From Dehalococcoidia bacterium (GTDB lineage Bacteria; Chloroflexota; Dehalococcoidia; GIF9; UBA5629), in the NCBI GenBank assembly GCA_050011565.1, contig JBEKIW010000002.1, positions 64,001 through 128,000 of the forward strand: 64,000 nucleotides of DNA, in the 5' to 3' direction. A program made the translations under genes and the position numbers. Shown piece after piece: positions 1 to 64,000 of this stretch; positions within the stretch are counted from its first letter, which is position 1, and every line of letters starts with the position of its first letter. The notes below the pieces were generated by a model. It made no database searches, had not been told where the DNA came from, and saw nothing but the letters and a program-made list of their open reading frames with translations.

Positions 1-227
1 TTAGCCAATACTCCGGCGAAAAGCCGTTGTAATGCCATCATATGGCTACAAGTACCGCGTTGGGAAAAGAACGGACAGGTGCAATGCCACTTCCTGCCTT
101 TATAACTTACAGTATAATTATTGTGGTCGCCGCGGAAATCTGCAGCGAACTCTGACAGTGTCACGCGGTCAGGTTCTTGAGCATAGCGTTTGGCTTTCTC
201 TGCCTTGCCGATTAAGCTGGACTGCAA
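1..227 (-). CDS. Small SWIM zinc-finger protein, 3' end runs off the window
   Basis: Not in the ORF track. Manual translation from TTG at 227 (GGAGGT RBS just upstream): MQSSLIGKAEKAKRYAQEPDRVTL...WHCTCPFFSQRGTCSHMMALQ..., a CxC-x8-CxH SWIM signature. Confidence 0.75.
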   Translation of the reverse strand, partial: MQSSLIGKAEKAKRYAQEPDRVTLSEFAADFRGDHNNYTVSYKGRKWHCTCPFFSQRGTCSHMMALQRLFAGVLA

Positions 228-342
228 AATAAAACCTCCGCAACCAAGTATATAACGCGTCTGTGAAAAAGTCTATGAATGCAATTTCCTTGCCTTTCAG
301 CCTAATCAAAAGCTAAAATACATAGAATCGGGAAAAACATAG

Positions 343-1698
343 ATGCAGGATGAGCTTGCCAACGCACTGAAGACACAGGGCGCTGACTATATCGAGATTC
401 GGGTTGAGGAAAACAAAGCAACCCGCCTTGTCTACCACGGAAAAAGATTGGAAGAGGTAGGCAGAACATCCAGCCTTGGCGGCAATGTGCGGGCTCTGGT
501 CAAAGGTGGCTGGGGCTTTGTCAGCTTCAATAACATCCAGAATCTTCGAGACAATGTGGAGCTGGCCATAAAAGAGGCCAGACTTATCGGCAAAGAAGAT
601 TTTCGCCTCAGCCCAACGGAACCGATAATCGACGTGGGAACAGCCGGAGAAAAAGGTCAACCGCCCGTTTCACTGGCATCAAAGAAACAACTGCTCGATG
701 AATACAATGATATCATTCTGAGTACACCTAAGATCCAGACATCAAGCATCGGGTGCCAGGACAGTCAAAAGAAGATAACTTTTGCCAACTCCGAAGGCAC
801 TTATATAGAGCAAACAAGAGCCGACATCAATCTGCGTCTAACAGCTATAGCTGCGGAAAACGGGGAAGTCCAGCAGATTGGGTTGAGTATAGGTAGTCCC
901 GGCGATTTTTCAGCCATAGAGGGTTTGCAGCAGCAAGTAAAACAAATGGCGCAGCGAGCAGTAAAGCTTCTTTCAGCGCCTCAAGCCAAAGGAGGCGAAT
1001 ATACAATTGTCCTGGACCCAATCCTGGCCGGCGTATTTGCTCACGAAGCCTTCGGGCATTTATCTGAGGCAGACCACGTTTATGAAAACAGGCGACTGCA
1101 AGAAATTATGGTGCTGGGCAGAAAATTCGGCGATAAATATCTCAATATTATAGATGGCGCCGCTGTTCCCGGGCTGCGGGGGAGCTATAAATATGACGAT
1201 GAAGGAGTTCCGTCAACAAAAACATGCCTTATACGTGAAGGCATACTCGAGAGCAGACTGCACTCTCGAGAGACGGCTGCCAAGATGCAAGAAAAAACTA
1301 CGGGAAATGCCCGGGCAATCAGCTATTCTTTCCCGCCGATTGTCAGGATGACTAACACCTACATTGAACCGGGAAGCCTATCTTTTGAAGATATTATCAG
1401 CGATATCAAAGAAGGAGTATATGCCAGGGACTGGTATGGAGGGACAACCAGCCTGGAGATGTTCACCTTCTCGGCTGCGGAAGCTTATATGATTCGGAAC
1501 GGCAAGATAGCAGAATTGCTTCGCCCTGTAGTACTCAGCGGCAACGTCTTCGTCACTCTGGGCAACATAGATGCCATCGGCAATGATTTGGAGATGAATC
1601 AGGGCGGCGGCTGTGGTAAACGCGGACAGATGCCCCTGCCTGTTTCAAATGGCAGTCCACATATAAGAATTCGTCGATGTCTGGTAGGAGGCAGCTAG
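343..1698 (+). CDS. tldD: TldD family metalloprotease (catalytic subunit)
   Basis: HEAFGH (HExxxH) zinc motif, DDEG motif, RMTNTY and C-terminal GCGK cysteine ligand. Confidence 0.95.
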   Translation: MQDELANALKTQGADYIEIRVEENKATRLVYHGKRLEEVGRTSSLGGNVRALVKGGWGFVSFNNIQNLRDNVELAIKEARLIGKEDFRLSPTEPIIDVGTAGEKGQPPVSLASKKQLLDEYNDIILSTPKIQTSSIGCQDSQKKITFANSEGTYIEQTRADINLRLTAIAAENGEVQQIGLSIGSPGDFSAIEGLQQQVKQMAQRAVKLLSAPQAKGGEYTIVLDPILAGVFAHEAFGHLSEADHVYENRRLQEIMVLGRKFGDKYLNIIDGAAVPGLRGSYKYDDEGVPSTKTCLIREGILESRLHSRETAAKMQEKTTGNARAISYSFPPIVRMTNTYIEPGSLSFEDIISDIKEGVYARDWYGGTTSLEMFTFSAAEAYMIRNGKIAELLRPVVLSGNVFVTLGNIDAIGNDLEMNQGGGCGKRGQMPLPVSNGSPHIRIRRCLVGGS

Positions 1699-3003
1699 GT
1701 GGAAGAGATTTTATCGGCAGCCAAAAAAATAGCTGAGCAGGCTGAAGTATTTCAAGTCTCTTCCAGAATAACCCCGGTCAACTTTGAAGCCAATCGATTG
1801 AAAGAAATTCAAGCCAAGGAAAGCACAATTAATGCTCTGAGGCTTATTAAGGGAGGCAAGGTCGGCTTCGCTCAGGCTAATGGTTTTATCGAACCCAAAA
1901 AGTTAGTTGAAATGGCGGAGGAAACATGTCAATTCGGTACGCCAGCCAAATTCAACTTTCCCAGCCCGAAGGTTTATCCGAAAATAGATGTCTTCGATCC
2001 ACAGGTAGAAAAGGTAAATATAGAGAGTATGGTCCAGCTCGGAGAACAGCTTATTGCTGCCGTTACACGGCACACCCCTTCTATCGTGTGTGAAGCAATG
2101 GTTACCAGGGGAATTATCACGGTTAATATCATTAATTCCGAAGGTGGCAATGCCAGTTACAGCAAAAGCTTCTTCAACGTGAGCCTCGAAGGTGTTCTTA
2201 TCAAAAATGAGGACATGCTTTTCGTTGGCGATAGCCTGAGTTCATGCCACCCCATCGTTGATTTCAAGCCGATAGCTGAAGAAGTAATAATGCAGTTAGA
2301 CCTGGCCAAGAGAAACGCCAGCCTGCCAACCAAGTTGATGCCTGCGATTTTCACGCCGCGTGGAGTAGCCAGCGCACTAACCTCGCCGTTGATTTCAGCT
2401 CTCAATGGTAAAATAGTATTTGACGGTGCTTCGCCCTTGAAGGATAAGCTGGGACTTCATGTTTTTGATAAAAACTTTTCGTTGTGGGATGATGCCACTC
2501 TGCCCTATCAGGTAGCCAGCTATCCCTGCGACGACGAAGGTGTGCCAGGCCAACGAACTTCGCTTATAGACAGCGGAGTTGTATCACATTTCATTTATGA
2601 CCTGCATACAGCGGCTCTGGCTAACACGCAAAGCACTGGTAATGGAGAACGCCATGGTGGCGTGCCGGCGCCTTCTCCGAGCTCCTTAATCATAGACAAG
2701 GGCGACACTTCTTTTGGGGACATGATAAAAGATATAAAAGAGGGTTTAATAGTAGACACGCTGATAGGTGCCGAGCAGGGAAATATACTAAACGGGGATT
2801 TTAGTGGAAATGTTTTACTTGGCTACAAGATAGAGAATGGAGAAATAACAGGTAGAGTGAAGGATACGATGGTCGCCGGTAATGTTTATCAGCTTTTAAA
2901 ACAAATCGAAGCCATAGGGAAAGACGCCAGGTGGGTGGAAGGTTTTCTATTGACTCCCTGCCTCTACTGCTCTGGTTTATCGGTAGCGTCGAAGACAGGC
3001 TGA
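1699..3003 (+). CDS. pmbA: TldE/PmbA family protein
   Basis: DDEG motif and GDFS/RVKDTMVAGN C-terminal signatures, no HExxxH; GTG start abuts the tldD stop. Confidence 0.92.
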   Translation: MEEILSAAKKIAEQAEVFQVSSRITPVNFEANRLKEIQAKESTINALRLIKGGKVGFAQANGFIEPKKLVEMAEETCQFGTPAKFNFPSPKVYPKIDVFDPQVEKVNIESMVQLGEQLIAAVTRHTPSIVCEAMVTRGIITVNIINSEGGNASYSKSFFNVSLEGVLIKNEDMLFVGDSLSSCHPIVDFKPIAEEVIMQLDLAKRNASLPTKLMPAIFTPRGVASALTSPLISALNGKIVFDGASPLKDKLGLHVFDKNFSLWDDATLPYQVASYPCDDEGVPGQRTSLIDSGVVSHFIYDLHTAALANTQSTGNGERHGGVPAPSPSSLIIDKGDTSFGDMIKDIKEGLIVDTLIGAEQGNILNGDFSGNVLLGYKIENGEITGRVKDTMVAGNVYQLLKQIEAIGKDARWVEGFLLTPCLYCSGLSVASKTG

Positions 3004-3008
3004 ACCTG

Positions 3009-3866
3009 ATGAAAAGTGCAGTTAAGTTTTACAAGGAACCACATCGAAAGGCATGCGACCTGCTCGCTGTCTGGCCTGGAATTGGAAATGTGGCGCTTAT
3101 AATTGCCAGGTACATCAAAGACAAGCTGAAAGCTGAGGAGATCGGAGAAATCGAGCCATTCGATTTCTTCGATCCTATTGGCATTATGGTCAAAAGCAAT
3201 ATAATAGAGGCCCCTCAATTTCCAGAAAGTAAATTCTACTACTGGCAGAACCCCAACTCAGACAGAGATCTGCTCTTGTTTATCAGTGACGAGCAGCCCA
3301 GTTTCAAGGGTTATGACCTGGCTGGTTGTGTGCTGGACGTCAGTCAGAAACTCAAAGTCAAAAGGGTGTATACCTGCGCTGCAGCCATTGCTAGAATTCA
3401 CCACACTGAAAAACCTAAGGTTTGGGGGGCTGCTACAAACCAGAAACTACTCGAGGTACTAAGAAAACACGACGTCATCCTCCGCGGCGACATTCAAATT
3501 GCCGGGCTTAACGGCTTGTTCTTGGGAGTAGCCAAAGAGAGGGGTTTTGATGGTATCTGTCTACTGGGTGAGGTGCCTACTTACACCACTCGAATACCTA
3601 ACCCTAAAGCCGCTCTGGCGGTGCTTGATATCCTGGCCAAGATATTAGCCATTGATATCAATCTGTCCGAACTGGCGAAACTGGCCAAAGAATCAGACGA
3701 GCAGATGAAAAAATTGGCCGCTGAAGCCATGGAGGAATTCATAGACCGTTACACCAAACCTGTGTGGCCGCCGGAAGAGGAGGAGATAGGAGAAATCGAG
3801 GAAATCGAGGAGGAGGAAGAAGAGGAGGAGGACAACGAAAACGGGGACGAGGAGGAAGACAAATAG
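3009..3866 (+). CDS. PAC2 (proteasome assembly chaperone 2-like) family protein with highly acidic tail
   Basis: WPGIGNVA, FPESKFY, GLNGLFLGVAKERG.GICLLGE and PNPKAA motifs. ATG at 3009 preferred over the track's 2931 start, which overlaps pmbA. Confidence 0.85.
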   Translation: MKSAVKFYKEPHRKACDLLAVWPGIGNVALIIARYIKDKLKAEEIGEIEPFDFFDPIGIMVKSNIIEAPQFPESKFYYWQNPNSDRDLLLFISDEQPSFKGYDLAGCVLDVSQKLKVKRVYTCAAAIARIHHTEKPKVWGAATNQKLLEVLRKHDVILRGDIQIAGLNGLFLGVAKERGFDGICLLGEVPTYTTRIPNPKAALAVLDILAKILAIDINLSELAKLAKESDEQMKKLAAEAMEEFIDRYTKPVWPPEEEEIGEIEEIEEEEEEEEDNENGDEEEDK

Positions 3867-4799
3867 ATGCCAGCCGAATTATCCCCAAGAATGCGTTATA
3901 TATCAGAAGTATTAGATTCAAGCAAGAATGTAAATAGCTCTAAACTGGTATCTCTATCAGACCTCAACAGTGAGGAAATGGAATTTTTGGCAGAAATATG
4001 GACAGATGCAGATTTAGAGCGACGGCGGGAGATTATTTCTCAGCTTGTCCATCTCAGTGAATTTGACTTTAAGCTTGATTTCAGCGGTGTTTTCGTAGTG
4101 TCTCTCGGCGACCCCGATGAAACAATCAGAGCACAAGCTGTGGCCGGTCTGGACGGAGAAGATAATTATCTGCTTATCAAGCCATTAGTGCACGCTTTAA
4201 AGGAAGACATTTCTGCCAAAGTAAGAGCAGCAGCAGCTATAGCTCTTGGTAAATTTGCTCTTCAGGGCGAACTGGGTAACCTGCCGAGCTATTACCGCGA
4301 AAAGATATATAATTCTTTGTTGGAAGTCCTGGATAAAAAGACCGAGTTGACCGAGGTAAAACGTCGAGCCCTGGAGGCCATCTCTCCATTTAGTTTGCCT
4401 CGAGTTAAAGAACTCATAGAAACCGCCTATCACACCGATGATATCAAGCTCAGAGCCAGTGCTATATATGCCATGGGACGCAACTGCGATTTAGCCTGGC
4501 TACCTACTGTGTTAGCTGAGTTAAACAGTGAGGAAGTCGAGATACGCTACGAGGCAGCCAGCGCTTCTGGCGAACTCGGTGCCGAAGAAGCTGTGCCCCT
4601 TATCATAGAGATGACTGAAAACGAGGACCAGCAGGTCCAGGAAGCTGCTATAAAAGCTTTAGGTGAGATAGGTAACGAGCCAGCCAAGCAAGCCCTCGAT
4701 AAGCTGACTAAAAATCCGCAACCCAGTATCCGCGATGCAGCCAAATCAGCCTTAAAGGAGATACAGCATTGCGAAGACCCTCTATCTTTACAGCTTTAA
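3867..4799 (+). CDS. HEAT/PBS-lyase repeat protein
   Basis: Repeated D...VR..AA.ALG helical-hairpin units. Confidence 0.88.
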   Translation: MPAELSPRMRYISEVLDSSKNVNSSKLVSLSDLNSEEMEFLAEIWTDADLERRREIISQLVHLSEFDFKLDFSGVFVVSLGDPDETIRAQAVAGLDGEDNYLLIKPLVHALKEDISAKVRAAAAIALGKFALQGELGNLPSYYREKIYNSLLEVLDKKTELTEVKRRALEAISPFSLPRVKELIETAYHTDDIKLRASAIYAMGRNCDLAWLPTVLAELNSEEVEIRYEAASASGELGAEEAVPLIIEMTENEDQQVQEAAIKALGEIGNEPAKQALDKLTKNPQPSIRDAAKSALKEIQHCEDPLSLQL

Positions 4800-5356
4800 C
4801 CAAGCCACCATTACTAACCGGCGATAAAGTTAAGCTGCGTCCGAAGCGTGTACAGGACGCTACCAATGATTATAGCTGGCGACAAGATGCTGAGCTCTGC
4901 CGCCTGGATGCAACCCCTCCAATACTATGCTCTTTTGAAGAGTTTTTGGAAAACTACCTTGAAGATTTACACCGGTTAAATCGAAGCTATCGTTTCGCCA
5001 TCGAAACTCCAGATGGCAGGCACATCGGCAATTGCAGTTATTTTAATCTAGACGAAGTTAAAAAAGAGGCAGAGATGGGCATCATGATAGGCGACCGGGC
5101 TTACTGGAACCGTGGCTACGGGGCTGATACCATAATTACTTCGCTTAATCACTTTTTTTCCCGAACTAATATCAAAAGAGTTCACCTGAAGACGTTAATG
5201 TGGAACATCAGAGCACAAAAATGTTTTGAAAAATGCGGTTTCACCCCCTACGGGCAGATGATTGATGGGGACTACACCTTTATGCTGATGGAGACTCGGT
5301 GCCCCAACCAAAATTCAGCGAAAATAGAACGGCACTCTAATCCGTCACCATACTAA
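4769..5356 (+). CDS. GNAT N-acetyltransferase, RimJ/RimL-like (start uncertain)
   Basis: EMGIMIGDRAYWNRGYG acetyl-CoA motif and NIRAQKCFEKCGF. Confidence 0.85.
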   Translation: MRRPSIFTALTKPPLLTGDKVKLRPKRVQDATNDYSWRQDAELCRLDATPPILCSFEEFLENYLEDLHRLNRSYRFAIETPDGRHIGNCSYFNLDEVKKEAEMGIMIGDRAYWNRGYGADTIITSLNHFFSRTNIKRVHLKTLMWNIRAQKCFEKCGFTPYGQMIDGDYTFMLMETRCPNQNSAKIERHSNPSPY

Positions 5357-6279
5357 TACACAAAAACCGGTTTCTGGTCGGTAATGATTCTCCTGGTGAC
5401 GGCTAGCTGACGGCGCAAATGCTTCGGCAAAATGAATAAAGATTGATGTGTCAGACCATCGTATGATTTTAGCCTCTTCGACAGCCGAGCCGAAATCCTA
5501 CAGTCCACATCCTCGGGTGACAATTCAGCAGGTTTGACACTCTGTGACGCTGTGGCGAACCCCCACAGGTCAACGAAGGAAGGAACATAAGTTTGATACG
5601 GACAGACTATCTTGAAAACACTTTTCAAAGTGTTGATTATGGCAGTGAAATTTTTTGAGTTAGTCCAGCCGGCGGCCCCGGACTGGACAGACATAATACC
5701 CCCAACATTCAGCTTGTCTTTGACCAGTTCGTAAAACTCTCGAGTGTATAACAAGCACGCCGGACCCTCTTCCAACGGTTCAACGAGGTCAATAATAATA
5801 ACGTCAAATTTATCGTTAGTCGTCTGTAAGTACATCCGGGCATCGGCAAAATTAAGTTCTAAGCGTGAGTCATTAAAAGAGCCCTCGTGAAAGAACGGAA
5901 GATAACGGCGGCAGATGTCTATGACTTCGCTGTCAATGTCCACCATAACTGCTTTTTTTATGGTGTTATGGGCCAATACCTCGCGCAGAGTGGCCCCCTC
6001 GCCGCCTCCGGCAATAAAAGCTGTCTTAGGACCTGGATGGCTGAACATCGCCGGATGAACTAATGCCTCGTGATAGATGAATTCATCCAGCTCGCTGGAC
6101 TGAATTTTCCCATCCAGCACCAGGCAGACGCCAAAGCTCCGGGTATCTATAATCTCTATAGACTGGAACTTGGTTCGTCCTGAATATATTACCTTCTTAA
6201 TTTTGTGGAGCTGCGCCAGATTGGGACTGACCTCATCATACAGCCATTTACGTTTGTCAGGATTGTCCGGGTCTTTCAT
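5353..6279 (-). CDS. speE: Polyamine aminopropyltransferase (spermidine synthase)
   Basis: LDGKIQS, YHEALVHP, GGGEGATLREVL, VDID and DVIIID motifs. Confidence 0.96.
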   Translation of the reverse strand: MKDPDNPDKRKWLYDEVSPNLAQLHKIKKVIYSGRTKFQSIEIIDTRSFGVCLVLDGKIQSSELDEFIYHEALVHPAMFSHPGPKTAFIAGGGEGATLREVLAHNTIKKAVMVDIDSEVIDICRRYLPFFHEGSFNDSRLELNFADARMYLQTTNDKFDVIIIDLVEPLEEGPACLLYTREFYELVKDKLNVGGIMSVQSGAAGWTNSKNFTAIINTLKSVFKIVCPYQTYVPSFVDLWGFATASQSVKPAELSPEDVDCRISARLSKRLKSYDGLTHQSLFILPKHLRRQLAVTRRIITDQKPVFVY

Positions 6280-6653
6280 TTCAGCTCACAGCCAACTTGA
6301 TTATTTTGCAAGATGCCCCTTTTCAATTCGATAAAAGAGGGATTCTTCGACCCCAGCTTTTCCACAAGCGGGTTGATAGCTAGCTCTGGTTTAACGGAAT
6401 CACCACAGGTAAAAATGTCTATAGCGGCATAACGGTGTTCCGGCCAGGTATGAATGCATATATGAGATTCAGAGATAACCAGCACGCCGCTTATCCCCTG
6501 TGGACTAAAGGCATGAAAACATTCATTCACTACAGTGGCACCAATTTGTTCAGCAGCATCATGAAGACAACGTCTGAGAAAATCTACATCGTTAAGCACC
6601 TCCACATTACAGTCTTTCAGTTCCAGCAGTAACTGTCGTCCTAGAGCATTCAA
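6276..6653 (-). CDS. speD: S-adenosylmethionine decarboxylase proenzyme (short, SpeH-type)
   Basis: ISESHICIHTWPE with the E-S self-cleavage site, DIFTCG; overlaps the speE start by 4 nt. Confidence 0.96.
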   Translation of the reverse strand: MNALGRQLLLELKDCNVEVLNDVDFLRRCLHDAAEQIGATVVNECFHAFSPQGISGVLVISESHICIHTWPEHRYAAIDIFTCGDSVKPELAINPLVEKLGSKNPSFIELKRGILQNNQVGCELK

Positions 6654-6776
6654 ATCACCGTCCCTCCTTTAAATTATTGTTTATTGAAGTTCTCACCCCC
6701 TATCTTCTGAGAATCAAAGGAACAGCCAGTAATTGTATATTTTGTAAAAATGATTTTCAAGACCCTGTAAACCCTA

Positions 6777-6805
6777 TTGACAAAAGCGACTTGACCCTGT
6801 AAAAT
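6777..6805 (+). promoter_or_regulatory. Sigma70-type promoter for the Cys-rich secreted protein gene
   Basis: TTGACA (6777-6782) - 17 nt - TAAAAT (6800-6805); GGAGGTG RBS before the 6863 start. Confidence 0.75.
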
Positions 6806-6862
6806 CCTTTTACAAAGGGTGGTCGAACCTTTAAAAGCAAAACTCAAAATGGAGGTGTTGAT

Positions 6863-7579
6863 TTGAGAATTATTGGTATTTTGTTAGCTATCGTATTAGC
6901 CGTATCTCTCGTGTTGCCAACGGTCGCATTGGCACAGGACGAGTATGCCGGATTGTCAAACTGCGCGTGGGACAAGGTAAAGTGGCAAGACAATGAGAAC
7001 TCCTGGGGCTTATATCTGCAGCATTGGGGCAGGACTCCTATTCAAGCCATGACACGGCTGAGGGGCCTGTGCGGTCCTAAGGCCCTGTGTGCTGACCTTG
7101 GCACAAATTGCCCCGCCAACAAAGACTTGAATGCCTGTTTGGGTGGTTGTCCAGCTTGTAGAGAGGTTGAACCGGGAGCTCTAGCCACCTGCTCTGACCC
7201 GGTGAAATGCAATGCATCATTGTCCAGTGCAGCATGTCCGGCTACCGGTCAAGTAGACATAGGATATACCTGCCCTGCCACGTCGGTGGTAGCTGCTCCT
7301 GCTGGGGATCCAGTCCTTAGCCTGCCACATTGCGGTTTCTGCTGGGGAATCAGCCTCGCTTTGGCAGAAAAGAGCTGGGCTGGCGCTGACATTGGTACAA
7401 ACCCAAGAATAAACAATAATCACCTCAACCATTTCGGAACCAGCGAATGCACCGGCGGTAACCACGGTGGTGACTGGGGAGTTACCGGCGCCCCGCACAC
7501 TGAGTGCTGCTCACTCACTTGGGCACTGCAGGACAACTGCTTCGGTAAACCGTACGGCGACAAATGCGCACCGAATTAG
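6863..7579 (+). CDS. Secreted cysteine-rich hypothetical protein (18 Cys)
   Basis: Hydrophobic signal peptide ending ALA-Q, strong RBS, own promoter and terminator; no family recognised. Confidence 0.85.
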   Translation: MRIIGILLAIVLAVSLVLPTVALAQDEYAGLSNCAWDKVKWQDNENSWGLYLQHWGRTPIQAMTRLRGLCGPKALCADLGTNCPANKDLNACLGGCPACREVEPGALATCSDPVKCNASLSSAACPATGQVDIGYTCPATSVVAAPAGDPVLSLPHCGFCWGISLALAEKSWAGADIGTNPRINNNHLNHFGTSECTGGNHGGDWGVTGAPHTECCSLTWALQDNCFGKPYGDKCAPN

Positions 7580-7636
7580 AACTATAGTACAGATAAGATA
7601 TATTTTAGATTAAGTAAGAAATCCAGAGTGTTTTAC

Positions 7637-7673
7637 CCTGACCGAGGATGCGGTCAATCCTCGGTCAGGTTTT
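7637..7673 (+). terminator. Intrinsic terminator
   Basis: 13-bp stem CCTGACCGAGGAT / ATCCTCGGTCAGG, 7-nt loop, followed by TTTT. Confidence 0.85.
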
Positions 7674-7785
7674 CTATTGGGTATACGTGACGTTTGATAA
7701 AACGGCTATAGCTAATTGAGATCATGGTTTCTAACCTAACTAAGCTAAAATCTCACTATTATTTACCTCCATAAAACAGAGGGTT

Positions 7786-8025
7786 ATGTTGTCAGACGAG
7801 ACTGGGTTCACTACTGTGTACGTCGCCAGGAGTCAGCCCGAGGCGGAAATTGTAAAGGGACGCCTCAATTGCGAGGATGTTCCGGCCATACTTCGATATG
7901 AGTCTGCTGGAATTGTCTACGGCCTTACGGTTGATGGTCTAGGTCAGGTGGAAGTGCGGGTACCGTCTCATTTAGCTGAGCGAGCCATAGAAATTCTTGC
8001 CGTCGACGAAAACGAGGAGCACTAG
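7786..8025 (+). CDS. DUF2007-like (PII-fold putative signal transducing) small protein
   Basis: EAEIVKGRL...G.GQVEVRVP...ERAIEIL pattern. Confidence 0.75.
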   Translation: MLSDETGFTTVYVARSQPEAEIVKGRLNCEDVPAILRYESAGIVYGLTVDGLGQVEVRVPSHLAERAIEILAVDENEEH

Positions 8026-9077
8026 GCTTTCAGGCCAAGCTCTGAATACAGAGTCTCAAAATCAAAACAGCTATCCAGTACCTCTCCAAACATCTCCAGC
8101 TTCCGACGGCTTCTAAAACTAGCCTTGCTTAATGCCTGCTCAATGCCGGCTATAGCCGCGGGAGTGTCCTGTTTAACCATGATTATCGGCACGTGCTTCT
8201 CTTGAGCCTGAACAATAACAAACGGTAAAGGCTTCACATTATTAGCAACAATCAAGCATCTGGTTGGAGTTTCCAAAGCAGCCAGCTGCATGTCGGCACG
8301 TTCGCCACGAACGACTACTGCTTTATTTTCCTTCCGATTGAAATACATTACTCCTGAGTCAACAGTCATAGCCCCCACCATTACATTTTCCACTATCTCA
8401 TCAGTCTTTTCCGGGGAAGTCAGGATTTCGCCGCCGAGAACTTGAGCTAAGTCCCCGGTGCTTAGGCCAAGCAAGCTCCGAACCTCCGGGAGTAGGCCCA
8501 GGACTTTAATTCCTGCCTTGTTAAATGAAGCTGACAACTGATGCCCTGCCGTTTCTATTTTAGACCTCGGCACGAGGTTAATAATAACTCCCACCAGATG
8601 TTTGACTTTTTTACTTATCTGTACAATCTTCGACACATCAAAACCAGGGGAATAATGAATCACTATAATCAATCCTGCCTCAAGGGCATCGGCAACTGTA
8701 TAGCAAGCAAGAGTAGAGACTTTATCTACACCTAAATCGCTAAGCCCCTTCATAACAACGACATCTTTGTCACGTGATATTTTACGATATGCCTGCTTAA
8801 GGTTCTGCGAGAAATTTGTTGGGTCTTCGGTCAAGTTTCGCCACAATTCATGCTGGGACAAACGAAGGGGACAAATCAACTCCTCGGATTCAGCCAACCT
8901 CAAGCTGTCCTTAATGAAGGCAGCATCTTCACAACCGTCAGTGTGGCCGCTTTCAATAAGATGGACGGGCTCCATAAAACCTACTTTTAACCCACGGTCA
9001 AGCAATTTTCTACCAATACCGGCACACAAGGCTGTTTTGCCTGCAGATTCCGTAGATGTTATATATAGAGCGACCAC
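8022..9077 (-). CDS. BioD-like/DRTGG domain protein (phosphotransacetylase N-terminal family, no PTA catalytic domain)
   Basis: N-terminal SAGKT P-loop; VMVGAM...GERADMQLAALET DRTGG-type region. Confidence 0.85.
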   Translation of the reverse strand: MVALYITSTESAGKTALCAGIGRKLLDRGLKVGFMEPVHLIESGHTDGCEDAAFIKDSLRLAESEELICPLRLSQHELWRNLTEDPTNFSQNLKQAYRKISRDKDVVVMKGLSDLGVDKVSTLACYTVADALEAGLIIVIHYSPGFDVSKIVQISKKVKHLVGVIINLVPRSKIETAGHQLSASFNKAGIKVLGLLPEVRSLLGLSTGDLAQVLGGEILTSPEKTDEIVENVMVGAMTVDSGVMYFNRKENKAVVVRGERADMQLAALETPTRCLIVANNVKPLPFVIVQAQEKHVPIIMVKQDTPAAIAGIEQALSKASFRSRRKLEMFGEVLDSCFDFETLYSELGLKA

Positions 9078-9125
9078 ATTACCTCCTAAGAATGAACCTT
9101 GTAATTATATTATCTCGCATCACTC

Positions 9126-9154
9126 TTTACAACCGAGACAAAGCAGCTTATAAT
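9126..9154 (+). promoter_or_regulatory. Sigma70-type promoter of greA-lysS-serS
   Basis: TTTACA (9126-9131) - 17 nt - TATAAT (9149-9154). Confidence 0.8.
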
Positions 9155-9174
9155 ATGTTCTGAACTCAACGACA

Positions 9175-9204
9175 ACTGAGGGTTACCAGACTCTCAGTTT
9201 TTTT
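9175..9204 (+). terminator. Intrinsic terminator-like hairpin in the greA 5' leader
   Basis: Stem ACTGAGGGT / ACTCTCAGT (one G-U pair), 6-nt loop, T7 run, between the promoter and the greA start. Confidence 0.7.
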
Positions 9205-9231
9205 AGTAGCTTTCCATACAGGAGTAATCAC

Positions 9232-9699
9232 ATGGGGCAAAAGAAAATCCTTATTACTCAAGAGGGGTTAGCTAAACTACACTCTGAGCTGGACCACTTA
9301 CTTTCGGTACGAAGGCAAGAGATAGCCGGCAAAATTAAGCGCGCCCGAGAAATGGGAGGCACTGAGAACAACGCTGAATACGAAGATGCCAAAAATGACC
9401 AGGCTTTTGTCGAGGGCAGAATATTGATGCTGGAGAACATCGTTAATAACGCAACAGTCATCGAATCGCCAGCCTTACCGGGTGTAGTAGAAATGGGTGA
9501 TAAGGTGCTCATCCAAAACCAGGACGGCAAGATAGAGCAATTCACCATTGTGGGTAGCGCCGAAGCCAGTCCTGTTGAGGGTAAAATTTCCAATGAATCA
9601 CCGGTAGGAAAAGCCCTGCTGGGTAAAAAAATCGGCGACGAGGTCGAGGTCACCACACCGGCCGGGTTGCTTAAGCTCCTGATAATGGACGTAAGTTGA
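9232..9699 (+). CDS. greA: Transcription elongation factor GreA
   Basis: ENNAEYEDAK, ISNESPVGKALLGK and TPAG motifs. Confidence 0.97.
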   Translation: MGQKKILITQEGLAKLHSELDHLLSVRRQEIAGKIKRAREMGGTENNAEYEDAKNDQAFVEGRILMLENIVNNATVIESPALPGVVEMGDKVLIQNQDGKIEQFTIVGSAEASPVEGKISNESPVGKALLGKKIGDEVEVTTPAGLLKLLIMDVS

Positions 9700-9745
9700 C
9701 TATTCGCTCCTTAGAATATTCCTTCATCACGGACTGCTGCGTACC

Positions 9746-11251
9746 ATGGCCAGACTAAAGCATATAGCCCAACAGCGCCTGGATAAGTTAGAAAAAATTC
9801 GGGGTCAGGGAATAAATCCGTACCCTCGTTCTTATCACCGCAGCCATACTACCCAAGAAGCGGTAGCCCTTTACCAGCAGACAGAATCAAGTCCGAATAA
9901 CATACCCAGTCCGGAATTCAATCTCGCCGGTAGAATTACAGCCATTCGATTCATAGGTAAGATTGCTTTCTTCGACATCCGCGATGGTTCAGGCAAAATT
10001 CAAGTTTTTTTCAGCCATGACATCATCGGCAATGAAAAGTATGAATTTCTCCATGAAATAGATATCGGTGACATTATCGGTGTCACTGGCAAGCTTTTCA
10101 GGACCAGGGCAGGCGAAATCAGTATTGAGGTCAAAGACTTCACCCTGTTGGCTAAATCTCTGCAGCCGCTGCCGGAGAAATGGCATGGGTTGGTGGATGT
10201 TGAGAAGCGGTACCGGCAACGTTACCTCGACCTGATATCCAACGAAGAAGTTAAGCCCATTTTTAGATTGCGCAGCCAGGTTATCTCAGCTTTGAGACGT
10301 TTCTTAAACGAGCGAGGATTTATCGAGGTGGAGACACCGGTACTGCAGCCGGTGGCGGGAGGAGCCCTGGCCCGGCGCTTCAAAACACACCATCAAGCGC
10401 TGGACCAGGACCTGCACCTTCGCATTGCGCTGGAGCTTTATTTGAAACGTCTAATAGTAGGCGGCTTCGATAAGGTTTACGAGATCGGCCGCGTATTCCG
10501 CAATGAAGGCATATCCACAAAACATAACCCCGAGTTTACCATGTTGGAAATCTACGAAGCCTATGCTGACTACAATGATATGATGACGCTGTTTGAAGAT
10601 ATGGTAAGCTACATTGCCCGAGAAATCGTGGACAAGACCAGGATTAAATTCGGCGAAGAGTCCATCAACCTCGAATCTCCCTGGCGCCATATCTACCTGC
10701 GTGAAGCCATAAAAGAGCGCTGTGGCATTGACTTTGAGGATTATCCGGATGCTGACTCACTGCGCCGGAGGATGGAACAACTGGGGCCGGAAGTCGACCC
10801 TCAAAAAGACAGAGGTCGTTTAGTTGATGAGCTTATATCCACATTCGTTGAGCCTGGTTTAATGCAGCCCACGTTTCTCGTGGATTATCCCGTAGAAATG
10901 TCTCCTCTGGCTAAGAGAAAGCAAGACAATGAACGCCTGGTCGAGCGCTTTGAGGCTTTTATCGGCGGCATGGAAGTCGCCAACGCCTTTACCGAGCTAA
11001 ACGACCCCATTGAGCAAAGAGAGCGTTTCCGCAAACAGAAGGAAATGCAATCCGCAGAGTCAGTTAAAACGAAATCGGGTGAAGAAGAACGCGAGGTAGA
11101 TGTCATCGATGAGGACTTTCTCCTGGCCATGGAATATGGCATGCCGCCTACCGGCGGTCTGGGAGTAGGCATCGACCGTTTGGCCATGTTGTTCTCTGAT
11201 AAACAGTCCATACGTGAGGTTATCCTCTTCCCGCAGCTAAAAACAAAATAG
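9746..11251 (+). CDS. lysS: Lysine--tRNA ligase (class II)
   Basis: RYRQRYLDL, FRNEGISTKHNPEFTMLE, GMPPTGGLGVGIDRL. Confidence 0.98.
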   Translation: MARLKHIAQQRLDKLEKIRGQGINPYPRSYHRSHTTQEAVALYQQTESSPNNIPSPEFNLAGRITAIRFIGKIAFFDIRDGSGKIQVFFSHDIIGNEKYEFLHEIDIGDIIGVTGKLFRTRAGEISIEVKDFTLLAKSLQPLPEKWHGLVDVEKRYRQRYLDLISNEEVKPIFRLRSQVISALRRFLNERGFIEVETPVLQPVAGGALARRFKTHHQALDQDLHLRIALELYLKRLIVGGFDKVYEIGRVFRNEGISTKHNPEFTMLEIYEAYADYNDMMTLFEDMVSYIAREIVDKTRIKFGEESINLESPWRHIYLREAIKERCGIDFEDYPDADSLRRRMEQLGPEVDPQKDRGRLVDELISTFVEPGLMQPTFLVDYPVEMSPLAKRKQDNERLVERFEAFIGGMEVANAFTELNDPIEQRERFRKQKEMQSAESVKTKSGEEEREVDVIDEDFLLAMEYGMPPTGGLGVGIDRLAMLFSDKQSIREVILFPQLKTK

Positions 11252-11266
11252 CAAAGTGAATTCATC

Positions 11267-12532
11267 GTGCTGGATACAAAGTTAATCCGCGACAATCCTG
11301 AAATAGTCCGCGAAGCTATGGAAAAGCGAGGCGAGAAGGCTCCGCTTGACCAAATAATGAGCCTCGACGAGCAACGCCGGCAGCTCCTCCACGAGATGGA
11401 GACTCTCAGGGCACAACGTAATGAGGTCAGTAAACAAATAGGTAAAATGGCGGACAAGCCAACAAAGCTTATTGCCGAAATGCGCCAGCTCGGTGAAAAG
11501 GTAACTTCCCTCGAGGCCGAAATATCCCGGGTAGAATCCGAACTAAATGACCTTCTCCTGCGATTGCCTAACATCCCGGCGGCTGATGTGCCTGTGGGCA
11601 AAGATACACAGGACAACATAGTGGTGCGCTCCTGGGGTAAACCAACGGATATTTCATTTACTCCGTTACCGCACTGGGAGCTAGCGGAGAAGCTAGATAT
11701 TATCGATTTCCAGCGTGGAGTCAAGCTTTCCGGCAGTCGCTTTTATGTACTTAAAGGCCAGGGCGCTCATCTCCAGCGTGCCCTCATCACCTTCATGCTG
11801 GACCTCCACGTCAAAGAGCACGGCTACACAGAAATCTATCCGCCTTTCATGGTAAAACGTGAATGTATGGTTGGCTCGGGCAATTTACCCAAATTTGCCG
11901 ATAACCTGTACCACGATGAAGAGGATGATTTCTGGTTTGTGCCTACCGCTGAGGTGCCCTTGACCAATTTACATCGCGATGAAGTCCTGCCGCCCGGTAC
12001 TTTACCTCTCTATTATGTCGCTTACACCGCTTGCTTCCGCCGAGAGAAAATGGCAGCCGGCAAAGACACCAGAGGTATCAAGAGAGGACACCAATTTGAT
12101 AAAGTTGAGCTCTACAAGTTCACTGAGCCGGAAACCTCTGATATGGAGCTGGAGAAGTTAGTTGTGAATGCTGAAGATGTAAGCCGCCGACTGGGCATAC
12201 CTTACCGTGTAGTACAATTATGCACCGGGGACCTGGGCTTTGCCTCGGCTAAATCATTCGATATTGAAATGTGGGCTCCCGGCAGCGGCGAATGGTTAGA
12301 GGTCAGTTCATGCAGCAATTGCGGTGACTTCCAAGCGAGGCGGGCAAACATTCGCTATCGCCCCGATGCTAAAGCTAAGCCAAGCTTTGTCCATACTCTT
12401 AACGGTTCGGGATTGGCTTTACCCCGGGTACTTATTGCGCTGCTGGAGAACTACCAGCAAGCTGATGGCAGCATAAAAGTGCCCGAGGTACTGATACCAT
12501 TTATGGGCACGGAGATTATCAACAAGGTCTGA
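11267..12532 (+). CDS. serS: Serine--tRNA ligase
   Basis: PTAEVP, FRRE, HQFDKVEL, EVSSCSNC, HTLNGSGLA. Confidence 0.98.
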   Translation: MLDTKLIRDNPEIVREAMEKRGEKAPLDQIMSLDEQRRQLLHEMETLRAQRNEVSKQIGKMADKPTKLIAEMRQLGEKVTSLEAEISRVESELNDLLLRLPNIPAADVPVGKDTQDNIVVRSWGKPTDISFTPLPHWELAEKLDIIDFQRGVKLSGSRFYVLKGQGAHLQRALITFMLDLHVKEHGYTEIYPPFMVKRECMVGSGNLPKFADNLYHDEEDDFWFVPTAEVPLTNLHRDEVLPPGTLPLYYVAYTACFRREKMAAGKDTRGIKRGHQFDKVELYKFTEPETSDMELEKLVVNAEDVSRRLGIPYRVVQLCTGDLGFASAKSFDIEMWAPGSGEWLEVSSCSNCGDFQARRANIRYRPDAKAKPSFVHTLNGSGLALPRVLIALLENYQQADGSIKVPEVLIPFMGTEIINKV

Positions 12533-12537
12533 GAGCT

Positions 12538-12891
12538 ATGCCGGACAATTCAAAGCCCCGCTACGCCTGCCCTCGATGCTCAACTAAAATCAAGTCCCAA
12601 TTCGGAAACTGCCCTAATTGTGGCTATATCGGTGGCATGGAAGATAAGGATATCTATCTACGAGGTAAAAATGCCGCCGGCAAACCGGTAAAAGTCGACC
12701 CTCCGACCCCACAGGCTGACAGCACCAGGCAGAAAAAATCTAGAAGTACCGAAATACTGGCTAGATATACGTGCCCCCGCTGCGGCGCCAAAGCTGGCAA
12801 GGCATTCGGCCGCTGCCAGAATTATCGCAGTTGCGGCTATTCCGGACCTATGAAAACCAGCGCTGTCAGCAAGCCTAAACCAAAATCATAA
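12538..12891 (+). CDS. Small double zinc-ribbon protein
   Basis: Two units: RYACPRC...CPNCGY and RYTCPRC...CQNYRSCGY. Confidence 0.7.
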   Translation: MPDNSKPRYACPRCSTKIKSQFGNCPNCGYIGGMEDKDIYLRGKNAAGKPVKVDPPTPQADSTRQKKSRSTEILARYTCPRCGAKAGKAFGRCQNYRSCGYSGPMKTSAVSKPKPKS

Positions 12892-13049
12892 TTATCAGAA
12901 CACTTACCATTACCTCTTCAAATCAACAGGTAAATTTATTAACACCTTTTTTCTTTTTAAGTTACTGACGTGTATAATCTAGGGCAAATATTTAGGCGCC
13001 TATCTAAACGAAAGATTGAACAGAACATAAAGGTAAAAAAAGGACCCGT

Positions 13050-14732
13050 GTGCAAAAGATAATATTGTGTCCCAGATGCCGCGTACAGGTAAAAAGGGAT
13101 AATTTAGGCGAGCTCCTGTGTCCCAATTGCAACCTGCGGCTATGTCCCAAGGCTCACATTTTTGACGGCAAAATATGTCCCTATTGCGGCTGGGAAGACC
13201 CTAACTACAGCCTGTGGCTGAAAGCACAGAAAGCCCGGCTACGTAGTCCTGAATCCAGGACAAAGGACGAGGCCACTGAAATCAAGACCCAGTACATCTG
13301 CTCTAATTGTGGCATTAGCGTGGACACAACTAAAGTGGATTGCCCCAACTGCGGTTTACTCGGGGCTAAATATCGGGCGGCAAAGGCTGCACCAACAGGA
13401 GCTATATCAACGCCAGCCAGGTCCACGGCGCCGATGAAACCCATCCTGGACAGTATACCACGTGAAACAAAGCAGAAAAGGGTCGGTGAACCAGCCAAAA
13501 GCACTTTTGTAAAAGAGGTAGCCGGGACTGAAGGGACACATTGGCAATTTCCCCCGTTAAGACAGTTTGTAAGGCCGGTTCTGGCCAGCACGCTGGCGGG
13601 TATTGTTATTACCGGGCTCGTCTTTGCCGGAATTTATACCGCTCGATTCTTCACCCGGGATGCTACACCCGGGATTCTGCCGCCAGTCACAGCTATCACA
13701 CCATCCAATACTTATATGCTGAGCACGAATGTGGTTCCCGAAACAGGTGGCGAAATCAGGATAGTATCTCCCTCATCCGGCAATGGCACGTTTGACCCGG
13801 GTAGCCAGGTCACATTAACAGCCGTGCCCAGCGACTGCCATACCTTTAGCTATTGGGATGGCGTCGCGGATTCGTCGGAGACTGTCACCATTACCATGGA
13901 CTCGGATAAAACTATCACCGCAAATTTTCGACTCAAAGATGCGACATCGCCGGTCATTTCAGAAGTCAAAGCCGATAGTAACTCAGATATAAGCACCACT
14001 ATAACCTGGTTAACGGATAAGCCTGCCACCGGTCAGGTTGATTATGGGAAGACAAAAGACTACGGCCTGAGCGCCATATCGAATGATGAACTGACCACCA
14101 ACCACAAGGTCCGGATGACCGGACTCGAACCTAACACAACATACTATTTCTCGGTGAAGTCAACGGACAACTGCGGAAACGAAGCCAACGAAACTAAAAT
14201 GATTACTACCGCCCGTGAAATAACATTTGGCGAGAGGGTTGGGGAACGTGCTCTAGACTTCACCTTGCCCTACTACAATGACGATAACCCCGAATCGCCA
14301 AATAAGGCAGGCAAAACCGAGACGTTAAGTACATATATAGGGAAAAAGAAGATATTGCTTAACTTCTGGAGTACGTACTGCGGAGCCTGCATAGGCGAAT
14401 TTCCCTATATCCGGGGAATATATGAAGATGAAAATTTGGCGGACAGTAACTCTGCAAATTCAGATTTTGTGGTACTTACTGTATGCATTGACAGCAAAAT
14501 TGACGAGGCGCCGGACCGTATAAAGTCACTTGAAGGCAAATTTAGTAGCGACACCGGGCCTTTCACATTTCCCATCCTGTTCGATTCAGTGGGGCAAACT
14601 AAGAAAGACTACCACATCTGGACTATACCTGAAACCATTTTTATCGACTCAGACGGAATTATCAGAGAAATCAAGCTTGGACGGTTCCAAAATATAGAGG
14701 AAATAGAAGCTATACTCAAATCTCTTGACTAA
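13050..14732 (+). CDS. Membrane protein: Zn-ribbons / TM / InlB-B-like repeat / FN3-like / TlpA-type thioredoxin domain
   Basis: N-terminal CxxC pairs; one TM (LAGIVITGLVFAGIY); VTLTAVP...F..W.G...ITMD.DKTITANF repeat; W.TD.PA.GQV.YG...H.V..TGL.PNTTYYF FN3 unit; LNFWSTYCGAC and IPETIFID redoxin motifs. Confidence 0.85.
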   Translation: MQKIILCPRCRVQVKRDNLGELLCPNCNLRLCPKAHIFDGKICPYCGWEDPNYSLWLKAQKARLRSPESRTKDEATEIKTQYICSNCGISVDTTKVDCPNCGLLGAKYRAAKAAPTGAISTPARSTAPMKPILDSIPRETKQKRVGEPAKSTFVKEVAGTEGTHWQFPPLRQFVRPVLASTLAGIVITGLVFAGIYTARFFTRDATPGILPPVTAITPSNTYMLSTNVVPETGGEIRIVSPSSGNGTFDPGSQVTLTAVPSDCHTFSYWDGVADSSETVTITMDSDKTITANFRLKDATSPVISEVKADSNSDISTTITWLTDKPATGQVDYGKTKDYGLSAISNDELTTNHKVRMTGLEPNTTYYFSVKSTDNCGNEANETKMITTAREITFGERVGERALDFTLPYYNDDNPESPNKAGKTETLSTYIGKKKILLNFWSTYCGACIGEFPYIRGIYEDENLADSNSANSDFVVLTVCIDSKIDEAPDRIKSLEGKFSSDTGPFTFPILFDSVGQTKKDYHIWTIPETIFIDSDGIIREIKLGRFQNIEEIEAILKSLD

Positions 14733-14897
14733 TTTACTGATTTTTCTATATTGCTCAACTACACTTTAGCCCGATGCCGGCAAATTGCTCCCCTATGTGA
14801 AAGTTTTTAGTAATTTTTAGCTAAGTGTATAATTATATAGAGTAGATATACAGAATGCATAGTAAAGTTTATAAGGAAAGCAACTCAAACGACCAGG

Positions 14898-16808
14898 GTG
14901 CCGAAAAAATCGGAGAACGGTAATAGCGTGCAACCTAGAATAACTCTATGCTCTGTTTGCCACTCACAAATGCCCGCCGGCCAGTCTCTCTGTAAAAACT
15001 GCGGCTCAACGCTATGCCCGCATTGCCGAGAGCTTCTGCCGCAAAGGTCGAGGTATTGTCCGAAATGTGGATTCCTCAGTATTGCAGAAGAACAAAGCCC
15101 GGTCAGAAAATCAGCCCCATCATCCATATCAGCCAGGCCCCAAGCTATCCCGATTCCGCGCGTCTCTGTTGCTGCGTCACAACCTATGGCACAGGCCGCC
15201 GTACCCCAGCAGCCATTCGGGACTCCTCCGGTGCCGCATCAGCGTAACTGTCCCAAATGCGGCGCCACCATTGACCATGAGTTGGGGCGCTGCTCCGGCT
15301 GCGGCCTGCTTTATGGAGGCAAACATCGGGTGATGCAACAACAAACGCCGCCGGCGACAGCACCGGCACGCCCTGCACTTCCACCTAGACCACAAAGTTT
15401 TATGAGGCAACAACCGCCGGCAGCCAAGGCTAGGCCTCAATACGGTAATCCCATGCCTGGCGTTCCTGTGCCAAGTGTGCCCAGCTTTGGAAGGAGTCCA
15501 ACAAATTATGGTTCGCCCGGTCTTCCGCCACAGGGCGGCATACTAATGCCAATACCAAGTGTGGCCCCGGCGACTGTCGGCGCTGCGCCTACCAGCGTAC
15601 CCATGGCACCAAGGCCTTATCGATATCAAGCGGCACCGCCAGTTTCTGACACGCGGCTTGCTCCAGTCTCGCGCAAGGGGGGATTATCCGGCTTCGCTAT
15701 TACTATGATTATTATCATGTGCCTTCTTATCGGCGGCGGCATCTACTACTTCCTCAACCGAACCGGGACGACATCGACTCCAGATAATGCCGTAAGCACC
15801 TCAACTCTTACAATGCAAAACCCCCCTATTACATCGACAACCGAAACGGGCGCTACTATTAAATGGACGACCGACAAACCGTCTACTAGCCTGGTTAAAA
15901 TAACCGATGCGAGTGGTGCGGCTATTAAAACAATACCCGAGGAAACCTTGTCCTCCAGCCACTCTATAACTATAAGCGGCCTTAGTCCCAGCACGACGTA
16001 CCACTACACTGTGGTATCTACAGATGCTGCCGGCATTGAAACAACATCCGAGGGGAAACTGACAACGACAACCGCAGCCACAACTGACAAGACCGCGCCA
16101 ACAATCTCAGGAGTTAACGTTTCCAACATTACTGAATCCGGCGCTGTCATCACCTGGATAACGGATGAACCTGCCACCAGCCAGGTTAAATACGAAAAAA
16201 CTGAAAAAACTAGCTCGACGACGCCAGTAAATAAGAATCTCACTACCAGCCACAGTGTCATACTAACCAAACTCGACTCCGGCACAGCGTATAGCTTCAC
16301 TATAATATCCAAAGACGCCGCTGGTAACGAGGCTACGTCCTCAGCCAGCCAAACATTCACGACTCTCACTCCTATCCCGGTCGGTACTCAAGTCGGCAAC
16401 CGCGCCCCAGACTTCACGCTTCAAAACCTCGACGGACAGAATGTGACCTTAAGCAGTTACAGAGGTAAGACCGTCATGATTAACTTCTGGGCCGTCTGGT
16501 GCGACCCCTGTGTCAAGGAATTGCCTTCCATCCAGAATGTTTCTAAGGAATGGTCCAGTAAAGGACTGGTCGTACTCGCTATCGCCGTAAATAACAACGA
16601 ACAACTTGACACCGTTGAACAATACATTACACAAAAGAGCTATACTTTTCCGGTGCTGTTCGATGCGCCAGGTCAGGCTGAAAGTCTTTACAACGTCAGT
16701 ACACTGCCCACAACCTTTTTCATCGATACCGAAGGCGTCATCAGGAAAATGCAGGTGGGGTCTTTCCAGGACCAGGACGGCATAGAATCCATACTCAACT
16801 CCCTCTAA
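14898..16808 (+). CDS. Membrane protein: Zn-ribbons / Pro-rich linker / TM / 2x FN3-like / TlpA-type thioredoxin domain
   Basis: Six CxxC motifs, long Pro/Gln-rich linker, TM (FAITMIIIMCLLIGGGIYYFL), two WxTD.P.TS.V FN3 units, APDFTL...INFWAVWCDPC...LPTTFFID. Confidence 0.87.
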   Translation: MPKKSENGNSVQPRITLCSVCHSQMPAGQSLCKNCGSTLCPHCRELLPQRSRYCPKCGFLSIAEEQSPVRKSAPSSISARPQAIPIPRVSVAASQPMAQAAVPQQPFGTPPVPHQRNCPKCGATIDHELGRCSGCGLLYGGKHRVMQQQTPPATAPARPALPPRPQSFMRQQPPAAKARPQYGNPMPGVPVPSVPSFGRSPTNYGSPGLPPQGGILMPIPSVAPATVGAAPTSVPMAPRPYRYQAAPPVSDTRLAPVSRKGGLSGFAITMIIIMCLLIGGGIYYFLNRTGTTSTPDNAVSTSTLTMQNPPITSTTETGATIKWTTDKPSTSLVKITDASGAAIKTIPEETLSSSHSITISGLSPSTTYHYTVVSTDAAGIETTSEGKLTTTTAATTDKTAPTISGVNVSNITESGAVITWITDEPATSQVKYEKTEKTSSTTPVNKNLTTSHSVILTKLDSGTAYSFTIISKDAAGNEATSSASQTFTTLTPIPVGTQVGNRAPDFTLQNLDGQNVTLSSYRGKTVMINFWAVWCDPCVKELPSIQNVSKEWSSKGLVVLAIAVNNNEQLDTVEQYITQKSYTFPVLFDAPGQAESLYNVSTLPTTFFIDTEGVIRKMQVGSFQDQDGIESILNSL

Positions 16809-16824
16809 TAATTCTGCATATACA

Positions 16825-16850
16825 TGTAGCCCCGAGGCTTTAGCCTCGGG
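16825..16850. repeat. GTAG-type REP-like palindrome
   Basis: TGTAGC then CCCGAGGCT-TT-AGCCTCGGG; core CGAGGCTTTAGCCTCG recurs at 33659-33674. Confidence 0.75.
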
Positions 16851-16862
16851 CAACCGACTATT

Positions 16863-16939
16863 TGTCATTGCGAGGGGCAAAGCCCCGAAGCAATCTCGGT
16901 GGGGAGGTGTGAGATTGCCACGCTTCGCTCGCAATGACA
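16863..16939. repeat. Palindromic miniature element (GTCATTGCGAG family)
   Basis: 12-bp terminal inverted repeat TGTCATTGCGAG / CTCGCAATGACA with internal GCAATCTC / GAGATTGC stem; GAGATTGCCACGC is shared with 47431-47443. Confidence 0.8.
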
Positions 16940-17036
16940 GATGGTAATTGCCTGTGCTCCGTGCATACCCCGTCAGAACTAAGGTAAAATCGTGGTTGCC
17001 AAACATACTTCTATTCCCTATACTAGGTTGGTTTTG

Positions 17037-17124
17037 GGAGGGGTGGCCGAGTGGACGATGGCGACGGTCTTGAAAACCGTTTTCGTGAAAGCGAACGTGG
17101 GTTCGAATCCCACCCCCTCCGCCA
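17037..17124 (+). tRNA. tRNA-Ser (anticodon TGA)
   Basis: Acceptor GGAGGGG/CCCCTCC, anticodon stem ACGGT-CTTGAAA-ACCGT, long variable arm, GTGGG-TTCGAAT-CCCAC T arm, discriminator G, encoded CCA. Confidence 0.97.
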
Positions 17125-17193
17125 TATCGCCGTAATTAAAATTAATCGCTGTAATGACGGATAATCGCCGTAATCTGAATTAATCTTTGTAAT
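17125..17193. repeat. Four direct repeats with an exact 19-bp period (consensus TAATCGCCGTAAT + 6 nt)
   Basis: ATC cores start at 17126, 17145, 17164 and 17183. Confidence 0.8.
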
Positions 17194-17216
17194 CATATGT
17201 AAAAGGAGACAACCGG

Positions 17217-18389
17217 ATGAAAATCCACGAATACCAGGCCAAGGCGCTGCTGTCCGAATTCGGCATCCCTGTACCCAAAGGTGCTATAGCCAGCACGCCA
17301 GCCGAAGCCGAAACGATAGCCGCTCAGCTTGGAGGTAAGGTGGCCATCAAAGCCCAGGTCTATGCCGGCGGCAGAGGCAAAGCCGGCAGCATAAAGGTGG
17401 CCAACACCCCCGAAGAGGCGGAAAAGCTGGCAGGACAGATAATCGGCACCAGGCTGGTGACACATCAAACAGGTCCGGAAGGCATACCTGTAAGCAAAGT
17501 CCTTGTGGAGAAGGCAGTCAGAGTACAGCGCGAGCTTTATCTCAGCATCATCGTAGATAATGCCAGCCGGATGCCGGTAATGATGGCCAGCGAAGCCGGC
17601 GGCATGGACATCGAGGAGGTAGCTCGAACAAGCCCGGAGAAAATCCTCAAGGTCTATGTCGACCCGTCGGCCGGTTTTCAAGCCTTCCAGGGGCGCAAGC
17701 TGGCCTACGGTATGAACTTAAGCCCGGCCCAGATAAGACCAGCCGCCAGTCTGATGGCAAACCTGTATAAGCTCTTTCAAGCCAAAGACTGCTCCCTGGC
17801 CGAAATTAACCCTCTGGTCGTCACCTCTGACGGTGAAATTATGGCTCTCGATGCCAAGCTGAACTTCGATGACAATGCCCTTTTCCGTCACAGCGATATA
17901 GAGCTGCTTCACGACGTGGAACAGGAAGACCCGCTTGAAGTTAAGGCTAACGACTTAGGTGTCAAGAACTACATCAAAATGGACGGCAATATCGGCTGCA
18001 TGGTTAACGGAGCCGGCCTGGCCATGGCGGTTATGGACCTTATCACCCAGGCCGGCGGCATTCCAGCCAATTTTCTAGATATCGGCACAGTTAATAATAC
18101 CGACCGGGTGGTCGCCGCCTTTAAGGTTTTCACCACCGACCCCAGCGTTAAGGCGATTTTGGTGAACATATTTGGCGGTATAGCCAGAGTAGATGTCATC
18201 GCCCGGGGAATAGTTGAAGCCCACCAGCAAATGGACATCCGGCTTCCACTGGTTGTCAGGTTAGCCGGCACCAATGTCGATGAAGGAAAAAGTATACTGT
18301 CACAATCCAAAATAAAGTTCATCGAGGCAACGAACTTCTATGATGCTGCCCGCAAAGCAGTAGCCGCAGCCAAGGGGGACAAAATTTGA
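17217..18389 (+). CDS. sucC: Succinate--CoA ligase (ADP-forming) beta subunit
   Basis: [49 protein letters not shown]. Confidence 0.95.
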
Positions 18390-19273
18390 GCATCCTTATC
18401 GATAAAAAGACGCGCTTGCTGGTGCAGGGCATTACCGGTGGCGAGGGCAGCTTTCACACGCAGCGATGTATCGAGTATGGCACCAAAGTTGTCGCCGGCG
18501 TTACCCCGGGAAAGGGAGGCAGTGAGGCATTAGGCGTACCCGTCTTCAACACCGTAGCCGCGGCAGTAGAAAAAACCGGAGCCAACGCCAGCCTGATTTT
18601 CGTACCGGCAGCTTTTGCCGCTGACGCCATACTGGAAGCTGCCGATGCCGGCATTCCGCTGGTGGTGTGCATCACCGAGGGTATACCTATCCTGGATATG
18701 GTGATGGTACACAATTATCTCAAAGATAAATCAACCCGACTTATCGGCCCCAACTGCCCCGGCCTCATATCCCCCGGAAAATGCAAGGCAGGGCTTATGG
18801 CCGGCGAAATCCATCTGCCGGGCAATGTCGGCGTCGTCTCCCGCAGCGGCACGCTGACCTATGAAACAGTTGCCCAGCTAACCGGCCTGGGCATCGGCCA
18901 GTCTACATGCGTCGGTATCGGCGGCGACCCTCTACCCGGCAGCACTTTCGTGGACATACTTGAACTGTTCCAAAAAGACAAAGATACTAAGGCGGTAGTG
19001 CTCATCGGCGAAATCGGCGGCACCGCAGAGCAGGATGCTGCCAGATTCGTTAAGGGAAAAATGACCAAGCCGGTGGTCGCCTTCGTTGCCGGAGCCACAG
19101 CCCCACCGGGCAGGCGAATGGGCCATGCCGGAGCTATTATCAGCGGCAACTCAGGCAGAGCACAGGACAAGATAGCCGCGCTGGCCGCTGCTGGAGCTAC
19201 CATAGCCAAAAGCCCGGCTGAAATCGGACTCACCACGCAGAAGGTGTTACAGAAATGGAACGTTACCCACTAA
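18386..19273 (+). CDS. sucD: Succinate--CoA ligase alpha subunit
   Basis: [28 protein letters not shown] with the phosphorylated His. Confidence 0.96.
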
Positions 19274-20697
19274 TTGAGGGGATTAATAGTCCATTAACAG
19301 CTGCCGAAGCTTTTGAGCTGTTTCACAGCCAGCCTCACAGCTTTTTCCTCGATGGCGGAATGGACCCGCAGAGGTTGGGCAGGTACTCCTTTATCGGCAT
19401 CGACCCCTTCCTGGTGATGAGCAGCCGTGGCAACCGGGTCACCATCGTACAGCAGGACAGGCAAGAAAATGAAAAGGCGAATCCATTCGACGTTCTGGGT
19501 AGGCTACTGGAGACATATCGACTGGACTCTTTACCGTCACCGATTCCTTTCTGCGGCGGTGCCGTGGGCTCTCTCAGCTACGACCTGTGCCATTTCATCG
19601 AGCGCCTCCCCACCGCAGCCACAGATGACCTGATGCTGCCGGAAAGCTATTTCGGCTTTTACGATACTATAATCGCTTTCGATAACCTTGAGAACAAAGT
19701 CTATATAGTTTCCACAGGCTTCCCTGAGCTCGACGAGAAACGCAGGCTCAAAAGAGCCGGACTGCGCCTCGAGGAGATGAAAAGCCGACTATCTGCTCCC
19801 CCTCCACACATCACGAAAGAGAATTCAGCGAGCAGCAGGAAAACGACTGAAGCTGTCCTGAAATCAAATTTCACGCCTGAAGGCTATATGGAGGCGGTCA
19901 ACAGAGTCAGGGAATATATCGCCGCCGGCGATGTCTTTCAGGTCAACCTTTCCCAACGCTTCGAGACCGAGCTGACCGTTACCCCTTATGAACTCTACCG
20001 GCGTTTACGACAGATTAACCCCGCTCCCTTTGCCGGCTACCTGAACTTCGACGGCATAACCGTTATCAGCGCCTCGCCGGAGAGATTTCTCCGCGTAGAT
20101 GGTGATTGGGTGGAGACACGCCCCATAAAAGGCACCAGGCCGCGAGGCAAAGACTCGGTTGAAGATGCCATGCTGGCACAAGAGTTGCTCAACAGCGCCA
20201 AAGACCGCGCCGAGAACGTTATGATTGTCGACCTGGAGAGAAACGACCTGGGCAGAGTTTGCCAGTACGGCACCGTAAAGGTAACCGAACTGGCCATCCT
20301 GGAGACCTTTCCTACCGTCTTTCATCTGACTTCCACCGTTATCGGTAAGCTGCGCCCTGACAAAAACCGCATTGACCTGCTTAAAGCTACCTTCCCCGGC
20401 GGTTCCATCAGCGGCGCCCCCAAGGTGCGAGCTATGGAAATTATCGATGAGCTTGAGCCCACGAGGAGAAGCGTCTACACCGGCGCCATCGGCTATTTGA
20501 GCTTCGGCCGCAACCTCGACCTGAACATAGTCATACGCACCTTTATAATCAAAGGCAATAAAGCTTACTTCCAGGTCGGAGGCGGCATCATCTATGATTC
20601 CAACGCCGAGGCGGAATATCAGGAAACTCTGGATAAGGCGAAGGCGCTGATTCAGGCACTGCGTCTGGCACCGAGAGTAGCTGTGAAGAGCAAATGA
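19255..20697 (+). CDS. pabB: Aminodeoxychorismate synthase component I
   Basis: SPERF, PIKGT (PabB-type Lys), [29 protein letters not shown]. Confidence 0.9.
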
Positions 20698-21275
20698 TAC
20701 TCGTCATTGATAACTACGACTCGTTCGTCTACAACCTGGCCCAATATCTGGGCGAGCTGGGTTGGCAACCGATGGTATATCGCAACGATAAAATAACTCT
20801 AGCTGAAATTGAGGAACTGGCTCCCAGCCATATAGTTATTTCTCCGGGGCCATGTACACCGCTGGAGGCCGGCATTTCCAACGACGTCATACTTCACTTC
20901 GGCGGCAAAATCCCCATCTTCGGTGTCTGCCTCGGGCACCAGTGCATCGGCCACGTATATGGTAGTATCATCGGACGGGCCTCTATGCCGGTCCACGGCA
21001 AGACTTCTCTAATATATCACGATGGCGAAGCTATCTACGAGGGTATTGAAAATCCTTTCCCGGCAGCCCGCTATCATTCGCTGATTATCAAACCGGAAGC
21101 ACTCCCCTCCTGCCTTAAGGTCACTGCCAGAACCGAGGAAGGAGAGATAATGGGTGTACGGCATAAAAACTATGTAGTCGAAGGCGCCCAGATACACCCT
21201 GAGTCTATACTTACCGAGGCAGGACACGACCTGCTGGCTAACTTCCTCCGCTTCACCCAGCCCGTATGGCCCTAG
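20694..21275 (+). CDS. pabA: Aminodeoxychorismate/anthranilate synthase component II (class I glutamine amidotransferase)
   Basis: IDNYDSF, SPGP, GVCLGHQ, RYHSL, HPES catalytic triad. Confidence 0.92.
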   Translation: MILVIDNYDSFVYNLAQYLGELGWQPMVYRNDKITLAEIEELAPSHIVISPGPCTPLEAGISNDVILHFGGKIPIFGVCLGHQCIGHVYGSIIGRASMPVHGKTSLIYHDGEAIYEGIENPFPAARYHSLIIKPEALPSCLKVTARTEEGEIMGVRHKNYVVEGAQIHPESILTEAGHDLLANFLRFTQPVWP

Positions 21276-21284
21276 AGTCCACAA

Positions 21285-22151
21285 ATGGAAGAGATTATTT
21301 ACCTCAACGGCGACCTGATTTCAGGCTCTCAGGCTAAGCTATCGCCCTTCAATTTCGGCTTCCTCTACGGCTACGGACTATTCGAGACTATGCGCTCATA
21401 CGGCGGCTCTATCTTTCGCCTCGACCGCCATCTCGCCCGACTTCATGAAGCGGCAAAAACATTGGGCATAGCCGATGAGCTGACCGCGTTCGACCTGGAA
21501 AAAGCCTGCCACGACGTTCTAAAAGCCAATGACCTCGCTGAAGCCCGTCTCCGGCTTACGGTAACCGCCAGCGAAGGCGACATAATTCCCAATCCGGAAA
21601 CCTGCAGCGGTATCACCGTATTCATTGTTGCCCGAAAGCTGGCACCACCACTGCCGGAAAACTACCAGCGAGGCTATTCGGCAATACTATCAACCTACCG
21701 GCGAAACAGCCACTCACCGCTCTCACGGCTAAAGTCCACCAGCTATCTGGAAAACGTCTTAGCCCGACAGGAAGCCAGGGCTGCCGGCTTTGATGAAGTA
21801 GTACTGCTCAACGAAACAGGCTTCGTGGCTGAAGGCGGCACCACCAATATATTCCTGCTAAGCTGCCAGATGCTGATTACGCCCTCTATCGAAAGCGGCG
21901 CACTGCCCGGAATCACCAGAGAGGCTGTACTGGAACTGGCTAAATCAATGGGAATAACGACGGTTGTGAAACAGGTTGAGCTGGGGGAGTTGCTCACCGC
22001 CAGAGAAGCCTTTTTGACCAACTCAATAATTGAAATTATGCCACTAATCCGGCTGGACAATAAGCACATCGGCTCCGGAAAACTAGGCCCGGTAACCCAG
22101 CAGCTTATGTCAAGTTACCGGGAACTGGTAGCCGATAAACTCAGGAGGTAA
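21285..22151 (+). CDS. pabC: PLP-dependent class IV aminotransferase, probable 4-amino-4-deoxychorismate lyase
   Basis: YGYGLFETMR, LKSTSY, LPGITR, EAFLTNS; directly follows pabBA. Confidence 0.75.
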   Translation: MEEIIYLNGDLISGSQAKLSPFNFGFLYGYGLFETMRSYGGSIFRLDRHLARLHEAAKTLGIADELTAFDLEKACHDVLKANDLAEARLRLTVTASEGDIIPNPETCSGITVFIVARKLAPPLPENYQRGYSAILSTYRRNSHSPLSRLKSTSYLENVLARQEARAAGFDEVVLLNETGFVAEGGTTNIFLLSCQMLITPSIESGALPGITREAVLELAKSMGITTVVKQVELGELLTAREAFLTNSIIEIMPLIRLDNKHIGSGKLGPVTQQLMSSYRELVADKLRR

Positions 22152-22157
22152 TTACCA

Positions 22158-24167
22158 GTGGCAACAAGAAAATATTCAAAACTTTTTGAGCCGATTGGCA
22201 TCGGAAAAGTGAAGATTAAGAACAGAATTGCTATGGCGCCTATGGCTATCGGGGGACTGACTACCCAAGAAGGTGGATTTGCCCAGAGGGCAATCGATTA
22301 CTACGTGGAAAGGGCCAAAGGAGGCGTGGGGCTTATAATAACCGGAGCCGCCCTGGTCGATAATGAAATTGAGAAACTTCCCACGCGTGGCACGCTGTCA
22401 GCAGCACAGAATCGCGACCATTTCATTGAAACCGCTTCTGAGTTGACACAAAAAGTGCACGCACACGGCGCCAGGATTTTTGCCCAACTGACAGCCGGAC
22501 TCGGCCGCGTTTTATTTGTACTGGGGGACTCGGTACCGGTGGCACCCTCTGCTATCCCGCATTACTGGAACCCGACTATAACCTGCCGAGAGCTAACCAT
22601 CGAGGAAATCAAGAGACTGGTAATAAAGTGCGGCGACGCCGCGGAGGCGGTCAAAGCCGCAGGGTTCGATGGTATAGATTTCCACGGGCTGCATGAGGGC
22701 TACCTGGTTGACCAGTTCGCCATCGCCATGTTCAACCGGAGGCAGGATAAATACGGCGGAGATTTAAAGCAAAGGTTGACGCTGCCCATTGAAATACTGC
22801 GCGAGATGAAAAATAGAGCGGGCAGGGACTTTCCCGTTCAACTGAGGTTGAGTGTAAAAAGCTACGTCAAAGACTGGCGTCAGGGAGGTCTACCTTGTGA
22901 AGAATTCAAGGAGGCCGCCCGCGATACGGAGGAAGGGCTTGAAGTTGCCAGGATACTGGAAGAGGCCGGCTTTGACGCCTTTGATGCTGATGCCGGCACT
23001 TACGATGCCTGGTATTGGGCACATCCCCCGAATTATTTTGAGCACGGTTGTTATCTACATCTGACTGAAAGGCTCAAGAAAGCAGTAAAAGTCCCGGTCA
23101 TCGTCGCTGGCAGGATGGAACTGCCGGAGCTGGCGGAGCAGGCAGTAGTCGAAGGCAAGGCTGACATGGTCGTGCTCGGCAGAGGCCTCCTGGCTGATCC
23201 GTACTGGCCGAACAAGGTGATGGCAGCAAAGACTAAGAATATACGTCCCTGCCTGGCCTGCCATCAGGGCTGCCTCGGCAGATTGATTTCCCTGGAGGGA
23301 CCGCTTTCCTGTGCGGTTAATCCTGCCTGCGGGAATGAAAGAGACCTGGCCCTCCAACCCGCCGGTGACATAAAGAAGGTGATAGTTATCGGCGGCGGAG
23401 TTGCCGGTATGGAAGCTGCCAGGGTGGCTGCCATCAGGGGACACACGGTAACACTTTACGAAAAGAATGACAGGCTCGGCGGGCACGTTCTTACCGCTTC
23501 AGTCCCGTCCTTCAAAAAAGATGAGGCGCGGCTTCTTGACTGGTATAAAACAGAGTTAGGTGAACTTAAGGTCAAGATTAACCTGGGTAAGAAAGTCTCT
23601 CCTGAGCTGCTGCAGGGAGAAAAACCCGATGTAGTAATTATTGCCACCGGGTCAAAACCTCTCATTCCGGATGTGCCCGGCATAAACAAAGAGAAGGTAA
23701 CCACGGCGATTGACCTTCTTCTGGGCAAGGAGAAAGCCGGGAAAGCGGTGGTAATTGTGGGTGGCGGGCTTATAGGTTGTGAGACTGCGCTCTGGTTGGC
23801 GCAGCAAGGTAAGCAGGTGACTATAGTAGAGGCGTTAAAGGGCCTCATGCAATCCGGCAGCACTGTGCCACGTCCCAACATGATGATGCTCCGCGACCTT
23901 TTAAAATTTCACAAAGTAAATGTGCTAACAGATACGGGCCTCTTCGAGGTTACGGATGATGGCGTTATAGTAATCGAAAAATCCTCGAATAAAACCAAGC
24001 TGCCTGCAGACACCGTGGTTATCGCTGTGGGGCTTATTCCTGACCGGGAGCTCTACAGCTCGCTCAAAGACAGTGTTCCCAACCTTCACCTCGTCGGGGA
24101 TGCCGTAGAGGCTCGGAATATCATGCACGCCATCTGGGACGGATTCGAAGCGGCACGCCATATCTGA
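22158..24167 (+). CDS. NADH:flavin oxidoreductase / 2-enoate reductase family (OYE-like barrel, 4Fe-4S, FAD)
   Basis: KNRIAMAPM, HEGYLVDQF, N.R.DKYGG, CLACHQGC...CAVNP cluster, two GxGxxG motifs. Confidence 0.9.
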   Translation: MATRKYSKLFEPIGIGKVKIKNRIAMAPMAIGGLTTQEGGFAQRAIDYYVERAKGGVGLIITGAALVDNEIEKLPTRGTLSAAQNRDHFIETASELTQKVHAHGARIFAQLTAGLGRVLFVLGDSVPVAPSAIPHYWNPTITCRELTIEEIKRLVIKCGDAAEAVKAAGFDGIDFHGLHEGYLVDQFAIAMFNRRQDKYGGDLKQRLTLPIEILREMKNRAGRDFPVQLRLSVKSYVKDWRQGGLPCEEFKEAARDTEEGLEVARILEEAGFDAFDADAGTYDAWYWAHPPNYFEHGCYLHLTERLKKAVKVPVIVAGRMELPELAEQAVVEGKADMVVLGRGLLADPYWPNKVMAAKTKNIRPCLACHQGCLGRLISLEGPLSCAVNPACGNERDLALQPAGDIKKVIVIGGGVAGMEAARVAAIRGHTVTLYEKNDRLGGHVLTASVPSFKKDEARLLDWYKTELGELKVKINLGKKVSPELLQGEKPDVVIIATGSKPLIPDVPGINKEKVTTAIDLLLGKEKAGKAVVIVGGGLIGCETALWLAQQGKQVTIVEALKGLMQSGSTVPRPNMMMLRDLLKFHKVNVLTDTGLFEVTDDGVIVIEKSSNKTKLPADTVVIAVGLIPDRELYSSLKDSVPNLHLVGDAVEARNIMHAIWDGFEAARHI

Positions 24168-24285
24168 ATTCAGACTGTTTGCCTGTGTTCGCTGGCTCAT
24201 CCCTTAACTTGCTAACGCTAATTCTATTTTAATGATAGAATATGGCTGCCGCCGTGGTACGAGATAGAGGACAAGAGGCAACAGT

Positions 24286-24696
24286 GTGAACATAGATTTC
24301 GCCTTCATTTGCGATTATGCTGATGTGACCAATAAAATTAACGCCCTTGGAATCGGCTTTGACACGATTTTCGCACCCAAAGTACCCACCAAACACCCTA
24401 ATTTCTTTGTGGTCGTACAATTACGGACAAATTTGGTCGAAGCCGGCGATAAGAATCTGGAGGTCTTTTTAATCGATGAGGACGGCAAGGAAATTGTCCC
24501 ACCGCTTAGAACTAAATTCAATATACCCAAGCCTCAGGCAGGAACGGAAAGCATAGGCCGCTTAGCCATGCGGTTTGATAACACTGAATTTCCGAAATAC
24601 GGCTCTTATTCCCTGCACGTAGTGGTGGAAGGGCATGAGATGGTCCGTATCCCGCTGAAGATCAGCCCGCCTCCATCAGCAGAACGAATCCAATAG
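24286..24696 (+). CDS. Hypothetical protein (DUF6941-like beta-sandwich)
   Basis: AFICDYA...KINALG.GFD and F...G.Y...V.V.G patterns; family assignment from memory. Confidence 0.65.
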   Translation: MNIDFAFICDYADVTNKINALGIGFDTIFAPKVPTKHPNFFVVVQLRTNLVEAGDKNLEVFLIDEDGKEIVPPLRTKFNIPKPQAGTESIGRLAMRFDNTEFPKYGSYSLHVVVEGHEMVRIPLKISPPPSAERIQ

Positions 24697-24737
24697 CCGC
24701 CAGCTTCCCTATCTCGTAATCGAAAAAGTGGTCTGCT

Positions 24738-26168
24738 TCATTCCTGTTTTGGGAAGCTGACTTGCTTAATTTGCTCGATGACCGACTTAGGGTGAACCCA
24801 GTTGTACAACATTTCATGAAGCAATCCTTCCCCCAAAAACGGTCCTTCATCAAATATTGTGCTAGAATCACTGAGGGAATGGCGTATGAAATGTCCGTCG
24901 AAGTCGACACATCCTTTGCCGATACCACGCGCCTTGAGACGATTCGTTTCCTTCGTACTTGTCAAATCTGCTTTTAATCCATTTTCATTGCAAAGAGCAA
25001 CAAATCTTTGAGGGTTGAAACAGAGCCTAATAATCTTCCTACAGAATAATAAATCCATAAGAGATTGGTTAGGAATTTGTCGCAGTATTATCGGGTACAA
25101 AATCACCGAGCTAAATCCTTCTCTCCAGTCACTTAGTTTAATAGTATCTAGAATCACATGTAGATCTTTCGGATATGGTGCCCGATAAAGTGTTGAAGGA
25201 TTGATGAAAGAATGGTAAGCATATAGGCGCAAATCGTATTCGCCAAGCATCAGCATTTCCTTATCTTCTGCATTAATAGCGCCTAGTGCCAAGCAATTAT
25301 CTATTTGATCGACTGCGAATTCCTTTCTCTCAGACTTGTCTAGAAGTTCGACTACTTTATCAGAGAAATGTTGAATCTTGGCTTCATTGGCTAAGATTAA
25401 TAAGTCCGTTTGCGGATTCGATGGGTTCTCATGGATTCCAGGAACGGCATTTATAAGCTTTTGGCTCTTCTCAAGCATTTTGCGCTGTCGAAAGAAACGC
25501 TCCATTTGTTTGATTCCAGTCTTTCCATAGGTATCGAAGAATCTGAAATATGCATCCATTGTTCCAGATTCAATAGTTTCAAGCATTTCATCGTTTACTT
25601 TACCTGATTTAATTTCGATGCAAATAACTTTCAAAGTTTTATCATTCTCAAAGTAAGATAACTTAAGAACATCGCAAATAGGTGAGAAAGAACAAAAGTC
25701 TAATGGAATAGCAATTACATTTGGATCTTCATTTAATTGGTTAACGTATATTAATACAGATTGAATATTTTGATGAGTTATATTCCCGAACTTTGGACCT
25801 TTGAATATCTTTTTGACATTACTTCTATCCATTCCAACAGCTAACCAAACGAGGGCGTTATATGATACCTCTAGAAGATATTTCCAGTATTCCAGTTTTA
25901 CAGTTTGATTCTTTCCGGAATCAGGAACGCCTGTAACGTTTATTTGTGTGATAAGGTTTTCAATGCGCAGGATTCCATCAACTAAAATTTTCAAAGCAGT
26001 CTTATGGGCTTTAAAACATTCCCTCATAAAATCGGGATAATTTTTATGTATCTTCTCTAATGTCGAGTATTTAGGAATATCGGTGACACTTCTTGTGAAT
26101 AGCCGCCTACATTCAAGGAGATCATTTTGAATTGAATTTTCGATTGCCTTATAATCAATTTTCGCCAT
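24738..26168 (-). CDS. AT-rich hypothetical protein with a PD-(D/E)xK nuclease-like motif
   Basis: 476-aa open frame; ICDVLKL...VICIEIKSG; sampled 60-mers 28-32% GC versus about 60% in hemL. Confidence 0.7.
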   Translation of the reverse strand: MAKIDYKAIENSIQNDLLECRRLFTRSVTDIPKYSTLEKIHKNYPDFMRECFKAHKTALKILVDGILRIENLITQINVTGVPDSGKNQTVKLEYWKYLLEVSYNALVWLAVGMDRSNVKKIFKGPKFGNITHQNIQSVLIYVNQLNEDPNVIAIPLDFCSFSPICDVLKLSYFENDKTLKVICIEIKSGKVNDEMLETIESGTMDAYFRFFDTYGKTGIKQMERFFRQRKMLEKSQKLINAVPGIHENPSNPQTDLLILANEAKIQHFSDKVVELLDKSERKEFAVDQIDNCLALGAINAEDKEMLMLGEYDLRLYAYHSFINPSTLYRAPYPKDLHVILDTIKLSDWREGFSSVILYPIILRQIPNQSLMDLLFCRKIIRLCFNPQRFVALCNENGLKADLTSTKETNRLKARGIGKGCVDFDGHFIRHSLSDSSTIFDEGPFLGEGLLHEMLYNWVHPKSVIEQIKQVSFPKQE

Positions 26169-26278
26169 TTGCGTTCTCTATACACGAGCGACTTTAATTG
26201 CTCTTATCTCAGTTAAATGTTAGCTTTTGAAGTGAATAAATTAATGCTTATATGCATTTCCTACGCAGTCAGTTTCAA

Positions 26279-27565
26279 CTACAAAGAATTGAAAGCTTTC
26301 CAGTTGGCATCGATTGTCGACTGAATGTCATCATTAGTGTGAGCCGTGGAAACAAAGGCGGCTTCGAACTGGGAGGGCGGTAAATATACGCCCTGCGACA
26401 GCATGTGGTGGAAGAATCTGGCATAAAGCTTGGTGTCCGCCCTGGTGGCAGTTTCGTAGTCGGTGACCGGGTCTATGGCGAAGAATACGGTGAACATCGA
26501 GCCGATTCGAGCCAGCTGTATATCCACCCCGGCTTTATTTGCCGCTTCCGTGATGCCTTTCTCAAGAAGCGACGTTTTTCTCTCAAGCTCCCTGTAAGCG
26601 CTTGATTCCTTCAAAATGGTAATGGTCTCGATGCCGGCGCTCATGGCTAACGGATTTCCGGCGAGTGTCCCCGCCTGATAGACCGGCCCTGAAGGCGCCA
26701 TCATCTGCATAATATCTCTGCGTCCGCCATAGGCTCCTACAGGCAACCCGCCACCTATAATCTTACCCAGGCAGGTCAAGTCCGGAGATATGTTATACAG
26801 GCTTTGGGCACCGCCGTAAGCCACCCGAAAACCGGTTATAACCTCATCAAAAATGAGCAGCGCTCCGGACTGGCGAGTCAAACTGCGGAGGTGTTCCAGG
26901 AACCCGGGCTGCGGCAAGACGACACCCATGTTGCCGGCTATAGGCTCGACTATGACAGCAGCAATGTCGGAGGCGAAATCCTTAAAAAGCTGCTCTACCG
27001 CCTCCAGATTATTGTAAGGGGCGACAAGAGTATCGGCGGTTACGGCTGCGGGCACGCCAGGAGAGCTGGGTATGCCCAGGGTGGCCATTCCCGACCCTGC
27101 CTTAGCCAGCAATCCGTCCGAATGGCCGTGATAGCAGCCGGCGAATTTCAGCACCTTGTTTCTGCCAGTAAAGGCGCGAGCCAGCCTGATGGCGCTCATG
27201 ATGGCTTCTGTGCCAGAGTTAACGAAGCGTACCATCTGGATGGACGGCATGGCCTCACTGATTAGCTTTGCCAGGGTCGTTTCCAGTTGAGTCGGCGCTC
27301 CGAAGCTGGAGCCATGCTCCACCGCCTTTTCGATGGCTTTTACCACGCGTGGATGAGCATGTCCCAGTATGAGGGGCCCCCAGGAGCCGACGTAATCTAT
27401 GAATTCATTGCCGTCCTCATCATACAGTCTGGAGCCTTTACCTCGTTTGATGAAAAGCGGCGTACCGCCAACCGCCTTGAAGGCGCGCACCGGGCTGTCG
27501 ACGCCTCCCGGCAGATAGCGCTGGGCTTGTTTAAACAGGCGTTTGGAGCGGTTGATATTTTTCAT
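26279..27565 (-). CDS. hemL: Glutamate-1-semialdehyde 2,1-aminomutase
   Basis: [38 protein letters not shown]. Confidence 0.97.
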
Positions 27566-27591
27566 AACTTTATTTTAGATTAGTATTCTAT

Positions 27592-27631
27592 TTTCACCCT
27601 CACCCCAGCCCTCTCCCATCAAGGGAGAGGG
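27592..27631. repeat. C-rich tail plus GGGAGAGGG palindrome (BoxC-like), copy 1
   Basis: 37/40 identical to 30349-30388; stem CCCTCTCCC / GGGAGAGGG. Confidence 0.8.
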
Positions 27632-27658
27632 AACGGAAATAAAATCAAAGATTAAAGG

Positions 27659-28630
27659 TTACAGCCAGCGGGCGGCCTCTTTGGCGTAATAGGTTATGAT
27701 GATATCGGCCCCGGCTCTCTTGATGGCGGTGAGCATTTCCAGGACGATTCTCTTCTCATCCAGCCAGCCTTGCTGTGCCGCTGCCTTCACCATGGCATAT
27801 TCGCCGCTGACACTATAGGCAGCTAAAGGATGATTGAAGGTATCACGCACCTTGCTGATTACATCCAGATAAGGCAGGGCGGGTTTGACCATGACGATGT
27901 CCGCCCCCTCGGCGATATCCTGCTCCACCTCTCTTAAAGCCTCCCGCCAGTTTGGCGGGTCCATCTGATACGAGCGGCGGTCGCCGAACTGTGGCGCCGA
28001 CTCGGCGGCTTCACGAAAAGGCCCATAAAAGGCAGAGGCATACTTGGCGGCATAAGCCATAATAGGTATATTTTGAAACCCGCTTCCATCCAGCGCCTGC
28101 CGCATCGCCTTTACCCTGCCGTCCATCATATCCGAAGGAGCTACTATATCAGCGCCAGCTTCCGCGTACGACAAAGCCGTTCTGGCAAGTACTTCCAGAG
28201 TTTTGTCATTATCGACATCGCCATCAACGACAACACCGCAGTGGCCGTGGCTGGTATATTCGCAGAGGCAGACGTCGGTGATTACAAGCAGCTCCGGGGT
28301 CGCCTTTTTAATGGCTCGTATTGCCTGCTGAATCACTCCTTTGGGGTGATAGGCTGAGGAGCCGACTTCGTCCTTCTTTTTGGGTACGCCGAACAGTATT
28401 ATCGCCGGAATGCCAAGTTTGGCGATGTCTTCTACTTCTTTCGGCAGCAGGTCGTTGGAAAAACGGTATTGTCCGGGCATTGAGGTTATTTTCTGTTTTA
28501 TCTTGCTGCCCTCGACAACAAAGAGTGGATATATCAGGTCGCCTACGTCGACTTTGGTCTCTCGAATCAGCGCCCTCAGGGCTTCAGTGCGTCGGAGGCG
28601 TCTAAGACGCAGGTTTGGAAAACTATTCAA
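27659..28630 (-). CDS. hemB: Porphobilinogen synthase
   Basis: [14 protein letters not shown] zinc site, [19 protein letters not shown]. Confidence 0.97.
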
Positions 28631-30156
28631 CTTCGTTCCCCCTTTCCTTGGAAGTAACGTTCTACGGCTAATACCAGGCCGGGCATGGTGTGCTCCCTGG
28701 CCACTATATCAGCCTTCAATCCTTTGTCAGCCAGAGCCGCAGCGGTGTTCGGGCCGATGCAAGCCAGCCTGGATTGTTTTATAACCTCCCATTTTTGACC
28801 TATTATGTCCAGCAGGCCGTTCACTGTCGAGGCGCTGGTGAAGGTGATTACATCGATTTCGCCGCTGAAAAGCATCTGTTTTGCCTGCGAAATTGATTTG
28901 GTAACCGTGGCCGTCCTGTAGGCGGTTACCTGGTGAACTTTAGCTCCAAGCTTAATGAGCCCTTCGGATAATTCATTGCCGGCTATATCAGCCCGAGGCA
29001 GAAGTATTCGCCGTCCGGCGACATCCTGCTTGTTCAGCCCGGCGAGTAAACCCCGGCTGGTATATATCTTCGGGACGTAATCGGGACGCAGGCCTCTTGC
29101 CTCAAGGGCTCCAGCCGTAGCCGGTCCGATGGCTCCAATTTTAGCGCCGCCGAACTTACGCGAATCCAGTTTCTTCGCCTTCAGTCTTTTCCAGAATATC
29201 TCCACAGCATTAACGCTGGTGAATACTACCCAGTGGTAGCTTTCCAGGTCCAGGATAGCCTGGTCAAGCTCCTTCCAGGTGCGCGGCGGGCTGATTTTTA
29301 TAACCGGCATTTCAACGGGCATGGCGCCACGTTCTGAGAGAAGCCGGCTCAGTTCTTTAGTCTGGTGCTCGGCCCTGGTTACCAGGATTCGCTTGCCGAA
29401 AAGAGGCAGGTTATCGAACCAGCGAATTTGCTCGCGGAGCTTGACCACTTCGCCGATTACTATCACCGCCGGTGGCTCGAATCCTTCTTTTTGAGCACGA
29501 CTGCCAATATCCTTCAGCGTACCGACCAGTGTGCGCTGCGCTGGACTGGTGCCCTGGCTTATGACCGCTACCGGAGTAGACGGAGGTCTGCCGTTCTGTA
29601 TCAATTGTGTGACTATCTGTTCCAGGTTACCCATCCCCATGAGAAAGACCAGCGTATCGCCGGCGGTGCTTATCCTGTCCCAGGCAATGCTCGACTCGTC
29701 TTTTTCCGGGTCTTCATGTCCGGTGATGACAGTGAATGAGGAAGTCAGGCGTCGGTGCGTCACCGGTATGCCGGCATAAGCCGGGACGGAATAGGCCGAT
29801 GAAACTCCGGGCACTACCTCGAAAGGGATATCGTTGGCAGCCAGTACTTCCGCCTCCTCGCCACCCCGTCCCAGGACGAAGGGGTCGCCGCCTTTAAGTC
29901 TGACAACTTTCTGGCCCTCCCGGGCTTTGTTTATCAGAAGCAGGTTTATCTCCTTCTGCTCCATGGCATGGCATCCGCGCCCCTTGCCCACATATATCTT
30001 CTCGCTGCCAGGAGTGGCCTCCCCAAGTAGACTGTCGTCGACCAGACGGTCGTAGATGATGACATCGGCTTCCCTTATACATTCCAGCCCCTTCACCGTA
30101 ATCAGACCCGGGTCACCGGGGCCGGCGCCCACCAGATAGACCTTGCCATGTTTCAT
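28627..30156 (-). CDS. cobA: Fused uroporphyrinogen-III C-methyltransferase / synthase (CobA-HemD)
   Basis: [12 protein letters not shown] and RLKGGDP.V.GRGGEE, followed by HemD motifs ILVTRA, FTSVNAV, FTSASTV. Confidence 0.95.
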
Positions 30157-30216
30157 TTACGTTTAGCTATTCTACCATATCACCTTTCTGGCTCACAGAC
30201 AGACACGATTGGAGCA

Positions 30217-30343
30217 GTAGCCACGACGGTCACCCGTAGGCGGGTGACACGTAGGTAAAAATGTATACATGTAGCTTTGCCGCTCATTCTGAGCTTGTCG
30301 AAGAATATACCCCTGCTCAGGATAAACTCCGCGTGGCAATTTC
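30217..30343. repeat. Cluster of palindromic elements
   Basis: GTCACCCG-TAGG-CGGGTGAC hairpin; TCATTCTGAGCTTGTCGAAGAAT; 30316-30340 is a perfect 25-nt reverse complement of 47434-47458. Confidence 0.7.
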
Positions 30344-30348
30344 AAAGG

Positions 30349-30388
30349 TTTCACCCTCACCCTAACCCTCTCCCGTCAAGGGAGAGGG
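30349..30388. repeat. BoxC-like palindrome, copy 2
   Basis: 37/40 identical to 27592-27631, same orientation. Confidence 0.8.
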
Positions 30389-30469
30389 GAATAGAACCTG
30401 AGAATTAAGGTCGCTGCCAGGTTTTTCCGAGGCAAGCTTTTATGATAAAGTGTATAGCCGAAATCGAGA

Positions 30470-31636
30470 TTGAAAAACTCATTAGCATATACTCTTATAA
30501 CGTTGTACATCGTAGCCTTCGTCGGCTACGCCGGTTTCAGCTTTATGTTTCCGGTCATACCGCTCTATGCCGCGGACATCGGAGCGCCGGTATCCGAGGT
30601 CGGTGTTATAGTAGCCACGATGTCCTACGTCACGGCTATCTTTCTGATTCCGTTCGGTATGCTCTCAGACAAATTCGGTCGTCCAAAACTTTTGATTGGT
30701 GGCTTGATCATTTTCACTTTGACCCCGCTGCTCTACCCGCTGGCTCATAGCACCGGGCAGCTCATTCTGGTCAGGGCGATTCACGGCCTGGGTGCAGCAG
30801 CCTTCCTGCCCGCAGCCATCGCCCTGGTAGTGGACTTAACACCACCTAGCAGACGAGGCACGGCTATCGGCTGGTACACGGCATCGCTACAACTGGGACT
30901 GATGGCCGGACCTATAACCGGCGGCTTCCTGGCTGGCCGGTTCGGCTTCAATGCCGCCTTTTACGGCTGCGCCGCCATCTCATTCGTGGGTCTGGCTCTG
31001 GCCTTTTCTAGGCTCCGTGATATCGCACACGAGCCTGTGGCTACTCCAGAAGTAAATCTCTCACCGTGGAGCTGGCTGGGCCATCCACTGGCCATCGCCG
31101 TCATGCTGGCACCATTGCTGGTGGCTTTAGGCTCGGGCACCATCAGCAGCTATATTCCGCTTTACGGACAGCGGTTCGATTTGACCGAGGCCGATGCCGG
31201 CGCCATCATCACCTCCCTTTACGCCAGCTCAGCCTTGCTGCGGGCGCCCTCCGGCAGGTTGGCCGATAAAATAGACCGGAAGCTGCTGCTCGGCTGTGGC
31301 GTGGGCATAAGCGCCGTAGCCGTTTCGCTTTTCCCCTTCTTTCACGGCCTGGCACAGTTTATCGTTATCGGCATCATCTTCGGTATCGGCATGGGCCTGG
31401 CTATGCCAGCCAGCCTGGCCATGGCCGCCGATTTTTCGTCAGCTAGCGGTAGAGCCTTATCCATGGCCATACCCACCTGCTCCTTTAATATCGGCTTGGC
31501 CATGGGACCTACCATCATGGGATTTGTGGCCAACGCCAGAGGTTATGAGACCATGTTCCTGTCCTGTGCCGCCAGCCTGGCCTTAGGTCTAATCATCATG
31601 CTCGGCTTGATGCGAGCTCAAAGGGTGCCGGCATGA
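30470..31636 (+). CDS. MFS transporter
   Basis: Multiple TM helices; GMLSDKFGR and GRLADKIDRK motif A copies. Confidence 0.92.
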   Translation: MKNSLAYTLITLYIVAFVGYAGFSFMFPVIPLYAADIGAPVSEVGVIVATMSYVTAIFLIPFGMLSDKFGRPKLLIGGLIIFTLTPLLYPLAHSTGQLILVRAIHGLGAAAFLPAAIALVVDLTPPSRRGTAIGWYTASLQLGLMAGPITGGFLAGRFGFNAAFYGCAAISFVGLALAFSRLRDIAHEPVATPEVNLSPWSWLGHPLAIAVMLAPLLVALGSGTISSYIPLYGQRFDLTEADAGAIITSLYASSALLRAPSGRLADKIDRKLLLGCGVGISAVAVSLFPFFHGLAQFIVIGIIFGIGMGLAMPASLAMAADFSSASGRALSMAIPTCSFNIGLAMGPTIMGFVANARGYETMFLSCAASLALGLIIMLGLMRAQRVPA

Positions 31637-32154
31637 AGGTGGTGCTACATATATGCTGCGGCGTTTGTGCTGCCGGCGCAGCGGAAGCGCTGAACAGAGA
31701 GGGACATCAGGTCATCGGCTTTTTCTACAATCCTAATATTCACCCCTCGGAAGAGTACCAAAAAAGACTGGATGTCGCCGCCAAAGTAGCTAAACAGTTG
31801 AATTTCCCGTTGGAAGCCGGGCCTTACACGCCGGAAGAATGGTTTAACCTGACCGGTTCCTTGAAGGACGAACCTGAAGGCGGCAGGAGATGCCAGGTCT
31901 GCTACAGGCTGCGTCTGGAAAAGACCTACGACTACATGGTGGCTTGCGGTGCCGATGCCTTCACCACCACGCTGACAATCAGCCCCCACAAGTCGGCACA
32001 GGTAATCAACGGCATAGGTCTGGAAATAGGCGGCGAGAAGTTTCTAATCAGGGACTTTAAGAAAAAGGACGGCTTCAAGCGGGCGGTGCAGCTAGCCAAA
32101 CAGTGGGAGCTCTACCGGCAGGACTATTGCGGCTGTATGTACAGCATTAGATAA
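31633..32154 (+). CDS. queH: Epoxyqueuosine reductase QueH
   Basis: HICCGVC, FYNPNIHP, RCQVCY.LRL, YRQDYCGC.YS. Confidence 0.92.
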   Translation: MKVVLHICCGVCAAGAAEALNREGHQVIGFFYNPNIHPSEEYQKRLDVAAKVAKQLNFPLEAGPYTPEEWFNLTGSLKDEPEGGRRCQVCYRLRLEKTYDYMVACGADAFTTTLTISPHKSAQVINGIGLEIGGEKFLIRDFKKKDGFKRAVQLAKQWELYRQDYCGCMYSIR

Positions 32155-32159
32155 ATGGG

Positions 32160-32366
32160 TTATCGCCCTTTTCCGCGGAAGGTCTCGATAAATCTCTCGA
32201 TGGAGCGGTCGTAAGTCCTCTCGACATCAGCCGGGAAATAACACGCCGGCAGCTCACCCAACTTCTGGTGATAGGTGACACATTCGCAGCAAATGCCTTT
32301 CCTGGAACACGGTTCGTAGGTGCAGTTGCACTTTGACTTATTCTGTTCAATTTTGCATTCTCTCAT
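32160..32366 (-). CDS. Small Cys-rich protein (DUF6485-like)
   Basis: [20 protein letters not shown]...ELPACYF...E.TYDRS; 8 Cys; GGGAG RBS. Confidence 0.75.
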
Positions 32367-32391
32367 AGCAACTCCCTATGTAATCACACTT

Positions 32392-33552
32392 CTACTTCCT
32401 CTGGTCGAATCTCCGGCCTAAGAGAAGTGAAGCAATGGTAATTCTCTGAATTTCGATAGTCCCACCGGCAACACCCCAGCCCCAACCATCGCGCATCATC
32501 CGCTCCACGGGGTATTCCTTGGAGTAGCCGTAGCCGCCGTGTATCTGCAGCGCCATACCGGTAACCTCTCTCACCATCTGATTGGCAAAGCACTTGGCCA
32601 GGTTAGCTTCCAGCGGGATGGGCAATCCCGTAGCGGCATTTGACGTAGCCCTGTAGATAAGTAGACGGGCGGCCTCGACTTTTATAGCCATTTCTGCCAG
32701 CATGAACTGAACTGCCTGGAACTGGCATATCTCTTTGCCCCACTGCTTCCTCTGCTGCGAATAAGCCATGGCTTCCTCCAGCGCTCCCTGGGCTATACCC
32801 AAGCACATCGTCGAGTTGCCGCATCGCTCCAGGTCGAAGGCAGTCATCAGCTTTCTAAACTCGCCCTCCTTGACCACGAGGTTTTCCTTGGGAACACGGC
32901 AGTCCTCGAAAATCAGGTCGCAGCTGGGAAAGCCTCTCATGCCCATAAACTGCTCCTGCTTGCCGAAAGAGAAACCGGGCATCCCTTTCTCAATGATTAA
33001 CCCACCGATGCCTTTAGCACCTTTCTGCTCGCTCAGCCTGACGTAAACGACATAAACATCAGAGGCGCCGCCGCCGGTAATAAATCTTTTCATGCCGTTA
33101 ACTATATAATGGTCGCCTTTCAATACCGCCCTGGTGGTCAGGTCGGTCAGTGCCGACCCGGCCTCCGGCTCGGTCATGCCGACGGAGATCATCGATTCAC
33201 CGGTGCACACAGGCGGTATATACTTTTGTTTCTGCTCCTCGGTGCCAAATTGCTCGATGACCTTGACCGGACCGACGTTGGATTCGAAAACAGGTGAAGC
33301 GCATAAACAGGACACACGTGCCAGCTCTTCGATGGCCAGAATAGCTTCAAAGGCCGAACGCCCCTGTCCTCCGTAGTTGACGGGAAGACACAAACCTAAA
33401 AGGCCTAAATCCGCCAGTTTTTTAACGTATTCGTGGGGTAAGTGTTCCGCCCCGGCTTCCCATTCCGCCGCCTTCGGTCGAAACTCCTTTTCCGCCACAT
33501 CATGCACCATCTTTTTCAGCATCTTCTGGTCTTCGGTCAATTGAAAGTCCAT
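32392..33552 (-). CDS. Acyl-CoA dehydrogenase
   Basis: MTEPEAGSAL, NGMKRFIT, QIHGGYGYSKEYPVER.MRD. Confidence 0.95.
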   Translation of the reverse strand: MDFQLTEDQKMLKKMVHDVAEKEFRPKAAEWEAGAEHLPHEYVKKLADLGLLGLCLPVNYGGQGRSAFEAILAIEELARVSCLCASPVFESNVGPVKVIEQFGTEEQKQKYIPPVCTGESMISVGMTEPEAGSALTDLTTRAVLKGDHYIVNGMKRFITGGGASDVYVVYVRLSEQKGAKGIGGLIIEKGMPGFSFGKQEQFMGMRGFPSCDLIFEDCRVPKENLVVKEGEFRKLMTAFDLERCGNSTMCLGIAQGALEEAMAYSQQRKQWGKEICQFQAVQFMLAEMAIKVEAARLLIYRATSNAATGLPIPLEANLAKCFANQMVREVTGMALQIHGGYGYSKEYPVERMMRDGWGWGVAGGTIEIQRITIASLLLGRRFDQRK

Positions 33553-33650
33553 CTTCTGCTCCTTGTGATTTATGGGCGCCGTCTCGGTATTTTATGCTGC
33601 CACTGAATTTTTTACAATTAGTATCCCTACCTTATGACTATTCGCGCAAA

Positions 33651-33705
33651 TGTAGTGGCGAGGCTTTAGCCTCGCCAAGTTCGATCTTAAAAGGTCGAAC
33701 CTGCA
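33651..33705. repeat. GTAG-type REP doublet
   Basis: TGTAG + TGGCGAGGCT-TT-AGCCTCGCCA + GTTCGATCT-TAAA-AGGTCGAAC + CTGCA (near inverse of TGTAG). Confidence 0.75.
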
Positions 33706-33782
33706 TGTTTTGCTTGGTTGCCATCCGTTGAGGAATTTTGCTAAGCTGAAAAAAGACATGCCAACGCAAAGGAGACCAAACC

Positions 33783-34784
33783 ATGAAACTGGTGACTTCT
33801 GAAATTTCCACCGCTCTAGGGCCGGTGCAGCGCATCGGGGCAATACGCCACGATAGAATCATCGACCTCAACATGGGCTATACGCGCTACCTTGCCGATA
33901 AGCACGACAACGGCCGGCATTATGAACTGGCCGCGGCAGTGCTGCCGTCTGATATGATTTCCTTTTTCCGCAGCGGTAAGGAAGGCAGAGAGGCAGCCCA
34001 GACAACCATAGATTACGTAGCGAAGAAGCAGTCAAAAGCACCCATCATGGGACCCGAGGGTGAAAAAATAGTTTATGAGATGGCCGAGGTCAAGCTCAAG
34101 GCTCCGGTGCCCCGGCCGAATTCCCTTCGGGACTACCTTGCCTTCGAAGGCCATGCCAGCCGGTCCGGGCAAAAGAAACTGGACAAGGCCTGGTATGAGA
34201 TGCCGGTCTGCTACCGGGGTAATCCGGACACGGTTATCGGGCCCGATGAAATTATCCCCTGGCCAAGTTATACGGATTTGCTCGACTACGAGCTGGAGTA
34301 CGGCATCTACATAGGCAAAGAGGGCAAGAACATCCCACGTGAAAAAGCAGAAGAATACATTGCCGGTTACACTATCTTAAACGATATCAGCGCCCGCGAC
34401 ATACAGTTGCGGGAGATGGTAGTCGGCCTCGGTCCGGTCAAAGGTAAGGACTTCTGCAGCGCTATGGGGCCTTGTCTGGTGACACCGGACGAGGTGAACC
34501 CGGCGAACATGCGCATGATAGCACGCATCAACGGTGAGGTCTGGTCGGACAATAACAGCGGCACCAGCTACTGGACCTGGCCTCAGATTATCGAGTTCGC
34601 CTCCATGGAAGAAACGCTCTATCCCGGCGACTTCCTCGGCTCGGGAACTGTGGAGATGGGCTGCGGCGGCGAGTTGAACAGATGGATTCAGCCCGGCGAC
34701 GTCATCGAATTGGAAGTGGAGGGCATCGGCATACTCAGAAATCGGGTCGGCGACAAGCCACCGAAGCGGACTTTCACCCGCTGA
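33783..34784 (+). CDS. Fumarylacetoacetate hydrolase family protein
   Basis: LDYELE, NDISARD.Q, KGKDF, PGDFLGSGT. Confidence 0.93.
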   Translation: MKLVTSEISTALGPVQRIGAIRHDRIIDLNMGYTRYLADKHDNGRHYELAAAVLPSDMISFFRSGKEGREAAQTTIDYVAKKQSKAPIMGPEGEKIVYEMAEVKLKAPVPRPNSLRDYLAFEGHASRSGQKKLDKAWYEMPVCYRGNPDTVIGPDEIIPWPSYTDLLDYELEYGIYIGKEGKNIPREKAEEYIAGYTILNDISARDIQLREMVVGLGPVKGKDFCSAMGPCLVTPDEVNPANMRMIARINGEVWSDNNSGTSYWTWPQIIEFASMEETLYPGDFLGSGTVEMGCGGELNRWIQPGDVIELEVEGIGILRNRVGDKPPKRTFTR

Positions 34785-34862
34785 GGTTTGCCATTTTTAA
34801 CGCAATGGGCCGGGAACAGATGCTCCTGGCTACCCACTCACTTCAATCTGCCGGAAAAAACA

Positions 34863-35726
34863 TTACTTCGTACCAAACAGCGTGTAGAAACCTTTGCCGA
34901 CTTTTCTGCCCAGATAGCCGATTTCCACCATTCTCTTGAGCAACGGCACCGGCTTATATCTTTCCCATCCGGTCTGCTTGTAAATCTCCTCCAGCAGGTC
35001 TACGCCGACATCCACACCAACCAGGTCGCACAACTCGAACGGACCCATAGGCCAGTTGAAAGACAACCTGACAATTTTGTCTATATCCTCCATGGAAGCC
35101 AGCCCCTCTTCCAGTAATCTGGCGCCCTCGTTCATCACCAGCGGTATCAGCCTATTGGTGATAAAACCGGGCGAATCTTTAACCAGCACCGTTTCCTTGC
35201 CTATAGACTTGCCAAAATCGAGGCTGACTTTTATGGTCTCCTCCGAGGTAAGCAGCGACTTGACCACCTCCAGGCCTCTCATCATGGGCACCGGGCTGAA
35301 AAAGTGCATGCCGATGACCTTTTCCGGGCGTTTGGTTGCCGAAGCCAGCAGACCTATAGGTATGCCGGAGGTGTTGGATGCCAGTATGGTCTCCTTGGGG
35401 CATATCTCTTCCAGCTGCTGGAAGATGGGCATCTTGACTTCAGCCCTTTCAAAGACCGCCTCGATAACGTAGTCGGCGTCTTTAGCCGCCTGCTTTAAGT
35501 CTATCGAGGTGTGAATATCTGCCATCGCCTTATCCATATCGGTCTGGCTGACTCTGCCCTTCTCTACAAACCTGCCCAGGCTGGCTTTTATAGCCCCCAT
35601 TCCCCTGTCGATGAATTCCTGCTTAACATCAACCATGGTCGTTTCATAACCGGCTTGAGCTACCACCTGGGTTATGCCATTGCCCATCGTTCCCGAGCCG
35701 ATAATACAAATTTTCTTTATAGCCAT
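34863..35726 (-). CDS. 3-hydroxyacyl-CoA (3-hydroxybutyryl-CoA) dehydrogenase
   Basis: IIGSGTMGNGI, ASNTS, GMHFFSP, PGFITNRL, PMGPFEL.D.VG; ATG at 35726 follows a GGAGG RBS. Confidence 0.93.
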   Translation of the reverse strand: MAIKKICIIGSGTMGNGITQVVAQAGYETTMVDVKQEFIDRGMGAIKASLGRFVEKGRVSQTDMDKAMADIHTSIDLKQAAKDADYVIEAVFERAEVKMPIFQQLEEICPKETILASNTSGIPIGLLASATKRPEKVIGMHFFSPVPMMRGLEVVKSLLTSEETIKVSLDFGKSIGKETVLVKDSPGFITNRLIPLVMNEGARLLEEGLASMEDIDKIVRLSFNWPMGPFELCDLVGVDVGVDLLEEIYKQTGWERYKPVPLLKRMVEIGYLGRKVGKGFYTLFGTK

Positions 35727-35893
35727 TTTCGTTCCCTCCAATAATTTTGGCTTATTTTATCATGAAATCCTGCACTCGGTAACTCATTAAACACAGAATA
35801 CATGGGCTTAAGAGATATGTGACCTTTGCTGATATCACACTTAAAAGGTTATAATAGCACCTCGCATGCCAGGACCAATTCTCAGCTAATCAA

Positions 35894-38053
35894 ATGAAAA
35901 TACTACATCAAATCGAATATAAACCGGCCAAAGTTGTCGGCGGGTACACAGACCGTATACTCAGAGTCGACCTCGGTAAGCCCGAAATCACCATCCAGAA
36001 GCTACCGCCTGATTTTAAGAACAAGTACATCGGCGGACGCGGCTATGCACTCAAGCTGATTTGGGACGGTACCACGAGGGAAACCCACTATGATAGTCCC
36101 GAGAACATTCTGGTAATGTCCAGTGGCCCACTGGGCAATGAGCCTGCATTTCCGGGAACGGGAAAATTCATAGTCGGCACTATTTCTCCCCTGACAGATA
36201 CGTTTATCGATTCCAATATCGGCGGCCACTTCGGGCCAATATTGAAACGCGCCGGCTTCGATGCACTGGCTGTCTCCGGCGTATCCAAGCAAGACGTGGT
36301 CATTTTGATTGACGGCGATGCGCGGACCATAGCCATTGCCGCTGCGCCTGCCTACGATAAAGAAACCGACGAGGGTGCCCTTTCCTTTGGCGAAAGGCTG
36401 CTGAAAGAGGTTAACGATGGAGAGCTTAACGATTCTATGGCTGCCGTAACCGCCGGCAAAGGCGCCTGCAATGCCAGGTTCGGTATTGTCAATAGCCTGT
36501 TCTTCGATGTCAGGCGGAAGCGCCTCCGCTCCAAACAGGCCGGCAGAGGCGGCACCGGAACCGTCATGCGCTACAAGGGACTACGAGGTATTGTGGTTCG
36601 CTCCAATCTTTCAAAGGTTAATGCTAATAATGCTATAGACAAAGAAGGCGTGCGCCAGGCAGGCTCAAAGCTGAAGGCGGTCGTCTCCAAGTGCGATACT
36701 CAACAGCTCCATCTGTCTACATGGGGCACCACCGGCCTATCCGAATATATGGACAAATTCCACCTGTTCCCCATCAATAACTATCAATACGGGCAGAGCC
36801 CCGAGTCACCCAAGCTCTTTGCGCAGGTCTTCCTAGAAAAGTACTTTGACAAGAAGATACCCGATGGCTGTTACTATGGCTGCAATCTGGCATGTGCCAA
36901 GGGTGCTGAAAATGTTAAGCTGACGCGGGGACCAAAGGCAGGGCGGGTGGTTAACATCGACGGTCCTGAATATGAAACCGTGGGCGCCGTCTCCTCGATG
37001 GGTATTTTCGACCCCCATTTCGTTATGGAATACAACTGGTACTGCGATGAATACGGGCTCGATACCATCTCCACAGGCGTGACCATCAGCTTTTTCATGG
37101 AATGTGTTCAGCGCGGCTTTTTAACAGCCGCTGACACAGGCTATGAGCTGGCATTCGGCAATATTGAGGCTGCGGACAGGCTGCTGCACGAAATCGCCAG
37201 CGGCACAGGTTTCGGTAAAATTGTCGGCCAGGGTGTTGCCAGAGGCAAGAAATGGGTAGCCGAGAGACATGCCACCAGAAATGGCACTTCTCAAGACGCC
37301 GTCATGGCGGAGCTCAACAAGTTCGGCATGGAAATTAAAGGCCTTGAGTTCTCTATGTACATTACCAAAGAGTCGCTCGCCCAGCAGGGCGGCTATGGCT
37401 TTGCCCTCAAGGGACCGCAACATGACGAGGCGTGGCTTATTTTCATCGACCAGGTCCACAAAGAGCTGCCGACCCTGGAGCACAAGGCGAATGCGCTTAA
37501 GTGGTTCCCCCTGATTCGCACTTGGTTTAACGCCACCGGGCTGTGCAAGCTGCCGTGGATAGACGTCCGAAATCCGGAGGCAGCTAGTACTGCCGAGCCA
37601 TCCAAGAATATCCCAACGCTGGAGTATTACGTCGCGTATCTCAATGCCACCACAGGCAGCAATAAAACACTCCAGGACGTCCTGGACGATTCGGAAAGGC
37701 TGTACATACTTCAAAAGCTAATCAATCTGCGTCACGGAAAAGGGACGAGGGCCAGCGACCAGATTCCCCAGAGGGCAATAGGTCCTGCCTATTTCAATGA
37801 GTATGAAGCCCGTGCTGAGTACTACGACGAATGGCTGCAGCAACAGCTGGGTGATAAACTAGTTCCGGCAAGTCCGGAACAAAGGCACAAGCTGCTCATG
37901 GAGAAAAGGGCTGAAGCTTATCAGAATCTGTGCGATATCGTTTACGAAAAGAAAGGCTTCGCCTCCGATGGTATACCCAGGCGCGAGACGGTTGAGAAAT
38001 TCGGCCTTATGGACGAGCAGGCAAAGCAGCTGCTAAGCCGGTTAGGCGTGTAA
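35894..38053 (+). CDS. Aldehyde:ferredoxin oxidoreductase family (tungsto/molybdopterin)
   Basis: YIGGRG, SPLT, AGRGGTG.VM, CYYGCNLAC, GPEYET, DEYGLDTIS. Confidence 0.92.
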   Translation: MKILHQIEYKPAKVVGGYTDRILRVDLGKPEITIQKLPPDFKNKYIGGRGYALKLIWDGTTRETHYDSPENILVMSSGPLGNEPAFPGTGKFIVGTISPLTDTFIDSNIGGHFGPILKRAGFDALAVSGVSKQDVVILIDGDARTIAIAAAPAYDKETDEGALSFGERLLKEVNDGELNDSMAAVTAGKGACNARFGIVNSLFFDVRRKRLRSKQAGRGGTGTVMRYKGLRGIVVRSNLSKVNANNAIDKEGVRQAGSKLKAVVSKCDTQQLHLSTWGTTGLSEYMDKFHLFPINNYQYGQSPESPKLFAQVFLEKYFDKKIPDGCYYGCNLACAKGAENVKLTRGPKAGRVVNIDGPEYETVGAVSSMGIFDPHFVMEYNWYCDEYGLDTISTGVTISFFMECVQRGFLTAADTGYELAFGNIEAADRLLHEIASGTGFGKIVGQGVARGKKWVAERHATRNGTSQDAVMAELNKFGMEIKGLEFSMYITKESLAQQGGYGFALKGPQHDEAWLIFIDQVHKELPTLEHKANALKWFPLIRTWFNATGLCKLPWIDVRNPEAASTAEPSKNIPTLEYYVAYLNATTGSNKTLQDVLDDSERLYILQKLINLRHGKGTRASDQIPQRAIGPAYFNEYEARAEYYDEWLQQQLGDKLVPASPEQRHKLLMEKRAEAYQNLCDIVYEKKGFASDGIPRRETVEKFGLMDEQAKQLLSRLGV

Positions 38054-38058
38054 TTAAG

Positions 38059-38304
38059 ATGGCGGCATCAATTAAGTTCCTGGGAATGCAGCGCACTGTA
38101 ACAAAGACAGATAGCATAGATATGCCCATAACTGAAAAGACCAGGGTCAATGATGCACTGGAATACGTCAGACAACGCTATCCCGAGCTCCCTTTGGAAG
38201 AAGGGATGGTACTGGTAACAGTCAACCTCGAGATAGCCGCTCCGGACAGGATTCTCAGGGACAGGGACACCATCTCATTTCTGCCGCTTATAGCCGGCGG
38301 CTGA
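38059..38304 (+). CDS. MoaD/ThiS family sulfur carrier
   Basis: 81 aa ending in AGG; directly after the AOR gene. Confidence 0.9.
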   Translation: MAASIKFLGMQRTVTKTDSIDMPITEKTRVNDALEYVRQRYPELPLEEGMVLVTVNLEIAAPDRILRDRDTISFLPLIAGG

Positions 38305-38373
38305 CTATTGGCTTCTCCCAGGTCATCGTATCTCTATTAATTCTTTTTATTTCGATAAAGGAGGTAAATTAGC

Positions 38374-38661
38374 ATGATAGTTGTAGCTGCGAAACTAAAG
38401 GCAGCGGAAGGCAAAGGAGATGAACTGGAGAAGGAATTCCGGAAGCTGGTACCCAAAGTACTTAAGGACCCGGGCGCCATAAGCTATGCCGTTCACCGCA
38501 AAGTGGATGCCCCGAATGAATTCTTGGTATACGAGAAATACGAAAGCGGAGAGGCTTTAAAATTTCATGGCTCGACTGAGCACTTCAAGGAGTTTTCGAA
38601 AGCTATCGCGTCTCTCTTGGAGGGACGCCCCGAGGTTGGGATATACAATGAGCTTGTCTGA
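38374..38661 (+). CDS. Antibiotic biosynthesis monooxygenase (ABM) family protein
   Basis: DPGAISY...EFLVYEKY...H.STEHF; AAGGAGG RBS. Confidence 0.85.
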   Translation: MIVVAAKLKAAEGKGDELEKEFRKLVPKVLKDPGAISYAVHRKVDAPNEFLVYEKYESGEALKFHGSTEHFKEFSKAIASLLEGRPEVGIYNELV

Positions 38662-38693
38662 AGCGCTTTGGTAGTGTTTAAATAATCGAGGTA

Positions 38694-39389
38694 TTACTCC
38701 CAGCCCTCGGCTGCCAGGGCATCGTGCAGTTCATCGGGGTGATGGCGGCACCTATACTCAAGCCGGCTTGACTCCTCATGTGCTTTACTGTAGGGCAATC
38801 CGCCTGCCATGCGGTTGCGTTCATGCAGTTCATGTAACAGGACAAAGCCGCGTTCCGCCTCTTCAATGGCGTCGTCTATCCACACCTCATTTTCAGGTAC
38901 GAATTCATATACATGGTCATGGCCGCCCTCGGTAAAGTCGATATCGAAGACGCTGCGGACCAGGCGACCGTTGACCACCCACACGCTGACGCCTTTCTCC
39001 AACTTTTTCCACAGCCGCTCGTGGACATCTTTAGCGTCTGGTAATTGTTGCCCGTGATGCGTCAACAGGCTGACGTCTCCGGCAAGTCGGCGTTCTCTAC
39101 GCTCCTGCCGGTCGGCCTCAACCAGAGCATTGTCATACGGCACACCTTTGGCCATAAGCCGGTGCTCTACCAGCAGGTGGTCGATGAAAAACAATGTCTC
39201 GTCGTGAGCAGCCTCACGGTCTATCCAGAGCTCGTTCAACGGAATATAGGTAAAGGCGAAATGCTGGCCGAAGTTGGTAAACTCCTCGTCGATGTGGCCG
39301 CGTATATAGCTGCCGTCGACAATCCAGACCGTCAAATCGCCTCGCTGGTCTATCTTCTTGATGTATGGCGGTTTCGGTGCCGTTGACAT
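38694..39389 (-). CDS. Hypothetical protein made of two homologous domains, the second with an HExxE...YxxAH motif
   Basis: VWIVDG..IR...FT..G.H....IP.NELWID versus VWVVNG..VR...FTEGGH....VP.NEVWID; AAGGTGA RBS supports ATG at 39389. Confidence 0.75.
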   Translation of the reverse strand: MSTAPKPPYIKKIDQRGDLTVWIVDGSYIRGHIDEEFTNFGQHFAFTYIPLNELWIDREAAHDETLFFIDHLLVEHRLMAKGVPYDNALVEADRQERRERRLAGDVSLLTHHGQQLPDAKDVHERLWKKLEKGVSVWVVNGRLVRSVFDIDFTEGGHDHVYEFVPENEVWIDDAIEEAERGFVLLHELHERNRMAGGLPYSKAHEESSRLEYRCRHHPDELHDALAAEGWE

Positions 39390-39585
39390 AGTCACCTTAA
39401 ATTTATTATAGACGGTAACATTAGTCAAGGCATAGATATATATTTGCTACCATATTTTCATAGAACCTGGGCTGAAAAGCAAGTGAGACGAGGCACAATC
39501 ATCACGCCTTGAACAGGTGGCTGCGGAATTAATGACGCACGCAAAAACCAACAAAGCAGGCTACTGTGCAGCGGGATGTGACCTT

Positions 39586-42500
39586 CTACCGGCCTGCGGT
39601 TAAAGTGCGCTGCACCTCTCTGCTCAACTGCTCGGCATCAAAAGGCTTGTCGATATGGGCAACTTTAGTCTCGGAGAGGAACTTTTCGGTATCCGCGCCC
39701 ATAACATCGCCGGTGATGAAGACCACTCTCCGGGCTAGCGATTTGTCTATCTTTTGAATACGCTTGTATAGTGTCACGCCATTTATGCCCGGCATCTTGA
39801 TATCCACCAGGATGAGCTTGTATCTCTTGCTCTCAATTTTCTTCAAAGCATCAACAGCGTTATCTACAGTGTCTACCTTGTGACCTTCACCAGTTAGCAC
39901 CCGATTGACAACGTCCCTCACCACCTGCTCATCATCCACCACCAGTATCCTGGCTTTGACCGCCTTCTTAGGCTTTTTAACAATTGGCTCAGCCGGCTTT
40001 GGCGGTTTGGCTTCGGTGGCTACAGGCAGCTCAACGATAAATGTAGCACCCTTGCCCGGCTTGCTTTCGGCGTATATCTTCCCCTTATGTTCGGTAATTA
40101 TGCCGTAGCAGAGGCTCAAGCCCAGCCCGGTGCCCTGACCTACCTCTCTGGTAGTAAAGAAGGGGTCGAATATCTTATCCATGACCTCTGGCATTATTCC
40201 CGGGCCGTTGTCTTTGACGCATATCTTTATGGTGTTGTCGCTTTTCTCCGTCGTTATGGTGAGCCTGCCTTTGCCGTGAGCCAGCTTCATCTCCATCTCG
40301 GCATTGACGATTAAGTTGAGCAGCACCTGCTGTATTTGACCCGGGTCGACCACGGTTTCGAGCACATCAGGAGCCAGCCGTGTAACAACTTCAATGTTGT
40401 TGACCCTCAGGTGATAAGCTCGCAGGACGAGCGTGCTCTCTATAAGCTCGTTGATATCGGCCAGCTTTCGCTGCGGCTTGGTCTGGCGAGAGAAGGCCAG
40501 CAGCGTCCGTACGATGCCGGCCACGCGTCGAGCACCATCATTGATAGCTTCCAAATCGCTCCTGATGTCCGATGGGATGTCCTCTCGGCCCACAAGCAAC
40601 TGGGCATAGCCGGTGACTGCGGTGAGAGGGTTATTTATCTCGTGGGCAACGCCGGCTGCCATCTCGCCCACAGAAGCCAGGCGGCTGCTAATTTGAGCCT
40701 TTAGCTCCAGCTGCATCCTCTTCTCTTCAGCCATCTTGCGCTCGGTGATATCACGCCCAACTCCCCGAAAACCGATAATTTCTCCCCCCTGGCTGCGCAA
40801 AAGAGAAACCGAGGCATCGGCAAATCCTATACTCCCATCTTTTCTGATGAGTCCCCAGAGAAAGCCTTTATTCGGCTCGCCTGTTCTGTAAACCTCGTTA
40901 AAAGCCTGATACACGTGCTCGATATTCTCTTCAGCCGTGAAGCCTCGATAATTCATCCCCAGTAGCTCTTCTCTGGGGTATCCTAGATGGTGGCATACTG
41001 CATCATTAATGAAGGTTAGGTTGCCGGCAAGGTCTACCTCAAAATAGCTATCTTCTATCTCCTCCAGGATAGTCCGATATCTTTCCTCCGACTGTCTCAG
41101 GGCTTCTTCCGCCCATTTGCGTTCGGTAACATCACGGCCGACTCCACGCCAGCCGATTATCTCGCCACCCTCATTTCGTAGGGGAAAGATCGAGGTTTCG
41201 GTAAATGTTCGACTTCCGTCCTTTCTAATCATTTCCCGGGGAAACAATTCAACTGGCTCACCTGTACGATATACCTGATTGGAGGCCTGAGATACTCTTT
41301 TGACATCCTCAGGGGGTGTGAAAACCAGATAGTTCATCCCCATCATCTCTTCTCTGGAATAGCCCAGGTGGCGACACAGTGCATCGTTGAAAACAGTGAA
41401 GTTGCCGGCGAGGTCTGTCTCATAGTAGGACTCTTCCATATCCTCCAGAATACCCCGATATCTCTCCTCTGATCGTCTCAGGGCTTCTTCGGATTTCCTG
41501 CGTTCGGTGGTCTCCCGCGCCGCCGCTAGAATACCGACAGGCTGACCGTCGGCATCCCGAATTAAAGAAGCCTTGACTTCACACCAGACCGTAGAGCCAT
41601 TCTTGCAGGTAAACTCAAGTTCCAGCGTCTGCACTCTGGATAGGTCCTTTGACTCCAGGCTTTCTATGGCTAGTTCTTCCGTAAAAGCCTTCACCGCCGT
41701 CTCAGCGGATGAGGGGGTGAACAATTCCTCTAGAGACTGGGCCATAGCTTCTTCAACAGTATAGCCTCGGACTTTTGTAACAGACGGGCTCATATAGGTA
41801 CACCGCAGGTTCGTATCCACAATCCCGATGATATCACTCGCGTTCTCCGCAAGGTAGTGGTATTTCTCTTCGCTCTCTTTCAGCGCCTCCTCCATCTGCT
41901 TGCGCTCGGTTATATCTTTAACCGTTGCAAAGTAACTTATTACGTTCCCCTGCCGATCTTTTATCCAGGCGGGGCTCACAATCACTGGAAAGCGCTCGCC
42001 ATTTTTTCTCATGAAAGTCAAATCGAGATCCGCGAAGTCACCTGCCATGGTCTTCTGGAAGGCCCTGTCTATTTCTTCGTATTGTTCTGGTGGCCAATAG
42101 GGATGGGGTGGGCCGACTCCGATAAGCTCCTCTCTTAAAAAGCCGGTCATCTCACACAGGGCGGGGTTAACATCAATGTGAACGCCGTGGTTATCCAGCA
42201 CAGAGATACCGTCTCTCGCCGAAGTGATGAGGCTCTCTGAGAACTCCTTTGCCTCCCGCAGCGCCTCATCCGCCTGCTTGTGTTCGGTGATGTCTGCAAA
42301 AGTGGTATAGCCCTGGTAAGGCTTACTCTTTCCGGGTCTGAATTGTGGTGTGGCATATATGTTTATCCAGTGATACTGCTCATCTCCGGGGTTGAATACA
42401 CCCATAACCACATCTTTGACTTCGTTACCGGTTTTGAGTGCAATTATTGACGGGTGCGTCTCTCCTGGGAAATCGGACCCGTCTTCGTGAATAGCTTTCC

Positions 42501-43233
42501 CTCTGGGGTCCGTAGAAGTCCGACCCAACATCTGGTCAAGAGTCAAGCCAAGTATCCTTTCCGCCGCAGGGTTTGCCGAGAATATTTTGCCATCGGCAGA
42601 CTGATACACAACCCCCTGTGCCATAGTTTCAAAGAGGGTGCGGTATTTTTCTTCGGATTGCCGCAGCGTCTCCTCAGCTTTCCTGCGCTCGGTGATGTCA
42701 ATAACGGCAGTTCTAAATTGGTTTATGTTCCCATCCTTTTCTGGCATGCCCATGCTTATCAGTTGAGCAGGGAATAGGGTGCCATCGGCTTTCAGCATCT
42801 TGAGCTCACAGTTGCCTTTGATGCCGGTTTTGAGCACTTCTCTCCAGTGGAAGTAGAACGCATCCTGAGAATCTGGCGAAATAGACGAAGTGAATTGAGT
42901 CCCTATCAATCTATGTTTTTCACTCCCCAGTAGCTCACTGCCGGCAAGATTCACATCTACGATCAGACTATTGTGGTCAAGAGTGAAATACCCAGTTGGT
43001 GCGAAATCATACAGATTCAGATACCTATCCCGTGCCTCCTGCAGTTCAAGTTGAGTTCGGCGAAGCTCCTCATTCTGCAATTCCAGTTCAATCTGGTATA
43101 CGTTGAGCTCCTGAACTAGCTTCTGAATATCAGCAGGCACCATGGTTAGAATAGCCTGAGGGCCTTCAGCCAGCATTTTTTCTGCTCGTTTGCGTAGTTC
43201 AGCGGCTCTTGCTTTGTCTTTTTCCTTCGCCAT
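39586..43233 (-). CDS. Cytoplasmic hybrid histidine kinase with six PAS domains and a C-terminal receiver
   Basis: Repeated DITERK PAC ends, HEINNP H-box, LIVNA, DNGPGI, FDPFFTT, GTGLGL, VVDDE...DIKMPG...KP. Confidence 0.95.
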   Translation of the reverse strand: MAKEKDKARAAELRKRAEKMLAEGPQAILTMVPADIQKLVQELNVYQIELELQNEELRRTQLELQEARDRYLNLYDFAPTGYFTLDHNSLIVDVNLAGSELLGSEKHRLIGTQFTSSISPDSQDAFYFHWREVLKTGIKGNCELKMLKADGTLFPAQLISMGMPEKDGNINQFRTAVIDITERRKAEETLRQSEEKYRTLFETMAQGVVYQSADGKIFSANPAAERILGLTLDQMLGRTSTDPRGKAIHEDGSDFPGETHPSIIALKTGNEVKDVVMGVFNPGDEQYHWINIYATPQFRPGKSKPYQGYTTFADITEHKQADEALREAKEFSESLITSARDGISVLDNHGVHIDVNPALCEMTGFLREELIGVGPPHPYWPPEQYEEIDRAFQKTMAGDFADLDLTFMRKNGERFPVIVSPAWIKDRQGNVISYFATVKDITERKQMEEALKESEEKYHYLAENASDIIGIVDTNLRCTYMSPSVTKVRGYTVEEAMAQSLEELFTPSSAETAVKAFTEELAIESLESKDLSRVQTLELEFTCKNGSTVWCEVKASLIRDADGQPVGILAAARETTERRKSEEALRRSEERYRGILEDMEESYYETDLAGNFTVFNDALCRHLGYSREEMMGMNYLVFTPPEDVKRVSQASNQVYRTGEPVELFPREMIRKDGSRTFTETSIFPLRNEGGEIIGWRGVGRDVTERKWAEEALRQSEERYRTILEEIEDSYFEVDLAGNLTFINDAVCHHLGYPREELLGMNYRGFTAEENIEHVYQAFNEVYRTGEPNKGFLWGLIRKDGSIGFADASVSLLRSQGGEIIGFRGVGRDITERKMAEEKRMQLELKAQISSRLASVGEMAAGVAHEINNPLTAVTGYAQLLVGREDIPSDIRSDLEAINDGARRVAGIVRTLLAFSRQTKPQRKLADINELIESTLVLRAYHLRVNNIEVVTRLAPDVLETVVDPGQIQQVLLNLIVNAEMEMKLAHGKGRLTITTEKSDNTIKICVKDNGPGIMPEVMDKIFDPFFTTREVGQGTGLGLSLCYGIITEHKGKIYAESKPGKGATFIVELPVATEAKPPKPAEPIVKKPKKAVKARILVVDDEQVVRDVVNRVLTGEGHKVDTVDNAVDALKKIESKRYKLILVDIKMPGINGVTLYKRIQKIDKSLARRVVFITGDVMGADTEKFLSETKVAHIDKPFDAEQLSREVQRTLTAGR

Positions 43234-43289
43234 TTTACCCCCCGTCCAGACAGAGTATCTTGCGATGTTTTACTGAAAAACTTCTAGCC

Positions 43290-46200
43290 TTATGAAACCC
43301 CCTTTTTATGCTGCTTTTGCTCTGTGATGTCTTCCATGGCAAGTAATATCATCGGCTCGTGCCCCTTAACCGGCTGAATTCTGCGTGCATTGAGCAATAT
43401 CGTCTTGTGCCCGACAGTGGGGAAAAAGTGGTCAACTTCATAGTCATTAAAGTGGGCCTTCTCAGGCAAGATATCTTCCAGAAGCTCCCTTAGCTTGGGA
43501 ATATCCCATTGTCGGTTACCTATCTCGTAGATAAGTTTTTTCTCTGTGTCCTCTTTGCTGACCTGGAACATATTATAGAAGGCATTGTTTGCCGAGATAA
43601 TCCGAAGGCCTCCGCTTAACACTATCAGCGGCTCACGCACCGTATTTGCGATGCTCTCGGCAACCTCCTGGGCAGCTTCGGCTACGGCAAGCTCTTTGGC
43701 GGCTTTGGCTGCGGCAAGCTCTTTGGCGGCTTTGGCTACGGCAAGCTCTTTGGCGGCTTTGGCTGCGGCAACCTCTCGGGCAGCTTTTTTCTCTTCCGTG
43801 ATATCTACCATAGTCAATACGAGACCTTGAATGACATTTCCCACAGTGCGATAGGGCAAAATGTGCAGCGTATATGAGCGTGCGTCCTTGGCTTGCACTT
43901 CTATTGACTTCGGGACCAGCCTATCAAGCACCTTATTCAAATCTTCATCAAGTTTATCGTATAATAGGTTCGATGTTACGTGGTGGATGGGCCGGCCGAT
44001 ATCAGATTCTATAAGATTGAATATAGTGGTTGTTGCCGGGGTAAAACGCCTGATGTGCAGGTTCATGTCCAGGAATATGCTTGCAATTTGTGTGCTATTT
44101 AGCAGGTTATTCAAATCATCATTCGTCTTGGACAATTCAACGGCTTTCTCCTGAAGCTCTGCGTTCACCGTCATCAATTCCTCGTTAGTCGATTGCAATT
44201 CCTCTCTGGATGTCTCTAGCTCCTCGTTGGTGCTTTGGAATTCTTCGTTGGATTTTTCCATCTCTTCCCGGGTGGTAGAGAGGGTTTCTTTGCTCAATGC
44301 CAGTTCCTGATCCAGTTCCACAATACGCTTATGGCTCCTTGTTGACCGAGCGCGCTTCGTTTTGGTTGGTGCTTCCGGCTCAGGAGAAGTCACAGTTTGG
44401 AACATGACGCTACATAACTTTTGCATTCCCGCCAAGCCAGCGATTGGACTTACTTTCAGGTCAACTAACTGGATATTGTCATCCTGCTTCACTTCAATCT
44501 TATAGCAGCTAGTTTCTTGGTCTTTAAGGAACACTGTACGAAGAGCAGACGCTAGTTCCGCCCTTAGACCTTCTCGAGCCATATCCAGGATGTTCATTTT
44601 AAGCGGTCCGGTTGGAAGTTCCAGGTACTTGCCGGTTTGGCCATGAACGTAGAGCACATCGTAGCTTTGGTCGACGACAACACATGCCGGGGTGTATTTC
44701 TGCAGAAGTATTTTGTTGACTATTTCCGCAATGTTGAATGGCTTGGCCGTATCGCTTTTCGGCTCGCCGCCTGTCTCTGCGGGCTCTCTCTGAAAAGCTA
44801 TAGGGCCAATTTGCATCTGCTGCTTCTTTAGAAGAGTCACTTCCCTGCGTTGGTAGATCTTCCATCTTTTATCAAGAACCGAGAAGAGGTCTGAGTGTTT
44901 TCCTATGGTCTCAGCAGAGCCCAGGAAGAGAATTCCATCTTTGTTTAAGGAGTAGTATAGAAGAGGCACTAGCCTCGCCTGCAAATCGCTGTTCAGGTAG
45001 ATCAGCAGATTGCGGCAGCAAATCAAATCCACCTTTGAGAAGGGAGGGTCCTTGATGATGTCTTGAACAGCGAAGATCACCCTTTCTCTGATTTCTCTTT
45101 TAATAATATATGTATCCTCAGTCTGTATAAAGAAGCGGTGTAAACGTTCCGGCGACACATCAGCACAAATACCAATCGGGTAAATGCCACTACGGGCTCT
45201 GTCAATGGCAGCATCATCTATGTCTGTAGCAAAGACCTGTATATCGATGCCTTGATTCAGCTCACCCAGACACTCTATGACAATCATGGTTATAGAGTAT
45301 GCCTCCTCGCCGGTGGCACAACCGGGAACCCATATTCGGAGCGGTGATCTTGAGGACCTCTCGGAAATCAAGGTTTTCACACGGCTCTTAAGAGCCACAA
45401 AAGCTTCTTTGTCCCGGAAAGACTGGGTAACGCTGATTAGTAAATCGCTAAAGAGAGCTTGCGCTTCCGCCGGGTGCTGCTCCAGAAAGCTAACATATCT
45501 TGCAATATTGTCTATCTGGTTAATGGTCATTCGCCTCTCTATCCGCCGGTTCAACGTTGCTGGTTTGTATTGGGAGAAGTCATGCTTGGTGTACTGCCGC
45601 AATAGCAAGAAGACCTTTGCTAAATAATCGGGGAGTGTGACTGTAGCTGTTGGACGTTCTTCAATAAATTCCTTTTTAGAGTATCCGGCAAGCGAAAACA
45701 ACCGAGCCGGCATTTCTGACGGGCGCAAAACAAAGTCGGCAAGACCGCTATCTATCGCTTGTCTCGGCATCCCATCATACTTAGCTGAACTGGGCTCTTG
45801 CACTATAGCCAGACCAGTTTCACCCCTTATTTCTCTTAAGCCCAGGGTACCGTCCGTTCCGCTTCCAGAAAGAATGATGCCAATAGCCGCTCTCCCCCTA
45901 TCTTGAGCCAATGCCCGAAGAAAGAAATTAATGGGGAGCCTTAAGCCATGTGGTTCTGGTATTTCCAACAAAATCAAATTACCGTGTAATATGCCCATGT
46001 TCTTGTTTGGCGGAATGACGTATATATTGTTAGGTTTGACTCCCATCCCATCTTTTGTCTGATAGACAGGCATATCCGTACATTTCTGCAAGAGTTCAGG
46101 CAGTATGCTGACGTGGGACGGGTCTAAATGTGATACCACGACAAATCCCATACCGGTGTCTGACGGCATATTAGTAAATAGTTCTTGCAAAGCCTCCAGC

Positions 46201-46358
46201 CCACCAGCAGAAGCCCCTATACCAACGATAGGAAAATCGGTTTTCCCTTTCTGGCTGAGAGGAGTAGCTTTTCTGACCGGTACAGTTGCAGGGGATTCCT
46301 CTGTTTTGCTAGAGGCCTGCTTGGTTTTTGGCTTCGCCCTGTCTCTTTTTATCGCCAT
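43290..46358 (-). CDS. CheB methylesterase / CheR methyltransferase fusion with PAS domains
   Basis: CheB triad GASAGG, VSH, GSGTDG; CheR WVPGCATGEEAYS, ATDID, CRNLLIY; EELETS.EELQSTNEEL coiled coil. Confidence 0.95.
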   Translation of the reverse strand: MAIKRDRAKPKTKQASSKTEESPATVPVRKATPLSQKGKTDFPIVGIGASAGGLEALQELFTNMPSDTGMGFVVVSHLDPSHVSILPELLQKCTDMPVYQTKDGMGVKPNNIYVIPPNKNMGILHGNLILLEIPEPHGLRLPINFFLRALAQDRGRAAIGIILSGSGTDGTLGLREIRGETGLAIVQEPSSAKYDGMPRQAIDSGLADFVLRPSEMPARLFSLAGYSKKEFIEERPTATVTLPDYLAKVFLLLRQYTKHDFSQYKPATLNRRIERRMTINQIDNIARYVSFLEQHPAEAQALFSDLLISVTQSFRDKEAFVALKSRVKTLISERSSRSPLRIWVPGCATGEEAYSITMIVIECLGELNQGIDIQVFATDIDDAAIDRARSGIYPIGICADVSPERLHRFFIQTEDTYIIKREIRERVIFAVQDIIKDPPFSKVDLICCRNLLIYLNSDLQARLVPLLYYSLNKDGILFLGSAETIGKHSDLFSVLDKRWKIYQRREVTLLKKQQMQIGPIAFQREPAETGGEPKSDTAKPFNIAEIVNKILLQKYTPACVVVDQSYDVLYVHGQTGKYLELPTGPLKMNILDMAREGLRAELASALRTVFLKDQETSCYKIEVKQDDNIQLVDLKVSPIAGLAGMQKLCSVMFQTVTSPEPEAPTKTKRARSTRSHKRIVELDQELALSKETLSTTREEMEKSNEEFQSTNEELETSREELQSTNEELMTVNAELQEKAVELSKTNDDLNNLLNSTQIASIFLDMNLHIRRFTPATTTIFNLIESDIGRPIHHVTSNLLYDKLDEDLNKVLDRLVPKSIEVQAKDARSYTLHILPYRTVGNVIQGLVLTMVDITEEKKAAREVAAAKAAKELAVAKAAKELAAAKAAKELAVAEAAQEVAESIANTVREPLIVLSGGLRIISANNAFYNMFQVSKEDTEKKLIYEIGNRQWDIPKLRELLEDILPEKAHFNDYEVDHFFPTVGHKTILLNARRIQPVKGHEPMILLAMEDITEQKQHKKGVS
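43653..43787. repeat. In-frame 27-bp tandem repeat, 5 units, inside the CheB-CheR gene
   Basis: GGCT(A/G)CGGCAAGCTCTTTGGCGGCTTT x3 with two degenerate flanking units; encodes (KAAKELA[A/V]A)n. Confidence 0.92.
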
Positions 46359-46425
46359 TACAAAATCACCTCATACTTGTTCCACAAGCACGTTACCTGA
46401 ATCCTGTCTCAAACTGAAGTACTGA

Positions 46426-46456
46426 CAAGGGCACTAAAGCTACTTTAGTGCCCTTG
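46426..46456. other. Perfect 14-bp inverted repeat at the end of the ParA fragment
   Basis: CAAGGGCACTAAAG-CTA-CTTTAGTGCCCTTG. Confidence 0.8.
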
Positions 46457-46814
46457 CTTCACCCCCACATCTCCTTAAACTTGCACTAAGAGGGGGAAAG
46501 AGTTCTGCCAAACCTAAATCGAATTCCGAGGGCGCTACATGGAGGTTTTCCACATCCGTCTCCAGTATCACCCGGGTTATGGAGACCCCTTCATGACCAT
46601 CACACCGGTCCAAGACCGCGTCGTACATTGAGCGTTCTAGTGCCATCAGGTCAATGCCCAAGCCTGATGTTGCATTGGCCTGGGGATCAAAATCTACCAC
46701 CAGCACCTTGTTGCCGCTTTTGGCGAGGTCGCCAGCGACGCTGAGGTACGAAGTGGTCTTTCCACCACCCCCTTTGTGACTAGTGAAAGCTATACATTGC
46801 GCAGTTTTTGACAT
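46440..46814 (-). pseudogene. Truncated ParA/Soj ATPase (N-terminal half only)
   Basis: KGGGGKTT Walker A and VDFDPQANATSGLG are present; similarity ends after about 105 aa and there is no Walker B region. Confidence 0.75.
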
Positions 46815-46818
46815 TCTC

Positions 46819-47010
46819 TTAGCTTACCTCGGTTTTTGACAGCCACACATCAACGGTATCTTTACGGAAACGTAGCTGCCGGCCTACCTTGCTTACTGGT
46901 ATTTGCTTCTGCCTAACTAAACGATAAACACTTGCCTTTGAAATTCGCAGATATTCGGCAAGCTCGGGGGTAGTCATCAATTCTGACTTTCTTTCGTTTG
47001 AAACTTCCAT
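46819..47010 (-). CDS. Excisionase-family (HTH_17/MerR-like) DNA-binding protein
   Basis: LMTTPELAEYLRISKASVYRLV...IP..KVG.QLRF.K..VD.WL. Confidence 0.88.
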   Translation of the reverse strand: MEVSNERKSELMTTPELAEYLRISKASVYRLVRQKQIPVSKVGRQLRFRKDTVDVWLSKTEVS

Positions 47011-47430
47011 TGGCTCTATTTTCCCCTTTTTTAGCAGTATTGAACAATATTGCGCTCTACCTAAATTAGAGAATCACTATTGGTTAACAGTATGCATAAT
47101 ATATCAATAGCAAACAGATGCTGGAAAGACCCATTTTGGCTATTTCTTATCAGGACTTTAGTCACACACCCGACGCTCCTATACACTCAAGAGATGTGAG
47201 ATTGCTTGAAAAGCCTCGGTAGCAGGTCAATGTGCACGAGTCGAGACCGCTAGCCACCAAGTGGAACAAGTAAATCAACTTTCGGAATTAACTTAACGCT
47301 TGTTTTTTCAATTTGGAAATTAAGGGCACTTCAATGGTGAACCATGTGCTCCCGTACGTATGATTCATTTCTCGCTTTTCTACAGTCCAGCTGAATATGT
47401 GATTTACCGGGGTAACAAATAGGCTCTGAC

Positions 47431-47596
47431 GAGATTGCCACGCGGAGTTTATCCTGAGGGAGATTCTTCGCGGCGTTTACCCTGAGTGAGATTCTTCAGT
47501 CACTTCGTTCCTTCAGAATGACATTAACGAAGGGCTCAGAATGACAGTGGGGAAAGGGCACAGAGAATGGCAGAAAAGGCGAAGGGCTCGCAATGA
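47431..47596. repeat. Nested palindromic elements (three levels)
   Basis: Left arms GAGATT... at 47431, 47460 and 47488; right arms ...(AG/GC)AATGA(CA) ending at 47523, 47546 and 47596. Confidence 0.75.
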
Positions 47597-47615
47597 TAGG
47601 AAGGAGTTGCTAAGC

Positions 47616-47646
47616 AAACAGGCTCCGAGGTTATCGGAGCCTGTTT
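47616..47646. terminator. Hairpin terminator downstream of the glutamate synthase family gene
   Basis: 13-bp stem AAACAGGCTCCGA / TCGGAGCCTGTTT with A/T-rich flanks. Confidence 0.8.
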
Positions 47647-47665
47647 TATTTGAGCAATGCAAAAT

Positions 47666-49258
47666 CTAGCTGGTGAGAATCTTGACTGCTTCTTTCCTGT
47701 AGGCATCCATGAGATAGGGTATGCCGGTGACCTTGGCACACTCATCGGTCAGAGACATCAGCTCATTGCGCGTAATCGCGGGCACGCTGAAGCACCTGGC
47801 GCCGGCCATCAACTGCTGTAAGCCAACCTTGATTTTGTCGGAGTAGCTGTAGATACCGATGGCGCCCAGTGGGATATTCTTCATTTCATTGGCGCCGACA
47901 ATGCTCTTTACCTGCTCGTAGCAGACGAATATTTCCTCGGGCGTCGAGCCGAACTGACTGACCGTATTCGGCAGCTTGCCATCCTTTATCCACTCGGCGA
48001 TGTTTTTACCGACCATGCCCGGAATCATCAAAGCCCGGCCCATGCACACCGCCTTGACAAAAGGTGCACCCAGAGCAAGTGCCTTGAATACACCGTCTTC
48101 GCTGCTGAAACCGCCGGCAAAGGCCATATCAGGCGGCCGTTGGCCTTTATCAGATAGTATCTTGGCGAACTCGTAAGCCGCCGAATGGAGATAGAGGCTG
48201 GGAATGCCCCACTCCTCCATCATCCGCCACGGGCTCATGCCGGTGCCACCCCCAGAGCCGTCTATGGTGAGCAGGTCTATTTTGGCTTTTGAGCCCCATT
48301 TTATAGCCATGGCCAGCTCACGCAGGCTGTAAGCGCCGGTCTTCAAGGTAACGCGTTTGAATCCCAGATTTCTCAGTCGCTTAACTTCGGCATAAAATCC
48401 TTCCTCATCGATGAAACCGAGGCGGCTGTGCCTTTCAAATTCCTTGAGTGCGCCTTCCCTGAAAGCTGCCTGATTAATGGGGTCCGAGGGGTCGGGGGTG
48501 ATGATATAGCCGCGCTTCTGTAGCTCCAGAGCTCGCTCCAGAGAGTTGACCTTGATTTCGCCGCCGATACATTTGGCGCCCTGCCCCCATTTCAATTCAA
48601 TGGTCTCAATACCGTGCTTTTTGATGATATATTCAGCGGTACCCAATCTGGTATCCTCGACGTTCATCTGCACCAGTATTTCACCGAAGCCCTGATGATA
48701 CCGCCGGTACACCTCTATTCGGCGGTCCATATCCGGCGCTGCAATAACTTTGCCCTTGGCATCGCGCTCCAGACGCGGGTCGATACCGCAAACATTTTCA
48801 CCGCAGACAAGCGTAACACCGCTAATGGCAGCGCCGACGGCAAAATGCTCCCAGTTTTTGCGCGCTATCTCTGTAGAGCCCAGAGCGCCGGTGAAAATAG
48901 GGACCTTCATCTTGACCTTTATGTCCCAGCCGTAATCGGTCTCTGTATTTACTAGCGGGAACAGAGCGGTATCCGGGTCGCCAACAACACCCTTGGGCAG
49001 CCCCCTGGCTCCCAGGGCATAGCCTTGGATGTTCAGATGCGAGTAATCAACGGGGTAGTCCTTATCGGCGCCGGCGGTTATTTCACCAAAGGGTCCAGGA
49101 TAGATTAATTCCCGTCCGCGGAAAGTGGCTTTGAAGACTTCACAGTTCCCCGTGCAGCCGTCGAGGCAGCGGGAGCAGATACCGCTTCCGGGGGCTACAC
49201 TTCTGGAGCGATTGGCGGTCCTGGTGGCTTCGTCTGAATTCGGTCGTTGTAAATTCAT
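47666..49258 (-). CDS. FMN-binding glutamate synthase family protein (stand-alone synthase-like domain)
   Basis: IELKWGQGAKCIGGE, TIDGSGGGTG, FAGG, KALALGA...V.MGR; N-terminal CxxCxxxCxxxC; no amidotransferase domain. Confidence 0.88.
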   Translation of the reverse strand: MNLQRPNSDEATRTANRSRSVAPGSGICSRCLDGCTGNCEVFKATFRGRELIYPGPFGEITAGADKDYPVDYSHLNIQGYALGARGLPKGVVGDPDTALFPLVNTETDYGWDIKVKMKVPIFTGALGSTEIARKNWEHFAVGAAISGVTLVCGENVCGIDPRLERDAKGKVIAAPDMDRRIEVYRRYHQGFGEILVQMNVEDTRLGTAEYIIKKHGIETIELKWGQGAKCIGGEIKVNSLERALELQKRGYIITPDPSDPINQAAFREGALKEFERHSRLGFIDEEGFYAEVKRLRNLGFKRVTLKTGAYSLRELAMAIKWGSKAKIDLLTIDGSGGGTGMSPWRMMEEWGIPSLYLHSAAYEFAKILSDKGQRPPDMAFAGGFSSEDGVFKALALGAPFVKAVCMGRALMIPGMVGKNIAEWIKDGKLPNTVSQFGSTPEEIFVCYEQVKSIVGANEMKNIPLGAIGIYSYSDKIKVGLQQLMAGARCFSVPAITRNELMSLTDECAKVTGIPYLMDAYRKEAVKILTS

Positions 49259-49301
49259 TTTTCTTTACTCCTTTTTATTTTTGGTTTTTGCTTTTTTATC
49301 T

Positions 49302-50075
49302 TTAATTTATCTTTACCGGTATTCCCCTTTCCTTAAGGTATTTTTTGGCTTCAGGTATGGATATCTCACCGAAGTGAAAGATAGATGCCGCTAAAACTGC
49401 TGAGGCTTTGGCAACGGCTACCGCTTCATAAAGGTGCTCTAATGTACCGGCACCGCCTGAAGCCGTGACCGGTATACCTACGGCTTCGGCTACGGCTTTG
49501 GTCATCTCCAAATCGTACCCTTCCCTGGTACCGTCGGCATCCTTGCTGGTGAGCAGAATTTCGCCGGCACCCATTTTCTCCACCTTTTTTGCCCACTCGA
49601 CTATGTCCAGGCCTGTTGCTTCCGTGCCGCTTTTAACCACCACCTCAAGTCGGGGGCGACCGCTATTCTGCGGATTTTTAATGCCGTCGATGGCGACGAC
49701 AAGCCTCTGCTTGCCGAACTTCTTCGAGGCTTCCTTTATCAGGTCGGGATTTCTCACGGCAGCAGTGTTGATTGAGACCTTATTGACTCCGAGGTCGAAT
49801 AACTCTTTCATGTCTTTGGTGTCTCTGATGCCTCCGCCGACAGCAAAGGGGATGGTGACCTTGTCAGCGACTCTCTTGACCCATTCCAATCTGGTCCCCC
49901 TGTCTTCGGCACTGGCCATAATATCAAGGAATACCAGCTCATCCGCACCCTCCCGGCAATAAGCTTCGGCAGCCTCCACCGGGTCTCGGGCGTCCCTGAG
50001 GTTGACGAACTTTATGCCCTTGACTACCCTCCCCTCCTTGACATCCAGACAGGGTATGACTTTTACCACTTTCAA
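49302..50075 (-). CDS. hisF: Imidazole glycerol phosphate synthase cyclase subunit
   Basis: IPCLDV...VVKG..F, GADELVFLDI, VGGGI, VVAID, GAGEILLTS...DGT..GYD, ASGGAG, LAASIFH; both catalytic Asp residues present. Confidence 0.95.
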   Translation of the reverse strand: MKVVKVIPCLDVKEGRVVKGIKFVNLRDARDPVEAAEAYCREGADELVFLDIMASAEDRGTRLEWVKRVADKVTIPFAVGGGIRDTKDMKELFDLGVNKVSINTAAVRNPDLIKEASKKFGKQRLVVAIDGIKNPQNSGRPRLEVVVKSGTEATGLDIVEWAKKVEKMGAGEILLTSKDADGTREGYDLEMTKAVAEAVGIPVTASGGAGTLEHLYEAVAVAKASAVLAASIFHFGEISIPEAKKYLKERGIPVKIN

Positions 50076-51073
50076 CTCATAACCTCCTCAAATTTAATTA
50101 ATTTCTGATATTCCGTGACCGTGCTCATGGCGTAGTTGTCGGCTTCTATACCCGCTTCCTCGGCGGCGGCTACGGGATTAAGTCCGCCTATGAAAATCAT
50201 TCCAATTCTGTTGAGCTCGACAGGGATTTCGCAGACCGGTTCGCTGGTGTTACCCATTATCATTAGCCCGCCTAAGCCTGCCTCTTTCAATCTGGAAACA
50301 ACGTCTTGAGCTGTAGGAAGGCACAAAGCAGGTATTTCGCGAAAGTTAGCCAGAATTTTACCGTTACCCGTTTTAGCAGCATCTCTTACCGAGGTCATCC
50401 TGGCTCTGATAAAAACCTCGGAAGGGTCGAGCGAGGAACCGGCATAGTGAATGAGCTCTACGAAGCGAAAAGGCTGGTGGTCTCGAATCTGCAGTATGCC
50501 ACCGAATCGGGAGTCCATGGGAACGCCGGCCTTGAGCAGCGTGCCGTTTATAACGATACTGCATACCGTTGCCAGCCCTATTTTCCCGCGAGGTACGATT
50601 AACTCACCCAACGGCTCTCCAGCACCAGCCACCACCACCAGGTCGCTAACACAAATACCGGCGTCGAAAATTGGCTTCATTGCCTGTAGCGCCTTTTCGA
50701 ACTTGGCTTTTGGAAAAAAGGAAACGTTAACTGGAACCAGACCGGTGCCTTTCTCCCAATCGAAATAAGTGCGGAAGGCGAGTAGTTCGATCCTGGCAAT
50801 GGCGAAGCCAACTTTGTCTCTAACCAGGGCATTGCTCAGTTCCTCAATGCCGAGTTCGGTGATTAACCGGCCGTCCCTGCTGACAAGCCTAGTCAAACCG
50901 CGCTCATCCATCAGTTTCAGGTGGTATCTGACGGCTCTTTCACCCAGGTTAACGCCGCGGTTTTTTAAATGTCTACCGATGACTCTGGCTCCCAACGGTT
51001 GCTGGGAATCGTTCAGTATCTTAAGGATAAGGTGCTCTTTTCGCTTAACTTCTTGAGTTTCGATGCCAATCAT
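50072..51073 (-). CDS. nrpR: Nitrogen regulator NrpR (winged HTH plus one NRD/DUF128 domain)
   Basis: ERAVRYHL..MDE.GLT wHTH; TVCSI.INGTLLK.GVP, Y.GSSLDP.EVF, LANFRE.P, GGLNP.AA..E.GI. ATG at 51073. Confidence 0.9.
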   Translation of the reverse strand: MIGIETQEVKRKEHLILKILNDSQQPLGARVIGRHLKNRGVNLGERAVRYHLKLMDERGLTRLVSRDGRLITELGIEELSNALVRDKVGFAIARIELLAFRTYFDWEKGTGLVPVNVSFFPKAKFEKALQAMKPIFDAGICVSDLVVVAGAGEPLGELIVPRGKIGLATVCSIVINGTLLKAGVPMDSRFGGILQIRDHQPFRFVELIHYAGSSLDPSEVFIRARMTSVRDAAKTGNGKILANFREIPALCLPTAQDVVSRLKEAGLGGLMIMGNTSEPVCEIPVELNRIGMIFIGGLNPVAAAEEAGIEADNYAMSTVTEYQKLIKFEEVMS

Positions 51074-51106
51074 CAAAATAGCTACTGAAGTTGATATTTA
51101 AGGCCG

Positions 51107-51124
51107 TAGGAAACCGTTTGCCTA
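51107..51124. promoter_or_regulatory. Putative NrpR operator
   Basis: TA-GGAA-ACCGTT-TGCC-TA, a 7/8 match to the Methanococcus NrpR site GGAA-N6-TTCC, directly downstream of the -10 box. Confidence 0.7.
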
Positions 51125-51152
51125 TTATATAGATGGCCGAAAGACCTGTCAA
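51124..51152 (-). promoter_or_regulatory. Consensus sigma70 promoter of the nrpR-hisF-glt operon
   Basis: Minus strand TTGACA (51152-51147) - 17 nt - TATAAT (51129-51124). Confidence 0.88.
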
Positions 51153-51233
51153 TCCCTCGCTAACCTTGACTGTGAATGCATCAAAAAGTAATATTAGTGA
51201 AATTCACGAATCGTTGGTTAGGATGAAAGCAGC

Positions 51234-52451
51234 ATGTTGGCTTTGGAAGGTATAAGAATCCTGGACCTCACCCATTTGGTACCGGGTGCTTTATGCACCA
51301 TGATTCTGGCTGATTTGGGAGCCGATGTAATTAAAGTGGGAACGGCAGCCGGCGCTGGCGGTCGGGGTGCCGGAGTGGGCATGATGCTCACAGCCGACGA
51401 AGAGAAAAAGGTAGCCGCTTTCGATGCCTTGAACCGCAACAAGCGGAGCATCGGGCTTAATCTCAAGTCTGACAAAGGCCGGGAAATATTCTATAAGCTG
51501 GCGCAGACGGCTGACGTCGTTGTTGAAGGTTTCAGGCCGGGCGTGGTGAAGCGGTTAGGTATAGACTACGAAAAGATAAAGGCAATTAATCCCCGCACTG
51601 TCTATTGCTCCCTAAGCGGCTACGGGCAGGACGGCCCCTACAGTAATTTCTCCGGACACGACATAAATTATATTTCGATAGCCGGCGCTCTTAATATCCT
51701 GGGCGCACCGGACCGCCCGCCGGCGGTTCCCCTGAACCTGCTGGCTGATTTTGCCGGTGCCTCACTGCACGGTGTCATCGGCATACTGACTGCATTTGTA
51801 GCCAGAGACAAAACGGGCAAGGGGCAGTACGTGGATATAGCCTATACGGATGGGGCAATGAGCCTCATGAGCTGGTTTATCAGCAGCTATTTCGCCGGCG
51901 GCTGCACGTTCAACAGAGGCGAAACCTGGCTACATGGTGCCTATCCCTACTATGGCGTATACGAAGCTAAAGACGGCAAATATATCAGCATCGGCTGTGT
52001 CGAACCCTGGTTTTGGGAGAACTTGTGCCGTGCCCTGGGCAAAGAAGAATATATCCCTTACTGCATTTCACCGGAACACTTTCTGCACAAGCCGGAGGGC
52101 GAAAAATGGGAAGAAATCTCTTCCTATCTCAAGAAGGCCTTCCTCACCAGGACCAGGGATGAGTGGTTCGAATTCCTGACCGGCAAGGACGTGCCGGTAG
52201 GCAAAGTCTACGGCTTCGATGAAGTGTTTAATGACCCTCAGGTACTGCACCGTAAAATGGTTTTAGAAATAGACCATCCCACGTTGGGGAAAGTGAAACA
52301 CCCGGGCATAGCCGTTAAGCTGTCCGACACTCCAGGCAAGGTGAGAAGCCTGGCACCTATCGCCGGGGAAAATACTGAAGAGATATTGCGTGAGTTAGGC
52401 TATAATAAACGGCAGATCGGAAAGTTGCGTCAGTCCGACGTAATAGGTTAA
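51234..52451 (+). CDS. Family III CoA-transferase (CaiB/BaiF)
   Basis: ILADLGADVIK, NRNKRSI.LNLK, EGFRPGV, SGYGQDGP, GHDINY. Confidence 0.94.
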   Translation: MLALEGIRILDLTHLVPGALCTMILADLGADVIKVGTAAGAGGRGAGVGMMLTADEEKKVAAFDALNRNKRSIGLNLKSDKGREIFYKLAQTADVVVEGFRPGVVKRLGIDYEKIKAINPRTVYCSLSGYGQDGPYSNFSGHDINYISIAGALNILGAPDRPPAVPLNLLADFAGASLHGVIGILTAFVARDKTGKGQYVDIAYTDGAMSLMSWFISSYFAGGCTFNRGETWLHGAYPYYGVYEAKDGKYISIGCVEPWFWENLCRALGKEEYIPYCISPEHFLHKPEGEKWEEISSYLKKAFLTRTRDEWFEFLTGKDVPVGKVYGFDEVFNDPQVLHRKMVLEIDHPTLGKVKHPGIAVKLSDTPGKVRSLAPIAGENTEEILRELGYNKRQIGKLRQSDVIG

Positions 52452-52475
52452 AATTTCAGTCAAGGGGGTGAAATT

Positions 52476-52721
52476 ATGCCAGCGAAAGCCTTCGTGTTAA
52501 TTGAGACGGAAGTAGGCAGGACCAAGGACGTAGTAGCCACGCTCCAAGCTCACAAAGTCAAGGAGATTAAATCGGTTGACCTGGTAACGGGCCCCTACGA
52601 TGTCATCGCTGTTGTGGAACATGACGATTTTAATGCTGTCGGCAGCCTGGTCACCGAGAAGATACATCCCATACCGGGCATAAAGAGAACGGTTACCTGC
52701 CTCTCAATCCGTGTATCCTAA
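52476..52721 (+). CDS. Stand-alone Lrp/AsnC ligand-binding domain protein
   Basis: AFVLI...VTGPYDVIA...I.GI.RT.T; no HTH. Confidence 0.88.
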   Translation: MPAKAFVLIETEVGRTKDVVATLQAHKVKEIKSVDLVTGPYDVIAVVEHDDFNAVGSLVTEKIHPIPGIKRTVTCLSIRVS

Positions 52722-52735
52722 TAAATCCTAAATTC

Positions 52736-53077
52736 ATGGACTGTGTTTTTTGCCGTATCGTAGCCGGAGAGATACCGGCTGAGATTGTTTATCAGGATAA
52801 AGCGCTGCTAGCTTTCCGTGATATAAATCCGCAGGCACCTACACACATTCTTATCATACCCAAATCTCATATCGCCTCACTGGCTGACACTACCGCCAAA
52901 CATCAAGCGCTGATGGGCCGCATCATCTTGCTGGCCAGGGACTTAGCTGAGAAAGAAGGTATTTCAGCCAGCGGTTATCGATTGTCAGTAAGTACCGGTG
53001 CTGACGGCGGTCAGCTCGTACCTCACGTCCACTTTCATCTGCTTGGCGGCCGGAAACTTAGCGACATGCTGGGGTAA
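52736..53077 (+). CDS. HIT family nucleotide-binding protein
   Basis: DCVFCRI, AF.DINPQAPTHILIIPK, HVHFHLLGG triad. Confidence 0.95.
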   Translation: MDCVFCRIVAGEIPAEIVYQDKALLAFRDINPQAPTHILIIPKSHIASLADTTAKHQALMGRIILLARDLAEKEGISASGYRLSVSTGADGGQLVPHVHFHLLGGRKLSDMLG

Positions 53078-53081
53078 GACT

Positions 53082-53942
53082 CTAATTACCGCCGGAGAGC
53101 GATTCCAACTTCAGCACCACTTCCTCAATGGCTTCGTCAGGCGTGGAAGCACCGGCGGTGACACCGATATTGCGCTTGTTCGAAAGCCAGTCTTTTTCTA
53201 TCTCGGCGGCAGTTTCTATTAGATGCGTCTCGACCAGAGATGAGCATACCTCGGCCAGAAGCTGTGTGTTGGCGCTGTTATGCCCGCCAACCACTATCAT
53301 CAGGTCGCTTTTTCCAGCTAATTCAACAGCCGCCTGTTGACGCTTCTGTGTTTCCTGGCAAAGTGTATTTAGTATACGTATTTCATGGACAGCAGGGAAA
53401 ACAGCTTTAATAACATCGTTACAGAACTCAACAAACCTGGATTGACTCTGTGTAGTCTGCGAGATGATTCCCAGCCGGGGCGGCAGTTCCAAATTGGCTA
53501 CTTCGGCACCATTCAGCGTGGCCACAGCCTGATTTCCTGCCCAGCCGAGCAAGCCTTTGACTTCGGGGTGGGTAGCTTCGCCGAAAATAACGACGCGGAA
53601 GCCGGCGTCGGCCAGTTTTTTGGCGGCTTTTTGGGCACTGCCAACTATGGGACAGGTAGTATCAATAACCTGTAGCTTCCGAGCTTGAATTTGTGAGAGT
53701 AATTGCGGCGGTGCCCCGTGAGAGGCGATAGCCACGACTCTGTCCTGAACCTGGTCAAGCTCATTTACGACCTTGACCCCTGTCTCACTTAGCTTGGTTA
53801 CCACCAGACGATTATGTACTATGGGTCCCAGAGTGGCTATTTCGGGGTATTCCTTAGCCGCCTTATCGATTATTTTAATAGCTCGCCTGACACCGAAGCA
53901 GGAACCAAGCTGGCGAGCTTTTTTAACCTTTATTTTGGCCAT
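53082..53942 (-). CDS. ispH: 4-hydroxy-3-methylbut-2-enyl diphosphate reductase
   Basis: CFGVRRA, IVHN, SHG, DTTCP, HPEV, QTT, NTLC, SANT, TAGASTP. Confidence 0.96.
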   Translation of the reverse strand: MAKIKVKKARQLGSCFGVRRAIKIIDKAAKEYPEIATLGPIVHNRLVVTKLSETGVKVVNELDQVQDRVVAIASHGAPPQLLSQIQARKLQVIDTTCPIVGSAQKAAKKLADAGFRVVIFGEATHPEVKGLLGWAGNQAVATLNGAEVANLELPPRLGIISQTTQSQSRFVEFCNDVIKAVFPAVHEIRILNTLCQETQKRQQAAVELAGKSDLMIVVGGHNSANTQLLAEVCSSLVETHLIETAAEIEKDWLSNKRNIGVTAGASTPDEAIEEVVLKLESLSGGN

Positions 53943-53965
53943 ATATGTCGGCTCTGGTAATCGGC

Positions 53966-54745
53966 TCAGCGGGGTTCGTATCTACCCCGGTATTTCGGAG
54001 GCAGTACGGCAGCGATTTTGCCCATTATGTATTCGGTGAGCTCTTTAAGTTTCCCTTCAGTTCGCTTTCCCGTAATCGGCGGCAAAGTAAAAGGCTTACC
54101 GAATGTTATGGTTACCGTCGGGCGAGTAAGCCAGCCGATTCCTTTCAACTTTTCCGTCCCCTGGATAGAAACTGGTATAACTGGAACGCCGGTATCTAAA
54201 GCCAAGAGCGCGCAACCAGTATATGCCTCTTTAAGGCAGCCGGACTTACTACGTGTGCCTTCGGGGTATATGCCGAACACGAGACCTTTTGCCAGCACAT
54301 CTTTTGCGTATTTAATTGCCATCCGCCTCTCTTCAGGAGTTCCACGGCGGCGCACAGGATAGGCTTCTGCGGCATCCATTAATATGCGGAATATGGGTAC
54401 GGGCCAATAGTAAAACAGCTCCTCCTTGGCCATAACGATGCTATCGCGGGGCAGAATGCTGATTATATGTAGAGGCGGGTCTATCAAGTTGAGGTGATTG
54501 AATACCGCGATGATAGGGCCGTCTGGCGGCAGGTTTTCCTTATCTTTTATCTCTAAGCGGACAAAAACCCTAAGTACACCTTCGACTAATGCTCTGGCTA
54601 TCTTAAAAGTTATCTTGGAAGTTGGCCTTCTTAATCTTCGTTTGACTATTCCGCCTTTGATTGGGAATTCATATACAGAAGCCTGAGTTCGCTTTTGTTT
54701 AGCAGTGTTGAAATATCCGCGAGTTTTGGTCCGGTCCGCAATCAT
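53966..54745 (-). CDS. plsC: 1-acyl-sn-glycerol-3-phosphate acyltransferase
   Basis: NHLNLID (HX4D), MAKEEL, YPEGTRS; AAGGAGG RBS supports the basic N-terminal extension. Confidence 0.88.
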   Translation of the reverse strand: MIADRTKTRGYFNTAKQKRTQASVYEFPIKGGIVKRRLRRPTSKITFKIARALVEGVLRVFVRLEIKDKENLPPDGPIIAVFNHLNLIDPPLHIISILPRDSIVMAKEELFYYWPVPIFRILMDAAEAYPVRRRGTPEERRMAIKYAKDVLAKGLVFGIYPEGTRSKSGCLKEAYTGCALLALDTGVPVIPVSIQGTEKLKGIGWLTRPTVTITFGKPFTLPPITGKRTEGKLKELTEYIMGKIAAVLPPKYRGRYEPR

Positions 54746-54835
54746 GGCCCCCTCCTTTCCTGAGCTGCGTGGTTAATATTATAAATTATAAGCCCCATGT
54801 CAAGCCATTACGAAAAAATGAAACATCTTTTGTGG

Positions 54836-56542
54836 TTACAGAATCAAATTCAGCAGGCAACCGACAATCAACGCTGAAACTATCATGATACCGGTGGCTT
54901 TAAGCATATCTCTGATGCCCAGCTCTCGAGCCAGTATGGCGAAGGTAGCCACACAGGGAAAGGACATAGCCAGAAGTGTACTGCTTATCACTAGCTGCTT
55001 GGCGGTTAACCCCAGCGGGGCCAGCATTCCCATGGCTACGTCTTTGCGTAGAAAGCCGACAGCCAGGGCTACAACCGTCTCCTTGGGCAGTCCCAGAAGC
55101 CCGTTAATCACCGGTGCCGCGATATTAGCTATATAATTAAAGACGTTCAGCATATAAAGGATGTTCACCACAACTACCGCTCCGAGCACTATAGGTAGTG
55201 CTTCTTTTATAAAGCTGGAGACCCTTAGCCAGAGCTTATCTCCGATAACCCGCCACGGCGGGAAACGATATGGTGGAATCTCCATTATGATTTCCGGGCT
55301 GAACCCTTTCACCACACGATTGAGTATGAGCCCTATGATAATCCAGGATACAAATAAGCTGCCGTAGACGATAGCCACATATTGTATGCCCTGTTGCCCC
55401 ACCAGGCCGACAATCATAGCTTGCAATGCCGCGCAGGGAACAGCAATAGAAATCAGGGTAGCCGCAATGAATCTCTCCCGCCGGCTTTCCAGCATTCGGG
55501 TGGCCATAATCGCCGGTACATTACATCCAAAGCCGAGTATGGTAGGTATTATGGCGTAACCATGTAGCCCCAATCTGTGCAACAAGGTGTCCATTAAAAC
55601 CGCCAGGCGCGGCAGATAGCCGATATCTTCAAGTATCCCCAATATGAAGTAAAAGGCAACGATGTAAGGTATCACCACCCCGAACTCGATATAAAGCCCG
55701 GTGCTGAGCAAACCGAGGGACTGAAAATAGTCAATTTGCCCGTTTATAAGCTTGCCTACCAGTATATCGTGCCAAAAACCTCCCGAGCCCAAAGCCAGGC
55801 TCAGCTTCATAAGCAATGGCGTCCACAGCCAGTGGAAAAGAGGGTCTGTTATATAGTTTATAATACCCTCGCCGATAAAGCGGATTATGAAGAAGGTAGC
55901 AATAAGAACTACGAGGGCGATAGCCGCCCCACCTGCCGGATGGCTGCTGGCGTCCTCCAGAACCTCGCGCCAGGTGTGGTGGCGATGAGTCAGTGATTGT
56001 ACCTGGCTCACGATATCGCCGATTTTCGCCCAACGCTCGTCGCTGGTGGAATAAGTCATCTGAGGTGCTGCTGCCTCGGAAAGGCGGCTGACCAGTTCCC
56101 TGATGCCCTGTCCGGTTACACCCACCGTGGGGACAACCGGTACCCCCAGACGTTCTTGAAGCCCGGCAACATTTATGTTTATTCCCCTGTGGCGAGTATC
56201 GTCCCACATATTAAGCGCTACTATCACCGGCACCGGCCTTTCCAGTAATTGCAGGGTTAGGTTAAGATTTCTCTCTAGATTGGTGGCATCAACCACATCG
56301 ATTATCAAGTCCCCTTCCTTCAGCATTTCGGCAGCCACCTCTTCTGCCTTGCTGGTCGGCTCCAGAGTGTAAGTGCCGGGGACGTCTATAATCTCAGCCT
56401 GTTCCTGGCCGAGCCTCAAAGAGCCTTTAGTGAACCCGACAGTGGTGCCGGGATAATTCGAAGCAATAGTGCGCGTGCCGGTAAGCCGGGAAAAGAGAAC
56501 ACTTTTACCCACATTCGGGTTGCCCATTAGTAGAATCTTCAT
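54836..56542 (-). CDS. feoB: Ferrous iron transporter B
   Basis: GNPNVGKS, NYPGTT, DVPGTY, NMWD GTPase motifs; GFGCNVPA and MEIPPY membrane motifs. Confidence 0.96.
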   Translation of the reverse strand: MKILLMGNPNVGKSVLFSRLTGTRTIASNYPGTTVGFTKGSLRLGQEQAEIIDVPGTYTLEPTSKAEEVAAEMLKEGDLIIDVVDATNLERNLNLTLQLLERPVPVIVALNMWDDTRHRGININVAGLQERLGVPVVPTVGVTGQGIRELVSRLSEAAAPQMTYSTSDERWAKIGDIVSQVQSLTHRHHTWREVLEDASSHPAGGAAIALVVLIATFFIIRFIGEGIINYITDPLFHWLWTPLLMKLSLALGSGGFWHDILVGKLINGQIDYFQSLGLLSTGLYIEFGVVIPYIVAFYFILGILEDIGYLPRLAVLMDTLLHRLGLHGYAIIPTILGFGCNVPAIMATRMLESRRERFIAATLISIAVPCAALQAMIVGLVGQQGIQYVAIVYGSLFVSWIIIGLILNRVVKGFSPEIIMEIPPYRFPPWRVIGDKLWLRVSSFIKEALPIVLGAVVVVNILYMLNVFNYIANIAAPVINGLLGLPKETVVALAVGFLRKDVAMGMLAPLGLTAKQLVISSTLLAMSFPCVATFAILARELGIRDMLKATGIMIVSALIVGCLLNLIL

Positions 56543-56560
56543 CGTTACACGCGAGGAGCT

Positions 56561-56812
56561 TTAAGCGGAAGTATCGATTTCAACCAGTATTTTTTTGGCC
56601 ATACCGAAGCCAACTGCTACCTGCGTGTGGTCCGTCCTGAGGGTGACCGGACCATGAAATAGCATGGTGCTTATTTTGGTCACCTTCTTCCCTGGCCTGA
56701 TACCGAGAGCTTCAAGGCGCTGATTCAAGCCCCGACCTCCAAGAATTCGAATTATGGTGCCGGTCTGTCCGGCGCTCATTTGACCTAAAGTTAATTGCAT
56801 GTTTTCAGACAT
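56561..56812 (-). CDS. feoA: Ferrous iron transport protein A
   Basis: RLEALGIRPG...GPV...VAVG.GMA.KI.V; ATG at 56812 avoids overlap with fur. Confidence 0.92.
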   Translation of the reverse strand: MSENMQLTLGQMSAGQTGTIIRILGGRGLNQRLEALGIRPGKKVTKISTMLFHGPVTLRTDHTQVAVGFGMAKKILVEIDTSA

Positions 56813-56819
56813 AAAACCG

Positions 56820-57284
56820 TTAATTCCTGCTTGATATTGTTTTGCTTTCATTCTCACGGCAGCCGGAGCATAAGCCCGTCATGTCGATTTCGATGTCGGT
56901 GATATCGAAGCCATATTTCTTGCCGATGTCCTCTTTTAACTTTCCACTAATAGGATAGTCAAACTCAACGACTTTGCCGCAACGAATGCACAGCAGATGC
57001 TGGTGTTCTTCACCTGATTTCACCTCATAATGATGATGCTCCTCATCGAAGTGGCGCTCATCTACCAATTCCAGCTTCTTAAAAAGCTGCAGGTTTCGAT
57101 ATACTGTGGACAGGCTTATCCGCGGGTACTTCTTCCGTGCCCGGCGATACAGTTCATCGGCGTCAACATGCCCGCCGCTGCGACGGAGCAGCTCCAGCAG
57201 AAGAGTACGCTGGGCTGTCACTCGCTGACTTGAATTATTTAATAACTGTCGAACTCCAGCTTTCTGTTTTATCTTTTTAACCAT
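56820..57284 (-). CDS. fur: Fur family transcriptional repressor
   Basis: R.T.QR, H.DA.ELY, STVYRNL, H.HL.CIRCG, G.CSGC. Confidence 0.93.
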   Translation of the reverse strand: MVKKIKQKAGVRQLLNNSSQRVTAQRTLLLELLRRSGGHVDADELYRRARKKYPRISLSTVYRNLQLFKKLELVDERHFDEEHHHYEVKSGEEHQHLLCIRCGKVVEFDYPISGKLKEDIGKKYGFDITDIEIDMTGLCSGCRENESKTISSRN

Positions 57285-57303
57285 AATTCAGCTCCACTTT
57301 AAC

Positions 57304-57355
57304 GCTAATGCTAATCATTTGCATTAAGTCTACAGTATTTAAAGTCACATGTCAA
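57304..57355 (-). promoter_or_regulatory. Fur box plus sigma70 promoter of fur-feoA-feoB
   Basis: GCTAATGCTAATCATTTGC (57304-57322) matches GATAATGATAATCATTATC at 15/19; minus strand TTGACA (57355-57350) - 17 nt - TAGACT (57332-57327). Confidence 0.82.
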
Positions 57356-57474
57356 ACCGGGGGAAACAACATCCTGTCGCATTAACCCTGAGAAACCTTT
57401 CCGCTTTTGCAGGCAGGTATGGTATTATCTGATATAGAGAACCACGAATAAGCACAGGTAGTGGAGGAAAAGCC

Positions 57475-58224
57475 ATGCGACGCTATTCGAATCTCATTAT
57501 CCTTGCCGTCATCCTTATTGGCATCTCTGCCCTGTTATATTTTGTTCACTACTTGATTTTTAGAGATGCCCATCACATATTTATCTACATGGTTGGCGAC
57601 CTGGCTTTCCTGCCACTTGAAGTGTTCCTGGTGGTCGTCGTAATCGAGCGTGTGCTGGCCAGCCGGGAGAAGCAAGCCATCATGCAGAAGCTTAATATGG
57701 TCGTGGGCGCTTTTTTCAGCGAGGTGGGAAACGACTTACTTCAAAGGCTACTCGTTTGCTTCGAAAAAAGCGATGACATCAGGCGACACCTTGATGTCAA
57801 ACAGAACTGGAGCCGCGCGGATTTCAATAAAGCACTGGCTTTTGCTAGAACCATGGATAGTGAAGTTGATTTTAGCAGCCTTGCCCTCTATGCGCTTAAA
57901 AAATTCCTGGTTCAGAAGCGGCATTTTTTACTGGCTCTGCTGGAAAACCCAAACCTTCTGGAGCATGAACGCTTTACAGACTTACTGTGGGCGACGTTCC
58001 ACCTGACCGAGGAGCTGGAAGCACGGGAATCACTGACAGGCCTTCCGGCGGCTGACCTTAAGCACATCGCCGGCGACACCCAGCGGGTGTATCGCCTGCT
58101 AATAGTCGAGTGGTTATTCTATGTGGCACACCTGAAATTAAAATATCCTTATCTATTCTCTCTGGTGGCACGCACGCATCCCTTCCAGGAGCGCCCCTCG
58201 CCGGTGGTTACTAACGGCCGGTAA
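57475..58224 (+). CDS. Conserved hypothetical membrane protein
   Basis: Two N-terminal TM segments; KLNMVVGAFFSEVG and LLENPNLLEHE.FTDLLWA.FHL.EEL blocks; GGAGG RBS. Confidence 0.8.
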   Translation: MRRYSNLIILAVILIGISALLYFVHYLIFRDAHHIFIYMVGDLAFLPLEVFLVVVVIERVLASREKQAIMQKLNMVVGAFFSEVGNDLLQRLLVCFEKSDDIRRHLDVKQNWSRADFNKALAFARTMDSEVDFSSLALYALKKFLVQKRHFLLALLENPNLLEHERFTDLLWATFHLTEELEARESLTGLPAADLKHIAGDTQRVYRLLIVEWLFYVAHLKLKYPYLFSLVARTHPFQERPSPVVTNGR

Positions 58225-58266
58225 GCATTCGGTTTTTGGAACTATAAATATGGTTAAGACGTTATC

Positions 58267-58977
58267 ATGAAGCGGTCTACATTGCTTGTATTTGCGCATC
58301 CGGACGACGAGAGCTTCGGCATGGCTGGCACCATCAAAAAGTATACGCAACAAGGCGTGCCCGCAGACTTGATATGCGCCACCCGTGGTGAAAAAGGCTC
58401 GCGCGTGAATGTGCCAGCTAATATAGACACGGGCACAGCACGCGAAGCCGAAGTACGCGCTGCCGCTGCCATCATAGGCATCAGGGATATCTATTTCCTG
58501 GGTTATATTGATGGCGAGCTGGACAAGGCCGATGTGGAGGAAGTCGTAAACAAGATAAAGGATATAATTCGACGTGTTCAACCGGAAATAGTTATAACCT
58601 TCGGGCCGGATGGCATAACAGGCCATAACGATCACGTAGCTATAGGTAAAGCTGCCACAAAGGCATTCGAAAGGCTATCAGTAGAGGAAAGCGGGCCGCG
58701 GAAGCTGTACTACGTAACAATTGCAGCGAGCGCCGTGCCGAACGCCGACGATTTCGGCGTGGCCACTCGTCCCGACGAAGAGGTCACTATTTCTACCGAT
58801 ATTTCGGACTACCTCGATTCGAAAATTCAGGCTATCGCAGCTCACAGGTCCCAACAGGATGCCCGCGAATTTATCAAGATACTGGAAGAGAGCAGGGAAT
58901 CAGGGTTCGCTGAAAAGGAGTACCTGTATCTGGCTATACCCGGGAGCACTGCCAAGGAGACAGACCTATTTCAGTAA
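58267..58977 (+). CDS. PIG-L family deacetylase
   Basis: AHPDDE, TRGE.G, GH.DH, H.SQ. Confidence 0.93.
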   Translation: MKRSTLLVFAHPDDESFGMAGTIKKYTQQGVPADLICATRGEKGSRVNVPANIDTGTAREAEVRAAAAIIGIRDIYFLGYIDGELDKADVEEVVNKIKDIIRRVQPEIVITFGPDGITGHNDHVAIGKAATKAFERLSVEESGPRKLYYVTIAASAVPNADDFGVATRPDEEVTISTDISDYLDSKIQAIAAHRSQQDAREFIKILEESRESGFAEKEYLYLAIPGSTAKETDLFQ

Positions 58978-58981
58978 GATA

Positions 58982-59539
58982 CTACTGCCTCAACCTTTTG
59001 GACAAAGCAACCAAAGCCTCGAGCAATTGCTTTATTATGTTCCTGGCCGTTTCGTCGGTCAGCTTTCCCTGCTCGTCAATCTTCTGACCGGCGAAGTTTA
59101 CAAAAACCTCAGGTCTGTTTACCGGATACATATCGAGGAAAACGAAAATTTGCCTGAGGTGATATTGAGCTCTGGCACCGCCCAACATGCCCGTTGAGGC
59201 GCTCATTATGGCAGCCGGCTTGCCCTCAAAGGAATTATCCCCGTGGGGTCGTGACGCCCAATCGATAGCGTTCTTGAGAACTCCCGGAACGGAATAGTTA
59301 TGTTCCGGCGTGGCTATCAATATGGCGTTAGCGGCTCTTATCTTGGCCTTGAATTCTTTAACTTTTTCCGGCACGCGGCTTTCCAGTTCCTGGTTAAAGG
59401 GTGGAATTCCTTCGAGGTCGAAGATTTCAAGCTTTGCTTCCTTCGGCAATAGCTCTGCGGCGGCTCGTAGCAAAGCCTTATTGTAAGAGCCCTTTCGCAG
59501 ACTGCCGGCAAAACCCAGAATAAGTAGCTGTTTTTCCAT
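58982..59539 (-). CDS. NADPH-dependent FMN reductase (ChrR-like)
   Basis: GSLRKGSYN, TPEHNYSVPGVLKNAIDW, GGARAQ. Confidence 0.93.
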   Translation of the reverse strand: MEKQLLILGFAGSLRKGSYNKALLRAAAELLPKEAKLEIFDLEGIPPFNQELESRVPEKVKEFKAKIRAANAILIATPEHNYSVPGVLKNAIDWASRPHGDNSFEGKPAAIMSASTGMLGGARAQYHLRQIFVFLDMYPVNRPEVFVNFAGQKIDEQGKLTDETARNIIKQLLEALVALSKRLRQ

Positions 59540-59601
59540 GTCACCCTCCCCTTATACTTCTGTGTTCGTCACACGTGTCACAGCAAGCTCCACTAATTAT
59601 C

Positions 59602-59630
59602 ACTTTAGGCAGCGCCAATGCTTTTGTCAA
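59602..59630 (-). promoter_or_regulatory. Sigma70-type promoter of the FMN reductase gene
   Basis: Minus strand TTGACA (59630-59625) - 17 nt - TAAAGT (59607-59602). Confidence 0.6.
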
Positions 59631-59763
59631 GAACCTGGCACTCGTGCTGCGAACCAAACTATCTCAATTTTACATTTATTTAATTTTATGTCAGAAGGAT
59701 TTTATGACTTCTTTATATTCTGCTTCATACAATATATAAGAACAAGACTGAGGAGATGAGACT

Positions 59764-60846
59764 ATGAAGAAATTTCTTCCGTTGCTGCTAATATCGCTAT
59801 TTCTTATTATCGGTCCAAGTTGCGTCTCGCTACTGCCTGCCATTGTTACCTTTGAGGCCAATCCGGCTGTTATAACCGCCGGCCAATCGGCAACCCTAGT
59901 TTGGAACGCGTCGGGCACTAGTTCGGTTTCTATCGACCAGGGCCTGGGTGCAGTGCCGGCTGCCTCCAGTCAAATTGTGTTCCCTACTGTCACAACTGTT
60001 TATACCCTGACAGCGAGCAATCTCGCCGGCGCCACGTCAAAATCAATAGTTATCAGCGTTAACCCAGCACCCATTGTTATAAACATCGACGTTAATCCGG
60101 CGGTCATTAATTCCGGCGTTTCAGCAGCTTTGATATGGAGTGTATCGAATGCCAACTCCGTTTCTATCGACCAAGGCATAGGAAGCGTACCTCTAACCGG
60201 GAATAAACTGGTATCACCGACAGATACCACTACGTATACTCTTACAGCCAGTGGTCCTGCCGGTACGGTAACCAAATCAGTCGTTCTCAGTGTTAATGCG
60301 CCTATCGTTGCCGTCTTTAACGTTGATCCAAACATAATCGCTGTGGGTCAGTTGTCGAATCTGCACTGGGATGTAACGGGGGCAAGCTCCGTTACTATAG
60401 ACCAGGGCATAGGCGATGTTCAACCAGTCGGCTCAAAAATAGTATATCCCTACTACAGTACAACATATACTCTGACCGCAAGCAGCAGTTGTTGCAGCGT
60501 CAGCAAGGCGGTGGTGCTTACTGTTGGTAACTATTATCCATATCAACTGCCTTACGGCTATCCTTACGGATTCCCTCCCAACTATCCCTACAGGTATGGC
60601 TATCCTTATATGCACGGTCCTTTCATTGATATTCTTAACATCGGCCCCAGCACCATACCTGCTGGCAATACGGCAATCTTATCCTGGCATGTCACTGGCG
60701 CTAATACAGTTGTAATTACCGGCTTAGGCACGGTACCATCCAGCGGCTCAGCCCCGGTATCACCTGCCAGCACTACTACTTATACTTTAACTGCTATCAA
60801 CGACTTCACCACCACAACCGGTAGTGTTACGGTTACGGTTTACTAA
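59764..60846 (+). CDS. Exported protein (possible lipoprotein) with four ~80-aa Ig/PKD-like repeats
   Basis: Signal peptide with GPSC; repeats P..I..G..A.L.W...A.SV.IDQG.G.V...G...V.P..TT.YTLTA; Tyr/Pro-rich insert. Confidence 0.82.
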   Translation: MKKFLPLLLISLFLIIGPSCVSLLPAIVTFEANPAVITAGQSATLVWNASGTSSVSIDQGLGAVPAASSQIVFPTVTTVYTLTASNLAGATSKSIVISVNPAPIVINIDVNPAVINSGVSAALIWSVSNANSVSIDQGIGSVPLTGNKLVSPTDTTTYTLTASGPAGTVTKSVVLSVNAPIVAVFNVDPNIIAVGQLSNLHWDVTGASSVTIDQGIGDVQPVGSKIVYPYYSTTYTLTASSSCCSVSKAVVLTVGNYYPYQLPYGYPYGFPPNYPYRYGYPYMHGPFIDILNIGPSTIPAGNTAILSWHVTGANTVVITGLGTVPSSGSAPVSPASTTTYTLTAINDFTTTTGSVTVTVY

Positions 60847-60887
60847 TTAGGACGGAATAATAGCCATGTTGGTATAACTCGACAGCT

Positions 60888-60951
60888 GAACAAGGGCTTC
60901 TTAAGTATCTCGGACTGACCAGTCAGGTGAGAATAAAGAAGCCCTTTGTTC
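60888..60951. other. Long imperfect hairpin (terminator or structured RNA)
   Basis: GAACAAGGGCTTCTT pairs with AAGAAGCCCTTTGTTC (one bulge); inner CTGAC/GTCAG; followed by TTTT. Confidence 0.55.
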
Positions 60952-61141
60952 TTTTACTTCTATCCGAGTTTTAGTGTTGTCCATATGGAAATTCCAGAGT
61001 CTCCTTGTCTCACCCCCGGCACGGGAAAACTATCTCCTCTTGTGAACTTTATATTGAGGATGGTAGACTTTGTTATCGGCATATCTAGAAAAACTGCCTG
61101 CCCTGATATCATAACGAGTCGAACTTAGAAGGTGAACAAAC

Positions 61142-62023
61142 ATGTATAAAAAAATATTGGTCCCATTGGATGGCTCCAACGCTGCTGAAATTGTTATACC
61201 ATACGTTGAGGAGTTGGCAGCTAAACTGAGTGCCGAGATTATTATACTAAGTGTTTACGAGTCGCCTGACGATAAGAGCCATCTCCACGGCTATTATCTG
61301 GAGCGCATTGTGGACCAGATACAGCGCCAAATAAAGCAGTTCGAGCCTATAAGGGAGATAAAGGTACACAGCGAGGTTCTTCGGGGTAAACCGGCTCAAC
61401 AATTGCTTCAATATGCCGACAAAATGAATATTAGTCTTATAGCTATGTCAAGTTACGGTTCATCCGGCCGTGAGGCAAAGCTTCTGGGGAATATAGCTAC
61501 CAAAGTCCTTTGGTCGACGAACCGGCCGGTTCTGCTGATCAGGACGCCGGCCAAGGAAAATGCCATCCAACAAAAAAGATTAGTGAAAAAGATTCTGGTG
61601 CCCTTGGATGGCTCTAAAACGGGAGAAACAATAATTGAATGTGCTGAGGTATTAGCCGGAGCACTGGGCGCAGAACTGGTATTGTTCCAGGTCCTGGAAC
61701 GGCTAAGAATCGTGGCCGGCTTTGAAACCGTTGCCCCCTATTCAATCCCAGAGGGTGAAGAAAGTATAAAGGCTTCAGCCAGAGCTTATCTAAATGGGGT
61801 AGAGGAACCACTAAAGAAAAAAGGCATTAAAACTTCAACGGAGATAGTCTGGGGCTCTGCGGCGGAGCGAATCATCGAATATGCAGAGGCAAATAGCGAC
61901 CTGGTAACTATCTCATCTCATGGACGATCGGGAGTCGGTAGGTGGGTACTTGGCAGTGTTACTGAGAAGGTCTTACAAGTTGGAGATAAACCTGTTCTGG
62001 TAGCACGGCCAGTTAAGTCATGA
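61142..62023 (+). CDS. Universal stress protein (tandem UspA domains)
   Basis: Two KILVPLDGS starts; SHGRSGVGRWVLGSVTEKVL. Confidence 0.93.
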   Translation: MYKKILVPLDGSNAAEIVIPYVEELAAKLSAEIIILSVYESPDDKSHLHGYYLERIVDQIQRQIKQFEPIREIKVHSEVLRGKPAQQLLQYADKMNISLIAMSSYGSSGREAKLLGNIATKVLWSTNRPVLLIRTPAKENAIQQKRLVKKILVPLDGSKTGETIIECAEVLAGALGAELVLFQVLERLRIVAGFETVAPYSIPEGEESIKASARAYLNGVEEPLKKKGIKTSTEIVWGSAAERIIEYAEANSDLVTISSHGRSGVGRWVLGSVTEKVLQVGDKPVLVARPVKS

Positions 62024-62180
62024 TTGTTCGCCAGTTACAATTAGTCTTATACAAAATCTAACATGTAAATAATGCTTAAAATACATAGAAGTAGCTTTCC
62101 CTTTACAGACTCAGAGTTGGCGGAATTCATTTTTGTGAATTAAGTTAAGTAAATTTCGCCGAAAAGAGAATTTAAGAAAC

Positions 62181-63830
62181 ATGAATCCCAATACCGAACC
62201 GCAACAGGTTATCGGCCTGCGTTCTCTACCTCGACGACAGGTGATGGTGACGCTGGCTGGCGTGCTGATGGCTATATTCTTGAGCTCATTAGACCAGACC
62301 ATCGTTAGTACTGCCATGCCGCAAATTATAGCCGACCTCGGCGGATTTGCTCATTACACCTGGCTAGCCACAGCTTATTTGGTCACGTCGACTGTCGTTT
62401 TGCCAATCACCGGCAAGCTGACCGACATGTACGGTCGCAAGCACTTTTATACCGCAGGAATTACGCTTTTTATTCTGGGCTCCCTACTTTGCGGACTCAG
62501 CCAGACTTTAACACAGATTATTATCTTCCGGGGGCTGCAGGGTATCGGTGCCGGCATAATGATGGCCAACGCCTTCACTGTCATCGGCGATCTTTTCCCA
62601 CCGGCTGAACGCGGCAAATATCAGGGTTTTGTAAGCGCCGTTTTCGGCGTATCGGCTGTTATTGGGCCGTCGCTGGGCGGATTCATAACGGATACCTTTT
62701 CCTGGCACTGGATTTTTTATATAAATATCCCTCTAGGCATCGTTGTTATTACACTGTTCGCCTTCTTTTTCCCGAATTTTCGTCTTGACAAATTAAAACA
62801 TCGAATTGACTGGGCGGGCATAGCGGCCCTTGTAGTTGCCGTAATACCACTGCTGCTGGCTCTGTCCTGGGGCGGGACCGAGTATCCCTGGGTTTCAGTT
62901 CCAGTGATTTCCCTGTTCGCCTTATCAGTAGCCGGAATCATAATCTTCCCCATCATAGAACGCAGAAGCGAGGAGCCAATAGTACCACTTGAAATTTTCA
63001 GAAACCCTATTGTGGCAGTATCGACTCCTATTATCTTTCTTACCGGCTTCACTATGTTCGGCAGTATCATAATTATCCCACTATTCTTTCAGGGTGTGCT
63101 GGGATTGTCGGCGACTGAGAGCGGCAGTTTTTTGACGCCAATGGTGCTTGGCCAGGTATTTGGCAGTTTTAGCTCCGGACAGGTGTTGGCCCGCACGGGC
63201 GGGCATTATCGAATTCAAGGCGCTGCCGGGCTGGCACTGATGGTCGCCGGTCTGGCGCTTCTTACTCGAATAAATCCGGAAACAAGCTACGCAATTGCTG
63301 CGGTGGATATAGTCCTGGTAGGATTCGGGCTGGGTATTACCCTGCCTCTTTATACTATCGCTATACAGAATGCGGTTTCCTACAATATACTAGGTGCTGC
63401 TACCTCCGCTGTTCCTTTTTTCCGGTCAATGGGCGGTGCCGTAGGTTTAGCCATACTCGGTTCTGTAATGACCAATCGCTTCACCTCGGATTTTATTGCC
63501 AGGCTTCCGGCAACGATTAAAACGCTAATTCCGCCTCAAGCGTTATCTCTAATGGCTCACAATCCCGAAGTATTAGTCAGCCCGCAGGCACAGGACCAAC
63601 TAAAAACCCTGTTTAGCCAGGCAGGGCCGCAGGGAGCAGCTCTTTATCAACAAACACTCGGGATATTGCGCCAGGCCCTCAATGCCGGCCTGGTCGAAGT
63701 CTTTCTTATAGCACTTGTCATCACAGTTGTCGCCTTTGTCATAAGCTTTTTCCTCAAAGAGATTCCACTTCGTAAGCAACATGTACTTGCCGACGAGGAG
63801 AGCACAACCGATAAGCAAGTAGACAACTAG
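62181..63830 (+). CDS. DHA2 (EmrB/QacA-type) MFS efflux transporter
   Basis: LDQTIVSTAMP, GKLTDMYGRK, RGLQGIGAG, GP.LGG, WHWIFYIN.P. Confidence 0.94.
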   Translation: MNPNTEPQQVIGLRSLPRRQVMVTLAGVLMAIFLSSLDQTIVSTAMPQIIADLGGFAHYTWLATAYLVTSTVVLPITGKLTDMYGRKHFYTAGITLFILGSLLCGLSQTLTQIIIFRGLQGIGAGIMMANAFTVIGDLFPPAERGKYQGFVSAVFGVSAVIGPSLGGFITDTFSWHWIFYINIPLGIVVITLFAFFFPNFRLDKLKHRIDWAGIAALVVAVIPLLLALSWGGTEYPWVSVPVISLFALSVAGIIIFPIIERRSEEPIVPLEIFRNPIVAVSTPIIFLTGFTMFGSIIIIPLFFQGVLGLSATESGSFLTPMVLGQVFGSFSSGQVLARTGGHYRIQGAAGLALMVAGLALLTRINPETSYAIAAVDIVLVGFGLGITLPLYTIAIQNAVSYNILGAATSAVPFFRSMGGAVGLAILGSVMTNRFTSDFIARLPATIKTLIPPQALSLMAHNPEVLVSPQAQDQLKTLFSQAGPQGAALYQQTLGILRQALNAGLVEVFLIALVITVVAFVISFFLKEIPLRKQHVLADEESTTDKQVDN

Positions 63831-63987
63831 AATTACCTCCGCCTCGGGAAATTGTGATTCTATCTAAATTTTATGAATCTTTAATTATTCCGCCATAATT
63901 TTAATGACTTTTTTACATCCCAAGGACTACAATCTTGCAGAGTGCCTGTCTATTTAAGTCTTTATAAAAAATAAAAGGGAGTAGAAA

Positions 63988-64000
63988 ATGAGAATTAAAG
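63988..64000 (+). CDS. Probable start of a gene cut by the window edge
   Basis: AAGGGAG RBS followed by ATG AGA ATT AAA. Confidence 0.4.

Follow-up and report, generated by a model that had tools for sequence, protein, structure and literature searches.

A candidate NrpR-controlled, glutamine-bypassing operon in a Dehalococcoidia bacterium

Results

An nrpR-hisF2-gltX operon and its glutamine-fed counterpart

We analyzed a 64,000-nucleotide stretch of DNA from a Dehalococcoidia bacterium (contig JBEKIW010000002.1; the window). Three co-oriented open reading frames on the minus strand, nrpR, hisF2 and gltX, lie between a promoter and a hairpin (Table 1). A preliminary description of the window had reported this arrangement, and we confirmed it, together with the 4-nt overlap of nrpR and hisF2 and the 43-nt gap between hisF2 and gltX. 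The overlap reads TTGA, and GAGGAGG is found 7 nt upstream of the hisF2 start. No clear ribosome binding site was seen ahead of nrpR. The hairpin (-26.6 kcal/mol, z -6.3, 0/200 shuffles) was missing from the output of a terminator scan and has a better U-tract on the opposite strand; we regard it as a likely terminator. Homologous operons are preceded by similar arrangements of promoter and palindrome. Rfam gave no matches across positions 46000-52000, and the window operon contains no gene for an electron donor.

Table 1. Predicted features of the operon, in window coordinates
Feature	Position	Strand	Remarks
Sigma-70 promoter, TTGACA-17-TATAAT	51124..51152	-	12/12 match to consensus
NrpR-type operator GGAAACCGTTTGCC, predicted	51109..51122		Overlaps predicted transcription start; palindrome conserved across relatives
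nrpR, 334 aa	50072..51076	-	Winged HTH (HTH_12) and one NRD1/2 unit (NRD1_2)
hisF2, 257 aa	49302..50075	-	TIGR00735; translationally coupled to nrpR
gltX, 530 aa	47666..49258	-	PF01645; stand-alone FMN (beta/alpha)8 protein, predicted
13-bp hairpin, likely terminator (possibly bidirectional)	47616..47646	-	Folding and shuffles

The genome also contains an ordinary hisF (hisF1), so the window copy is not its only one. As first described, the window has no other his gene nearby: none was found among the open reading frames at 40-58 kb, and genome-wide searches placed hisH, hisA, hisI, hisB, hisC and hisD on contig C3. hisF1 and hisH are inside a split glutamate synthase operon, fdx-hisH-oxidoreductase-gltB1-hisF1-gltB2-gltB3-nrpR. 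The window operon mirrors this glutamine-fed operon, minus both glutaminases (HisH and GltB1).

NrpR and a predicted operator

NrpR from the window matched both PF08461 (winged HTH) and PF01995 (NRD1/NRD2). The genome encodes three such paralogues, 55-57% identical, of which this is one. We found a palindrome, GGAAACCGTTTGCC, that lies 2 nt past the -10 box and had been overlooked in the preliminary description. Across the class the pattern is GG[AC]AA-N4-TT[GT]CC, and its position is conserved in the promoters of relatives. The archaeal NrpR operator is GGAA-N6-TTCC, according to excerpts of 10.1101/2024.03.05.583561. GGAAACCGTTTGCC fits this archaeal pattern with one mismatch, a degree of matching that occurs at chance level in the window (29 matches versus 31 expected).

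Portions of PMC9765008 describe the NrpR operator as opening at high 2-oxoglutarate, and archaeal nrpR expression as not nitrogen-regulated. The predicted operator thus implies that the operon would be derepressed as 2-oxoglutarate rises. The palindrome is also present just past the -10 box of the ordinary hisH-hisF-gltB operon. We therefore rejected a simple reciprocal switch, with HisF2 and GltX on at high nitrogen and HisH-HisF1 and GOGAT on at low nitrogen. High 2-oxoglutarate would be an odd moment to derepress a dependence on free ammonia, which counts against the interpretation that we favor below.

HisF2 is a separate clade with a remodelled HisH face

HisF2 from the window scored 338.4 bits against TIGR00735 (equivalog cut-off 294.55). 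We found 38 matches to the HisF2 clade (67-100% identity; next match at most 61%) in 36 of 251 genomes of the class. These counts omit contig-end partial genes (G223, G250), three degenerate copies (G055, G079, G133) and one truncated duplicate of the window gene. As the preliminary description had suggested checking, we built a HisF tree, and HisF2 and ordinary HisF fell on separate branches (SH-aLRT 100, quick tree). We rejected an AglZ/WbuZ identity for HisF2: scores were below the cut-offs for NF038364 (222.7 versus 310 bits) and TIGR03572 (250.5 versus 299.7 bits), and its neighbors are nitrogen genes.

The cyclase site appears intact. D130, D176, E46, K99 and E167 are present in 38/38 HisF2 sequences, D11 in 37/38 (the one sequence without it is broken at its N-terminus), and K19 and the phosphate-binding motifs in 37-38/38. 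We take D11 and D130 to be catalytic, and the motifs to bind phosphate. The window protein keeps D11 and the five invariant residues, and also Q123. Compared with ordinary HisF of the class, it has the changes L2K, F74T, D98N, C124R, D219S and R249K.

In contrast, the predicted HisH-docking face is changed. We took HisH-interface positions from the S1 Table of PMC9032424 (the PISA list of 1GPW) and compared 125 columns, 21 interface and 104 other, in which 16 or all of the 17 ordinary HisF sequences agree. HisF2 did not keep 13 of the 21 interface columns, compared to 17 of the 104 others (Fisher p 5e-5). F74 is found in 17/17 ordinary HisF and 0/38 HisF2, Q123 in 17/17 and 4/38, and D98 in 17/17 and 27/38. 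N replaces D98 in just 4/38, and we rejected D98N as a signature of the clade. New surface residues are largely fixed at three positions (T74, 35/38; R/K124, 37/38; C40, 35/38). Within HisF2, conservation was 0.72 for interface columns and 0.85 for others, compared to 0.83 and 0.83 in ordinary HisF, so this face reads as a freed surface. We conclude that HisF2 is a separate clade with its cyclase site apparently intact and its HisH-docking face remodelled.

Genomes that rely on HisF2 lack hisH

HisF2 is the only HisF in 12 genomes, and none of them (0/12) had hisH. All genomes with both HisF types (24/24) had it. Among genomes at least 90% complete, hisH was found in 0/9 HisF2-only genomes and in 160/164 with another HisF; p-values for such counts overstate the effect because related genomes are not independent and clustered genes are lost together. 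The rest of the pathway was kept (hisB, 12/12; hisD, 11/12; a PF00977 match of HisA length, 12/12). HisF2-only genomes lack gltB1 (0/12), and only 1/12 had canonical gltB2. Amt was found in 1/12, compared to 20/24 genomes with both HisF types. Because these genes form one cluster, the joint loss of hisH, hisF1, gltB1 and gltB2, often with amt, counts as one event per lineage. The 12 genomes span seven families and need at least three changes on the quick tree. Nor is a missing hisH match confined to HisF2-only genomes: G132 (98%) and G186 (93%), both well assembled, had none despite an ordinary HisF with its interface intact.

The absence of hisH and gltB1 and near absence of Amt, with hisB and hisD kept, points to HisF2 as a likely free-ammonia cyclase. 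Judging from these patterns and the conserved residues, HisF2 probably converts PRFAR and NH3 to IGP and AICAR as a stand-alone barrel. Ordinary HisF offers a precedent in C. glutamicum, where a strain deleted for hisH can grow on ammonia (PMC3896937, in part). The lack of Amt and GOGAT in HisF2-only genomes points to ammonium-rich conditions. A wholly glutamine-free metabolism was rejected: 11 of the 12 genomes kept glutamine synthetase, and the five that we checked kept other class I glutaminase domains (TrpG/PabA, PdxT, and unclassified matches of CarA, GuaA and PyrG length).

The preliminary description had proposed a nitrogen-regulated HisF used under nitrogen limitation. The NrpR-type operator at the start of the operon is in favor of the regulation. 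Use under limitation fared less well, as the ordinary operon has the same operator and HisF2-only genomes lack Amt and GOGAT.

GltX resembles the FMN domain of glutamate synthase

GltX had been described as a glutamate synthase-like protein without an amidotransferase domain, and our searches agree. PF01645 was the only Pfam domain matched (55.9 bits; cut-off 20.4). The protein has no glutaminase domain and the window operon has no GltB1. There was no match in NCBIfam, and none in Pfam to the NAD(P) glutamate dehydrogenase domains (PF00208, PF02812) or the FMN alpha-hydroxy-acid oxidase family. A GltX profile scored 98.5% against GltB2 (hhalign).

GltX has motifs of the GltS type (ELKWGQGAK-GG, R-H-S and DG-GGGTG-SP). 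The FMN/2-oxoglutarate motifs E-x-K-x-x-Q-G-A-K, R-H-S and G-G-T-G, compared with those of A. brasilense, were invariant in 82/82 GltX sequences, as were E154, Q197, K223, K229, R276-H-S, K306 and T339. The ligand roles that we assign to these residues are our assumption, and S859 could correspond to either G127 or S128. The N-terminus has four invariant cysteines, C28-C31-C35-C39 (CxxCxxxCxxxC). The [3Fe-4S] cysteine motif after the barrel, C413, C419 and C424 in GltB2, is absent from GltX.

The predicted fold is an FMN (beta/alpha)8 barrel; a single-sequence prediction (pLDDT 37) was set aside. In a structure search with the model, glutamate synthase had the best TM-score over the query (0.46). 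By Z, the top matches were flavocytochrome b2 and glycolate oxidase (Z 24, rmsd 3.3-4.4, ~290-300 aligned residues; Z 23-24 and 12-18% identity for the alpha-hydroxy-acid oxidase family), and glutamate synthase was not within the top 50 (candidates from Foldseek). Overall, the match of the predicted model to alpha-hydroxy-acid oxidases was at least as good as that to glutamate synthase. Neither phmmer nor a profile search found a solved relative (the profile matches consisted of designed barrels and noise). After strand 7, GltX reads DGSGGGTG where alpha-hydroxy-acid oxidases have a His-x-x-Arg loop, which we take to be the catalytic mark of that family.

GltX and glutamate dehydrogenase are largely complementary

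We found that GltX is largely complementary to glutamate dehydrogenase (GDH). Counting GDH by PF00208 and leaving out matches weaker than 1e-60 (HisF2 genomes G212, G128 and G179), a strong GDH was present in 8/9 HisF2 genomes without GltX, compared to 4/27 with GltX. GltX or a strong GDH was found in 35/36 HisF2 genomes, often in the same operon. hisF2 directly adjoins gdhA in seven genomes, and at locus L257 gdhA takes the position of the second gltX in L242. On the other side, gltX and gdhA were together in one operon at four loci (L252, L259, L292, L298). Five genomes (G036, G054, G067, G139, G198) have GltX and no match to GDH, GltB1 or GltB2; in these, GltX is the only candidate glutamate-forming enzyme that our searches found. 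GltB1 had no match in the eight HisF2-only genomes that have GltX. Based on its sequence and distribution, GltX is likely an ammonia-fed reductive aminase.

GltX is also found well beyond HisF2. Its sequences are 69-94% identical in a wide range of anaerobic bacterial phyla and in some archaea, and 25 of the 52 genomes of the class with GltX had no full-length HisF2. None of 50 GltX loci that were non-Chloroflexota or unassigned had a neighboring hisF. The nrpR-hisF2-gltX order recurs in eight genomes, so the adjacency noted in the window is conserved in relatives; gene order is otherwise freely shuffled.

Discussion

We lean towards the interpretation that the operon is an NrpR-controlled, glutamine-bypassing module in which HisF2 uses free ammonia for the histidine ring and GltX uses it for glutamate. 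NrpR would repress at low 2-oxoglutarate and lift off as the level rises. HisF2 would use free ammonia to close the imidazole ring of histidine. For GltX, it is reasonably probable that NH3 and 2-oxoglutarate condense at the FMN and that the imine is then reduced by electrons entering through the N-terminal four-cysteine cluster, supplied by ferredoxin or by a module of the NuoEFG/HydBC type whose genes lie outside the operon. The two enzymes would have a common substrate and regulator and form no complex, and with abundant ammonium the route would spare the ATP that glutamine synthetase consumes. Points against this interpretation are the Q123 retained by the window HisF2, the two genomes with an ordinary HisF and no hisH match, the glutamine synthetase and glutaminase domains kept by HisF2-only genomes, the four loci with both gltX and gdhA, the structural matches of GltX to alpha-hydroxy-acid oxidases, and an operon with no electron-donor gene.

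HisF itself makes no ammonia. The preliminary description had offered a second reading, that HisF, in company with HisH, supplies ammonia to the amidotransferase-less synthase (GltX), which would entail docking on it and channelling. hisF does directly precede a GltB2-like gene in both operons of the genome, and nrpR-hisF2-gltX recurs. This reading is not supported: most GltX genes are found in the absence of HisF, and eight genomes kept both HisF2 and GltX with no hisH found. Given also the lost HisH-docking residues, the shuffled gene order, the 50 loci without hisF, and a hisF2 that pairs equally readily with the unrelated GdhA, we consider it most improbable. Use of glutamine by HisF2 through a glutaminase borrowed from another pathway (PdxT, PurQ or TrpG/PabA) and matching its remodelled face is suggested by pdxT beside hisF2 operons at seven loci, purL/purQ at several, the fixed residues T74, R/K124 and C40, and the kept gate residues; the other glutaminase domains and glutamine synthetase of HisF2-only genomes leave room for it. 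However, the interface columns of HisF2 are its less conserved ones, pdxT is missing at most loci and usually runs divergently from the operon, and HisF-HisH coupling requires matched partners (PMC3896937, in excerpts). We therefore think a borrowed glutaminase quite improbable.

Two other alternatives concern GltX. With HisF2 fed by ammonia as above, it is unlikely that GltX does not form glutamate and acts on another 2-oxo or 2-hydroxy acid (e.g., 2-oxoglutarate/2-hydroxyglutarate) or on another amine, belonging to the regulon through the 2-oxoglutarate pool. The top matches by Z, the frequent coexistence of GltX with GDH or GOGAT, and an LhgO-like FAD oxidoreductase (261 bits, below the cut-off of 299) in 10 loci of the class are consistent with such a role. 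In contrast, the GltS-type motifs, the missing His-x-x-Arg loop and the replacement of a second gltX by gdhA argue for glutamate, and five genomes would otherwise have no recognizable glutamate route. We consider it rather improbable that GltX, or the GdhA that replaces it, runs oxidatively and frees ammonia from glutamate for HisF2 in place of HisH. This would fit the 35 of 36 HisF2 genomes with GltX or a strong GDH, and NuoEFG-like partners could take up the electrons. The neighboring GdhA is nearest the archaeal type, which is often catabolic. However, genomes without GOGAT and GDH need GltX for glutamate synthesis, GltX is widespread without HisF, and an operator that opens at high 2-oxoglutarate (PMC9765008, in part) would be expected for an enzyme that consumes 2-oxoglutarate rather than one that produces it.

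To our knowledge, the textbook view is that ammonium enters glutamate only by GDH or GS/GOGAT. Tentatively, and with somewhat less than even confidence, we suggest that GltX is a third kind of glutamate-former: a flavin/iron-sulfur aminase derived from the glutamate synthase barrel that uses low-potential electrons and no ATP. With a HisH-free HisF it would be a portable glutamine-bypass module, and the sole source of glutamate and histidine in several Dehalococcoidia lineages. If true, making both straight from free ammonia would be an undescribed form of nitrogen assimilation. If GltX forms glutamate from free ammonia, genomes with neither GDH nor GS/GOGAT would no longer have a gap at this step, and a large number of 'glutamate synthase family' annotations would need correction. 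HisF-HisH serves as a model for both allostery and ammonia tunnelling, and a natural partner-free HisF clade, with sister genomes that have both forms, could reveal the residues needed for coupling and the way in which a cyclase adjusts to bulk ammonia. NrpR, HisF2 and GltX are all small proteins that can be tested in E. coli. In the open-access literature, judged from titles and abstract openings, we found no account of GltX, of this NrpR operon or of a HisF clade without HisH.

HisF2 aligns end to end with the IGP synthase cyclase (T. maritima 1GPW/2WJZ/7AC8; T. thermophilus 1KA9), with catalytic, phosphate-binding and gate residues in common. Unlike that enzyme, it has substitutions or relaxed conservation at the HisH-interface residues, serves as the sole HisF of hisH-less genomes, and belongs to an NrpR operon rather than a his operon. 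Like C. glutamicum HisF without HisH, HisF2 would support ammonia-fed histidine synthesis in vivo; there, the HisF is ordinary and hisH is still present (PMC3896937, in part), whereas here a dedicated paralogue clade accompanies natural hisH loss. Single-domain, ammonia-dependent NAD synthetases are similar in that an ammonia-using synthase exists beside or instead of a glutamine-dependent form, with either lost by lineage (PMC3376133, in part). They belong to another pathway and fold, and their ammonia use is experimental, whereas that of HisF2 and GltX is predicted.

NrpR has the wHTH and NRD architecture of its counterparts in Methanococcus maripaludis and Methanosarcina mazei, and in both cases a palindrome, here a predicted operator, lies at nitrogen promoters. 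Here, in contrast, it is bacterial, has three paralogues in one genome, is apparently autoregulated, and has the variant palindrome as its putative operator. GltX has PF01645, a predicted barrel and the FMN/2-oxoglutarate motifs in common with the glutamate synthase FMN domain (A. brasilense GltS alpha 1EA0; Synechocystis Fd-GltS 1OFD/1LLW; archaeal-type GltB2). Unlike these, it is without glutaminase, central and beta-helix domains, [3Fe-4S] cysteines and the PPPHHDIYS loop, has the new N-terminal CxxCxxxCxxxC, and is found in genomes without GltB1. GdhA has the same predicted net reaction as GltX and the same place beside nrpR and hisF2. It is from an unrelated family, whereas for GltX we predict the use of FMN and an Fe-S cluster, and the likeness would be one of function only.

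The window operon and its surroundings

The operon layout was as the preliminary description gave it: three ORFs on the reverse strand (nrpR, hisF2, gltX), the first two overlapping by 4 nt and the last two 43 nt apart, between a 12/12 promoter and a 13-bp hairpin, all at the positions reported. A domain search showed that the nrpR product is an NrpR-like regulator (PF08461 and PF01995). The HisF of the operon, here HisF2, is encoded at 49302-50075 and scored above the TIGR00735 cut-off. GltX, a 530-aa FMN-barrel protein like the synthase domain of glutamate synthase, gave a weak match to PF01645, and a profile search found no NCBIfam family for it. Its close relatives carry the source labels Dehalococcoidia or Chloroflexi.

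A family III CoA-transferase gene is divergent from nrpR, with a promoter region common to both, and close relatives retain this layout (loci L051, L053, L223 and L266). Beyond the terminator is a short REP-like non-coding repeat, which ~18 other sites in the genome match in part. There is also a short ParA-like ORF (124 aa), apparently truncated; downstream of it are what we take, naming them from sequence, to be a chemotaxis-methylase-like gene and a PAS histidine-kinase gene.

Locations of features in the window, in other contigs of the same genome (G000; C1, C3) and in related loci (L) of other genomes of the class (G)
Feature	Sequence	Coordinates
nrpR-hisF2-gltX operon	window (-)	47666-51152
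gltX	window (-)	47666-49258
Family III CoA-transferase gene	window	51234-52451
REP-like repeat	window	47430-47560
ParA-like ORF	window	46440-46814
nuoEFG-like trio	C1	669682-672733
hisH and ordinary hisF interleaved with split glutamate-synthase operon genes	L016 (= G000:C3:159383-167053)	9384-17054
hisH, ordinary hisF and hisF2 in direct tandem	L135 (G215)	4889-6425
Third interface-less HisF	L194 (G219)	1450-2205
Third interface-less HisF	L307 (G156)	1498-2259

HisF2 is a separate clade with an altered HisH face

We found a second hisF in the same genome (99.2% complete), as expected if the window gene were an additional copy, one of the readings in the preliminary description. This gene, hisF1, is 57% identical to the window copy. 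Together with the genome's single hisH it is part of a split glutamate-synthase cluster of contig C3, which runs in the order ferredoxin, hisH, FAD oxidoreductase, gltB1 (glutaminase), hisF1, gltB2, gltB3, nrpR, response regulator, amt, amt, glnK, glnA, glnA, nadE, carA, carB, nrpR (hisH, hisF and gltB2 were named from searches, most others by us from the sequences). Placement of hisF between gltB1 and gltB2 is shared by at least nine other loci of the class. The hisD/C/B and hisA/I genes are also on C3, away from the cluster, and a genome search found no glutamate dehydrogenase (GDH). In gene content, the window operon resembles the C3 cluster minus both glutaminases.

HisF2 gave 38 matches in 36 of 251 class genomes, at 67-100% identity to the window protein; the next matches were at most 61% identical. 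In a quick, unrooted maximum-likelihood tree of 59 sequences, HisF2 split from 18 ordinary HisF proteins with an SH-aLRT of 100, so the window copy does not group with them. Residues D130, D176, K19, F23, T104, G177, S225, E46, K99 and E167 (T. maritima numbering) are retained in 38/38 HisF2 proteins and D11 in 37/38. L2, K4, F74, C124 and D219, each present in 16-17 of 17 ordinary HisF proteins, occur in 0/38. Position 74 is presumably a binding hot spot. Q123 is found in 4/38, R249 in 21/38 and D98 in 27/38; the window protein has N at 98 and K at 249 and retains Q123.

Changes from ordinary HisF are concentrated on the HisH face. With interface positions taken from a published list (PMC9032424 S1 Table), which does not include D219, 13 of 21 conserved interface columns were changed compared with 17 of 104 others (p 5e-5, calculated on related sequences that are not independent). 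Conservation within HisF2 was 0.72 at interface columns and 0.85 elsewhere; ordinary HisF had no such drop (0.83 and 0.83). D98 is described as touching HisH K181 and N12 upon activation, and R249 as a hinge (PMC8115485, 10.64898/2026.05.29.728626, PMC9032424).

In three closed genomes of 1.4-1.5 Mb (G079, G055, G133; loci L137-L139), a rapidly evolving form of HisF2 that shares 52-55% identity with the window protein is encoded 5' of an nrpR with its own operator. D11 and D130 are present, E167 is replaced by A and the 142-144 loop is altered; the copy is possibly decaying or repurposed.

Genomes with only HisF2 lack hisH

HisF2 is the sole HisF in 12 of its 36 genomes. We found hisH in none of these 12, compared with 24/24 genomes that have both HisF types. 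The HisF2-only genomes are 85-100% complete, with ~0.7 losses expected from gaps, and are spread over seven families; sister pairs with and without hisH occur (G128/G036 and G212/G054). They retain hisB (12/12), hisD (11/12, one partial) and a HisA-length match (12/12). They also lack gltB1 (0/12) and mostly lack canonical gltB2 (1/12 versus 21/24 genomes with both types) and Amt (1/12 versus 20/24), whereas glutamine synthetase is retained in 11/12. The losses of hisH, gltB1, gltB2 and Amt are physically linked and therefore count once per lineage.

Across the class, 166 of 182 well-assembled genomes (tallies include the unpublished G244) have hisH. The 16 without it comprise nine HisF2-only genomes, two with another interface-less HisF (G156, G219), three without a full hisF match and two with ordinary HisF (G132, G186). 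The last two argue against hisH loss being exclusive to HisF2. In both (L192 and L305; genomes 98% and 93% complete) an interface-intact ordinary HisF adjoins hisI and hisH had no match, which reflects a gap in the assembly or else ammonia use like that of C. glutamicum. Three less complete genomes (G093, G124, G234; 74-87%) likewise have ordinary HisF and no hisH match.

The HisF of G156 and G219 is a third, separate group, encoded immediately 5' of carB with no carA in between. Among its best 120 homologues, some labelled Armatimonadetes and Spirochaetia, D11 and D130 are present and D98, K99, Q123 and E167 mostly absent. This group suggests repeated loss of HisH dependence.

Company kept by hisF2 and gltX

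The gene adjacency noted in the preliminary description is conserved: the order nrpR-hisF2-gltX occurs in eight class genomes, this one included. In 12 more, hisF2 and gltX share an orientation but not this order, and in five of these genomes nuoE/F/G-like genes separate the two. The C1 nuoEFG-like trio is 44-65% identical to that GltX-linked trio; our guess is that it serves GltX. GltX is present in 52/251 class genomes: 27/36 with HisF2 versus 25/215 others. GDH was found in 8/9 HisF2 genomes without GltX versus 4/27 with it, hisF2 directly adjoins gdhA in seven genomes, and five genomes with GltX (G036, G054, G067, G139, G198) have no GDH, GltB1 or GltB2 match. In Nitrospirae, gdhA in L257 occupies the slot of a second gltX in the related locus L242. 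Among loci from all taxa, gltX and gdhA also occur in one operon.

A search over all taxa gave at least 600 loci for GltX, which reaches many anaerobic phyla as well as some archaea; the best 80 of these loci form our all-taxa set. In 14 of the 80 (L236, L238, L241, L242, L244, L246, L250, L252, L255, L257-L259, L261, L298) gltX adjoins a gene whose product resembles an 870-aa protein, nearly always upstream and often directly behind the operator. That 870-aa protein had no NCBIfam match at 1e-15; we take it to be of the PEP/pyruvate-binding type. Two divergent gltX paralogues, about 80% and 48-57% identical to the window protein, are in tandem in L242, L253, L254, L255 and L288 (Nitrospirae and one Altiarchaeales archaeon) and possibly form a heteromer. 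In ten loci (L049, L055, L057, L061, L067, L086, L090, L094, L098, L109) an LhgO-like FAD oxidoreductase gene is close to gltX or hisF2; its product could be an electron partner or could remove 2-hydroxyglutarate that forms as a side product.

A predicted NrpR operator

The window palindrome GGAAACCGTTTGCC begins 2 nt past the -10 box, and the C3 cluster has a palindrome, GGCAACCGCTTGCC, at the same position. One-mismatch matches to the archaeal GGAA-N6-TTCC were at chance level in the window (29 versus 31 expected). In related loci totalling 965 kb we counted 43 instances of GG[AC]AA-N4-TT[GT]CC, a pattern derived from the window and C3 sites; ~6 are duplicates from overlapping loci, and the own-genome rate of 22 in 2.0 Mb gives an expectation of ~11. 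Read by eye, ~30 of the 43 are immediately 5' of nrpR, hisF2, gltX, a ferredoxin gene or hisH, many directly behind a TTGAC/TATAAT-like promoter. The pattern also precedes gltX or nrpR in loci of Nitrospirae, Thermodesulfobacteriota and Actinomycetota. Because NrpR repression is described as 2-oxoglutarate-dependent (PMC9765008) and the predicted operator is common to both hisF operons, the two likely belong to one regulon. A reciprocal switch between them is unsupported, as the predicted operator is in both.

Proposed function and alternatives

We lean towards a reading in which HisF2 and GltX are two ammonia-fed synthases beneath one 2-oxoglutarate sensor. We are fairly confident of ammonia feeding for HisF2, and for GltX we consider it reasonably probable. 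HisF is reported to accept ammonia in vitro, and C. glutamicum to grow without hisH (PMC3896937). In glutamate synthase (GltS), ammonia is described as adding to 2-oxoglutarate facing FMN, and hydride transfer as reducing the imine (PMC8097209); GltX would run this half-reaction at FMN with bulk ammonia. There is a tension here, in that NrpR derepresses under nitrogen shortage, not ammonium plenty. As a possible way out, a rise in 2-oxoglutarate might first recruit the ATP-free route, low-potential electrons might allow GltX to operate at lower ammonium than GDH, and the three NrpR paralogues might fix different thresholds.

The alignment-based model of GltX (pLDDT 79.5, pTM 0.84) is an FMN-type barrel, and hydroxy-acid oxidases rank first against it in both E-value and Z; glutamate synthase has the highest TM-score over the query (0.46 versus 0.35-0.43). 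With rankings split in this way, the fold leaves the substrate unfixed. The motifs lean towards glutamate synthase: profile alignment with GltB2 gave 98.5% probability, and ELKWGQGAK-IGG, R-H-S, LKTG and DG-GGGTG-SP of GltX correspond to EIKVAQGAKPGEGG, RHS, VKLV and SGNSGGTGASP of A. brasilense GltS. E154, Q197, K223, K229, R276, K306 and T339 are invariant in 82/82 GltX proteins and presumably bind FMN and 2-oxoglutarate; we found no published roles for them in the open literature. In the alignment with glutamate synthase, GltX has neither the [3Fe-4S] cysteines nor the PPPHHDIYS loop, and four invariant N-terminal cysteines could be the site of another cluster.

That GltX uses another substrate is unlikely. 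The remaining alternatives concern where ammonia comes from. Release by GltX or GdhA could supply HisF2; we consider such a source quite unlikely. HisF2 working with a borrowed glutaminase, such as PdxT, PurQ or TrpG/PabA, is very unlikely. The preliminary description also proposed a channel by which HisF(H) hands ammonia to GltX. Among the best 80 all-taxa loci, hisF2 is within 6 kb of gltX in eight, all Dehalococcoidia, and the 50 gltX loci of other or unassigned taxa, many on short contigs, contain no hisF. We regard this channel as highly improbable, and retain the reading of two ammonia-fed synthases.

Comparison with known systems

We found no description of HisF2, GltX or the nrpR-hisF2-gltX operon in the open-access literature. 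The present analysis contributes a test at the level of whole genomes, in which hisH, gltB1 and amt are lost and the his pathway is retained, together with the HisH-interface statistic and the complementarity of GltX and GDH. All three operon proteins descend from known families, and NAD synthetase is a described precedent for an amidotransferase that has an ammonia-only counterpart (PMC3376133).
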